From Marsupella aquatica (lineage: Eukaryota; Plantae; Marchantiophyta): a DNA stretch of 64,000 nt. Where the stretch lies: contig OZ316896.1 of the NCBI GenBank assembly GCA_973895155.1, positions 1,798,001-1,862,000 on the forward strand. Reading direction: 5' to 3'. Numbering within the stretch: position 1 is the stretch's first letter; the number at the start of each line of letters is the position of its first letter. Shown in pieces: positions 1 through 64,000 of this stretch. Both the position numbers and the translations under genes were made by a program. A model generated the notes under the pieces. That model made no database searches, had not been told where the DNA came from, and saw nothing but the letters and a program-made list of their open reading frames with translations.

Positions 1-185
1 GGCTCGTTTTAGTGCACACTCCGTAAGTGAAAATCCTGGCCAATAGCTTGTATTTTGATAGCTTTCCCTGTGGGATGGTGGGGTCTTTTGTTTTGTGTTG
101 AGAGGTAGCCTCACCCGCCATTTCCAGTCTTCATTTATTTATTTTGGCACTAGCTCAATACCCATGCGTTGCACAAAAGAAGTCA

Positions 186-530
186 TGTCGGCCAAGATGT
201 CGTTGAGAAAAAAGATGTCGTGTCGGCCAAGAGGTCATTGAGAGAAAAGATGTCGTGTCGGCCAAGAGGTCGTGGAGAGAAAAGATGTTGTGTTGGCCAA
301 GAGGTCGTGGAGAGAAAAGATGTAGTGTCGGCCAAGAGGTCGTGGAGAGAAAAGATGTTGTGTTGGCCAAGAGGTCGTGGAGAGAAAAGATGTAGTGTCG
401 GCCAAGAGGTCGTGGAGAGAAAAGATGTTGTGTCGGCCAAGAGGTCGCTGAGAAAAAATATGTCATCTTGGCCAAGAAGTCGTTGAGAAAAAAGATGTCA
501 TGTCGGCCAAGATGTCGTGTCGACCAAGAC
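186..530. repeat. 35-bp tandem repeat array (~9-10 copies), degenerating to about 750
   Basis: Unit TGTCGGCCAAGAGGTCGTGGAGAGAAAAGATGTTG recurs at 221, 256, 291, 326, 361, 396 and 431. The repetitive ORFs at 155-577 are a by-product. Confidence 0.95.
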
Positions 531-3500
531 ATCATTGAGGGAAAATACCCGTGCATTGCACAAAAGATATCCTTCAAGTCATTTTGCCAAAGAAGTCATT
601 TTGCCAAAGATGTCATTATGTGAAAGATGTTGATAAGAAAAATATGTCATTTTGCCAAAGATATTGTGAAGTAAAAGATATTATAAAGAAAAAAAAGGTG
701 TCGTTTCATCCAAGTTGTTATTATGTGAAAGATGTTATGAAGTAAAAAGTCAATGAGAGAAGGAGCAAGTTTTTTTCTATGTTTGTTTTTTACCCAAAAT
801 GCCCTTGCATTTGAATGGCGACCACTCTATACATTGGCGCAATGTTATATTATCGGTTTCAGGTTTAAGGTTTTAGGTTTAGCAAAGATGACCATTCTAT
901 CGCTATCTTTTCAATCCCCGTGCATTGCATAAAAGATGTTGTTTGGTTAAAGATGTTGTTGAGAAATAGCTCATGGTGCAAAAGATATCGTTGAATAAAA
1001 AATTGCACAAAACTTTTTGTTGAGTGAAAGATATCATTGTGCAAATACTGGCTACGGCACCCACAAAAGTTCCCTTTTTCCTTTTTCTCCTTGCACAAAA
1101 AATTCTTTGAATAAAAGATGTCATTGCACAAACCACTGGCTATGACAACCACAAAAGTATAACAAAATGAGAGGTGTTTTTCCCCCTTTTTAATCTTTTT
1201 CCTCTTATGTTCCTTTTAAACCTTAACCTCCCCCTTTTCTCCATTTCACCATCACTCCACTCGCTCGCCGCCCCCTCCCTCCCCACCAGTGCGCGACTGG
1301 AGCCCTTCGAGGGGCTGCCCTACATTGCCAGTGCCCCTCGCCCGACACCTTGCCATCAACGCCCGTGTCATGAGTTTCACTATGTCTTTGGGCCTTATTA
1401 CTTTTGTTTTTCGGCATTGAAAATGATAGTGCAAATGACTCTAAAAATCAACACAAATATTGGGAGAAACAATTTTTTATTGATCAAGTGACTAAAATGT
1501 TATTAGCAATTAAACTCCTCTTAACACTATTATACAAAACTATGTTACACATAATATTGAATGTGTAGAATACTTTAAGTATGTACAATACGGATCATGG
1601 AGACCTGGAGGGAGTATCCTCCTTGATCCTCGTGCATTGATTCTCGTGCATTAATTAAAGTCTTTCACTTTTTTGGGGTGTCTCGTGTGATTATTTGGCT
1701 TGTCTTGGACAATGGTGTAACTTTTTGTGTCACACTAAACTCAATTCACACTTTGATTTTATTATTTACATTTGATCACATTTTTTTAATTTTTATGCCC
1801 TGCAAATTTGAACTACGACCACTCTAAAAAGTGGCGCAACCTTGTATTATAGTTTAGGATTGAGTGTCTATTGCTCTAGACAGAGCTCAGGCCTTCACTG
1901 TCTATGACAGGCTGAGAGGGTTGAGTTTTTAGGGCTTCTAGTTAAATATCTCGTTGTGACCCTATTATGCGCTTTACCAGGGAATCTACCAGGCCTTTTG
2001 GGATTTCCTGGGTTTCTCCTTTGTTTTTCCCCCTCTGTTGGGACTTAGGCCTTTGAGATAGTGACTCACAATGAGGGGATCTGTTCCTTTGCAGTCTTAT
2101 ATGTAGGTGCTCCCTTTTTCTGACCATGCTGCACCTTTCTTTAGCATTTTTTATAACTACAAAAGGGGCTCCCCTAAACGACAAATATGTAAGTTTTTAT
2201 TTATATGATTATAACCTTTGGTGGGAGCACAAAATACTATATGTAATTCTTATTGTACTCAAGCTCTATATATAATACAAGTAAGTTGTGACGATACAAT
2301 TTTGAAATTAAGATGGACAATACTGTGCACAATAAGGTTTGGGGCCTTCTGGATTTTGTTGGGACAACTAATTGCTTAGATCTTAGTGTTTGCTGGATTT
2401 CTCGATCCATCTCTTTGGCTGTCATTTGATTGCTTTCACTGTTTCTCCAGTTATTCCTTGGCTTCAAGTGAAAATGTGTTTGGTCTTTGAGTGGTCCTTG
2501 ACACTTTTTTGGTCTGGACAGTTTCTCCCTATTTAATGGGGTTTTACTTTTCTCATAAGTGTTCCTTTCAAGAAAAAGAAGAAAAATATTTGGGGCCATT
2601 TAGGGCCCCCATCACAATACACAACTAACGTTCTGCCACATACGGCATACCAGTTAATGAGTTAATGTTGCAATTATGCAAAGGTCACTGGGGTTTAGAG
2701 TAGTCAACTGTTCTGGTGGGGGCTGTTTAAAGGTGACATGGTTCAGGTGGGGGCTGTTTAAACGTGACATGAGAATCCTACGTGAACATAGATGACAACT
2801 TCACTAATTTGACAAGGGGCAGAGAGAGGATGAATGACTGCTGGTTGTGGCACTCTAGCAGCAAGAAGAATTGTGTGTTAGTTATCTATAAGTACAAATT
2901 CTGAAAATGTGAGCTTTTCACGCAGTGCAAATGACATGTAAGTGCAAGGCCCTGGCTTCTTGCAGGGAGTGTGCACTTAGGAAGGTTAGACTCTAGAGCT
3001 TTCGTAGGGTGTCTCATAAACAAAAAAACTGGCACCTCACGGGAGTCCCATGAGGCAATCAGGAGCTCTGCAACAGGGTACAAACGGGCCATTAGTTTTG
3101 AGGGTACGGACAAGTGAGTGGCCTCATGACACACTGAATGCTATTGTGTTTGCTGTGGAATTGGGGCCTCATACTGTCCCGGGTGTGACTGGTCGGGACT
3201 CATAATCGGTGTTCAACGAATCATAATTGTTGTCCCGAATCACAACAAACCTGGGCACACTCAAAGTTGGCGTATTTGAGACCTTCTACTGCAATCAGTC
3301 GAGTAGTCTACAGTAACATTTTGGACTGTTTGAGTATGAGACTCCAGAGGAAACAAGGAACTCACAGGTCCCGAGGGCATACGATACTTCTATAATTAAT
3401 CTCTTACAAAGGTCGGTATGCATGAGCAAGGTTTGCGCAACATCATCTTTGCTCTCAGTGACTTTAATTTGGATTCGAGATCATAAGGAAATAAGAGCAT

Positions 3501-4197
3501 TGCTGAGACCGAAATCTCGATTGATAGAACCAGAGAAGAAGGTTGATAGCTCGGTGGACCTCGCTCGACTGCGTCTACCAGTACTGTGAAACAACCACAT
3601 AGCTGAATTGCAGTTTGTACAGGAACGGAGGACGGTGCAGAGTCCATCTTACTATTAAAGCGCCAACTCAAGTCTACTTTTAAGAGCCTAGGTCTAGAGT
3701 GAAGCCTCTAGACCGTAACTCTATGGCCATCATGTGCATGGGAGAAACTCATGACATGATGTATGTACATACCAGTTTTCCTTGATAATTTCTATATGCA
3801 CTATGGCCCCACCACAACATATGTGCATTAAAAAATACTCATGTGCACATAAAGGAGAAGGGTATATTATATATGACTATTAAAATGATGAATTTTTTTT
3901 ATCATTTCATTGACCTTCAAAGAATATGGATAGAAAATATATTTTGATAATTTTTTATTGTACTCTCTGCTATTTACGTTCAAAGAACGGGTAGTCGGGG
4001 CTAGTGTGTGTCAATGACGACAAGGAAAAATGCTCCCGATGCCAACACGAACTCGATGAGGTTCAGGTGTATACTATGTATAGGCATCAAATCTTAACTT
4101 CAGTGTTCTCTTTTGTATTCCTTTGTCAAGATCACATATCTTCCCTTTCTGGGATAAGGGAGAATTACACTATTTACAGTACTGCTCCATGTCTTAG

Positions 4198-4554
4198 GTT
4201 TAAACTCCCTATTGCCTCACTAATAGAGGCAATAGGCGTGTCAAAGTAGGGTCCTAATTGAGTTACTGCTAAGGACATAAAATGCTTTTATGACTGGGAC
4301 AAGAATGTTCCCAGATAAGGATGGTATGTCCAAACAGTTTCAGCCAGCTAAGGACATAAAATTCTTTTATGACCGGGACAAGAATATTCTCCACAAGGAT
4401 GCTATGTCCAAACAGTTTCAGCCATAAGACCTTAAAGCAATGCTCTCACACGCCCTAGTAGGGAGTTCTGGAAACTCAGAAAATAAATTGTTTTGAGTTA
4501 TACCCGTTTCTTAGATCAAGTGGCTGTATTAGCAAGGCAATAGGGAGTTTAAAC
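4198..4554. mobile_element. MITE-like element with ~28-bp terminal inverted repeats and an internal 79-bp tandem duplication
   Basis: GTTTAAACTCCCTATTGCCTCACTAATA (4198-4225) pairs with TATTAGCAAGGCAATAGGGAGTTTAAAC (4527-4554) with 2 mismatches. Internal repeat copies start at 4268 and 4347. No clear TSD. Confidence 0.55.
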
Positions 4555-4970
4555 AATTACTGTAGTACTCTTATGTTAATTTGTTCCAAAGGGACCTGTC
4601 GGACACTTAACAAACCACTTTTTGATATTTTACAACTTTAAACTTGGACGAGCCCTTGAAGTCATTGGGTGGACACTCCAACTTGTTCTGCAGATGGGTG
4701 CCCACAAACAGTCATCTTTTTATTGCAAACTCGTTCCGTGTGCTCTCTATGGTTTAGGTAGATCATGGTACTACCTCAAGGAGAAGAAGACTAGGTAACA
4801 ACCTGCCACACCACTACTGGAATATGCTTACCATGATGACTCAAATTTATCCAGCTTGAGATTTACTGCCAGGACTTGAAACAAACCTTTTCTGTTACAT
4901 GATCACCCATATGGTTGTCCGTATGGAAGAATTGTATACCACACTCATATGTAATGTTTACGTCTATTTG

Positions 4971-5081
4971 GCGGGCTTGGACCAGTGTTTCTACTAGATG
5001 ACAAACAAACAGAACATTAATCATCTATATAGCGGGCTTGGACCAGTGTTTCTACTAGACGACAAACAGTTAGAACATTAA
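4971..5081. repeat. 61-bp tandem duplication downstream of NAGS
   Basis: GCGGGCTTGGACCAGTGTTTCTACTAGA occurs at 4971 and 5032. Confidence 0.85.
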
Positions 5082-5645
5082 AATTGGGTAACTGTTATTG
5101 GATTTGGCTTCTCATGAAATCATCCTTTGCAGCTTCGTGCCTAGTGTCACCTTGAAGGAAGAGTGTTCAGTTTCTAAGGGTGTCTTTGAGAGAGTTACAC
5201 ATTCATACCTCTTTGGAGAGCCCACCACTAATTTCCACCTTGTTGGGTTCTCTTCGATCTTTTGTCTGATCAGATTCTAAATTGTTCAAGTTCAACTAAA
5301 GTTGAAAGACACTTGTTCCATTCATTCCAGAATGATCCACAGCATCTGTCTAGTATTCAGCATCCCTTTCACGCACCTAAGTAATAGATTCTACAAATGG
5401 CACAGATCTTCTGCTCGTGATTTTCGAGATAAAAATATACGAAGCTCTCAATTAACCATTCTTAAAACTTCCTTGACCGCTTACAATGGAGTGCAAAGGT
5501 AGAAATATCCCATGAAATCGTGCTGCTTGTCCGTCGGACAAGATCTAATATTTCAGACTTTAGTCCCAAATGCTTTGCACCAATCAGAACAAATCTTGCA
5601 TGGTTAATGCAGGCACATGACTGAAGCATACAAGTTGCATTTCGC

Positions 5646-8600
5646 TCATCTTCTTGGCGCCCGGTAGTCTGGACTAGCATCGAGAAGCTTTTCATAGTAT
5701 TTGGCTCCACGGGAGTAATCTATTTTCTGTTGTCGTACCCTTGGTATACTGTCAACAGTACACCCTGCAAACCCGTGGTGGACAAACCTGTATGTCAGGA
5801 CAGATCACAAATGAGAAATTAATTTTATCAGGTTTTATCTTGAAAAAGGCAGGTACATATTCATTCTCGTGGTAAAGTCAGCAAGAGTCGTTTGATAAGA
5901 AGCAGTTACAATAACTTTTGGATTTCCAAATGAAGGAATTTGGCTAGCTGTCGATAGAACCATTCTAAATGAAGGAATTTAGCTAGCTGTCGAAGGTTGG
6001 GACAGGAGGCAACCACTTTCTCAAACATATACATAAGATCTCCCACAGCCGTGCTACGATGTAATCTCATTGGATTATACTTTCCAATCGCGGGTCGCGA
6101 AGACATCAACTCCAACAGTGTTTCCACAGCAAACCAATTACCAGTCAGCAGTTCGAGTTGTCAGAAGGAATAGTCGTTCCAGCTTCATTCCAACAGCCCT
6201 CTTCTCAATGTAATCTGTGCACATGTATACAAGTTCAAGGAACCTTAACAAAGACAATTCACACAAGACTCGCTCGCCAATGAAATAAACAGATACCGCG
6301 ACTAGCACTAAACGGCCAGAACTGGAGAGATCCTAGCATCTAACACTTCGATAAAAGAAACTCAGCTCACGTACACATCGTCCGGTGGATGGAATAAATA
6401 AATTAGGTGAACAGGGATAGCTTTCCGGATAACCTTGAGCTCGTACGGCTTTTAATAATTCTTTCTAGTCTAATGGAGAATGAACTTGCATCAATTACAT
6501 CGAGCGAAACAACAAAAAATGTTTGATAATCCCACTTGAGCATGAACCTCACTTGAAGACGTTAGCTAGACGTAAACTAGACAGCAGGGAAGAGCAACGA
6601 ACCTAACAATGAATCTCCTTGCCCATTGCCTCGGCACTCAGGTGAAACGGCAAAAGCGGCCACTTCCCCACACTTATCATCAGGGTATGGAATCAATGCA
6701 GCACATGCTATAATAGAACTATCCCTCTCTACAACTATGTAGGTCTGAAACTCCTGCTCAAGCTGCAAAAGTCGCAAACGCAACGGCAAAAGTCATATGC
6801 GGCTTTACAGTTGAAACTCGTGTCCAACAGCCTACGGAAAAATGGAGTAGATACGGAATAGGCGGTCAACACCATAATTTGGCCAGGAGATCTACAGAGG
6901 TTTTCAAATAGTACCTGTTCGCGAGGCCTATTTACTAACACCCCACTTTCCTCCAAGGGTCGCAGCAGCTCCATTATGGATTGGATATCCCCAGAAGTAG
7001 CCATACGAGTGCCTTCATACATGTCACTGTTTCAGAACAAAAGGGAACAATAGGTCAGTTCGACAAACACTATTGCCGTAAGCTCATGTAGTATAATGAC
7101 AGAGAGCAGTCAGCAAAGCCATTGAAGTGATGTATCAGTCAAAGGTATTTAAATGCAAGGCAACTTACATGCGAGTCATAAAGCTAGTTTATTTCTCCGT
7201 GTAATAGCTATATGTTAAAACAGGAGATGAAAGAGAAGAGCCGATGAACTTGCAAATGACTAGTGGGGATAGCTGTAGAATCCTAGAAGAACTGTCTGCT
7301 TATTCGAGTGTATGCTTGTTCAATACGGTGGGTAAAAATAGATATATTATGACCATTGCCAAACAGTTTTCAACAACGAAGGTGGAGAGGCTTTACCTAG
7401 AAACCATCATCCCGACTCCATCACGAGTGTACAGCTCCAGAAGAAGAACTCCTTCGACATTGCTATCCAATAAGTGCACCCGCCTGACTCCATTCTACAC
7501 ATTCTCAATCCACAGTCCGACAACGCTTCAAATGACAAAAGACACATCTCTATGGTAGAGAAATGACATACCAAATCCAAATTTTGATTGTCGTTCGACA
7601 GCATTCAGACACACTTCTAGAGAATACAAAGGCTTAGGATAATTAACACCGTTATAAAACATTTCTTACATACTCCACCTTCAGGGGTACTCACCAATTG
7701 TTTATAGGTCTACGATTTGAAAAGTGAAGCTACTTTTCAAGGGTGTAAGCAAGGAAAGACTCGCTAAACGACCCCAAAGCCTGTGGAAAATCGTCATCTA
7801 AGTAGTGATTTAAAATAAACAAGTATTTTGAATACAAGGTCGAAAGATGAAGCCTTCACTAACTTCATGGCAAAATGACTGTAACTAGATATCAATAATC
7901 TACACTGATGGACAACGGGCACGTAACATTTTTGCCAGTCTCAACTGGATGGTGTCTCTATACTGTTAGAACGCTAAATCAAATCAAGATACTTACTCGG
8001 CAGACGAAAACTGCGGCTGTCAGTTCTGATAGGTAGCTATTCATCCGGCTTAGTCTCTCGTTGCCACCAACTGCAAACCCAGCACCATTCATTTTCTGAC
8101 TAATCTTCGAATTTAGAGCAGCGCCATCTGTTCCAATATTTCTGTATGAATCATGAGTCGCTCCATTTGTATAATCTCCACTTTTGCCACGACTTTGGCT
8201 CTGAAGAAAGCTTGGCCGCGCAACCAATTTCACATAATCTGCAGCAGCCGAGCTTTGAGCAGCACATCCTCGTATATGCCTATCAGCCTCCTGGAGTGTC
8301 ATGAAGCGAATTACTCGTTGATCCTCGTCCAGAACAGGCCCATCAAGAAGGCACAACATCTTGTCTGCTTGGAGCGCAATTGCACAGGCGGTAGCAACTT
8401 CGTATGTACTGCACCATCCATGGAAAAGAGTTTACCCAGCATACAAACAAGTTTCCCGGATTGTTCAACTACTGTACTACGAATTTCAGATATGAGTAAG
8501 CGGGAAGGTCCTCCGTAGAGAAAGGAAAATCCCTTAACCTACTTACTTGCAGTTCAAGACCTCCCCAGATGAAGAGTAGCCAAGGTTGGTTAGCATGACA

Positions 8601-10446
8601 ATGCAATTATTGTCAAGCCTCTCTTGGATACGAGCAACGTCGATTCTTTTCACCTCACCAGTTGCACCAAAGTCAACCCCGTTAACTACTCCACGCCTCT
8701 GCAGGAACATGATTATCACGACAGACTTCTGCCAATCAGGATCCCAGTCTATCCTTAACTCCAGCCATCCATCTGAGAGAAAAGCACACCCGACACGACT
8801 ACCGATAGTGAACCTACAGTCGAATTTAAGAGTCGCAATGGTTACAGGGCAAGGGCAAAGGACAAAGGACGCATGAGAACTTTATAGCAGAGAGCTGGCA
8901 ACTATAGAGAACACAACCCTAATACTTTCCTAAATCTGCATAAGAAGCTGCACGTTGGTGCCATCATGAGATACGGAATGTGACATCTATCAGGTCTATT
9001 TGCGTCTTCACCTTGGCGGCAAGGAAATTACCGCTGGCTATAGAAACTTCGTGCCAACGATCATTGTCTCCATGTCGACGAAGAATTGGAATAGATGGGC
9101 CACGTGAAAGCTTTGCTTCGATTGCCACCCGAACCCTTCCAGCAGCTTCCATAGAGGCTGCCAAAGCCTCTGCATCAGTTACACGATATGCTCCCGAATA
9201 CCGTGGCTTATGACCTGAATCAGCATTCTTGCGCTCAGTAATGTGTCCCAAACGGAGCGATCGACTCACTTAGATGAATGTGAACCCCACAGACCTAGAT
9301 GAGTATAATGACCTTCCAGAAGTATGATGTGTAACCCACCTGCGCAGTGCCTCGAAATATACTTGAGAAATCAACCAACGTTTGACAAAAATGGTCCAGA
9401 AATTTGAACAATTTTGGTGCCAGCATTTATGCGAATCCTGAATTGGTTCGACTCATGGTCTTTCGACAGTTCTAAATACTTAACGGCTCCTGCGAAGTTA
9501 ACCATTAATTCGGCAGGGCAGGGGCAACTCAATGCCTTCCCTACTAGCGACGACAAAAGAAAGTGGATGTGGATTGGCACCTCTCTCTCTCAGAAGTTGA
9601 TCTATCTGGATATGGGTTCCTGGAATTATCACGAGGTTAACACCCAAGCCATGCAGAAGAAGGACGTCCTGCAGCCCAGATCATAGTTTGTGCAATCAGG
9701 AACTTGTTCGATAAGAATACAACCATTGAACTTGCATGTCTCAACGAAGGAGGCGAAAAATATGACAGGAAGGAGTGGCTTATGCACCAGAAGACATATA
9801 AAATGAACACAAAAGAGGGAGACAAGGCCCAGGAAAACCTCTGCGTTTGCAATTGATGCAAGAAAAGGACATATATGTTGCACCTGAAGAAGGTGGGTCC
9901 TGGATCTACCTGGAGAATGCCGTCCATCTTTTGGCTATCCACAGTGACCTCGCCAGGAAGCACAATGACAAATGTACTGGACCTATGTCCTTGAATATAC
10001 GGCGAGCCCTCTCTAAACCAGTGCACAAATTGCGTCGCCATGAGCTGTTCATCCTTCACCAGTACCTCTTCCTCTTGATGATTCTGTTGCCTGCTGCTGC
10101 TCGAAACACTTCCCACACAATTCAAGGTGTGCTGCAGCTCAAACTTTTTCCTGTCTCGAGCGCCCAGAGAGGAGTACCTACGTCGGTGAGTGGGGATGGA
10201 AGATGGAGGAGCGACGGGATGCCGAGACTGCCATTCTCCGCCCCGCAGCGAACCGAATGTAAATTCAGCAGTGGCATCGCCGTCGCGGACGCTGCTGGAC
10301 AGAGAGGAGGAATGGCAGCTCTTATTCGCCTTGAGCTTCAACCCTCTGCCACTATTCCGCTGGGTGGGAGTGAAGAAGCTCCCGACCGACTTGCCACTAC
10401 CACAGATCACTACCGAACAACCGCAGTGCATCATCGCCTCCATCAT
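5646..10446 (-). CDS. NAGS: N-acetylglutamate synthase (amino-acid acetyltransferase), plastid-type, 658 aa. Exons: 10446-9910, 9668-9581, 9214-9012, 8698-8547, 8408-7997, 7494-7397, 7026-6915, 6762-6603, 6214-6142, 5787-5646
   Basis: Motifs FVHWFREGSPYIQGHR, GNFLAAKRRGVVNGVDFGATGEV, LGYSSSGEVLNCNTYEVATACA, LLLELYTRDGVG, and GNAT GEVAAFAVSPECRGNGQG and LFLLTTRTADW. All introns are GT-AG with compatible phases, and exons sum to 1977 nt. The Ser/Arg-rich N-terminus resembles a transit peptide. Confidence 0.95.
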
Positions 10447-10873
10447 TCTCAGTCACAGTTAATTCCGCACACTGCAGAGCATTCCAACAAAACCTAATCT
10501 CCGCTCCAAAGGAAGTCCGCAACAACAACGGCCTGGGTAGGAAAATTCTGGCAGCAGAAAAAGCCCAGAATCCATCGCACTCTCCTCACAGCGGCCCTTC
10601 TGCCTGCATTGCCCGAACAATCTGGGTCTCCACTCTTTGACTCATTGCTGAACCTGAACGTTCATTCCAGTTTTTCAAACCCACTTCCCCTTCGACCAGC
10701 CCGTCATATCCAATTACTCCTCGTGGAAGAGATAGTCCTTCGCGCCTGTTTCCAGTGAAGCAAAATCAGGGGCCGTTCTCGATTTTTATAGAGCTCTCCC
10801 AGAGTCCCAGCTGCGTCTCGACGAATCTCTCTACGGAGATGGCTGACAGGCGGGCGCAGGAGGTAATAATGAT

Positions 10874-11007
10874 GCTGTAATAATGATACTGACGCCACGG
10901 GCGGATGCAAATTAATGGGGATGAAACAAAATAAAGAGCATCTGCTGTAATAATGATACTGACGCCAAGGGCGGATGCGAATTAATGGGGACGAAAGAAA
11001 ATAAAGA
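10874..11007. repeat. 70-bp tandem duplication upstream of NAGS, each copy with a TGACG motif
   Basis: GCTGTAATAATGATACTGACGCCA..GGCGGATGC.AATTAATGGGGA occurs at 10874 and 10944. Confidence 0.85.
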
Positions 11008-11106
11008 ACATCAGAATTTATAATCAGTAAAAATAAAGTACAAGGAAAGGAAAGGAAAATAGTTACAAAGAGCACAAAAAATTTACCAGGCAAAATTAAA
11101 AAAGAG

Positions 11107-14100
11107 TGTCAAACATAACTTGAGTGCAAACTCAATGACTATTGTAGTGTTTACATTGAATATGTGATAAAAACTAATGGGTCATAACCAATGTCCTAAT
11201 TAACTAAGCAAGTGAGACAAGAATGTTCTCTAGGGGGACTAGCATCTGCAGGGGCACAATGGCGCCCACTATGAGGGATCGATGATAAATGGCTCAAGCT
11301 TGGGCACATTGTAAGATCACTGAAATGCGCTGACGAAAGTGTGTCGCCAAGATGAATAGTGGGGGTCCGGATGAACGTACCCATCTGTTCGTGAATATCA
11401 CAAGCAGCCCGTCAAAGAAACCCATCAAACTAATGATGAAGACGCCCAAAGATCTCAATTGCGAGGGGGAAAAAGGTATCCAATGACACTCAAGCGTCAT
11501 ATTTTGCCTCCTTTGTCAAGGCCACTGTCATGAGGTTTCCATCCTAAGGGAGGAATCCTCATGTTTTGTGAAGGAAGTTGAAACCATTTTTGCTTCTAAC
11601 TTGGGCAAGTTGACTTGACTTGAGGTAACTTGACCAAGGTGAAAAAGGAAGTAGGGTTATGAGGGTCAAGGTAGGCAGGAGGTCGAGCCTACCTACCCTT
11701 GTTACTATTGTGGGGTATGATTTTCATTTGTGACCAGCGGTTAAGTTGTCATTTGGCGGATCGGCGGAATGGAGGTTGCTTGCTCAACAAGCAATGTATT
11801 TAGGGTTTTGGCGACATGGTGACCAGGTTCATTGAATTTATGGAGGAGGTGACCAAATTCAAGGCATGTAGGAGGGTTGGGTCCAAGTGCATCAATTTTG
11901 TGAGATATGGACCAGATTCAGAGTTTTGTGTTAAATGGATGGTTTGGATTGAAGGAGGAGATGTGAGTTAGGGCTTGGTGGAGGTCGTGGCTTTTTTAAA
12001 AAGGTTGAAGCTCTTTTGGTTTGGAAGTTACTAAGGAGGGGTTTTTTGGCTCATTTCTGGCCGTTTGATCTAATTGGTGTGAGATCTAGGGTTGTGATTC
12101 AACGAGGACTAAAACCATAAGTGGAGGAGCTTGTGGGTGCCCTGGGCCTTCCCACGTGGGTACTAAAGGAGGAAGTTCAAGTGGCCAAGGGTTCAGAAGT
12201 TAGATGCTACTACAGTGCTGCCGTTTTGCCATTTTGGAGTGTTAAATCCCATTTCGAGTTGTAGGAGCAAACCTCTAGAGGGGAGCTCGAGGATGAGGCA
12301 TGTGTAAGGGAGGAGCCCTCCTCCTTGGTCGTGGCCTTAGGTTCTTGAGGGTATGAGATGTAGAACTCAATTTTAGATGGAGAAGAGAGAGGTGACACTT
12401 GGAATGTTGCCACATTTCACTTATGACAATTTTTTTTAGGGATTTTGAGGGAAGTTTCCAATGTAGGAGAGGCTGATTCGAAGCCTTAGAAAGGAGGTAG
12501 ACCATGAGTAGGAAGCTTAAGGAGCATGCATGAGAGATTGCCCACAAAAACACATACTCGAATGTAAGCTCTTGGCTCCAAGTTTTGAAGAGCTTGAAGT
12601 AGTAGGGCTGATTCAAAGCCTTAGTAGTGATATGTAACAAAATTTTCCTGAGCTTGTGTGTGTTGCATGAGAGATGGCTCATTAAGAAGGCCTACTCAAG
12701 TGCAAACACCATAGCTTGGGAGTTTTGAAGGAGGATGGTAGGTGTAAGGGAGTAGGAAGGGAGACAAAGCTATTTTGAAGCCTTGAGATGGTTATGGTGG
12801 TAGTTTGGAGGCTAGGTAAGGTCTTACTTGGTGTTTGAGCTTGTTTGGTTCATCTTTGCTAGGAGGGTCTTGCTTGAGACCCATATTTTGACTTAGAAAA
12901 GGTCATGATGTCTTTCATGTGCCTTTTGCCATGCATTTAGAGGAGTGGACTCCTTGGTTTTTGAAAGATGATGTAGGAGGATTGTTCTGGCTATGAATGA
13001 AGGATGAATGGATTATTTGTGAAAGCTATGTGATATAATGGGTGTTTTGATGATGTTTGAAGTCATTTTCAAAAGTAGAATGGTGAAGGCATTTTCAGAA
13101 GTAAGGTGCTTGAGTTGGAAGGACTCTTTTGAATGGGAAAGTAGCTTATGATTGCTTATAGCTTGTGGGGTTGCTAGAGTGATGAGTTTAAGGTTGCTTG
13201 ATGTTTGTTAAGGAGTTTGTTGACCAAACCAAGGCAACCATGAGCAAAGTCGAAAGTATGTTGATGCTTAGGATGTTGAAAGCTATGAAAGTTTATTCTC
13301 ACAATTGGTTATTTTTTCATGCAACCATGCACCAAGTGTGTCCTTGAGCCTCTTTTCCCATGGACCTCTTTGCTTATCCTCAGGACAAGTTGGCAACCAT
13401 ACTGGGGATATAGGTCTTGAGGCTTGAGATGGTAGCTATATTGTGAATTCCACTAACCATTATGTTAACAAGTTGCTAATCCTAAGGTGGGATCCCTAAG
13501 CTTGTATGCACTTTTATTAAGATTTAGAAGTTGGAATGATTGAACTATGAATAGATTTGTCTTGCTTGCCATTGGATGTTTCATTTGCCTTGACAACAAA
13601 CAAGGGTGACCCTGAACTTGACCACAAACAAATGTAAACCTGAACTTGTGCGCCTTCATTGGTAACAAGGGATTGTGAGCAATCAAGTACTGGAAAAGGG
13701 ATGGTGATCAATCAAACGTTGGACTTGGGCTTGTGGGCATTCCATTGGGAAACTTGAACTAGATATTTTGGTATGAGAGAAGAGGTTGTATGTATTACTC
13801 CTTGATTGTGAAGTCTGGCCGATGGCTTTCAAGTATGCAGTTGAACTTGGCCTCCCTTTGGGTTGCATGTTCCATCATTATTATGGTATTTGGAGTAATC
13901 TGAGCTAGGATTGAGCATATTAAGGAATAACTTGTTCATTGAGTGTATGTAAAAATTCTCTTTGTTTGATGAATTCTTGGTTGAGATATCCATGAGAAGA
14001 TGCAGGTTCAAAAGTGGGACAAAATGGAGGCCAGAGTCAGGTATGAGGTCTTATTTTTGCCCTAACTATTGTTATTTTGAATTTTGATTTATGACTATGG

Positions 14101-14423
14101 ATGAAACCTGAGTTTGATACCCTAAAGCACGGGAAAATTGATGTTTATGTTGTATTTTTGAGAAGAGTAATTCAAAATCAGGTAAGAGCTCTTACTCTTG
14201 CCTTGGATTAGGTGTTCTTTGTTTCAATGTTAGTCTATCATTGCAAACCTTGTGTTGATTGCTTGGAAGTTATGATAATGAAGATATATGAATGATTTGT
14301 TATTGGGAAGGGTCCTTGGCTGTTGTAGGGTGTTTGACCAGTCAAAAGGGTGACATAGGAAGGTTATAGGAAGAGGATTCAGCCCGTGAGTTGTTAGATC
14401 TTCCATAACTCGTATAGCTATCA
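11107..14423. mobile_element. Degenerate G/T-skewed TE-derived block, possibly a large solo LTR
   Basis: Sharp compositional change, no recognisable ORF, TG...CA ends (TGTCAAAC...GCTATCA) and AGAG on both flanks. Weak support. Confidence 0.3.
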
Positions 14424-14564
14424 AGAGACTAGACAGGAGCTACAATGGCAAATGATGAGAAACCTACTAGTGAGTCAATTAATATAAGGAGTTTTGAGAT
14501 CAATACAATGAGTCATCAAGCGAATCACTCATGAAAACTTGATGTTGAGCCCTGCGGCAGGCCA

Positions 14565-15588
14565 ATATCTATCTTTTTTATCGAATTATTGTCCTCTCAA
14601 AAAGTTTTCAAATCCAAAATTCACAAAAATCCAATTCAAATGTTGAAGCTCAAAACTTTGATCATATTCAAAATCTATCTAGTTGTATCGCCAACGATCC
14701 AAAACTCGAGCTCGTTGGCTCACGATTGGTAACACCTCAATTTCTTATTCAAAACTTCGTAAAATGATCGACTCCCTAGACTGAGCCAAAACCCAGGCCT
14801 TAAATATACCTCAGAAACAACATCATTGCCCGACAAGCCATCGCCAGACGGGTTTAGAATTCAAGAGTTGGACTCTTGGTTGCCCAAAGATAAATCATTA
14901 GCCCTTCACATTCTTTCCATCAAATTGGTTATTTTTCTTTAAAATCTATTGGAGACAACGAGTCGTTCTGCCCTTATCTCTGTTCTCCGTTTCAGTTTCA
15001 ATCTCTTTCTTCCTTATAGTCTGCATCATCGTCATGACAATGCGGGAAATTTGATCAATCTCATTGTTATCATCCATCTCGCCTGATATCGCGTGGACTG
15101 AATGTAGGGGCTACCTCGGGCAAATAGGTTATTTCTAGCTGTGATCGAGACAAATAATGAACACAATTCAAGGCCCAAACTTAAACACTTTATTTTCTGA
15201 AAGCTTCGTGATCAATACAATAGCTCTATGGTGGGCCACTATCTATCTTTCATCGAATTATCGTCATCTCAAAAAGCTATTAAATTCAAAATCCACAAAA
15301 ATCCAATTCTTCAAGTGTTCAAGCTTAGAACTTCAATCATACTCAAAATCTATTAGATCGCATCGCCAACGGTCCAAAACTCAAGCTCGTTAGCTCTCGA
15401 TTGGGAACATCTCAATTTCTTATCCAAAACTCCGTAAAATGATTGATCCCCTGGACTGAGCCAAAACCCATGCCTTAATTATGCCTCAAAAATAATATCC
15501 CCACATGACAAGCCACCACTAGGTGAGTTCAAAACTCAAAACTCGGACTCTTGGTTGCTCGAAGATGAACCATTAGCCCTTCACATTC
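14565..15588. repeat. Two diverged ~350-bp direct repeats (about 14565-14915 and 15239-15588)
   Basis: Collinear shared blocks ATATCTATCTTT, CACAAAAATCCAATTC, GACTGAGCCAAAACCCA, GGACTCTTGGTTGC and CATTAGCCCTTCACATTC. Confidence 0.85.
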
Positions 15589-16449
15589 CATTTACTTCCA
15601 ACTTCCAACTCCTCAGCTTCTGCATGTGTGGAAAGTTTCTTGTTGCGGAAATATTATAACGAAGTATTAAACCTAAACTTTTCAAATATTTTGAAGCATT
15701 CTAAATGACAGAATAAAGTCACTTAAAGAAGATGAAAAAGTTAAGGACGTAAGAAAATCAGTTTAAGCCAACAAACTATTTTTCACTGAAGGATCCTTTT
15801 GAAATCGACAAATCATTTTCACATCTGAAAAATCACTCCGGCGTTTTAAGTTGAATTCTGATTCAGCATCTCTTAGACCATTTTCACTACTTTTTCCCTA
15901 AATTGAACTCATTAGATAGAATTTAGCTTAGCTAAAACTAGTTTAGCCATCATCATGAGTCTTAGCTTAGGAAAGTAGTTGAGACAACTCACCTCTTCAA
16001 ATCTTCAATTGATAGTTTGAAGGTAATTTAACAATCTTTTCAAATGTCTTTGATTTGTGAGGGAGCATTACATTTGAATTCCCATGCAAAATTGCTTTGT
16101 CATTTTCTCTGGAAATAATTTGTGACTACTTTGGGTCTTTTCTTCATGCCAGGTTGAACTTAGAAGGAAGAATCGTAGAAATAAGAAAATGCACCACCAA
16201 AATTTCACTATTATTCATTTTTTTCTCGTGCTCTTACAAACTTTGGAATGAATGAATGCATTTTAAGGAAATATTTCTTCGGTTTTGTATGGAAAAATAT
16301 GAATAAATTTTTGAAATCTAAAGTTTAGAGAACTGTAATGAAATCCCTAATGTAAAACCGATCTCTGTTGAGTATAAAAAATTTAGGAATGAAGCTAAAA
16401 TCAAACTTTTATTAAGAAAAAACGATAATCTAAGAGTTTCTATGTTAAA

Positions 16450-19400
16450 ATGATTGACATGGTCAGTATCACCAGGGTTTTTAGAACGTGGACACCAATC
16501 CAAATGGGTATAGAAGTATTCCTGAGGGTGGCGGAGTATTGCATCAGAGTTCTTTTCCCAATAATTGTCCTCTCCCGAATAAGGGTCTTCACCATCCTTA
16601 AAGACCCTAAGTCCTCCTCAAAACGGATACCCAGATACACATATGACTTTACTCATTCCAAAGTTTGTCCTTGTAGCGTGAAGGGCTCATGTTCACCGCT
16701 GTAATTGAATACCATGACCCCCGACTTGGCGGGTCCGAATTCAAGTTCCCATAGTTTGGCCCAAGCGTCGGTTTGGGCGAGGGCCCGACGGAGGTTACTT
16801 TCAGTTGCTGCAATCCGCGCAATGTCATCTACGAACAGGAGGGCGAGGAGCCTTTGCAGGTCCAGTCCTGGAACCCCGATGCCCAGGTCCCCCCCTTCAA
16901 CAATGAAGTCATTGATGAAGATGTTGAATAGAAGAGGGGACAATGGGCATCCTTGCCTCACCCCGCGTCTGACTTGGATGTTATCCGTGAGGTGAGGGCC
17001 GACTATTCCAACAATCACCGCCGATTGATAGAGGGACTGGATAAAGAGTAGACACTTGCCATGTATCCCTGCACGCCGAAGTTTGAAGAATAAAGCCGAA
17101 TGGGCCACTAAGTCATAAGCCTTGCGAAGGTCGAGGAACGCAACCCACGTCTGAAGTCCCTGTTCAGATCGTCTAAGGATACACTCCCGGAGTGCAATGA
17201 CTTGAGCCATCGTTTCCTGGCCTTTCCGGAACCCAGGCTATGATTTGATAAAGAATCCTAACTCCTCTAATTTCCGTGACAAGCGCTCACTAACAATCCC
17301 AACCGCCAACTTGAGGAGGACCTCGATGAGGGCAATCCCTTGGGTTTTCTCCGGGTCCCTAAGACCTTGACCCTAAGACCCTGACTGTCTTTGGGAATGA
17401 CACAAACCCAAGCAACGTTGTGGTCAAAGGGGACCCCATCCCTGAATATAGAGTTGAGGATGCGGAGAATTACCTATGTAAAAAAGGTCGGCGCAGGTGG
17501 GATAAACTTTGAGCAACTAAAACACAGATCTTTAAGGATGATCTTAAACCACTCAGCAGGGAATTCATCCGGGCCAGGATAACGTCCGCCTGCCATTCGG
17601 GCCAGGCCACACCCAAGTTCCTCTAGTGTGATGGGGCTGTTGATGTCCCACAACCTGGTCGCTGCGGGATGCTAGCTTCGCGTTATCGCCAAAGGTCCTC
17701 AATGTTCGGCGGCGGTATATAGGCGTACAGGGAGTCCAAATGCTTGTGCCAAACCGCAATGATGGGATCCGTCTCAACCTTGAGAACCCCATCAGCCCCG
17801 ATGACAGGGCTGATCTGCGAGGCGGAGTAGTTATGTCCGTTCCCCGAGATCGCGCGAATCCATCTCCAGAATCCCCCAAAGTCACACTCCTGGATCAAAG
17901 AGATGCCAACCTCAAGGTGGTCATTGAAGCTTTTGTTCCTTAAAGTCCGGACCCGATTGGTACATCGGGTCCAAATCTGGAGATATTGGGTGTATGCCAA
18001 GGTACGCTGAGCTCCCATGGGGAGCCCAGAATAACGGATGAAAAGGGAATGGTGCCTCCTTAATAGTCGTCGGAGCAAGAGGTCCAAAGCCCTAATCCTC
18101 AATGGCCGCACCGGCCGGATGAGGCGAGTTGACTTAGCCACCGTATTCATGATTTCAAACACCTTGCCCGTCAAAGGTGTGTTCTCTTGGAGCAGCCGTT
18201 CTCATCTTCTATCTCGCATTAAGCGCTCAGTATCTATGAAATGCAGGCCCCTTTTGTCGAACCGGTTTCTGGACGGTACCACGTCCTGGTCAAGGGTCGT
18301 CAGCTCCTTGACCTTAATCACAATCGGATAGTGATCAGCGATATCAATTGTATGGTCAACAGTGGGGGCCAAGAGGAAACCCTTAGCCAATCGGTTGGCA
18401 ACGCAATGGTCCAAGGAGTATGACACCGGGGCAATGTCGCTCGTATCCTGAGGATTCATCCTGCTATGGTATGAGCGCGCGACTGGGTGTGAGCCAGTGG
18501 AGAGAAGGGGCCAGATTGGAAACTAGATCAGCCATGTTCTCCGGATGACAGTTGAAGTTTCCCAAAATGATAAAGGATCGTAGTGGATACCGCCCGATAA
18601 GCGATTGGCAAGCCGCCCCCAACCTTGCAAGCATGTTTGTTCGTGCATCCGCCTCGACTCGGATGCACGGAACGTACACTGTAGCTATGAGCCAGGTACG
18701 TTGAAGCAACCCCAAAAACGTAATTACCGCAATAATGAAGTTGGGATCCAAAAAGTGGATCGCAGAGCGAAGTCCCTTCCTGATCGCCATGGCAACTCCC
18801 CTCTCGCCGGGGCGGTCAGTTTTGGGCAAAACAGTGACTTCAAATATTCCAAGACATGGAGGGCGTGACGATGGGAGTAGTGTTTCCTGGAGCCCAAACA
18901 CACTCCACTCATCCTCCAAGGCTTGGTGCCTAACTTGTTCTGATTTGGGCCGGAGGCCATTGACATTGAGAGACGCGAATCAAATTTGGACGAGTGGGGC
19001 CAGGGACTTCGCCCTGGGAACGGTCGAGCTGGTCGCTAAGAGTTTGCAAGGGGGCGGGGGCCGCCTCCCCCTACAGTCCACTAGGAATACTTGGGTAAAT
19101 AACTGCTTAAGATGAGGGGCCAAGGTAACAAGAGCATTGGTGCGAGCCGCCATGATAAAGAAGTTCTTCCCCCGACGAAACCGTCTTTTCAACACAAGAA
19201 TGTGCGGAAGAAGGTTCGCCAGGAGCTTTGCTTCGAGGAACTTCCAAATGACTGGCTCACTCCATGATGCGCACGGGTCAATAATTTTGAGTATAGATAC
19301 CCCGCCTGCCCTTTTTGCTTGGGCCAAAGTGGGTCGCTTCATCGTTTCTCACACACAGAAGGAGTCCGGGTAAATGTTGGAGCCTGCTGATTCGGAACAC

Positions 19401-19721
19401 CCCTATTTCGCACGGGTCAAAACTAGGTTTTCTTGTTTATGGTACCTGCACAGACAAGCATTGTGACATGTTCAGTTAGCAGCATGTTCAGGTGGACCTA
19501 ACCAAATTTCTACGGGCCTACTCCTACCTACCATCCTATCTGAAAAAGGGGAGGCATCCATGAGTAAGGGACCAAGTGACCCAAGGCTTAATGCAGATGA
19601 TGCAGAGCCATCTTTCCACTCTCAGTGTTGGGGCAGTTCTCCATCCCCGCATTCAGCCTTGGGCTGGTGGCTATTAGTCTAAGTCCAGCTCCCACCATGA
19701 GGGGGTTGCCACCTGAGGAGC

Positions 19722-19722
<1 letters not shown>
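16450..19722 (-). mobile_element. Single-ORF non-LTR retrotransposon (APE endonuclease + RT, RTE/RTEX-like layout), decayed and 3'-truncated
   Basis: ORF from ATG 19342 continues in frame past one TGA into APE motifs FASLNVNGL, GLQET, GERGVAMAI, TVYVP and ILGNFN, then SLDHC and ADHYP after a frameshift. RT motifs: GFRKG, FLDLRKAYD, GVRQGCPLSPLLFNIFIND, LFVDD and YLG (16440-17250). Confidence 0.92.
19666..19722 (-). ncRNA. HDV-like self-cleaving ribozyme at the 5' end of the LINE
   Basis: Minus strand reads GGCUCCU CA GGUGGCA ACC CCCUCAU GGU GGGAGCU GG ACUUAGA CUAA UAGCCACC. This gives P1 (7 bp, G1.U wobble), P2 GGUGGC/GCCACC, P3 ACC/GGU, a 7-nt L3, P1.1 GG/CC and J4/2 CUAA with the catalytic C. 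Confidence 0.82.
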
Positions 19723-19779
<57 letters not shown>

Positions 19780-19812
19780 TCGTTTACCCGTGCTTGGTTG
19801 AATTTTTTCACT

Positions 19813-19846
<34 letters not shown>

Positions 19847-20056
19847 CGTCAACATCCGCAGGGACCATCGCAATGCTTTGTTTTAATTAAACAGTCGGAT
19901 TCCCCTTGTCCGTACCAGTTCTGAGTTGGTTGTTCACTGCCTAGGGAGAGCCTCCCCGTGAAGGGGAGATGTTCTACGCCCGTCGCCCGGTCGGCACGCG
20001 GCGGTCCGCCCTCGCCGCGCGAGCAGCTCGGGCAGACCACTGACAGCCTACAGGGT
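19723..20056 (-). rRNA. Orphan 26S/28S rRNA gene fragment (~335 bp), including the R2 target sequence
   Basis: Reverse complement gives CAGAACTGGTACGGACAAGGGGAATCCGACTGTTTAATTAAAACAAAGCATTGCGATGG...GGGAGTAACTATGACTCTCTTAAGGTAGCCAAATGCCTCGTCATCTAATTAGTGAC, the conserved eukaryotic LSU sequence with a few substitutions. Confidence 0.96.
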
Positions 20057-20639
20057 CAAGCCGCAAAAAGCTTTCCAAATCCGTCAAGAAGTTTTGAATC
20101 TAACATGCATAAAAAATTTATGATCCAAATCAAGTCACAAAAATATCCAACTTCTCAAACGCACAATTTTTTTATATAAATTTTATTGATTCCTAATCAT
20201 TTATTAAAAAAATATTAATTTAGAAGTCACTTAGGAAGATCTAGACTCTTCCATAGTCAGGGCGTGATTTATTTATTGTTGACCAAAAGTTATTATTGAT
20301 TATTCCAAAGTTTGTCACATAAATTTGATGATTGATCTAAATTTTTTTACAATGATATTATGAGTAACAAGTTCAATCTTAGTACCTTGCTCAAAAGATG
20401 ACTCAAAAAAAGTTCAAAGGTCCATAGAAGTTACTAAAAGAGTTCAATGAAAAATGTTTTAGTTACCAAGACAAGACGCGGAATCATTGAATTATAACAT
20501 TCAACTCTCTTGACAACAACCAATAAGATATTTGAACAAAATTGAAAAATGCGATCGATTTTAGGTCTTAGTTTTCTGAATCAGAAACCAAAATTTTTGA
20601 CGATTTTTTTTATTTTTTGATATTTTAGATTTTGGTTTG

Positions 20640-21180
20640 TTCGTACGATCGTACTGGCGTACCGGCGTATCGCCTTGTACCGCCTAGTACCACATCGTAT
20701 CTGCGTACCATCATGTACTAGGAGTACTTAAATATTCGACGGTTTTTCGGATAGGATTTTAAATTTGACAGGTTTTTATTTTTGACGTGTTTCAGATTTT
20801 GACTTGTTAGTACAACCATATCGTGACGTACTTGCGTACCTGCATACTTGCGTACCTACGTACCGCCTCGTACTTGTGTAAAATCAAGTACCGAATTGTA
20901 CCTCTTGTGCATTTGGAAAAACATTCGTATCAAATGCTAGTTTTACCATCATTCTATACCTTGACGTTTCATTTGTACATTGTACACTCTGTATCTTTTC
21001 TAGCACCTCTTGCACACCATGTACTTCCATAGCTTGGTGTCCTTGCTAGTATATCTTTCATATTGTCCTTGCTAGTACATCTTTCATACTGTCTTTGCTA
21101 GTACATCTTTCACACCTTTTACCTGTCTAGCTTTGTGTTCTTGTTAGTACATGATTCACATCCCGTACCTGTCCATCAGT
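20640..21180. repeat. GTAC/CGTAC-rich low-complexity repeat region
   Basis: Dense GTAC motifs, plus a ~28-bp unit TGTCCTTGCTAGTACATCTTTCA repeated three times at about 21037-21112. Confidence 0.7.
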
Positions 21181-21207
21181 ATTTGGATATTCATTTGGTG
21201 CCTTACT

Positions 21208-24080
21208 CTATTTGGATATCATTGTACTTAGACTTGGTGCCTTCAACATTTCTTGGGGGTTTGCATAATCATGGAATATTATGAATTTCCATGATTTTAT
21301 ATTCTGTTGTCTCAAGCGTCGTTCCTCTTTTTCCCCCGGCGTTTCACCCGCAACTACCCACCAATTGTGATATTCTTCGTAAGTGTTAGGACCCCATTCA
21401 TCCTCAAGCTTGATTTTGTCATCCACGGTATCAGGACTGGGTTGGTATACCATGAGGTACGCCCGAATTGGCGCTGGTGGTCCTTTGCATCTAATTATGG
21501 GGTCTTCCCCTTTCAAGAACTCGGCGCTTATTAACAAATTGTACATTTGCGTGACGGCTGGCCCTGCCTGGCTAAACAGCTTCGACATAATCATCCCTTT
21601 ACACTTTATCTTGCCATTAAGATCCATGTCGACTTTGCTTGCTCATCTTACCACTACCTCAATTAAAGAACATGCAAAATAGTACCATCGGAAGTAGCGG
21701 GGGTTTGCAAGCGAACGCCCAAAAGGATATTGATTTATAAGGGTATTTATCCACCGCTTGAGTTGAGCCAAAAGACTTAATGGGGGGTTGGTCTTGTGCT
21801 GGTAGTCTCATCCTATCCTGGGGATCATGCTGCCATATTGAATGATATACAGCTATAGAGTTAATCTTGATGTGTAGACCAAACCCGTCGTCGTCTACAA
21901 GCTCGCGGAAGAATTGGTGTGGTGTCCAGAAGATTGCAGGTCCAAAAGATTGCAAGACCATATCCGGTCGCAGTCGTCCAGACGAATGGCCCTCTTGTTA
22001 ATCCCCGCTGCGGCCAAAATTACACGAAGAGTTTCCAACCCCTTAGCTTCATCAACTTCAATAGCATTTCGGGATGCTATCTTCTGTCCCGTGAATAGTT
22101 TCCACGAGTTCACGCTCACCTTCTTGAGCTGTTTCAGTCTCCTCTTGTGCACCGGATCTGCTAGTGCATCCTTCAATAACCTAGCTGCCGTGGCAGCCTC
22201 ATTTCGCAGGCCTTGCACTTCTAGGTCCCAGGCCTCGTAAGTGTCCATCGGAATCCGTATCACCTTATTACACTGCTGGATGAGCTCCTTACTTGCTACT
22301 TCCTGTAGCCATTTCTTCCTCTCCTTCTCTCTTCTTTCTCCTTCTTCTTCTAACGCAACAACGTATGCCTGCTTCTCTTCTAATTGTCCTTGTAGCTCAT
22401 GATTGGCTCTCCTTTCTTCTTGGAGCTTCTCTTCACACTCCAAAGCCCCTAGTCTGGCTACAAGCTCTTCCGCCCTTTTCCCATGCGTCGCTAGCTGGTC
22501 GAACAGTTGAAGTGCCAATTGTTCTTCTTCTACTCTCTACTTCAATTCTTTAATTACTTTTTGCAGCTCATCGGCCTTCTGCTGGGATACAAAACCGCAC
22601 TTTGCATGTTGGGTGGTGACCTCCTTTAACTCCTCTTCGGCGGTGGATAGGAGGTGGTTCCATTCTTCCTCCTTGTCAGCCAGCAGCCCCTACAACTTCT
22701 TTCTTTCCTTCTAAGCTTTTCCTAACTCGACCTTTAGGGCCTGTGCCCCAACCTTCTCTGTCCGGACCGCCTCCCGGACCTGCTATAGGGTTGTGATTGC
22801 TTCCTCATTTTTCTCCCTCGTCTTGTCTAGCAATCCCTCTGAGTCCTCTAGCTGTTTCAATATGAGCTTGTTAGATTCAGATTGCTTGTGTAGTTTTAAT
22901 AGGAGTCGCTCAACCTTCTCTTTTGCTATCTTCAGCTTCTCCATGTCCCGAGTTTTGCCCTCAGATTCCATGACTGTCATCCTCGCCATTGCCTTAGTCT
23001 CCTTCAAATCCCTCAACTAGTAACGTAGATCCTTGGTGTTGGGGATTGGCTTCCCTATGAACGCCAGATGTTAGGCGGAAGTTCTCAACTCTGCCAGATT
23101 GGTGGTATCCAGAAGTTCGAACAGCGTGGGTTGTTGGAAGGTGGCATACCTCCCTTCTTCTTCTTCTTCTTCATCTTCATCTTCCTCTGGGAGGGTTACT
23201 GTCCTCCGTTTCCTCTTGAGGCTCTTGCGACTTTGCTCGGCCTACTCACTCAGGTTTTGTAAGGCCTCTGCCCCTCCTTCGCTCTCTGCATCCAAATTTT
23301 GAGGTGTTTCCCCCTCTTCTTTCTCTTCGTCATTCTCGAAATTTTCTTCATTGTATTATGGTGGATCCACATTAACGTTAGCTGTGGATCCCAACTCCGC
23401 CCTTACTAGTACTATCCTTTGGGCTTCTTCTTGATCTTCTGACTCCGACTCTCCTGAGTCCAAATTGTTTGGCAGAGCTCCACTGACTATCTCCTGGATC
23501 TCAAAAACATTGTGTACTATAACTCCTAATTGATACGTTAATAGTGACAGGAACTTCAGACAACCTTTCGCATCGATCATAGTGGATACACTTGCCTTCC
23601 ATATTTGAAGCGGATGGAGGGATCCCACGAATAGGGCCCTCACGATGACAATCCTTGATAGTGTGGCATGATGGTATCCGCTCTTAACCATCACCCACTT
23701 GGTGCAAAAATCGATGAAGTTGCGATACTCCTTCTGCTAGATGGCGCCATACTGTATATTTCTTCGATTTATCCGGACTCCGTCTGTTGCAAGAAGTTTG
23801 CTATGCCTGCTTCCTCGAGGGGGTCTACTTGGTACGTGATAGGCAGTCCTCCCACCCTGGGAAGATCAAACATTGCGTACAGCTTTGGGTTGGAGAAAAT
23901 ATACGTCTGTCCTCGGTACGTAATAAACATCCCCTCGGGTGACATTGTTACATTAGTGATTCGTGAGCAAATTTTTCCTGCTTGAGATGTTGATAGATAG
24001 CGATCCATTCGGACCAAGCCGTAAATCCTGGCTCTGTCAAGTACCGGTCGGCTCTCCTCGATACGTTGGATCTCCGTAAT
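21208..24080 (-). pseudogene. Decayed retrotransposon accessory ORF (plant transposon protein-like N-terminus, acidic linker, long coiled coil)
   Basis: Successive ORF pieces are broken by stops and frameshifts. ITYRGQTYIFSNPKLYAMFDLP resembles TRIYGKDFYLTPKVIAEVFGLP in ORF 39741-41363. E/K/L/Q coiled coil at 21895-23016. Confidence 0.55.
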
Positions 24081-25605
24081 GGAGTTGTGGAAAGGGAGAG
24101 CAGCCTTTGGAACCACAAGTAAGTCTATTAACACTACAGAATAACTAGGTGAAACTTTTCTCCCATGGAAAGTTGTGGAACCTGCTTGCACCTTGCCAAA
24201 TCCTACACATGTCCCACTATCATCAATAGCCAATAACTTAGAATGCCCCTCTGCATTTGGTGCCTTCATTGTTTCCACCTTAGATTTCTCCTTCACCACT
24301 GACCTTGGAGGTTTGTAGGTTGCCCTTGTTGTGGCTCTGCTTCCAATAGACTTGCTTCTGGTGCGCATGCTCCTCTTTTTTAAATTCACAATAGTCAAGT
24401 CTATCTCCAGGGGCACTTCACATGGGATGGCCACAGAAGTAGACTCCTTCCTAGGGATGGCCATAGGAACAGACATCTCTGTTGGCATGGGCACACTAGC
24501 AGACCCACCTGTTGTTGTCAATTCAGGTAATTTTGGAATGGGACCAAGATCAGGGTCCACATTCCATAAACATTCTTCCATATAGCATGTATCTGGCTCA
24601 GCATTATCATTGTCAGGGAAAGTATATTGTTCCTCTACCCCAACATTTGAATTGATATCACCTTCAACAATGTCAACATTGAGCAAAGATGGTTCATCAT
24701 TGCCCTCTGCCAAATCCCGGTTGTCAACAGGCTGCAACTTGGTTGCCTCTAAGTTGCATCGACTCTTCTTCAAGTGAGCAAATTTGCTTTACTCAACATC
24801 TGCTTCTCTCTCTATTGGACACCACAACAATATATGTCACACTAAAATATCAAATACTATAAACATCAAGTTATCATAACCATTCTAATTCATCATAACC
24901 TAGATTTCTAGCATCATATCCAACAAATATATATAAAGTCTTACTTTGAAGTGTAGATACCACTGGAATGCCAGAAGAGTGCATAGACTTTGCCACCTCA
25001 AGCGGTGATGGTGGAACTCCTCCAGAGTTGCTTTCAATCTTACTTCTCACCGACACTATGGCTTCCATTAATGATGCAAATTTACCATGGAACAACTCAG
25101 TCAGCTGATTCAATCGATCATTCACCTCTGGCAGACATGTCTCCACAAAATTCAAACGCTCATTGATTTGTGTCAATGAAAATCCACCTCCCTACATAAT
25201 AACAGAAAAACAATGAGTCACTCACAATCCACAGTTGGGTAAGGTACAATTCCATGTATGTCTGGCCTATACTTTTTCCTTGAAGGTCATTCAACTTGGA
25301 ACCCTAAAATATGTACTTATAGCCTTTGACGACTCATATGCCACACACTTGTTATTCAATATCTCAGCCCTCAACTCTTCTTTTGAAGGGCTTTGCCCCA
25401 ACTGGGCTTTCTGCACATCAAGAACTCTCAACATCAGATCCCTTGCAAATTTAGAATTACTTCAACAACAAACTCAATAGTACTTATAATCATCAGTAAA
25501 TGAATATACAATCATTCCCGGTTCTTACCAAGCATTTTGCTGTGGGGGCTATGTCGGTTCTTCCTGTCAGGTTAGGGTTCTGAACACTCAATCGTGCATC
25601 AGTCA

Positions 25606-25972
25606 TGTTGAGCATAGACGACGATCGCAACGGCAAGCTCATGAACCATCCAACGCATAGTAGTCAACACAAGAGATACGTGGTTCACGTCCTTGAGGCT
25701 ACGTCCATGAGAACACACAAGAGAGCTTTACTGAACTCTAAACCCGTCGGCTATACCGAGTTTCCACAGTGTAAGCTCTCCCTATCTCTCAAGTGGCTCC
25801 ATAACAATGAGCCTTGGTTCTACCTCTCCAAACACACGTGCCTCTTATGATATAGAGTGCAACTTAGTTGTACCTAATCACATAGTTGTACCTAACCACG
25901 TAGTTGTACCAACCCACGTTGTTGTACCAACCACGTCATACCTAACCTAGACGTAAGAGTAAATACCCAACA
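25606..25972 (-). repeat. 3' LTR of the copia element
   Basis: Direct repeat of 31873-32239 with about 10 substitutions counted by eye. Polypurine tract AAGGGGAAGA lies at 25974-25983 (-). Confidence 0.97.
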
Positions 25973-26162
25973 ATCTTCCCCTTGACTTTGGTCTAGGGGA
26001 GAGTAATACTGCCAATGTATATGATCCCTCAGCGGGAAATTCTGAACAAAAACCAAACTGGTTTCCCTCTCTAACTAGAGCAAACCAGAACTAAGCCGTA
26101 GCCTAATACATAGGAATGAGGAAGAGCATATATCAGTAATTACAATGAATGTTAAGAAAACT

Positions 26163-29100
26163 CTACTTGTGATGCAATTGCAAAACCTGCAATACGTCAC
26201 GGTGTCTAGAGAAACTCTCCAAAGGAATCACTTTGGTAAATGCGTTAGCCGGGTTGAGTTTATCATCAATCTTGACTAGCTCAAACAAATTATCAAACAC
26301 AGCTTGCCTGATAAAATGGTACCTGACGTCAATGTGCTTCACTCTGCTGTCCATCACCTGGTTCACAGCAAGGTGGAGCGCACTTTGACTATCACAATGG
26401 AGCTTCACATTCCCCTGTGGCAATCTCATTTTAGTGATAAGTCTATCCAACCAAATCGCTTCTTTTGCTGCTTCCGCAGCTGCAACATACTCCGCTTCTG
26501 TAGTAGACTGAGCAATACACTTCTGCAAAGTAGACCTCCAACTTATGCATCCACCGCCAAGTGTGAACACGTATCCTGTTGTTGATCTCCTTCGGTCCAA
26601 ATCTTGTCCATAGTCAGAATCTACATAGCCAATCAATGATCTAGCATTCTTTGCATTCGCATCAAATAAAAGACCATGATCCACGGTACCCTTCAAGTAC
26701 CTGATAATCCACTTCACTGCTTCCCAGTGTACCTTCCCTGGATTCGACATGTACCTGCTCACCTTGCCCATAGCCATGGCAAGATCAGGTCTAGTGCAAG
26801 TCATCAAATACATGAGACTCCCCACTACTTTGTCATACGGAACCTTTGACATCAACCCCTTCTCTGTGTCATCCGTAGGACAGAACGCTGATGATAACTT
26901 GAAGTGTGGAGCCAACGAGGTACTTACTGGCTTGCTATTCCCCATGTTGAACCTTGCAATTACCTTCCTCGCATAACTGCTCTGCGTCAACCATAGCTTG
27001 CCAGCCTCCAAGTCCCTAGTGATCTCCATACCCAAAATCCTCTTAGCTGGCCCTAAGTCCTTCATCTTAAACTCTGCACTAAGCAGTGCCTTGAGCTTAA
27101 CAATCTCAGACCCTTGGCTGCAATTAGCATGTCATCCACATAAAGTACTAAAACAATGAACCCAAAGACAACATTTTTCACTGGTTTCAAATACACACAA
27201 GGGTCAAATACACTTCTGTGAAAACCTTGTGACCGAATCCAATCGTCAAACCGTTTGTTCCACTGTCTTGGTAACTGCTTCAACCCATACAAGGATTTCA
27301 GCAATCTGCAAACCAATTCCTCTTGTTCTCTCTTCACAAAACCTAGCGGTTGTCTCATGAAGATCACCTCTTCCAATGTGCCATAGAGGAAAGCTGTGAC
27401 AACATCCATCTGATCTAGCAGCAGACCAAACATTACAACAGTACACAATAGTCGTATTGTAGAGTACTTAGCAACTGGTGAGAAGACCTCATTGTAATCC
27501 ACACCTTTCTCTTGTGTGAATCCCTTTGCTACCAACCTAGTCTTGTAGACCTTCGATCCACCTCCTATGGAATTATCCTTCAGCTTGTAAATCCACTTGC
27601 TGTCCACCACTTGCTGACGCTTAGGCAGCTTAACAAGCTCCCAAGTTTTGTTGTCCTTTAGTGACTGCATCTCTATTTGCATTGCTGCAGTCCACTTCTA
27701 CTTCTCCTTTGAAGCACTTGCCTCATGAAATGAAGAAGGTTCCCCTTCTTCCAAAATTAACGCATCACCCTCATCATCAGCTGCAAAATCATCCTCTTGC
27801 AGTTGAGATGAATCAAACTACTGTCCATACCTTGGTGGAGCGCGTACAGTGCGACCAGATGCTCTTCTAGCCAATGACTCCGGTTGATCTGCGTGTGCTG
27901 GTACAATTTGAAGCTCAACAGCATCCACTTGCTGCTCACCAGCATCAACAAACTCCTCTGGTTCCTTTGGCACAGGAACCAGCTCCATAATTGGAGCAAC
28001 TCCTTCTCTCCGGTCATGCACCTCATAACCAATCTCCCCCTCAACGAGATCCGGGATAAGAGATTTTCCTTTGTTAGTACGGGAGACCTGAGTATTCTCC
28101 CCCTCCTTCAATAATCTGGATTCATTGAAGGAAACATCCCTACTGACAACAAGCTTATAGGCAATAGGATCCCATAGCCTATAGGCTTTCACACCACTCT
28201 GGTACCCAAGAAAAACACATTTCTTGGAGGTAGGATCCAACTTGGTCCTATTCTGCTTTGGTGTGAGAGCATATGCATTACTTCCAAAAACTACCAAGCC
28301 ATGATAGTCTGCTTGCCGCTTATAGCGCATCTCAAACGGCGTTTTGAAATTGATAGCACTGCCCAAAATTTACCAAATAAGCTGCGGTATTGACAGCTTC
28401 TACCCAAAATTCTTGTGGTAAACCTGATTGGCTCAACATACTCCGTGACCGCTCCAACAGTGTCTGATTGAGCCTCTCAACGACACCATTCTACTGCGGA
28501 GTATAAACTATGGTGAGATGGCGAGTTATCCCCTGTTCTGAACACTACTTTTCAAATTCCATTGAAGTGTACTCCCCGCCGTTGTCTGACCTCAGACTCT
28601 TCACCCTTGTATCCAAACACTTGATCGTGTTTCCAGTCTGATTCTCCACCTGGGCCTTCCACTTCTTAAAAATGGACAAGACATCAGACTTATGCGTCAT
28701 GAAATAAATCCACACAAATCTTGAGTAATCATCAATAAATGATACATAGTACAACTTTCCAGAGTGTGAGGGAGTCGGGGATGGACCCCACACGTCACTA
28801 TGTATGTACTCAAGAACCGCTTTGGAACGATGAGTTCCAACACCAAAAGCACGACGATGTTGCTTTCCAAGAATGCAATGCTCACAAAACTCTAATTTAC
28901 AAGATTGCAAATCAGAAATGAGTCCATTCTTCCGTAAGATAGCCAAACCTCTTCTCACTCATGTGACCTAGCCGTGAATGCCACAGTTGAGTCATCTCCT
29001 CGTGAGACTTGGTTACATTGGCCTCTCCACATACAGTATTGCCCTGTAACACATACAAATTCTTTTGTCTACTCCCCTTCAAAATCACTGTCTCTCCTGA

Positions 29101-30447
29101 CCTGATTCGAAGTTCACCATTAATAACGCTCCATTGATGACCATTTGAAATCAGATTCTTACGCATGCCAAGTACATACCTGACTCCGGACACTGTGCGC
29201 ACAGCGCCATCAAACATTTGAATCTTCACAGACCCAATTTCCTCAATTTGATAGGAGTGATCATTTCCCATTAGAACTGAACCGTTTGAAATAGAGTAAG
29301 AACTGAAAAACTCACGAATGTAACAAATATGAAAAGAGCAAGCACAATCAAGAATCCACACATCATCTGCTTTCCTAGATGACGTGCACAAGGCATACCC
29401 CCGGCTTCATAAAACATACTCATCATTGAGTAAATCAGCTTCTTCATCAGCCCTAGCCACATTTGTCGATGAAGTTTCCGCTGCCTTTCCCTTACAGTCT
29501 CGCTTGAAGTGTCCAACTTGGTTGCACTTCCAACATGTCACCTGCCTCCTCTGAGGGGATTTACCCTTGGACGTAGATCTGGATTTAGATCTAAACTGGG
29601 TTCTACGGTCCCCAGTTGGTCGCTGCATACTCTTCCCACAGTTAATATTGAGGGCAGCACCAGATGATGAAGGCTGTGACGTGATGTGCATCTTCTGCTG
29701 AAGATCATCACTAAGCAGAGAACTTACCACGTCATTGTATGAAATGGTATTCCTATCATGATGCAACAATACTCGTGATAGGGACTAGTAAGATGGAGGC
29801 AATGAACTAAGAAGCTGCAGAGCCTTCGTCTCATCATTCAAAGTCTCCCCAAGGTTTTCCAAGTCAACGACCATGTCGTTGAAAGCATCCACATGGTCTT
29901 GCAACTTCGTACCGGATTCCTTCATCCTGAAACTCATCAGTTTGTAGGAAGTGTAGAGCCGGTTCGACAACTCCTTGCGGTGATACTTGCTCTGCAATTC
30001 CGCAAACAAGGACATGCAATCCTTATGTGCACCCAACTGCTTGATGATGAGAGGCATGAGATAGAGTGTAACACACCACACTCCCTGCTCCTGCATGCGG
30101 TCCCATTGTTTCTCATTAACATTGTCTTGATGAGGGCTCAGCAGTTGGCCCATCCCTGACGCATAGAGCACTCCCTTCACCTACTTCTCCCATAGCAAGT
30201 AGTCAGAGCGCCCATCATACTTTGTCACTTCATACTTGGGTCCCCCAAGCTTGAAAGTCCCCATCTTCTTCTTTGGCACTACCGTGAGCTCCGGTAGTAG
30301 TACTGCTTCCTCCACCACACGCCGCACCGGTGATGGTATCAGTGTCACGTGCTCTTCCTCCTGCTCCTCTCTCTGCCCCTTAAACCGCCGCGGTGATCCT
30401 CGTGCTTCAAGTTCCACATCTTCGAAAAACTCCTCCGAATCACTCAT
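26163..30447 (-). pseudogene. Copia gag-pol polyprotein with several premature stops and frameshifts
   Basis: ORF pieces 30181-30447, 29785-30180, 29407-29769, 28912-29391, 28545-28958, 27818-28366, 27062-27682 and 26163-27065 carry consecutive copia domains. Confidence 0.93.
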
Positions 30448-31858
30448 ATGAGAAAATCACAAAAAATGTCCTTTTTCACAACTTCTCAAAAAAAACTCGA
30501 AACTCAACACCGCCGCGTAGCCCACAAAGCTAGGAGTCCAATACTAAAAAACCGAAATCAAAATCAAAATTTGATGGAAAAGTTATTCAAATTTCGGTCG
30601 AGGTGGGTAAAACCTTGGGAAACTCCCCCGTTTTGACCACCTCAGGGAATAACCAAAATACCAAGTACAACCCGTCGTCGAATTGCAATGTGATTGGTGC
30701 GCCATGTTGCCAACTTCAATGGCTACGACCTCGCCAAAAAAGAACCAAAAAAGTTATCGTTCAGCGGACGAAATCTTTGTCGGACGGTCAAAAAATAGCT
30801 CTCTGGTTTTTTGGAATATTCTATGACCCTTGTACAGGCCCTGTGGGAATTTTGGAAGAACAATCGAGGGGCTGACACGTGTCCTCGAACCCCCAAAACC
30901 CCCTACCACCCTTTGTTGTCAAAATCTGGTCGCGCGCGCAGAAAATACACACGGCAGATTGTACCCCTTGACACCAAACGCAAGATATCTTACTCGGGAT
31001 TTGACGAAATCAAGATCTGATTTCTAATTTGGAAACTAGACTCCGAGGCGGTGAAGATCGATATAAGAAGCACCCAAAACGAGGAAAAAACGAGGAAAGA
31101 ACGAGGGAGAAAAAAATTGGTAAAGATGACAAATTTTTCTCAATTGCCATAGCCAATTTCGAATCATTTTTTTCAAAGAGAAAAAATGGTACCTTGTCAA
31201 CAACGAATGTTGATCAATTGCACTTGGTGCCGTCACCAAGTCCAACAGCGTAATTGATTTTGCTTAGCCTTCCTCTTTGCATCAAAGAGCCAATCCCGGA
31301 CTCAAAACAATCGTCTTGCCTCAATCTCTCCGTTGAGTCAAAACACTTGACGCTTCTCCCTCCGAGTCGATTGCCACGACAAGAAACCCCGATCAGGCAA
31401 AAGAGGACTCCATAGCCGGTCAGAAAATTAGAATGTTTCTTTTGCTCGTCCCGTCGCACACGGTACTCACTTGGTAATAAATCAGCTACCAAAACAAACA
31501 ACTCATCCCGATCTACAAGCAGAGCTACAGCATGCGATACCTCCTTCGCCGTAGAGCTCACACCGTTGAGAAAATAAACTCTGGTCCCTCCTCCAAAAAA
31601 CCGTCAAACACGAATGTTGCCAACTTTCTTCACAAAATCCAGAACGACGAAAACTTAGATCTCTCTGCACCACCAGCTCCGTTTAGCGATTTCTTCACAC
31701 CATTAGAAAGCTCTTGCCCCGATCTATCCGTTGAGCCCATAAACTTCAAGTTCCATGCGACGGAACTCTGGGAAATCCACCGACACTCAACGCTGGAAAA
31801 ACTGTCATGAAATCCCGTCACGAACACACGTCACGAACACACGTCACCTCCCAAGCAT

Positions 31859-31870
31859 GCTCTGATACCA
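31859..31870 (-). promoter_or_regulatory. Primer binding site (tRNA-iMet) of the copia element
   Basis: TGGTATCAGAGC on the minus strand, 2 nt inside the 5' LTR. Confidence 0.93.
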
Positions 31871-31872
31871 AT

Positions 31873-32239
31873 TGTTGAGCATAGACGATGATCGCAACGG
31901 CAAGCCCATGAACCATCCAACGCATAGTAGTCAACACAAGAGATACGTGGTTCACCTCCTTGAGGCTACGTCCACGGGAACACACAAGAGAGCTTTACTA
32001 AACTCTAAGCCCGTCGGCTATACCGAGTCTCCACAGTGTAAGCTCTCCCTATCTCTCAAGTGGCTCCATAACAATGACCCTTGGTTCTACCTCTCCAAAC
32101 ACACGTGCCTCTTATGATATAGAGTGCAACTTAGTTGTACCTAATCACGTAGTTGTACCTAACCACGTAGTTGTACCAACCCACGTTGTTGTACCAACCA
32201 CGTCATACCTAACCTAGACGTAAGAGTAAATACCCAACA
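31873..32239 (-). repeat. 5' LTR of the copia element
   Basis: TGTTGAGCATAGAC...AAATACCCAACA matches 25606-25972. Confidence 0.97.
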
Positions 32240-33102
32240 AGTCATTTGTGCACTCTTCTTTTTGGAAGCATCGGTCACAAAATAGTCTACCAACCTTTTC
32301 CACACTTTATCATCACAGCTTGTTGGTGGTGGCATATCTGGCTTCTCCCCACCTTCTTTCCATGCCTTGTGCATCCTCCATCTCTCTTGTTTAATAATCT
32401 TACTTGCTGTACTTTCCAAGCATGCAATGTCCACTCCATCATCACTGCCCACATAATTCCATCGAGCAGCAACATTTTGACAAACCATCTTCCAATCTTG
32501 GGCATGTTGTTTTTTAAAATTAATAATACTCACATCCAACCAACGTAAAACTTTAGCTTTCAAATTAGCATGCCATCGATTCTTGCGAGGACACTCAACA
32601 TCCATCCATTATCTGTCATTCAATTTTACTGTCCCTTTCTTTGTTACTTCCCCCTGTGCACTGCTCTCTGTAGTACTGGGGGTGTAATGGGCACCCCTTG
32701 ATTCACCTTACTTGGAGTTCTGAAGTCACCTTCACAAAGCCATTCCCATTGCCAAACATTCATGTATCAAACAGATGCAATTACAAGCTTGTACCTAGCT
32801 AGGTGGCAATCATTCATCACAAAACATATATGCAATCTGTACAAACAAGTCTTTACCTCCAGGGGACCACAAAAGATAAAATATACATATACCTGCACCT
32901 CCACCTCCACCTGTAGGCATCTGTGCAGGGACAAAATTCTGATATTGTTGTGACTGTTCGTCACCTGCCCAACCCAGTACATGCTTCTTTTCTAGTCATT
33001 ACGTACTCACTTTATAGCATGGATTGACAACATCAACATTCTTCATGACTTAGTAAATTGGTAAACTTGCTATCCATATTCAAATTTACCTGACCCCCTT
33101 CC

Positions 33103-36062
33103 ATGCTAGTGAAGAAGGTCGGGTGTCATCACCTGAGCCCTACTCATAAAGACAAGATACAAGGAAAAAATCTATGTAGCAGACAAGGAAATGGCAGCAA
33201 AATCCTCGAAGAAGACATACCAGAAGAAGAGTCGGTAGGAAGAAACGAGTACCCAACCGACATGGGGGAACCAGAGGCACAGCCAGACGAGAGGCCAGGG
33301 ACCAGATTGAGCCAGCGGTCGCGCATACATTACAAGGCATTTCATGGGAGAGGAGATGAGGATCCGGACGAATGGTTGGATGATTTCGAGGGAACCGCTG
33401 CAGCAAATGGAGAATCGGCCATCAAGATGCAGATTCTTCCCGGCCTGTTCAAGGGTGAGGCTAGGCCTTGGTACAGAGCATTAGATGTGGAAGATCAAGC
33501 CATCTGGGATATCTTCAAAACACTCTTTGTTAAGGAGTTTCGACCCATTGGAACTTCAGAACTAGCAGTGCTGAAGTTGGGACAACTTCGGTTCAAGGAG
33601 AACAAATCCTTCAGGAAGTTCTTGCAACGCTTTCAGAAACTGGTAAGACGTACAAAGACCAATGCATCTGAAGGTATGCAACTTCAATGGTTGGTGAATG
33701 CTTTGCCACAGAAGATGAGTTTTGCAATTAGGAAGGAGAACCCGGAGACTTTAGCCGAAGCAATTAAGGATATTCAATTATACATTAATGCAGATATCAC
33801 AAGCCGGAAGAAACAGCTTAAGTCTGAGAGTTCCTCATCAGAGGAGGGATCACCCCATAAGAAAAAAGATAAGAAGAAGAAACATCCCAAGAAGTCTAGA
33901 AGTGATAAGTCAAGCTTGGATAGTGGGAGTAGCAAGAGTGAGTCATCTTCTAGTTCTGAAGAAGAAAAAACTAGGAAAAGGAAGGGCAGAAGGAGAGGGA
34001 AGACGAAAGTCAAGATGGAGGCTAAGCCACCAGATAACATCGTAGCCCTTACCGAGCAACTTAAGGCTATCATTGCAGAGGTAAAACCAAAGAAGAAGGT
34101 AGTACAGGAGGATAGCTCTGTATGGTGTGCCTTATGTTATAAAACCGGACACCATAAAGATGCGTGTCCTAAGCTTAATACTAATCATGTTCGGCATGTG
34201 GCCGAGATCAGACCATGTCAGGGAGAAGTAGAGTACTTTTTAGGAGATGCCGCTGATAGTGTTTTCGGCATCAGTGAGACTAGAGCACGAGACCTATCCA
34301 ACAGACCTGCATCTCTGTGGTCAGGGTTAAGGAACAATCCAGGAGAGATGTATCCTCGGATTATTCAGAACCCGTCAGTACCTCCTAGGCCGAATGTGCA
34401 AAGATTTGCGGCGTGCTATAATTGTGGTCAACCTGGCCATTTTGCTAGAGAATGCCCGAATGCACGCAAACAGGGTGATGGACAACCAGCTCAGCTATGT
34501 ATGGGATGCCGACAGGAAGGTCATATGCTAGGGCAATGTCCTACTTGGTTGGCAGGCCTGGCCGCAAATCATAAGCTTTTGCCGATCAAGATCTTACCGC
34601 CAGGTACTACCCCCGGAGGAGTTCAAATCAACCACATCGAACTAGGATGGCAAGAGGATGCCGAGGCAGAGTTCGTACCATCTGCTGATGAGGCCGAAGC
34701 CCTATCAACCTTCTCAGAGGAGGATTTAGATCATGATTGCTACCGGGTCTCTACTCGATCTACCAAAAGGAAGGAAAGGTGGGATGGGCTGGCCAAAAAT
34801 AAAGGGAAGGTTACGGAGGAAAGGATCGACTCTTCGTCAACATGAACAGAAGGAGAAGGGAGGGCTCCGGCAATACAGGTAAGCCATGAGCCCACCCGTG
34901 AAACCAATCCTTCACAAGATAGCGACTTCAATCGAGATCATCCTAAGTTGTTCTACCCCTCTGTTACGGCTAGTGTTAAGGAACAACTAAGAGAATTAGA
35001 AACCCTGGAGAATACCGAAGCCATTGCCAAGGATGTAAAATGAGCAAAAGCATTGTTTGCTTCGGAAGACCCAACAGCTGTGGAGACTAGCATGGCAAAA
35101 CTGGCCGAATCCAAGACGGAAACACCACCAGAAGAGAAGCCGATTGTTCCCTATGACCTGGCTAAAGATGTACTAGAATCTAGAGTCTCGGCAACAGTAG
35201 GTCAACTATTGAAAAATAGCCTGTATTTCCGGAAGCAATTAAGGAAGGCTATTCTCGGCAAGCCGAGATTACCCAAGGTAGCAACCAGATCCGACGTACT
35301 AATGATAGAAGAAGATCAAGGAGCCCCAGCATTACCATTAATGATTCAAGGAGAATTATTACTACGGGTACCCATCGATGGAGGATCAGGGGTATGTATT
35401 ATGATTGATTCAACAGCAAAGGGTGGGGTCTAACACCGGAGATGACTGGAAGAGTGTTGAACATGGCCAATGGATATCAGGTCATTCCGACGGGAGTGTT
35501 AACCGGCATCAAGACAGAGATAGGAGGTATCTTCTTTAGCATTAACTATGTAGTAATGAAGCCGGTAAATCCTACGTCATTCCGGCTATTGATTGGTAGG
35601 CCATGGCTGTACCTAGCCAAGGTAATAGAAGATTGGGGTAAAAAGCAGTTCACTTTCGGGACCCCCTCTATCACGGTATCCTGGGACACTAAGGATGACC
35701 GTAGGAAAAGCATAAGGGAAGTAGATGGGTACGATAGTGGACTGGAGTCAGCCGATGAAGTACGTTGGTTAGAATGCCTCACTAACCTAACCGAAGAAGG
35801 TGTCTTTGGACCAGAGGTAGCCCCCAACGGATTATGGCAAGAACCAATGGAAGGTGACTTGGAAGAAGAAGACGAAGAGGTCGAGGACTGCTTTACAATA
35901 GAATCCACCTTTTTAGCTGCAATTCCGGAGGAAGTAAAGGATGTAGACCAATTGGATGAAACGGCTAAGTGGGGAGCAGTAGCAGGGACAGTGGATTTTC
36001 TGCAGGCGTTGTGGCAGAGCCGACGGGGTCCACAACGCCATCGATCATCGGCAAGGAATTAA
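33103..36062 (+). pseudogene. Gypsy gag + aspartic protease (likely start ATG 33262), with two in-frame TGA stops and one frameshift near 35420
   Basis: Retrotransposon gag FHGRGDEDPDEWL and GEARPWY, three CCHC knuckles (CALCYKTGHHKDAC, CYNCGQPGHFAREC, CMGCRQEGHMLGQC), and protease PIDGGSGV...LLIGRPWL. Confidence 0.88.
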
Positions 36063-39000
36063 ATACCAAGGGATCGGCATACAAGCTGATTACGAGGGCA
36101 GAACAAATCGAGGCCCTATTAGAAGCCGAGAGAGCACAGCGGCCTAACTCTCAGGAGCAAGAGGTGGATGAGATGGACAAACACGATCCAGAGCCAAGGC
36201 AGGAAGGGGAGCTGACCACTAATTCAAAACCGAATAGACCGGTAAGGGGACAATCTATGGACACCAAGGAAGGGACCGACTCGGCTAGTCCAGCCGAGAT
36301 CCCAGTTTATGGAGGTATGAGATTAGAGAGACTGGAAGCCGAACTGGACCCGAATTTGAAGAAGCAGATTAATATGATCCAAGCACGGCAATATCGGAAG
36401 CTCGACTTAGGAGAGGGAAGAGAACTGAACTTAGGGAGAAACCTAGCACCTGAGCTCGAGAAAGAGATCAGTGACTTATTGATTGAATTTCAGGATGTGT
36501 TTGCATGGAGTCACCAAGATCTAAAGGGAGTAGATCCAACACTAGGGGAACATCGAATTGATCTCATGTTAGGAGCCAAATCATTTCGACAACCAATTCG
36601 AAGGATGAACCCGAAGTATTCCCTGCTGGTCAAAACAGAAATCGACAAACTAGTGGAAGCTGGATTCATCACTCCAGTCTTGCATTCAGACTGGGTGTCT
36701 CCAATTGTGATAGTTCCCAAGAAAGCTGGACCCGATGGTAAACCCAAGATCCGGGTTTGTCAGGATTACAGGAAGCTGAATGAAGCAACATTAAAAGACC
36801 ATTTTCCTTTACCGTTTACTGATATGGTACTAGACATGGTAGCCAGTCATGAACTATATTCATTCATGGATGGATACTCTGGTTATAACCAAATCAGGAT
36901 TCGGCAGGAAGACCAAATCAAGACGGCCTTCATCACGGAATGGGGGATCTATGTCTTCAATCGTATGCCGTTTGGACTCTGCAACGCACCAGCTATGTTC
37001 CAACGATTAATGGTGAACATTTTTCATGATTACTTGAGAAAGTTCATGGAAATCTTCATTGATGACTTTGCAGTATTCGGGAAGGCATCGAAACATGCTA
37101 AATACCTCAGGAAAACCTTCATGAGATGTAGAGAGGTGGGTCTCAAGTTACACCCAGATAAATGTTTTTTTGCAGTAATCGAGGGGGTGCTACTAGGTCA
37201 CAAGGTATCAAGGAAGGGCATTGAGATTGACAAAGGTAAGCTAGCAGTATGGCTAGATATCATGCAACCTAAGAACATAAAGGATGTAAGATCCTTCTTG
37301 GGATGCATTGGTTACTATCGCCGGTTCATCAAGGATTTTGCCAAGCTAGCTTTACCATTAACCAATATGCTCAAGGCAGGAGCAGACTTCGAACCCACAC
37401 CCGAACGAGTCACAGCGGTGGTAGAATTAAAGCAGATGTTAGTAGAGGCCCCAGTCATGATAGCACCGGACTGGAACAAAGATTTTCATGTTTTTATAGA
37501 TGTCTCGGGCTTCTGTATTGGCTCAGTACTAAGTCAGTTGGATGATAAAGGAAGGGACCATCCCATATACTTCGCAAGCCGTCAGCTTGCCGATGCCGAA
37601 CGGAACTACTCTACCACGGAAAGAGAAGCATTAGGAGTCATTTATTCTTGTAAAAAGTTTAGGCATTATTTACTAGGGTACAAGGTAATCTTTCATACTG
37701 ATCACGAAAGTTTGAAGTACCTAGTCAATAAGCCGGACCTTACAGGCAGAGTAGCAAGATGGATTTTGCTATTACAGGAGTTTGACTATGAGCTGAGGAT
37801 CAAGTCGGGAAAGTTACATGCCAATGCCGACTTCTTTTCAAGGATCACAGGTAAACCTACCACGGATTGCATCGATGATCGATTCCCCGACGAGGAGCTA
37901 TTCGTTGTGGAAATAGCTGGTACATGGTACCCTGAGATTTTACAATTTCTCAGCACTTCCAGATTACAGCCAGGATTAAGCCGAGAGCAAGCCGCAGTCT
38001 TTGTGCGGAAGGTCAGACAGTATCAGTGCATTAAAGGCATACTGCACAAGCATGGAATCAACGGCATGATTCAAAGATGTTTGGAAAAGAGAGAGGTAAA
38101 ACGAGTCCTACGGGCCATGCATGGAGAGGAGGCCGGAGGACATTTTGCCCCAGTAACCACGTCTAAGAAGATATTAAATGCCGGTTACTGGTGGCCCACC
38201 TTGCACAAAGATGTCTATCAGTTTATCAAACAATGCGATCCTTGTCAACGAGCGGGAGGACCAAGGGCGTCCACCAGGCATCCACTGCACCCTATTCTAC
38301 CTCTGGCACCATTCGAGAAGTGGGGTATTGATTACATTGGACCTCTGAAACCACTGACCCACCCTCGACGGAACAAGTACATAATCCTGGCTACGGATTA
38401 TGCAACTAAATGGGTAGAGGCCAGACCAACAACGAAGGATGATGCAATTACTACGGCTAGATTCATGTATGAGCAGATCTTCACCAGGTATGGAGCACCC
38501 CTAGAATTAGTTAGTGATAGAGGAACCCATTTTTTGAATGATATAATTAGTCGTTTAAATGAGCAGTATTTAGTTAAACATAGGCCTACTACTCCCTACC
38601 ATCCAAAGGCAAACGGGTTGACAGAACGAGCAAACGGAATTATAGGAAAGATATTGAACAAGACAGTAGCTCAGAACAAACTCGATTGGGATGATAAATT
38701 GTTTGCTGTTGTTTTTGCTTACAATCTTGCCTATAAATCCACTACCGGTCATACACCCTTCTTCTTAACCTTTGGACAAGAAGCCCTGGTACCCATGCAA
38801 CTTGAGATACCGACATTTCAAGTTACAATTGAGGAAAGAGCCTCAGCGGAGGAGAGCCTAAAGGAGCGAGAATATAGGTTAGAAGCTTTAGAGGAAGCGA
38901 GAATGATTTCAGCCGAGAGAGTAGAATATAGACAGAATATCATGAAGCAGCAGTATGATAAAAGGTTAAAAGTAGTTAGTATTCATACCGGTGATCTTGT

Positions 39001-39235
39001 GCTACTTTATGACAGTAGGTATAGTAGGTTTCCAGGAAAGCTTTACACTCGCTGGTTAGGACCCTTTAGAGTAACCATGATGTTCCCCAATGGCTCCGTA
39101 CAATTGGCCAACATTACGGGAGAGGTATATCCAGTTCGCATCCATTATGACCGCCTCAAGAAATACTATATGGACAAAGATGAAGTTGTTCGCGAGGACG
39201 CTTCACAATTAAGTGGGGAGCTATGTGATGCCTAG
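35969..39235 (+). CDS. Gypsy pol (RT, RNase H, integrase with GPY/F motif), uninterrupted, in the -1 frame relative to protease
   Basis: QDYRKLN, MDGYSGYNQI, MPFGLCNAP, FIDDF, DVSG, NYSTTEREAL, TDHESL, HHCC zinc finger, WGIDYIGP, SDRGTHF, NGLTER and WLGPF. Confidence 0.95.
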   Translation: MGSSSRDSGFSAGVVAEPTGSTTPSIIGKELNTKGSAYKLITRAEQIEALLEAERAQRPNSQEQEVDEMDKHDPEPRQEGELTTNSKPNRPVRGQSMDTKEGTDSASPAEIPVYGGMRLERLEAELDPNLKKQINMIQARQYRKLDLGEGRELNLGRNLAPELEKEISDLLIEFQDVFAWSHQDLKGVDPTLGEHRIDLMLGAKSFRQPIRRMNPKYSLLVKTEIDKLVEAGFITPVLHSDWVSPIVIVPKKAGPDGKPKIRVCQDYRKLNEATLKDHFPLPFTDMVLDMVASHELYSFMDGYSGYNQIRIRQEDQIKTAFITEWGIYVFNRMPFGLCNAPAMFQRLMVNIFHDYLRKFMEIFIDDFAVFGKASKHAKYLRKTFMRCREVGLKLHPDKCFFAVIEGVLLGHKVSRKGIEIDKGKLAVWLDIMQPKNIKDVRSFLGCIGYYRRFIKDFAKLALPLTNMLKAGADFEPTPERVTAVVELKQMLVEAPVMIAPDWNKDFHVFIDVSGFCIGSVLSQLDDKGRDHPIYFASRQLADAERNYSTTEREALGVIYSCKKFRHYLLGYKVIFHTDHESLKYLVNKPDLTGRVARWILLLQEFDYELRIKSGKLHANADFFSRITGKPTTDCIDDRFPDEELFVVEIAGTWYPEILQFLSTSRLQPGLSREQAAVFVRKVRQYQCIKGILHKHGINGMIQRCLEKREVKRVLRAMHGEEAGGHFAPVTTSKKILNAGYWWPTLHKDVYQFIKQCDPCQRAGGPRASTRHPLHPILPLAPFEKWGIDYIGPLKPLTHPRRNKYIILATDYATKWVEARPTTKDDAITTARFMYEQIFTRYGAPLELVSDRGTHFLNDIISRLNEQYLVKHRPTTPYHPKANGLTERANGIIGKILNKTVAQNKLDWDDKLFAVVFAYNLAYKSTTGHTPFFLTFGQEALVPMQLEIPTFQVTIEERASAEESLKEREYRLEALEEARMISAERVEYRQNIMKQQYDKRLKVVSIHTGDLVLLYDSRYSRFPGKLYTRWLGPFRVTMMFPNGSVQLANITGEVYPVRIHYDRLKKYYMDKDEVVREDASQLSGELCDA
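35993..36052 (+). promoter_or_regulatory. Programmed -1 ribosomal frameshift signal (slippery heptamer + H-type pseudoknot)
   Basis: G GAT TTT (35993-35999) is in the correct phase, followed by a 5-nt spacer and a perfect 10-bp stem GGCGTTGTGG/CCACAACGCC (36005-36014/36030-36039). Loop GCCGA pairs with TCGGC (36048-36052). Confidence 0.78.
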
Positions 39236-39338
39236 ACAGGAATCACTCGGCCGGTTAAGTGGGTAAAGCAGGAAGGCACCCTAGGAACACCTTAGTATAG
39301 GGACAAAACAAGGAAAATATAAACAATTAGGGGCAACC

Positions 39339-42300
39339 ATGGAACCCGGGCAGAGGCCGGAGGTAAGGCTGAGGGTGAAAACCCGATTAGGGTTAGGGCG
39401 CGTTAAGCGTCGGCGGCTAGGAAGGATCAACGGGAAGAAGGACCGGCAGAGGGGAGGGGTAAGGAGCGCTTGCAGGAGATGGTGGCTCATTTGCGAGCAT
39501 GAACTAGGCAGACGACTACGGGAGGCCAACTACTGTCAGCTGCTTAGGCAAGCACTCGGGGAGAGAGTAGATACCGACGATCGACCTAAGGAGGGTATGA
39601 GCAACGTCAATCAAATGGCACATTTTTGGGGATGCCTGTTCGAACGGGCAACTGAGTACATCAAGACTTACGAGGACGAGGAATCAGAAAGGGCAGCTCG
39701 AGAACGGCAGGAGCTCGCTCGATTGTGGGAGCTGTAGAAGATGGCTTTCTTAGGAGGCGAACTCATCAAGGACGAGTTCCTGTGGACGCCTACTTCCAAT
39801 CAACTCGACGATCTTCTGTTTTGCAAAGACAGCGTCGTCGGCATCCGAGAGGCCATCAAGAACTGCAACGACATACACTGGGAATTAAAGGGTAGCACGG
39901 AAAGGTGGACCCAGGCAACGGTGCTAGGAGAAACCTCCACGGCAGCAGAGATGAAGAGGAAGGGAGCCGTCAACGATGAAGCCACCCCGGCAAAAAGAAC
40001 AAGGTCGGCGGCACCAAAGAAGCCAGCCGAGCAGCAGAGCAGGAGGCAGGGAGAAGCCGAAGAGGAGGAGGTCGATCCCATCAAGGCCATTCCAACCAGG
40101 GATGACACCTGGAAAGGCTGGGCGGCAACCCTACCAGTGGAGGTGCAACTACATTTTGCACGGGAGGAGGATGCATGCTTTACGGCCATGCAGACCAAGA
40201 GATACCAAGGCTTCATGGCCGGATCCGGCTTGGAGGCCTTTGTAAGATTACCATGGCTGAAGCCGGAGGTACCGGAGTCAGACCTATTAGAATTCGTGGG
40301 GTCATGGGAACCCGAGACCAATTGCACGAGGATATATGGGAAGGATTTCTATCTTACTCCCAAGGTAATTGCCGAAGTGTTTGGCCTGCCGATAGGCAAT
40401 AAGACCAAAGTTGATACCAGGAAGACCTTGCCTGACAAGGAGTTCCGGTCGTTCCCCGGGCCATCAACGAAGAATGGCTTCTTCCGGAACACCTGCACCA
40501 ACCCGCACATAGGAGAGATGATCGACTTCTTACGGGTGACCATGCATTGTAACTTGCCGAGGGCAGAGATCGGCAAGGCACAGGTCTATCTGGCAGAAAG
40601 GCCAGACCCAAGCCGGGACTACAACGGGTACCTCCTCAACCAATTGAAGAAGATCTTAAAGGAGGAGCAGCAGGTAATCGGCATGGGGAGCGTGTCGCGG
40701 CTGGGCTATCACATGCCGTTGTTGTGCCGGTATGCCAGAGGTCAGACTTTTGCCCCGGTACTTCCCCTGCAGGTAAGGGCACCCGAGGAAGCTCCAACGC
40801 CGAGGCCGTTGGCTGAGAAGCCTCAACCACCTGTTAGTCCTACGATCGAGCAGGTGTTTAGGCCCAGGAAGGAAGACTTGCCGATGCAGCAACCAGGCAT
40901 GCAGAGTCTGCTGAAACTACTGGAGAAAGAAAAGAAATCGGCATCGGCAACAACAACGGCAACGGCAACAATGCAGGACACTACTACAGAGGTAGGCCTA
41001 CACCGGCTCACAAGAGAAAACCCCTTTGCTGGAGACAAGGAGAGAATCAGGCCGGAATCCAAGCCAGGTGTTCGAATGTACGTGGGAACCTCAAGCTCCG
41101 AATCTGAGGCAGAATTGCCTGAAGCTCCTACCGATGAAGAGGAGAGGGAGAAGCCGGACGTCCAAGAGGTAGAGGAGGCAGTGGAGGACTGCAGCCATGA
41201 TAATTCCGGCTATGGGTCGGACCATCACGTTCCAGGAGTAAGGACCTGTGGTCGGTTTGTCCCCACACTTCCAAGGGTAGTACGAGGGGACCCCAACCAG
41301 CAGAGTAGCCCTGAGTCTCCCCCACCAGATGTTGCTCCCCCGAGCTTCGACGGCATAAAATAGACGGTGCAGGAATTTCAGGAGCGAATCAAGCAGGAGG
41401 AGGAGGCCGCCCTGGCTAAGGAAAAGGATTTACCAGGAGGAGATTGGCCGGAGGACATCAGGCGGCTAGCCAAAAAAGGAAGCAAACCTCTAGCCACGAT
41501 TGAAGAGATCCGCAGGACGGCTTGGGAGCAGAGGCCGCGATGGGCGATGCCGATCACTTCTACTTACTCCACCTACGCTAAGAATAGAGCCATGGAGTAT
41601 GGTGAGATGTGTGGGGAACTTGCGCTCGGCATCTTTGGAGAGGAGTTGGAAGTAGGACCCTTTTTCCATAGGGAGCAGTTGGAGAAGCACCAATTAGAAG
41701 AAGCGGTGGCTTTAGAGAGAAGCAAGAAGGACGAGGTCATTCGACGGCTTAGGAGGATGGAAGCCGAGATTGAAGATCTAAGGGCGGCCAAGAAAGCCCA
41801 AGATGAACTGCGGATTAAACGACATGAGCTGAACATCATGCAGGGGCAGTTGGACACCGCGCAGGCTGATAATCAGAATATCAAGGATAAACTGACTCAG
41901 ACGCAGGAAGAGTTGGCCGACACGATCAAAGAGAGGGAGAAGTGGAAGCAAGAGCTGAAGAATACAAAGGAGGCCCACATAACAGCCAACAGCCGGGCCA
42001 TGGCGGAGACCCAAAGAAAGGAATGGGCGTTGAAAGGGGAGCTCGAGCAAATCCGCGGAGCCCTTGAGCAGAAGGAGGCCGAGTTAGGGAAATCCTATCA
42101 AGGGATTATGGCGCTGCAGCAGGAGCTTGCGTCCCTGATGGCCAGCTTCAAGGCCGACCTAAGGGAGAAGGACGAGATGCTCGAACAGACTTACGCCAAG
42201 ATGAACCAGATGGAGTCTGTCATCATTGCAGAGCTCGCCAAGGAGCTAAAAGCAACCCAGGAGGAGAGGACTACCTTGAAACAAGAAAGGGAGGAAGCCC

Positions 42301-42971
42301 AGAAGGAACTAGAGGAGGCACGCAAGGACCTGGATGAGACCCAGGAGGAGTTGGAGGAAATCACGAGGAAGATGGAGAACCTCCAGCGGCGGGCCGACAA
42401 CCAAACGGAGCGGCTGAAGAAACAAGCCGCAGTATTTAGGTGCTTGTCTTCATCAGGCCCAACTCCAATTGGGGCAACCAAGTTACCAGGAGTGGTACTG
42501 GCCGAAGAAAAAGCCGCGCCAACTGCACCAGTGCCGGAGGTAAGTGGGAAGGGGAAGGGACCAGCTGCCGAACCAAAAAAGAAGAAAAAGCGGAAACCTT
42601 CAGGGTCAAGGAGTAATCCGACTCCACAAGCCGTGGTGACCAAAGAGGTAGAACCAGCACCATCCTCCGACATGAATACGGCAATAGATCCCGCTATGAT
42701 CACAGGTAGGGATGGTGCGGCCCAAGCCGAACTACTCAGTAAGGAGGCCAGTATTCCAGATCCGCCTCTTGAGCAGGCCGGGGAGACCGTAGCCGAGGCT
42801 GAGGCCGTAACCGATTCTCGAGCCGATGCCGACGCCGATGGTGGACCCAGTCAGGCCGATGGAGAGTTGACTCAGTCAAGGGCAGGTAATCTGTCAGGGA
42901 ATGAGCCTACGGCAGTGGCTGAGGAGGAAGCGTTGGGGGCGTCCATTAAGGATCCACCACCGGTGTCGTGA
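39339..42971 (+). pseudogene. Gypsy extra ORF downstream of pol (~1210 codons in one frame, two internal TAG stops), with a plant-transposon-like domain and long coiled coil
   Basis: ORFs 39339-39737, 39741-41363 and 41367-42971 share one frame and are separated only by TAG codons. A heptad-rich E/K/L/Q region spans ~41680-42420. Confidence 0.75.
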
Positions 42972-43882
42972 CGGTGCAAGGGCGCCGTTCCTTTTAGGGA
43001 GGGCGGACGTGGAGGGAGGAGGCGTGAGTGGGCAGGGCGGGCGCGGATCTCCACGTTTAGGATTAGGATCAGAACCAGGAGCGGCCCTGACACTTAGCTT
43101 AGTGGGATTGCGGTCCCACTGGTAGGAGCAACACTTGTGCTCCTGCCTTGCTGTACGTAGGTAGATTCGGGCAAGTAGATTACTGTTAAGTAGATTAGGC
43201 TTACGATGCAAAGAATGGCGGATCCACTACCAGGATAAGTACCTGGGCAGCGGGGAGCTCAGGGCCTCTTCTTTAGCAAGTTTTTAGTTTGCACCAGCCG
43301 GGCTGGGATCAAGTAGTACGAGAAGCTCTCGGTTAGTCATACAGTGACCCTTGTGTATATTCATGTTTCCTCATGCCTAAGAGCTGAATAGAGTTGGCCT
43401 CACGGCTTAGTTCGCAGAACTTGTGTATGAGATGTACTGTTTGTATGGCAAGTGCATGGTATGACTCAGTCAGAATGAGTCATTTTGCTATTTGTGTGTC
43501 GCATTAACTTGTGTGAAGAGTGCCCACATCAACAGAAGGAAGGAAGGTAAGCAGGGGAGTGAGAGTTGGATGTGTCGAGCTAAGAGAGGTCTTAGCGGCT
43601 TAACCAAGCCTATTGGGGATCATTCCGGTGGCGGAATCCAAACATACCTAACAAGACGGAGGGGAAGACAGGGGAAGGCCTATATTAGGCCGGCTACGTA
43701 TCTCATGACCCGATGAAGGATCTGTCCAGTATATGTGTGTAAAATGTTAATAGTAGTAGTAGAAGGTTAGCAGCGTCCCATGCCGCTAAGCCGCGGAAAC
43801 GGCCTCGCCAAGCACGAAACCTGCGGGAATCGGCTTGAGCTGGGGGGTTTCTTGGGTTTAGGGAGCCATGGGACGCACCACA

Positions 43883-45790
43883 TTCTCCACCACAACCCTT
43901 GTTGTAGTGTTTTGCGTATTGTTATATCTGCTCCAAAATGTTCTCCTCCAAATATTTCATGTGCCACCCTCAAAATGTTGTTTGTTAAGCTGGTGCCACC
44001 ACTTTTCTCAAAATGTCATCTGGCTCTTGGTAATACAACACTTCTTCTATGAGTGTGTAAGATTCTGCCTTGTGAGCATAAATTTTTCTTTCCTTTCTGC
44101 TTAATCCAATTGGGTATTCTATTATTCTGAGATAATATTGTAGTTCTTCACTTGAGTCCACTGTCACCCTCAATACAGGTCTTTTCTTGCTCTTGCTCCA
44201 AAGAGTTGTCTCCCTCCTTTACTTGTTTTGAAGAATCATCTCCCTCTTTTTGAGTTACCTCAAATTTATCTTGGTACAACTCCATGTCTGGTTAACTGTC
44301 ATCTACTCCCATTGGCTCTTCACCTGACTCCAACCTGCTGAGTTGATCCAAGATAACATGTATTTTCCCTGGCTTATAAACTACAATATAGTCAAATTCT
44401 GAAAGCAACAATATCCATCTAGCTATCCGACCAGATAATTGAGGTTTATTTACTAAATTGACCAAAGCATTGTGGTCTATATAAAATATAAACTTATTCC
44501 CTAGTAAATAATGTCTAAATTTCTTTACAACATATATCATAGCTAAAACTTCTTTTTCTATACTAGTTATGTAGTTTCTCTTGTGTACATTTAACAACCT
44601 ACTTGCATAGTAAATTGGAAAATCTAACCCTTCATCCCCTGGTTGAGCTAAAATTGCTCCTATTGCTGTTAAGGAAGCATAAGTATGTAAATGAAACGCC
44701 CTACTCCAATTTGGTTGCTTTAAAATAGGTGCTTAATTTAATTTGTTGTTAAGAGTTTCAAATGCCATTTGACAATCTATGGTTTATTTGAAAATACTGG
44801 AACTACCCGTCAATTTGGCTAGTGGGGCACTTATCTCTGAGTAACCTTGAATGTATCTTCAATAGAATCCACTTGCCCCCAAAAACCTTCAAACTTGGGT
44901 GACAGTTTTAGGTGCTGGCATTTCTTTAATGACTTTAACTTTGTTTGGGTCTACTAACAACTCGTCCTTATAAACAATATGTCCTAATAATCTTCTAGAC
45001 GTTATAAAAAATATACATTTATCTGGATTTAAACTCACTGCACCTTCCCTACATCTAAGTAAGCAAAGTTTTAATTGTACTAAATGTACATCTATGTTCC
45101 CATAAATTGTAAAATCATTCAGAAATATTTGCATAAAATCATTTAAATACTCATGAAATAACATCATCATAATACGTTGAAAAGTACTTGATCCATTATA
45201 TAACTTGAATGATAACATTTTATACTGAAACGCTCCCCACTAAATTATAAAAGTGGTCATTTCTCGTGCCATGGGAGACAATTTCACTTGACTGTAATCA
45301 TTAAACCCATCTAATAATGAATATGCCTTCTTACCCTCGACTTGGTCTAATAGAGATTCTATGAAAGGTACTGGAAATGGATCATTAATAGTAGCTGTAT
45401 TTAATTTTTTGTAATCAATACAAACTCAGAGTTTACTATTTTTCTTGAGTACTACTACTATAGGTGATAACCAAGTATATATATTGATAGGATAAATAAA
45501 ATCTGCATCCAATAGTTAAGTTTGTATTTCTTCTTTACTTTAAGTGCATAATTAGGATTTAAACGGCACCTCTGCGCTTGTATGGGAATAGTCCTTGGCT
45601 CCAATCTTATGCAATGTTCCCCAATCATTTCAGGTATAATTTCTTTTAAGTCTGTATAATCCCAGATAAACACATATCAAAATTCTCTTAATAGTTTCTT
45701 TAATTGTGTTTCAATCTTGGTTCTAAGTTATTCCCTATTTTGACCTCCTTGGTGACTCCCTCATCTCCCAGGTTCACTTTCTTAATTTGT
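43883..45790 (-). mobile_element. Older, AT-rich, degenerate Ty3/gypsy pol remnant (RT, RH, INT zinc finger)
   Basis: STFQRIMM...FMQIFLNDF, EKEVLAMIYVVKKFRHYLLG, GRIARWILLLSEFD and HFGADITIRKTLQQGLWW, with many stops. Confidence 0.88.
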
Positions 45791-45799
45791 TCCTCATTT

Positions 45800-46990
45800 G
45801 TTATACTCCAACCTACTACAGGAGAGAAAGAGATGCTCCGAGTATGAAGCTAGTTCTTGTGATGGAACAAGAGGAGAAAATTGATGTTGGTGTACCTCAC
45901 ATTCAACTAGCAGTAGCAAAAGATCAGGCTTAATTATCTACTAGAAGAACTTCTAGTCGTTCTACTAGAGCTTCTACTAGGTATGGACAATGGGCCGGCA
46001 GATTCATCTAAACTAGATGATATTGACATTGCGTCTCATATGGCTTTGATCTTGGGAAAAGGAGAACCTTCTTTGTATCATGAGGCAAGTGCTTCAAAGC
46101 AGAAGCAGGAGTGGACTACAACAATGCAAACGGAGTTGCAATCATTGAAGGACAATAAGACTTGGGAGTTGGTCAAGCTTCTGGAAGACCAGCAAGTGAT
46201 GGACAGCAAGTGGATTTACAGGATGAAGGATCAGTCCTCCGATCAGTCCATGGGAGGTGGATCAAAAGTCTACAAGGCTAGATTGGTAGCCAAGGGATTC
46301 ACACAGGAGAAAGATGTAGATTACAATGAGGTCTTCTCACCAATTGCTAAGTACTCTACAATTTGGCTATTATGTGTACTTGTTGTTTTATTTGGTCTAA
46401 TGCTAGATCAAATGGATGTTACAGCTTTCCTCTATGGCACCCTGGAAGAGGTGATCTTCATGAGACAGCTGCTAGGTTTTGTGAAGAAAGGGCAAGAGGA
46501 TTTGGCTTGTAGATTGCTGAGATACTTGTATGGGTTAAAGCAATCATCAAGGCAGTGGAATAAGCGGTTTAACGATTCAAGGATCCATGCACAGGGTTTT
46601 CATAGGAATGTGTTTGATCCTTGTATGTATCTTAAACCGGTGAAAAATATTGTCTTTGGTTTCATTGTTTTAGTACTTTATGTGGATGACATGTTTATTG
46701 CGGCCAAGGATAGATCTGAGATTGTTAAGCTCAAGGCATTGCTCAGTATAGAGTTTAAGATGAAGCACTTAGGGCCAGCTAAAAGGATTTTAGGTATGGA
46801 GATCACTAGGGATTTGGAGGCTGGTGCGCTATGGTTGACACAGAGCAATTATGCAAGGAAGATAATTGCAGGTTCAACATGGGGGATAGCAAGCTAGTAA
46901 GTACCCCGTTGGCTCCACACTTCAAATTGTCATCAGCTTTTTGTCCTACGGATGAGATAGAAAAGGGGCTGATGTCAAAGATTCCTTACC
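45800..46990 (+). mobile_element. Ty1/copia RT fragment related to the element at 25606-32239
   Basis: SLKDNKTWELVKL, KARLVAKGFTQ, LYGLKQ, LYVDDM and LGPAKRILGMEITRD are near-identical to the complete copy. Truncated at both ends. Confidence 0.92.
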
Positions 46991-48499
46991 TTGATCACCA
47001 ACTTAGCGTACCTTCATTTGTAAGCAGCTTTCTCGGGGCAAGAATACCAATATGTCTCTGATAGTTTGGCTCCTACTTTCCCAAACAGGGTCCAGAATTT
47101 GAGAGCGATAATGGTCATACTAACCTTCTCTATCCGTTGGTAGAGCTTGTCCCTTGTGCAACATTCGCTCCTCCTCTGGGTAGGTCTATCTCCTGTGGAG
47201 AGTTCCTGCTCATCTTACTACTATAATACCCTATCTCGCCAAAAGTGATGGATCATCCATTTACAAAATCACTTTTGGAGGGAATATTCCATGACCATTG
47301 GATTTATAAGCTCTTTTATCATGGCCTTCCATTAGTAAAAAAAGCAATCTTCCTAATCCAAAATAAGCAAGACAAAGTATTTTGGTATGCACAAAGATTC
47401 TGTAAGAGGGGCATGATGACATACCCTTAATGTGAGTGCCATGTGTTTCCATTGGAATGGGGGCACTTGGGACCCCGCTTGGGATGCCATTATGAGGGGA
47501 TAGTCACTAAGAGACACAAAGTTCAAAGTAGGGAGGGCAATTAATGATGCACCCATGGGTGAAGGGATGAATAGTGTCATACCCTCCCATAAGTACAAAA
47601 TAGGGGATGAGACAAAGTAGAGTAAAGGCAAGTGAATCAAAATAAAGAAAATATTAATAATGCAATAAGAGGAAAAAGGAGGAGAAAAGGGACACCCTTG
47701 CCTTTCATTGGTTTTTTTTAGGGGGGGGGGGGGGAAGAAGGGAGAGGCAACCCAAAAGAAATGGGGAGAGGGGCCATGAGGAGGAGGGGGGGGGGGATGT
47801 CACCCTCCACCTAGGGTTGTGTAAATGTGCTGCTTTTGTTGTCATCACCTATCTCCCTTATCATTTTTGCAACAATGTATGTTTGACGTGAACATCTTTT
47901 ACAAAATAACATATTCTTTCACACAATGACATTGTTTTTGCAATGAACAAGTATTGAACACCACCACAACAAATGTATGGTCAATGGTATGGGTCAATCA
48001 CTACATTGCAAAACCTATATTCTTGACTTGACTTAACATCCTTTTCTCATCTCACCACTTTTTCTCACCTTGATGTCTTTCTCTCATCACAACATCTTTT
48101 CTCTCCTTGACATCTTTTAATCAGAATGAGATGACAAGCCACCTAAGGGGTTCTTATGGGTGGCTGCTCATAAGGGAGTTCGGACGTGATATTGTTGAGT
48201 ACTTGCAGCCGCCATCTCCCAATTGAATGTGACAGCCTTGATCCAAGCGTGATTTGCCATAACAAACTTTACTTCGCTGCTGTCAGGGTACAATGAATGG
48301 ACATAACAGTGCACATCCTAATCAACACTCATTATGTTGACTATCCTATTCCTAGAATGATCATAATTGCTAAATCACTACGCATATTATTCTTAACTGC
48401 ACGTATACGGTCATAATGACCGGTTATCTCTTAATCTACTAATTGGTCCAGGGTAAGTGACACATTGCCTGTGTCACAAAACATCAATGCAATATGAAT

Positions 48500-48960
48500 C
48501 AATTTTAGGGTGTAACTTGGATTGCAGGACTTCATCTACTTCTACGGTACATGCTGTGAAGAGCTATTGCTACAACATTGAGACTTGATGGTCAATAAGG
48601 AAGTGCAACAACAGTTCAAGTTTATTCTCACACAAGATAATACATTTGACACTGGAATCCAAAGGCCTAACATTACGAACGACTACACAAAGATTCTTCT
48701 GAAGAATTTGCAAACTATTTGAAAATGTTCTGGTGGAAAATATTACAAGACCAATACACTCCTGCTTGACGACTCTCGAATGAAGGCGTTTGCAAATCCA
48801 GAGAATTGCGGGTTGTTCCCATCCTTGTTTTTGCACCACTCCAAGGATGACACATTCTTTTCTCACATACTATGGCCTCAGCTTAAGAAATTGCATCACG
48901 CCTTTGATCTACATTACCTTTTTGTCAGTCAACCACAGTGGTCATGTGCTAATGTTGAGG
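48500..48960 (+). pseudogene. FCP1/NIF-like (HAD phosphatase homology) gene fragment
   Basis: Reads FLKNLQTI*...YKTNTLLLDDSRMKAFANPENCGLFP...ILWPQLKKL, matching the NTLLLDDSPYK..NP....FP signature of plant FCP1-homology proteins. Contains stops and frameshifts. Confidence 0.55.
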
Positions 48961-51650
48961 CGGAGATGGATAACATCCTGCCATTTATGCGCTATTGTCA
49001 GAGAGGTGGGGTTCTGTGGTATGGGTCCCAAAGATTTTTCATACCGTCTTGGATGTGACCTCAGAAGAAATTCCTTGGATATAAAGAATGAGGTGCACAG
49101 CAGTTCCGACCAATAGAGGAAGTGAGCAAGGAAGACATCCATGACATTGCAACATCGTTAATGGGACATGACTATGCAGGACCCTACAAAGACCATCAGT
49201 AGTAATTTGTTTTGGAAGTTTTGAGAACTAGGGACCTAACCCATAAGTTCTGGAATGAAGAACCTCACGATTTGTGCAACCAAGGTATGAAATTTGATTC
49301 TTTGGGGTCTAGACTTACTTGCTCGAATGATTTATGCCAGGATAGTCATGACAGTTTATTTACAATTAGACCCTCCATTTGGGTATTTATATTGTACATA
49401 CATTGCTGTTTAGACTATATAATACTAATAATCCTATAGAATTTAGTAATATAATTATATAATATACTAATATAATTACTTTTTAGTTTTGTAATAATTT
49501 GGGTACAGAAGTGTAATTTAAGACCACAAATTGGTCCCTAAAATTTAGGGGAAAATTTTATGGAATTTTGGGGAGCAGAATAATAAATTTAATAGTCAAC
49601 TTCTGGACTCAAGAATAGAGTGATTGAAGGTCTCACAACATTTTTTGAGTAAAGTGTTTTTGTCATGTACTCATTCTTCACTTGGAGCTTACTATTCGGA
49701 CTACAATCGTGAGGTGAAAGTTTTTTCAAGTTGAAGTGAGTGAGGTCCTACTTGGAGTTAAGCTAAGCTAAGGTGCACTAAGATGGAGCGTTGACTAGCG
49801 GTTGAGTGATAAGTGGCAGGCTGAGCTTAATTGAGCTGCGTAAAAGTTGCAACTTTCAGGTAGTGGGATCACAAGGCTCATCAAGTTACAGTGGAATGGA
49901 GCTGTATTCTCGGTTGATCCATCAACATTGGTCCTACCTTGGACATTGCTTGCAGTACAGATCAGCCAGAAAGACTTGGTGATCAAGCACTGACCTGCAA
50001 GCTGGAAGAGAGCTGTGTTCTATGCCAGAGCTCCAAGACAACAACAGTGTAAAAGGTTCTCGCTCTCCTTGTCTTGACTTTTTTTTGCCCTTCCCTTCTC
50101 CATTGCATGATTGATGACTACAGAAGTCCTAGAGCCATCCAGATTGGCGACAGGTTTGCCCGTCATCTAAGTATATTTTAATATGTCTTATTTATATACA
50201 TCCATAATATTAATTATGAGGCTCATAAAGCACCCAAGGCTCAACTCACTCAATCCAATTCATAATGTGCCTTTCAACTTCAACAACAGTATAAGAAAAT
50301 TGGCCAAGGCCCGGACAGACCTTGCCTTCCACACCTCGCACCACCATGCCTTGTAACTAGCAACACTGTTCAACAACACACAACAACTTGAAACTCAGCT
50401 GTGAAGCACAGTTTACCACCTTGCAACCCCATGTGTCATAACTGTGCGAGGTTCCACAATCAGGTCAGAACCTCCCCCCCTCCCCAAAAGGAGTTTTTGC
50501 ACCCCTGCATTTCTCCTCCCTCACTCACAAACCCCTCGTTCCCTTAAATAGTCGGGATGTCCGTGGTCCGGTTGTGCCACTTTCAAACCATCAAAAGAGA
50601 AGAATTTCAAGCAGTTCAGGGGGGTCATCATCAAATTGAGAGAAAAACCAAATAAAGAATATAAGAGGGTCAACATCCAATTTCACAAAGATGAAAAAAC
50701 GAAAGGAATACCTTCATAAGACATTAGAAATTAAATAGATAATGACAACAGAAAAACAGCCTTCATCTGGTAACGAGGGATTTGCCACATCACAGTTCCA
50801 TTCGTAGTCAATAAAGCAAGAATTCTCCCCAATCTTAGTGCTGTGGATGACGCTTCACAATCATGAATGGGCAATGGAAAGAATACAAAGCAGGTATCAC
50901 AAACGGGTGTCAAACACCAGAGGACCGAATTAGTCGCAGCTGGCAGTATATTAAGCTAGAGTCTGGCATATATCGGCTATGATTTCTCCACCGAAGGAAG
51001 TGTGGCGTTGCAAAAATATGTGTAGTCAGATCAACCAGCACCCATTTGTCATGCAGAATGCAACGGTATAATTGCAGGAAATCTTACTGTGTAGAGGCCT
51101 CGCTGTACCGCTACCCACAGCAGAATAGTTTTAGGTTGGGGATGATGGATGGAACTCCTAGCCAGCTTTCTATACACTTTCAAGCGAAGTTACTTCTATG
51201 ATGAAACTAGGTTACAGAATTCACCATCACTGGCATAGAAGTGTAAAGAAATTTCTAATCGGTCCAACACAGTCATCGGGTGGGTGATCAAAACAGACCA
51301 ACATCGTGCCTGAGCGTCTAATTTGGACAGATTCATGTTGAAATAAAACTAAACCAGGCCTGTAAATAGAGCGACTAACATAACCTCTTATTCCAACTCT
51401 TCACACATTCTAATCCAGCATTTTCTGGGTATATATGTGCAAATATGACCTACACGTAGCAAAAGCAGGTATCGAACGACAACCACAAAGCAGTCTCTAG
51501 TCAAACAAAAGCACAATCTACAAGAACAGCGTGAATTATGAACAACTTCCACCAATGAGTGGGACTCATCTTCCCACTGTTGCTCAGATCAATATATTTT
51601 ACAGCTCCAATACTCGACTACTATATTGAAGATTGGAATATGTTTTTTGG

Positions 51651-53303
51651 CTAGATTGGTGAGCTTGGCCAGGTTGCTTGAGCAGACATGATGATGCCTA
51701 CAATTACACCAAAAAGGCCAAGAGCACTGCCAAAGATCTCAATGACCAAGATTTTTACAAATAAGGTAGAATTTTGTGCGTCTGATAGAGCACAGCTGCT
51801 TCCAATAATTCCCACGCATAATCTGCAAAGATGACGCCTAATTAGTCGACTCCAATTGACAGAACTAAGTCTGTGTCAACTCCAGAGAAAATGTCCCTCA
51901 TGTGTTACAACAGAGAACTCTCCAAGAGACCCATTATCACCAGCGAAAACACTCAGTCTCGCACCAATACGCTACTAAAACTTGAGGCAAATTTCTCAGA
52001 AGGGACACAGGACAGTGGAATTTCCCACGGAGTAAGGTCGCTGTAATGGTTTTTTTGTACTGTACTAAGCTGTAAATAGCGAGAACTACTTTCTAGGATA
52101 AATGAAGCTAAAGATCCTATAGCACGTGCCATTGTGGTGAGGACTACTTTTCCTTTTTTCCAAATGCAAACTTTCCAAGGGTTTCGAGGATCCCCAGACA
52201 CAGCAAACCGGGACTTGAAAGACGAATTGGACACTCACCCGCATACTAGGTTGGAGAAACCGACGATGATGCCAGAAGCGAAAATAGAATACCCAGCACG
52301 CATGGAATCCGGATAGTGCTGTTCAGGGTCTGTCACGCTCTCGAGTTTCGTTTGGAGAATGATGGCAACGATGACTCCATAGATAGCAACGGCCTCACAA
52401 AAAATAACACTGCTCACGAGAAAAAGGGGTCGTCAGCAGCAGCAGAAGAAAAGCAGCAGACCAGCTCAATCGACCCCTACTTATAATTTCCACTCTCCTC
52501 ACCTGTCCTTAAACTTCATAAATCATCTGATCATTTCCCACATCTTCTACACTACTCCGTGAAACTCGACAGGACTGCGAGAAAGCCATAACATACCTAA
52601 TGAGATTCTTCGACGTGATGCGGGGAGCTTTAATAGCTGCTCCTATCAAACTGCTTCCGGTGATGTAAATCCCCCTAAATCCATCCAGAACCACAATGCA
52701 TGTTAGCTTTATCTCCATTGCTCAGAGAATCAACACCAGAACCCCAAACAGGCCTCAATCCTGATGCCACTCTTCCTTCTAACATACCCCGACTCCGATC
52801 AGAGCTTCTACCTCCCATCCATATTAGGTCATAAAAGGACGCAAGAGCGCCTTCAGCTTCTGCCATTTCTAGTCTCATCCGGAGTTCGTGGTAGGGTTAA
52901 TCCCCCTAACATCGCTTGTCCGAGTCACCCACCCAGACTTGGAATCGGGTGACGATGGGTCAAACGTCGTCGCACAACGATTACGAGTGCTTTCCCCGCG
53001 TCTGGTTGGTTCCATCGAACAAGAGACACGAGCCGAGATGGGACGCAATTCATTGGAACATTCGTTTGATTTCAAGGTCTCCATCGCTCGGTGGCGATGG
53101 CGGATCGATCTGGGAGGAGGAGAGGAGGAGGTGAGGGCAGACAAGCACAGGAAAGCAAAGAAGGCCAACGTGGAAAACCAAGAGGATGCTCACCAAGACG
53201 CGCCGAGGACAGAGATACCGATCGAGATGGCAATTCCAATGGCCGAGAAGACGTAGGGCGAGAGGTAGAGCAAAGCGTGCAACCATGACGAACTGTCCGC
53301 CAT
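51651..53303 (-). CDS. VHA-c'': V-type H+-ATPase proteolipid subunit c'' (Vma16-like), 176 aa. Exons: 53303-53194, 52674-52597, 52409-52239, 51822-51651
   Basis: [46 protein letters not shown] and [36 protein letters not shown]. Introns are GT-AG and exons sum to 531 nt. Confidence 0.96.
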
Positions 53304-56300
53304 CGCTGCTCCTCCTTTTGTTCCTCCGTTCGTTGCTTGCTCGATGTTGAGAGAAGGCAGCGGTTCTCGTTCTCGTCCTCGAAGCAGAGCAGAGTGATGC
53401 AAAGCGAAGGGAAGAGAACTAGAGTTTCAAAGGAAAGGAAAGGAAGGGACGAGAAAAGATACAGAGAGAGTACACACGCGCAAGAAGGTTAGTGCACGGG
53501 AGAATCAGTAGCACCGAAGCACAGTGACCAAGGGTTGAGAGTATCTGAGTAACTCTCAGGTTCGCTGCGCCGCGGAAAGCTAATATTTGTTTCCTTCCAA
53601 GTTGCAGTGACCTCTCTATAAGTGCACACTCCAAACGTGCAAACCGTGGTTCATTGCAAGGTGTTCCATTCTTCCCTTTTTCTTCGAGCATTTTGCGTTT
53701 TTTTTGCAGTTGTTGGTACAAGGAGGGCTCCAGTGAATGACAAAAATATCCGTGTAAACCCTCATAAGATTTTATGCACACCGATGGGTAATTTTAACTT
53801 GAGCAAAACTTGCACTTATGAGGTAGGGGATCACATTTAGGGCAGGGATGTACTATTTAGTAAGGAAATCACCAGTGTTGACTGACAGATGGCCCATTGC
53901 ATGTAGTGAATGCAGGTTCCAAGTATTTGTACATATGGCGTGGTGCAAACCCTCATGAAGTGCACACTGATTGAAGGCCCCACTGAAAACCTCTTATTGG
54001 GAATGATTATCCCATGGACCAAGCCCATGGCCATGCAAATGGACTGTGACACCTTTCACACGTTCACTACTAATTGACACCCTTCTCCTTTCCACATAGT
54101 TTTCAACCACAAAGTTAGATCTCCCTTGATATCAAACTAAATCATCCTTTCTTGGCCTACTGTAGTTGGAAGCTTTTTGGACGACCATGAAGAATTAAGA
54201 AAGTTGTGAATTTCTCAATCTTACTCCATTACTCACTGTCCACACTTCACAACTCCAAAGGTTTTGAGCAACTAACTTTGACATTCATATGGCAGGTTCA
54301 TCCTGGACCAACTTAGATACGTTGTCCACTAAAATCTAAAATGATAATTATTCAGAGCAAAGAGTACCATTTCATAATGATTCATGTATGTTTTGTTAGC
54401 CATCTCAGCAACTTGGTAAATATTGTAGTCTACAGGACCTTAGGTTTATGAGGAACAGTGTGTTTGGATGCACAATCGAAGTTGATATGACTCTTCGAAT
54501 GATGATCCAAGATGACTGTAGCCTTCCCAAAAAGACCATCATCATAGCAAAGAGAATAAAATTTGATGTTCAGGGCAATTCACAATTCTCTGAAACTGCT
54601 CGTCATGTAGCAATTCTCTTCTGAGATTGTATATGAGCTTACATTCAAGAAGAAAACCGCTCTTCTATACTTTCAGCAAGCACTTAGTTTGTTTTCTCCA
54701 GTGCCAAGCTTAAGCCTGTGCCAAGTCAGCTTGGTTTACAAATTGAGACCAAAAGTAATCCCAAACCAGAGACTATAATAGGCTAGCAACCTGTTGCAAA
54801 CTTTAGTGTATGGTGTGTTGCCTTTATGTGTGTGATTTTTAGGGATGGCTAGAAATTATCAGTTTATGTAGTGAGACTATGACAGCTACGTATGTTGGTT
54901 AACGATGTGTATGCACACAACAGCGGTCAAAGCCCTAATGATATCAAAAAGGTCCAGAGATATAACATTGTGATTGGAGCTTTGACAGGTGTCCATTCTG
55001 TTCATGGTTTGCTTGCTATTATACCCTATGATGTGATGCCCCTGTAACTAGCTAGCTACAAATCAGCAACGAGCTCATTAAAGCAGGAGGACCACTCCGT
55101 CATTTATCAGCCACCCTAACAGCAAGGTCAGGTTCCTTCCATAAACTATTGGCAAGGTTCTAATTCACAAATGTGAATTATTTTTCATCTATCCTGTAAA
55201 CCAAAAGCTATTTTCTTAGTTGATTACTATGTAGATTGCACCCATTTGGACACTCAGTTTAACGAATGTTGTGTGTTTACATAAGCAGGAGTCGTGAGAA
55301 CATACTTCTGATGAAGAAAGCTCGTCCCATTTGATAGCAACCCTCTGTCTTCAGTTGCTTTCTAAGTCCACTTATAATATTTACAGTTCAGGGATAATTA
55401 TCTGAGGGGTATCCCCGTGGATCTACAATTGTGCCCAATCAATCAATCTTTCTCTATCTCCTGAATTGTGGCCTTTACTCCCACCTTACTATCGTAGTCA
55501 GGCTAAAGTTTTTACCATTTTGTTCAGTTTCTCTGTAAACTGCAATATATATATACCCAGATTTTGAGGTCTACGGAATGATTAGATTGGAATCACACTC
55601 AACGGAGGATAAAGAAACTACTCCAACAAACTCCATTGACCCACCCGATTCGCCTCACGTGGACTCTAGAACTGGGAACGATTACTGACAGAAACTATCA
55701 TTTTTCTTTAGTCTCGAAGGAACTTGAGTCTTTGTTATAATTCAAAGATCACAAGCTCTTCATACAAGTACCCTCGATTGCAGTGAGGGAATTAGATATT
55801 GTCAGCTCTGTCGAAGACCTGCTTTTAATTAGGGCTGCATGAAGCGAGTCTGTAGCTGGAGCTCAGTGTGCGTGACTGCAGCAGGCAAGTTGCAGCAACC
55901 AGCAATGTATCTAGAACCACTTGGAGTACTCATCTTTTGCTTGGCTATCTGGGTACTTAGGAAGGCAAGCAATGCTCAACCCATTTTCTCAACAACGTCA
56001 AACAATCTGGGCTGATAGAGGCAGACTGATATGAGTAAGGAATGTCTTTTTGTTTGGAAAGCAAATGAAGGGCCCGAGTGAAGGAATGTTTTGGTGATGG
56101 ACGTATGAGAATTACGCATGACAAAACACCGTCCGATTGAAGTACCAAACTCTAAAACTTGCTTCACTCCACAAAATATCTGTCCAAAACAAGATCATAT
56201 CTGAAATTTCCATCTCAAAGTAGAAAGAAGCTACTAGGCCTGGAGCCGAGAAAATGCTCACATCCAGAATTTATTCAAAAGTCACATAATAAAAAAGGGA

Positions 56301-57346
56301 TCCCGAAGATTATGTCTAAGCAGGGTCTACTTTCTATATCTCTTGGAGCCAAGGATCTGGAATCATGTCCACGACCGAACCGGCCACAATCTCCTTACAC
56401 TCTGCTCGTCACCTACGACTTTTGCTTCTTAATGCACAAGAAAACGATGTTGCGCGAAATCCCTCGATGGAATAAACCTAGCCCACACCTACCTCCTCAG
56501 AATTTACATTGCATTTCCTTTTTTCAAGACCTTCATTTAAATGCAGCGACTACCGACAGTCGCCATTGGCAAAATTCCTGATTGGGTGTCATGGAACTGC
56601 TTGATACGATATCCCTAGCATGCATGTGCTGGTTCACCGCATGGACAAGAAGAAATGTTACAATACTGTCACATCTTCATTCCCCTAATGTAAATCCAAT
56701 GACCCCTACAATTCCTCAGTATCAAGCAGTTTTTTATGATACCCAATGAAGAACAGTGGTGTAAAATTCTTATTTGCCCATAAGGCTTCATTGCAGGGTA
56801 CTTACAGGCCAAAGAGATTTTTAATTTATACTCTTCCTAGTAAAAGTAGAGGAGAAGTTTCAGAAGCCCAGATCCAAATCTTTACAGTGTATTCGTCCCA
56901 CAGAAACACTTGTGATCAATAGCTTGAAGAAAGTGCGAGAAAATGTTGCAAGAAATATATGTATACACATCAGGCAGAGTATTATTAAGCGCAACACAAA
57001 TGCTCATAACTGTTGATTGTATCCACAGAAAAGACCGGATGCTCCATATCCAGTGCTTCTCACACACAGACTTATACAGAGGAGAGCCCGCCCTCGAATA
57101 AAGAGTTTTGAATTGCAACAACAAAGGAATTCGAAGAAAGTCAAGAGAGCTGTGCAAGGAGACCCCTCCGCGTGGGAAACATTAACACCTTCCACCCGCG
57201 CTTCTTTACAGAAAGTAACGAGTGAAAAGGCTAAACAATGTGTAAAACTAGACCTACCAATAAACATGGTCCAAACAGGGCAGGATTTAAGCGTCACAAC
57301 TCCTAAAATTACTCAGAGAGAAATCACGACGAACTCATGAATGGCA

Positions 57347-57526
57347 TTAAAATACTAGTTTGGCAGTGACGAACACGGGCAATCGGATCAGAATGGGCAG
57401 TATGACGTGGAGCATGATGACCAGTGGCATGAGCATGATGACCAAGGACAGCGTGAGCATGATGACCGAAGTGTCCAGGATTATGCTGATGACGGTGCTG
57501 ACGATGAGCAGGATTTTCAGGAGCAT
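57347..57526 (-). CDS. Putative small hydrophobic protein (59 aa)
   Basis: MLLKILLIVSTVISIILDTSVIMLTLSLVIMLMPLVIMLHVILPILIRLPVFVTAKLVF has strong G/C third-position bias. Overlapping frames are also open, so the true frame is uncertain. Confidence 0.35.
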   Translation of the reverse strand: MLLKILLIVSTVISIILDTSVIMLTLSLVIMLMPLVIMLHVILPILIRLPVFVTAKLVF

Positions 57527-58589
57527 CGGAAGTTCCAATATCGTCAATGGCGCCTTTCCAAAGCTGCTTACGCTTTACGTCGGTTCTGTTCCTGGTCATG
57601 ACGGCGTTCATCTACTGGCGAGCTCTAGCTGCTCCCCATCTGTGCAACTCGCTCGATCAAATTCTGCACTGAAAACTCGATCGGATTTTCTCTTTGTGAA
57701 TTCTAGATCTAGACTAACATGCAGGACATTGTATGCGATGATCGGAAGACCGTGTGAATCATACTAGACCAACATTTGTTTGGGATCACTGACGTGAACT
57801 GAGTCAACCTACATCCCTCGGGCCGTTGATTTATCGTTGATTATAGCCTCGTCTTCAAACGCGTTGAGTGTTTTGGGCACGCCTTGAGTGCCGAGTGACC
57901 GTGGATAAATCTTTCAAGGGGTACTGTTTTCATTTCGCATTGAGAAATGAAAAATTCTAGGAACTAAGCGGATTTCAGGGATTCCGTTCTCACGAGTTGA
58001 AGTGTGGACGGGTGTCACTATGAAGGCACTATGCATGGAACAAGTCAGGCTCGGTCACCTGGCCACGTTTTATATTTTCATTTCACTGACGATTGCCGAC
58101 AACTTTGAATTTCCGTAGTAAAATCGAAACAGGATTGTTTCCACGAATTCGCGACACAGCTCGTCATCGGAAGCTTACTGAAAAATGAACAAGTACCTAA
58201 TGCCAAAAGCGACTTTTGTTGGTTCCTTGTTTAGCTGATTTGATTTCTACATGTGACTGAGAAAGCTATGCCAGCAGTTGGTTCCAATCCAACAAAAGTG
58301 GCCTTTAGAGCCACAACTACCCAAATCTTAATCTTGTGTGTAAAGCCTTTCTGATCGTTTGGTTATGTATCCCCAGGTCTACAAAAAGGCTCACCTAAAA
58401 GATCGGGGAAAAATTGATTGAAAGAACACTCGGTCTGGGTTGCATAATGTCAATTTTTAACCCCCAAAAAATCTTGCTTTTTTGTGGTCGGTAAAAAGGG
58501 GCCATAGGCGGCCCCAGCCAAGACCGAATGGGCACAAAGAACAAGAAAATATTTAGAATTGTAGAAAGTAGAAAATGATTGTGTGGCAA

Positions 58590-59720
58590 GTCTTGTTTAA
58601 AATATATATGACACTGCACAAAGGCAGAAAACGCCAACCTGGGAGACAAGATCCCCAAGGCAAAAGAACCCAATGAAGGGGAGGAAAAGAGGGGAAAGGG
58701 CCCCAAGAAAAACAAGCCACTAGTCCCCAACCACAAGCCAAAGAAGGCACAAGGACAAAAGGTAACCTACAAAGGAGCAGTGAAAGCTAACACCCTACTG
58801 AGCGGAGAACTGAAAGGCCCGGTAGAGCTCTGGAGTAAACCACATAGGAGGGTCACGAAGTGGAACCTGGCGGGCGGCCCTAAAACCAACAGCCTTAGCC
58901 CTACGAAGGAGAGTGAATGCCTGGGCCCGTTGAAGAGCCACAGACACCCGTTGCTGTAAAAAGGCGGTGAGGACTAAAGAACCTCACCGATGGCAAGGGG
59001 CCGCATCCCTGTAGGCTCCTTAGCCATGGCCAAAAGATGGCTGGCCCCCAAGAGCCGGGCCACAACAAGGAAAATACAGCCCCTGGCAAAATGTGCGCAA
59101 ACCTGAAAAAGCTAAGAGAACGCTGACGCAGAGTTGTCAGGAAGGAAGGAGTCCTGCAAATGCTCAAACATCATCCCCGAGAGGCCAGCAGCCGAAAGGC
59201 GAGGAAGGTGAAGGGAAACATGACTCAGGTACAAAGCTCCCAACAAAGCCAGGGACCTCGACAGACGCCGGGGGATGAACGGACCAAAGAGCGGCAATGG
59301 TCTCCTCCGAAGAAGGGGCAGGTGCTAGGAGCTCCAAAGAGCGCGCAGCCCTAGAGTACTCACCGGCCTGACCCAACATGAGGCACTGGCAAAGGCGACG
59401 CTGAACAGGAGGGACCTGAGGCACCATCAGAGAAGCAGCGGTCTGGGAAGCGAATGCCATCACCCTAAGGTAGTATTCCTCCTGAAGCTGAACCCAATCT
59501 CCCGAGAGATATGCTGAAGCCAACCATGGGTCTCCCGGTGGCTGGCAGGGCCACCCCGAGGAGGGAGAACCAAAACCCAATGGGGGAGCAGCAGAAGAAG
59601 GGACCAGGCCGCAGTGTCCGAGGGGTCCCGAGCCAGGCGATCCAAAGGAAAGGGATCACCAACACAAGGGCCCAAGGCACCATGCCACAGGCTGGACGCC
59701 AGACACCTGAACCCCCACCA
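58590..59720 (-). mobile_element. CRE-clade-like non-LTR retrotransposon remnant, internally deleted
   Basis: GEYSRAARSL...APSSEETIAAL...HPP and LGASHLLAMAKEPTGMRPLAIGEVL (start of RT) are directly followed by LQQRVSVALQRAQA (C-terminal motif typical of CRE-type ORFs). GC-rich, boundaries approximate. Confidence 0.65.
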
Positions 59721-61995
59721 CGACCTCCAGGCAACAGGTCACAACAAGGAAGGGAGTTGCGCGTAACTCCACAACAAGGGCAACAAGGCAAGGCTGCACG
59801 CAAAAAAACAGACAATAAGCAATAAACAATAAAACCTGCAGAAGCTGAAAATGGATAGACACTTGTCAGCACGGGATTGGGGCCGGCCGCATGCGGGGCC
59901 ACCAAACCCAACGGAGCCCAGGGGGGCACGTCACCCCCGGCGAGAGAGTGCCCACAGGCGAGTGACCCCCCAGCGGCGAGGCCCGACGGCCGGCATTAAT
60001 TGCTCCCGCCCAGCGGGAAGGCACTCCAGACTAGGGGCGCACACGCGCGCTTCCCCCTCCCACAAACGCCCGGCCCTCCCCCACCTCGCCACGACCTTGC
60101 CTCCGTCTGGCGCAGCCTCCGCTGCCTCCGCCTGGTGCACACTCCTGCCTCCGCCTCACGCCCACTCCTGTCTCCGTCTCACGCACACTCCTGCCTCCAG
60201 TTGAGAAAGGAATAGCCTAAATTAGGAAAGGAAATTCTGGTCCACAGGACAATCTATGCAGAACCTAGGGGAAACAAGTTAAAAGTGTTTAAACCTGATG
60301 GCATCAACAACAGAATCTTAACTTGATGGGCTTCTTGAGCAGGGAGAGTCAAGTAGGCCAGGGGGAAGCCATGGGTGAGCCAATTGTCACCGTATGACAT
60401 GATCAGTGGCTATCCCAAGTTGGATTTAACCCATTATTAGTGGTATACAATTTTCCGTCATAAACATCAAGAATAACAAACGAGTATAGCAGAAACAGAG
60501 AGCCTAGATAGTACAGAGTCCAGCATGAGCAAAGGATGGAGGGTAGAGAGTAAAGCGTGAGCATGAATGGAGGGTGGAAGATCATTTTAGTCTTCTTGTG
60601 ACCAACTGCAACTTCTGTTGATCGATAGTGGCGCTGTCACGGCCTTGGCATGAAACACATGTTAGTTTCCAAGTCTTTCTGCATATGTTTGCTTTCTATT
60701 TATAGGGTGTGTCAATGTTCTCCAGTAAGCAAAGTCTTACCTTGTGTACTTTTGGAAGTAACATCCTTACCTGTACCTGTTTGGCCATAAAAACATTTTT
60801 ATGTCTCAAGCTATAACTGAATATTACAGTGTTATTTTGACACTCCCTATTCCTTTTTGTTGTTCTCTTTGCCCAGGCAAGCGAGGAGTCCAAGATGTCA
60901 GAACCTGTCCCCTTTAGTTCAAAGCGCACTAACCCTGGTTCAAGGCACACCAGAGTTGCCAAGGGTTTGAGATAAACATGATCACAAAGCCTACAGCAGT
61001 TCAAAGCAGACCAAAGTAGCCTAGGGTTCGAACTAAACATGATGAGCCAGTTACCACATGTTTAGAGTCTCGCTACCCTAAAGAGTGAAATTAGGCACGT
61101 TGACGTGCATGGTGCAACTTGCTACGATAAGGTGTCGACGTGAAAAGCGGTGGACCAGCAGCAATGCATCCCAAAACGAGTTCCATGGGCACAATGATAT
61201 AGCAGTTCCACTTTGTTATTGGATCCCCAAAATACTACTATTCTACAATTCTGGCGAGAATTCTGCTCAAACATCCGCATCCTCAGCAAGAGGACAAGCT
61301 GAGTAATGGGCAAAATACTCCCTCGCCAATTGACCGAGTCCGTTCTTTGGGCGGCTTCACGCAGCAAGACATGCGTCGTTTCACCGTAGAAACAGTCACG
61401 AAGGCCAGGAGAGTTATATACGATTTTGACACTGGCAAGGAAATTCAAAGGGGCGAGAATGATCGCGCGAGCACCACAGGAGAGAGCCGGCCTGGCTGGG
61501 AGCTTGCGAAGCTTTTGCCCATACCCGAATCGGTGCAGGAACGAAAGCAGAGGAGATCGCCTGACCAGCATGACTGTGTGGAATGCGGATTGGCAGAGAA
61601 GTCGTCTGTGGAGGCCCAGTACATCAGGGAGAAACCTCTGCTTTGGACGAGAGTAATTTTAGGACAATTTGAGCCAGGTCCCAAAGTTTCAACTAGTACA
61701 GAGCATTTGTATTGATAGACATTCAAACAAATCGCTAGCATCCGCACATGGGCGCAGTCATGTCATGGTTTCGAGATGAGAGCACTGTCTTGAACAGACA
61801 AACGATAGCCAGTGTGCAATTCTCTTGTTTTCATTTGTCATGAATAAATTTTGTGGTTTCGGAATGATACTGTCACTTGCAAATTGAGCAGAAATAGACT
61901 GCGATTCACGTCTCACATGTGAAGAAGGTCCCGGTCCCGAACACTTACTGATCGATTGAGGTAATCTAGCAAGTAGCAGACTCGATTCATTCAAG

Positions 61996-63747
61996 ATGTC
62001 CAAGGAGAACGGAGAAGAGGTCGTCTCACCGAAATTGGATCGCGTGTTTCATGGATCTGGAGGGACGAGAAAACTTTGGATGATCCTCACAACTTATGGA
62101 TTTCTCCTGAGCATCATAACTTGTGTAATCCTTCTCGTTGATTCAGAAACCAGGCTGCAAACGGATCATCCACTGGTATTTCTAAGCTGGGGTCGGTGGT
62201 GGAGACCGTCCACCAAACTCGGTACCACTGCAAATCCGAAAGACTGGCGCAATCTACTCGTGAACGAATCAAGCAACTACACGAGCACACTGACGAGTTT
62301 GCTACGCGCAAACGCCACAATTAACTCGACCTGCCACGCTACCTCGACGAACCAAACGAAATTGGAAGGACTTCCGCAGCCGGTAAATGGGAAATTTTTC
62401 TTTCAAACTGACGAGTTGCATCATCTGACTCTCGTTGCTTACAACAAAGACGGGGACCAACGATGTGCTGGCGGAGATTACTACGAGGTGAATCTCCGCG
62501 ATCGAGAGAATGTGCGCTACAGATCACGGGTCCCCACGACGGATTTGGGGAATGGGAGCTATGGTCTGGAGCTGCTTGTCCCGTCTCGATTTGCTGGAGC
62601 TTTCACCCTGGATATATTCCTCCTTTACGGCAACTGGCACGGCCTGGAGCAGGACACAGAACGATGGGTGAACAAGGGTTTAATACTGACCCAAGAACTG
62701 GAAATGGCCGTCGGAGAAAATGTTGACAGCAACTCTCCCAAGGAACCCGCTATCAAACAGTGCACTCAAGCTGACTTTGATCGGACGACATGGCAGGGGC
62801 GGTGGACTCGCACTTGGTTCAACAGCAGTTGCGAACCGGAGCGCTGGAGTTTGCGCTACCGGTGTCTGCCGGAAGAGCATTACTGGTGCGAGGAGCCTTG
62901 GTGCTTTGGTCCCGTGGGTAACCTCGAAAGCAACGGTTGGCAGTACTCCGCTCATTGTAGCTTCAAGATCTTCGAGCGAGAAGAAGCTTGGAAATGTCTG
63001 GATGGAAAGTGGTTTCTGCTGTGGGGCGATTCTAACTTCCAGGATACTGCTCGGAACCTGCTGCTCTTCATCCTGGAATGGAGCTTACCGTTCCAGGAGA
63101 GATTGTCAGACTTTCAGCTGCCAAGGATTTACGATATGGGATTCACGAATTCGCATTCCTACGATCAATTTTTCCGAATCAGCCAACTCTTCAACGGAGC
63201 AAACAACGTTCGTCAGAACGGGGAGGGCCTGAACACTCTCATCAGGCATCAGGACCACCAAGAGCAACTGCTTGCTCATTTCAACGGTACCAAATGGCCC
63301 GACACCATCATCATGAACTCGGGGCTCCACGACGCGCACGCGTTCTCCACAATTGAAGCCTATTCTGAGGCTGCAGACTACGTGATTGAATTCTGGATGA
63401 AGCTGTACAACAGCCTACCAGAAGATCGAAGGCCTCGGCTGATCTGGCGAACTACCGTCGCGCCAGCCGGAACTTCTCGAGACATGCCAGGCAATCCCAT
63501 GAAAATGGAGATGCTCAACCACGTGATGGCAGAGAAATTACAGCGAGTGCACGATCGACTCCCCGTCAAGTTCGTCGATGGGTTCGATCTTACCTTCCCG
63601 TTCCATTACGACAACAATTTCAGCGATGGTGGCCACTACGGTCGTGCCCCAGGAGCAAATATTGGGCCTTGGTATCGGAGACCTCATTGGTATTTTGTGG
63701 ATATCATGGTTGCTCACAGTTTTCTGAACGCTCTTTGTCCGACGTAG
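61996..63747 (+). CDS. Type II membrane protein with Ig/filamin-like domain and SGNH-like (NXPE/TBL-type) esterase or O-acyltransferase domain, 583 aa, intronless
   Basis: N-terminal TM helix, then CAGGDYYEV, DLGNGSY, WQGRWTR, LESNGWQYSAHCSF, catalytic-type WGDSN and DGGHYG (DxxH), and several N-glycosylation sequons. Confidence 0.88.
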   Translation: MSKENGEEVVSPKLDRVFHGSGGTRKLWMILTTYGFLLSIITCVILLVDSETRLQTDHPLVFLSWGRWWRPSTKLGTTANPKDWRNLLVNESSNYTSTLTSLLRANATINSTCHATSTNQTKLEGLPQPVNGKFFFQTDELHHLTLVAYNKDGDQRCAGGDYYEVNLRDRENVRYRSRVPTTDLGNGSYGLELLVPSRFAGAFTLDIFLLYGNWHGLEQDTERWVNKGLILTQELEMAVGENVDSNSPKEPAIKQCTQADFDRTTWQGRWTRTWFNSSCEPERWSLRYRCLPEEHYWCEEPWCFGPVGNLESNGWQYSAHCSFKIFEREEAWKCLDGKWFLLWGDSNFQDTARNLLLFILEWSLPFQERLSDFQLPRIYDMGFTNSHSYDQFFRISQLFNGANNVRQNGEGLNTLIRHQDHQEQLLAHFNGTKWPDTIIMNSGLHDAHAFSTIEAYSEAADYVIEFWMKLYNSLPEDRRPRLIWRTTVAPAGTSRDMPGNPMKMEMLNHVMAEKLQRVHDRLPVKFVDGFDLTFPFHYDNNFSDGGHYGRAPGANIGPWYRRPHWYFVDIMVAHSFLNALCPT

Positions 63748-64000
63748 CTCGACTTCCAGTCATCGACCTTTGAAAGTGAGCGAAGCTTCCCAACGTTTTG
63801 CCGGCCATGCTAGCGTATGATGGATAAACCCGAATGCTGTTTGGTAGTTCCTCACAATTTTTTGGGAAGACAGACGTTTAAGAAAGCTTTCTAGAGTAAT
63901 CTTTTAAGCAAAAATGTGCTAGTTTAGGGTTGCGTCCACGAAAAGCTTTGACTGAGTCCAAACCATCTTGCATTTTAGGGGCATTCTAATGTTTTGAGAA

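Follow-up and report, generated by a model that had tools for sequence, protein, structure and literature searches.

The same stretch of the 28S rRNA gene is used by the retrotransposons R2, R1 and R4; R4 is a restriction-like endonuclease (RLE) element, and R1 has two ORFs, including a gag-like ORF1. R2 combines a single ORF, ending in a C-terminal RLE, with a 5' HDV-like ribozyme at the 28S junction, in which P4 is absent in the silkmoth (PMC3774820, PMC5035012). R1 carries an APE endonuclease, inserts at +74 (PMC2048585) and is believed to be transcribed from a promoter of its own (PMC3414825), R4 makes a 13-bp target-site duplication (PMC6895275), and cleavage falls at the element 5' end in R4, Dong, Baggins and L1Tc (PMC3774820). 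RTE, Baggins and L1Tc/ingi are APE LINEs whose 5' end carries an HDV-like ribozyme (PMC6765202, PMC4035085), and minimal HDV-like ribozymes such as theta, reported almost only from phages and beside tRNAs, do without P4 in fewer than 60 nt (PMC10879173). According to PMC5035012, R2 is not found outside animals; a 2024 review table conflicts with this in placing R2 in the 28S genes of rice and maize, credited to Kojima and Fujiwara 2004 (PMC10946416), and otherwise names for plant rDNA nothing but LTR elements, insertions in spacers and one LINE associated with a spacer. A literature search with few subscription papers or Repbase reports in its scope listed neither an APE LINE that targets 28S in bryophytes or other plants nor an HDV-like ribozyme from a bryophyte.

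Here we describe a locus of the liverwort Marsupella aquatica at which a LINE headed by a compact HDV-like fold adjoins a 28S fragment. The window, that is, the whole 64-kb stretch of DNA analysed, contains the following features of the locus.

19722..20119, minus strand: fragment of 28S (LSU) rDNA that covers Rfam model positions 1919-2311, the match being convincing from about 20075 on
19666..19722, minus strand: minimal HDV-like ribozyme of 57 nt, predicted cleavage 5' of G19722 (G1), catalytic C at 19677, C20 at 19703, A25 at 19698
19716..19722, minus strand: 5' strand of P1, partner strand 19693-19687
19707..19713, minus strand: 5' strand of P2, partners 19673 and 19671-19666
19694..19706, minus strand: P3-L3-P3, with C.A where the U20.G25 reverse wobble is usual
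19674..19686, minus strand: GG of P1.1, a 7-nt linker in the place of P4, and J4/2 (CUAA)
19343..19665, minus strand: rest of the 5' UTR (whole UTR 380 nt), its ribozyme-adjoining part unaligned in a paralog
16455..19342, minus strand: broken single ORF with an N-terminal domain of about 115 aa, APE from about 18979 and RT at about 17370-16630
16200..16440, no strand assigned: repeat of high copy number, unrelated to the LINE, which stops here

The nested double pseudoknot that a sequence-only reading had proposed within 57 nt was borne out by the pairing, since P1, P2, P3 and P1.1 can all form and J4/2 is in place. P1 is paired at 7/7 positions (19722-19716 with 19693-19687), with the wobbles G1.U (G19722.U19687, at the base of the helix) and U7.G. 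P2 consists of six Watson-Crick pairs out of six (19713-19708 with 19671-19666) and gains A19707-U19673 past a bulged A, P3 (ACC/GGU) is paired at 3/3 positions, and P1.1 is CC/GG. The CUAA of J4/2 includes C19677 and fits C-N-R-A, L3 is 7 nt long, and the L3 region matches the R2 core CCUCCUCGUGG at 9/11 bases. The 7-nt linker had been regarded as an unusual reduction of P4, a view that does not stand because P4-less ribozymes are already known (PMC10879173; silkmoth R2, PMC3774820). A generic HDV-like descriptor, the search suggested by the sequence-only reading, returned 19722->19666 as its one match on both strands of the window and nothing in 60 Markov-2 random windows of equal size; a second descriptor, allowing a P1 of 6-8 bp, again had this as its sole match in the window. 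The Rfam HDV families gave no match to the window ribozyme at E<=10, a blank that carries little weight because Rfam also missed a canonical example in a distant relative (locus L087, below). Minimum-free-energy folding of the ribozyme lacked P1 and P3 under a model that excludes pseudoknots, and in the same kind of model the upstream 28S sequence folds on itself. G1 is preceded by C, which ranks second among the bases for that position of genomic HDV (PMC1874588). We conclude that 19722->19666 is almost certainly a real HDV-like fold.

The similarity to rDNA had been placed up to G1 at 19722, and Rfam agreed, with 39/39 bases aligned to eukaryotic LSU rRNA up to 19722, model position 2311. 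The LSU match at the Rfam gathering threshold extends to 19697; we read the segment from 19722 to 19697 as local-alignment overrun. The last 28S-matching base is therefore G1 itself, the predicted cleavage position, so that G1 is either common to host gene and element or host-derived. The 5' junction lies at +32, downstream of the R2 site within 28S and not at that site, in between those of R2 and R1. This position falls within the stretch used by R2 and R1, which supports rDNA targeting. The 28S piece is only about 350-400 bp long, AT-rich non-rDNA of 30% GC lies upstream of it, and Rfam found no other rRNA match in the window, indicating a dispersed fragment and no array. It sits among LTR elements, and no repeat linking the two flanks was found.

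Elsewhere in the window, a nearly intact Ty3/gypsy element (33094-42971, plus strand; gag, RT, RNase H and integrase) has two additional long frames behind it, of 541 and 535 aa, neither of which matched Pfam at curated thresholds, and fragments of Ty1/copia RT lie at 26163-27697 (minus) and 45917-46897 (plus). A 358-nt direct repeat of 82% identity, spaced by about 675 nt, occupies 14560-15588, and 21038-21161 holds four copies of a 26-nt unit. An uninterrupted frame of 595 codons at 61960-63747 (plus) belongs to a land-plant family with several liverwort paralogs and no Pfam match. Among named matches, a gene near the LINE has its best one in Calypogeia fissa (72%), followed by Marchantia and Riccia, which makes a leafy liverwort the most likely host. 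A bacterial promoter scan was empty and is irrelevant here.

Downstream of the fold, the LINE has a complete 5' end, as the sequence-only reading had held: the HDV-like ribozyme marks it, with the predicted cleavage at the 28S junction. One ORF follows the 380-nt UTR, with no separate gag-like ORF1. It begins at 19342 and aligns, at 49-68% identity, with residues 1-962 of a homolog of 1279 aa, P0001, and P0001 has an N-terminal APE (Exo_endo_phos), an RT and a C-terminal CCHC-type motif, with the [RK]PD motif of the restriction-like endonuclease absent. Six in-frame stops and three frameshifts interrupt the window ORF, whose 3' end is lost near 16440, where read depth is 460-3190 on the 16200..16440 repeat as against 40-170 on the element just beyond. 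Gone with the 3' end are the tail, the target-site duplication and the downstream 28S; the window copy is dead and no longer able to move. Its RT is 40-50% identical to LINEs of chytrids and of brown and red algae, and none of the 150 representative matches listed exceeded 51% identity. In trees, built with no clade-labelled references, the window RT groups with P0001 (98) and otherwise falls among chytrid and algal LINEs. A search with the N-terminal domain retrieved only P0001 and two weak matches, and a protein cluster atlas gave generic LINE clusters for the element and nothing usable for this domain. The clade may be RTE-X. Marchantia contains LINE/RTE-X (10.1101/827881).

The element thus described resembles R2 in its single ORF and in the ribozyme at a 28S junction, and differs in having an N-terminal APE where R2 has a C-terminal RLE, in a site 32 nt downstream of that of R2, in C.A where the R2 ribozyme has the canonical U.G, and in its plant host. 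It shares with R4 the predicted cleavage at the 5' end, but has an APE and no RLE; loss of the 3' end leaves no second junction to compare with the duplication of R4. We accordingly rejected assignment to R2 or R4. R1 was also rejected: like the window element it carries an APE endonuclease and has its target in this part of 28S, whereas the window element has one ORF, a ribozyme head and a junction at +32. Close in architecture are RTE, Baggins and L1Tc, likewise APE+RT LINEs whose 5' end is defined by a compact HDV-like ribozyme, but none of these is 28S-targeted. The P4-less ribozyme is of theta-like size, but it stands at the head of a LINE in a eukaryote, and its L3 contains C.A.

This pair, C19703.A19698, stands in place of the U20.G25 reverse wobble, a conserved but not absolute feature of HDV-like ribozymes. 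In the antigenomic ribozyme the corresponding C23/A28 change was the only active double mutant; it is isosteric and 232-fold down in k2, and the authors remarked in 2012 that such C/A mutants were not found in nature (PMC3386971). G25A alone abolished or sharply lowered cleavage (PMC3774820, PMC13635239), and the excerpts of PMC9901934 and PMC4908430 hold nothing on a C.A pair. The sequence-only reading was thus right to single out the replacement as unusual, and by analogy with the mutant it predicts that self-cleavage of the window ribozyme is probably slow (PMC3386971). Decay could in principle have produced the pair. About 9% of transition-prone codons in the window ORF (6/70) are now stops, and at this rate two decay mutations both falling on the one isosteric pair are unlikely (an estimated 1 in 1000). 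We therefore regard it as fairly probable that C.A was ancestral in the family.

Four sequencing runs from two studies (X1 to X4) contain the stretch; reads were compared on the element side only, and 32/185 assembled pieces and 40/449 letter differences were listed, none of them inside the ribozyme. X4 returned the window copy with one differing letter over 18719-19720, which shows that this copy is no assembly artefact, and depth in X4 was flat at 120.3, the window copy's own, over 17026-18205. At least two diverged copies were present at near single-copy depth, 83-86% and 79-84% identical to the window copy. Close siblings were not seen among the 32/185 pieces listed; such a loss is what would be expected if an rDNA array turned over. 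Contigs break at 19703 in X2 and at 19723 in X4; exact sharing with another copy was considered as the cause, but these breaks were set aside, as similar ones occur elsewhere.

The second copy (about 81%) bears on the ribozyme. In X1, X3 and X4 its contig leaves the alignment at 19531-19539 and re-enters it exactly at 19666, where P2 has its 3' end, to stay aligned over 48-51 letters (the last-bin depth of 14.5 in X3 represents 51 letters of this contig). Re-alignment at 19666 but not over the adjoining UTR indicates that the ribozyme stretch was selectively kept. In X3 the paralog's contig continues unbroken for about 1.4 kb upstream of the expected G1. If it were joined to 28S, 0.5-17 shared 30-mers would be expected, depending on length and decay, and the unbroken contig suggests that there is no join to near-intact high-copy 28S, although a short decayed piece could escape. 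One paralog is thus apparently without intact 28S upstream.

More distant relatives were gathered by protein homology, giving 160 loci whose best segments were 22-42% identical (the metagenome part covered 2/64 parts); in 62/160 the sequence reached 300 nt or more upstream of the point where the ORF was estimated to begin. Earlier descriptors with P1 fixed at 7 bp gave 0/160 loci when strict and, when relaxed, 33 plus-strand and 26 minus-strand matches that amount to noise. They missed L087, whose P1 has 6 bp and which was spotted by eye before the descriptor was rewritten to 6-8 bp; the rewritten version found the compact HDV-like fold in 1/160 loci on the coding strand, in none on the other strand and in none of three shuffled passes. 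At L087, found by protein homology alone, a canonical HDV-like ribozyme (nt 27-96, plus strand) with the usual U.G in L3 forms the 5' end of an APE+RT LINE that is intact and has a single ORF, the open frame of which (645-4556, 1304 codons) is 27% identical to P0001. Comparison of the two ribozymes over 19 pairs showed 13 to be the same, 6 to differ in both bases and none to differ in one base only, a count that is partly circular because both were selected as folds that pair. Not circular are the discovery of the locus through its protein, the same place of the motif, and the free letters shared in P1, P2 and J4/2. The 26-nt upstream flank of L087 holds no rRNA by Rfam; the window's 28S stretch matched 0/160 distant loci, and rRNA of any kind was found in 0/20 loci tested. 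L087 occurs once in its genome, and its contig, binned in a bacterial genome, is probably eukaryotic contamination. Viral contigs gave no match by protein or by ribozyme core.

Among these loci, L081-L160 comprise 80 eukaryote-type APE/RT LINEs on contigs of prokaryotic bins, probably host or eukaryote contamination. L081, in which no HDV-like fold was found, belongs to the same broad group and is a LINE of full length; it has a poly(A) tail and is bounded at either end by a duplication of 10-12 nt. L086 looked hammerhead-like by eye at 75-115, where a hammerhead scan reported no match.

The analysis shows the fold and its junction with 28S, how the ORF is built and how it has decayed, and that a paralog conserves the ribozyme stretch; cleavage activity, RNA polymerase I co-transcription and site specificity are inferred. 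We favour, with a probability of roughly 60%, the reading that the window copy is a stray relic of an rDNA-targeting, ribozyme-processed APE LINE lineage; the rDNA targeting rests on one junction, the 3' junction being lost. Against this reading count the unbroken paralog contig in X3, the flank of L087 and the other distant loci without rRNA, the presence of the ribozyme in just 1/160 of those loci, and the impaired cleavage of the C/A and G25A mutants. The ancestor would likely have inserted site-specifically in the 28S gene, 32 nt past the R2 site, and likely have been transcribed by RNA polymerase I read-through, with the HDV-like ribozyme cutting at G1 to free the element RNA from the rRNA co-transcript. 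The window copy may be a stray piece of an inserted rDNA unit left outside the array. Alternatively, it may derive from an uncleaved co-transcript that was reverse transcribed and landed outside the array, as a slow ribozyme could let such co-transcripts carry upstream 28S to a new site. Expression of this copy by read-through, as first proposed, is contradicted by its 350-400 bp of 28S, its non-rDNA upstream flank and its broken ORF; such a mechanism could hold for the ancestor alone, on condition that rDNA was the real target of its family, which a single junction does not establish. A fuller version can be offered only tentatively: a family of 28S-specific single-ORF APE LINEs native to leafy liverworts, which came independently to the R1/R2/R4 hot spot and frees itself from the Pol I transcript with a 57-nt P4-less ribozyme whose natural C20.A25 is slow enough for uncleaved co-transcripts to spread 28S fragments through the genome.

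Three other explanations were weighed. A one-off rRNA-LINE chimera, in which a 28S fragment was joined to the cleaved G1 of a non-specific ribozyme-headed LINE by a template jump or by RNA ligation to the 5'-OH, is unlikely, yet it accounts for much: the junction exactly at G1 in the same orientation, a 28S piece that is short, truncated on its 5' side, bordered upstream by non-rDNA and not followed by further 28S, and the lack of 28S flanks at the paralog and L087. U6-L1 ligation chimeras are known. Jumps of R2 onto cellular RNAs are documented in vivo (PMC3414825). The documented jumps involve small RNAs, however, and the chimera needs an internal 28S break within the R-element hot spot of about 75 nt, an estimated 1-2% of the rRNA length. 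A family inserting at random should also have left close siblings, and none were seen among the 32/185 pieces listed.

That same absence of siblings among the pieces listed tells against a chance insertion, in which a non-specific ribozyme-headed LINE of RTE, Baggins or L1Tc type happened to insert into rDNA or a dispersed piece of 28S and its ribozyme frees it from any read-through. What lies upstream of non-specific LINEs with HDV-like ribozymes does vary (PMC6765202), and neither the paralog nor L087 is flanked by intact 28S; to strike so short a 28S stretch would nevertheless be very improbable for the roughly three visible copies, and we consider this account more doubtful still than the chimera. 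A chance fold without ribozyme ancestry could invoke the Rfam blank, the missing U20.G25 and the pseudoknot-free minimum without P1 and P3, but is hardly credible given the empty random windows, a fold that begins at the element boundary, the stretch selectively kept in a paralog, and the presence of the fold in L087 at the corresponding place.

Within the coding region of 28S, R-type elements have so far been an animal story, with no R2 found outside animals (PMC5035012), and plant rDNA is now being targeted with an avian R2 protein (PMC13580325). If true, the relic reading would add another independent origin of rDNA targeting combined with ribozyme processing, with a different nuclease, and would supply a candidate, adapted to plants, for insertion at a safe harbour. 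An HDV-like ribozyme in which C20.A25 is natural would, in turn, test the debated metal-binding role of G25 in an evolved context (PMC13635239).
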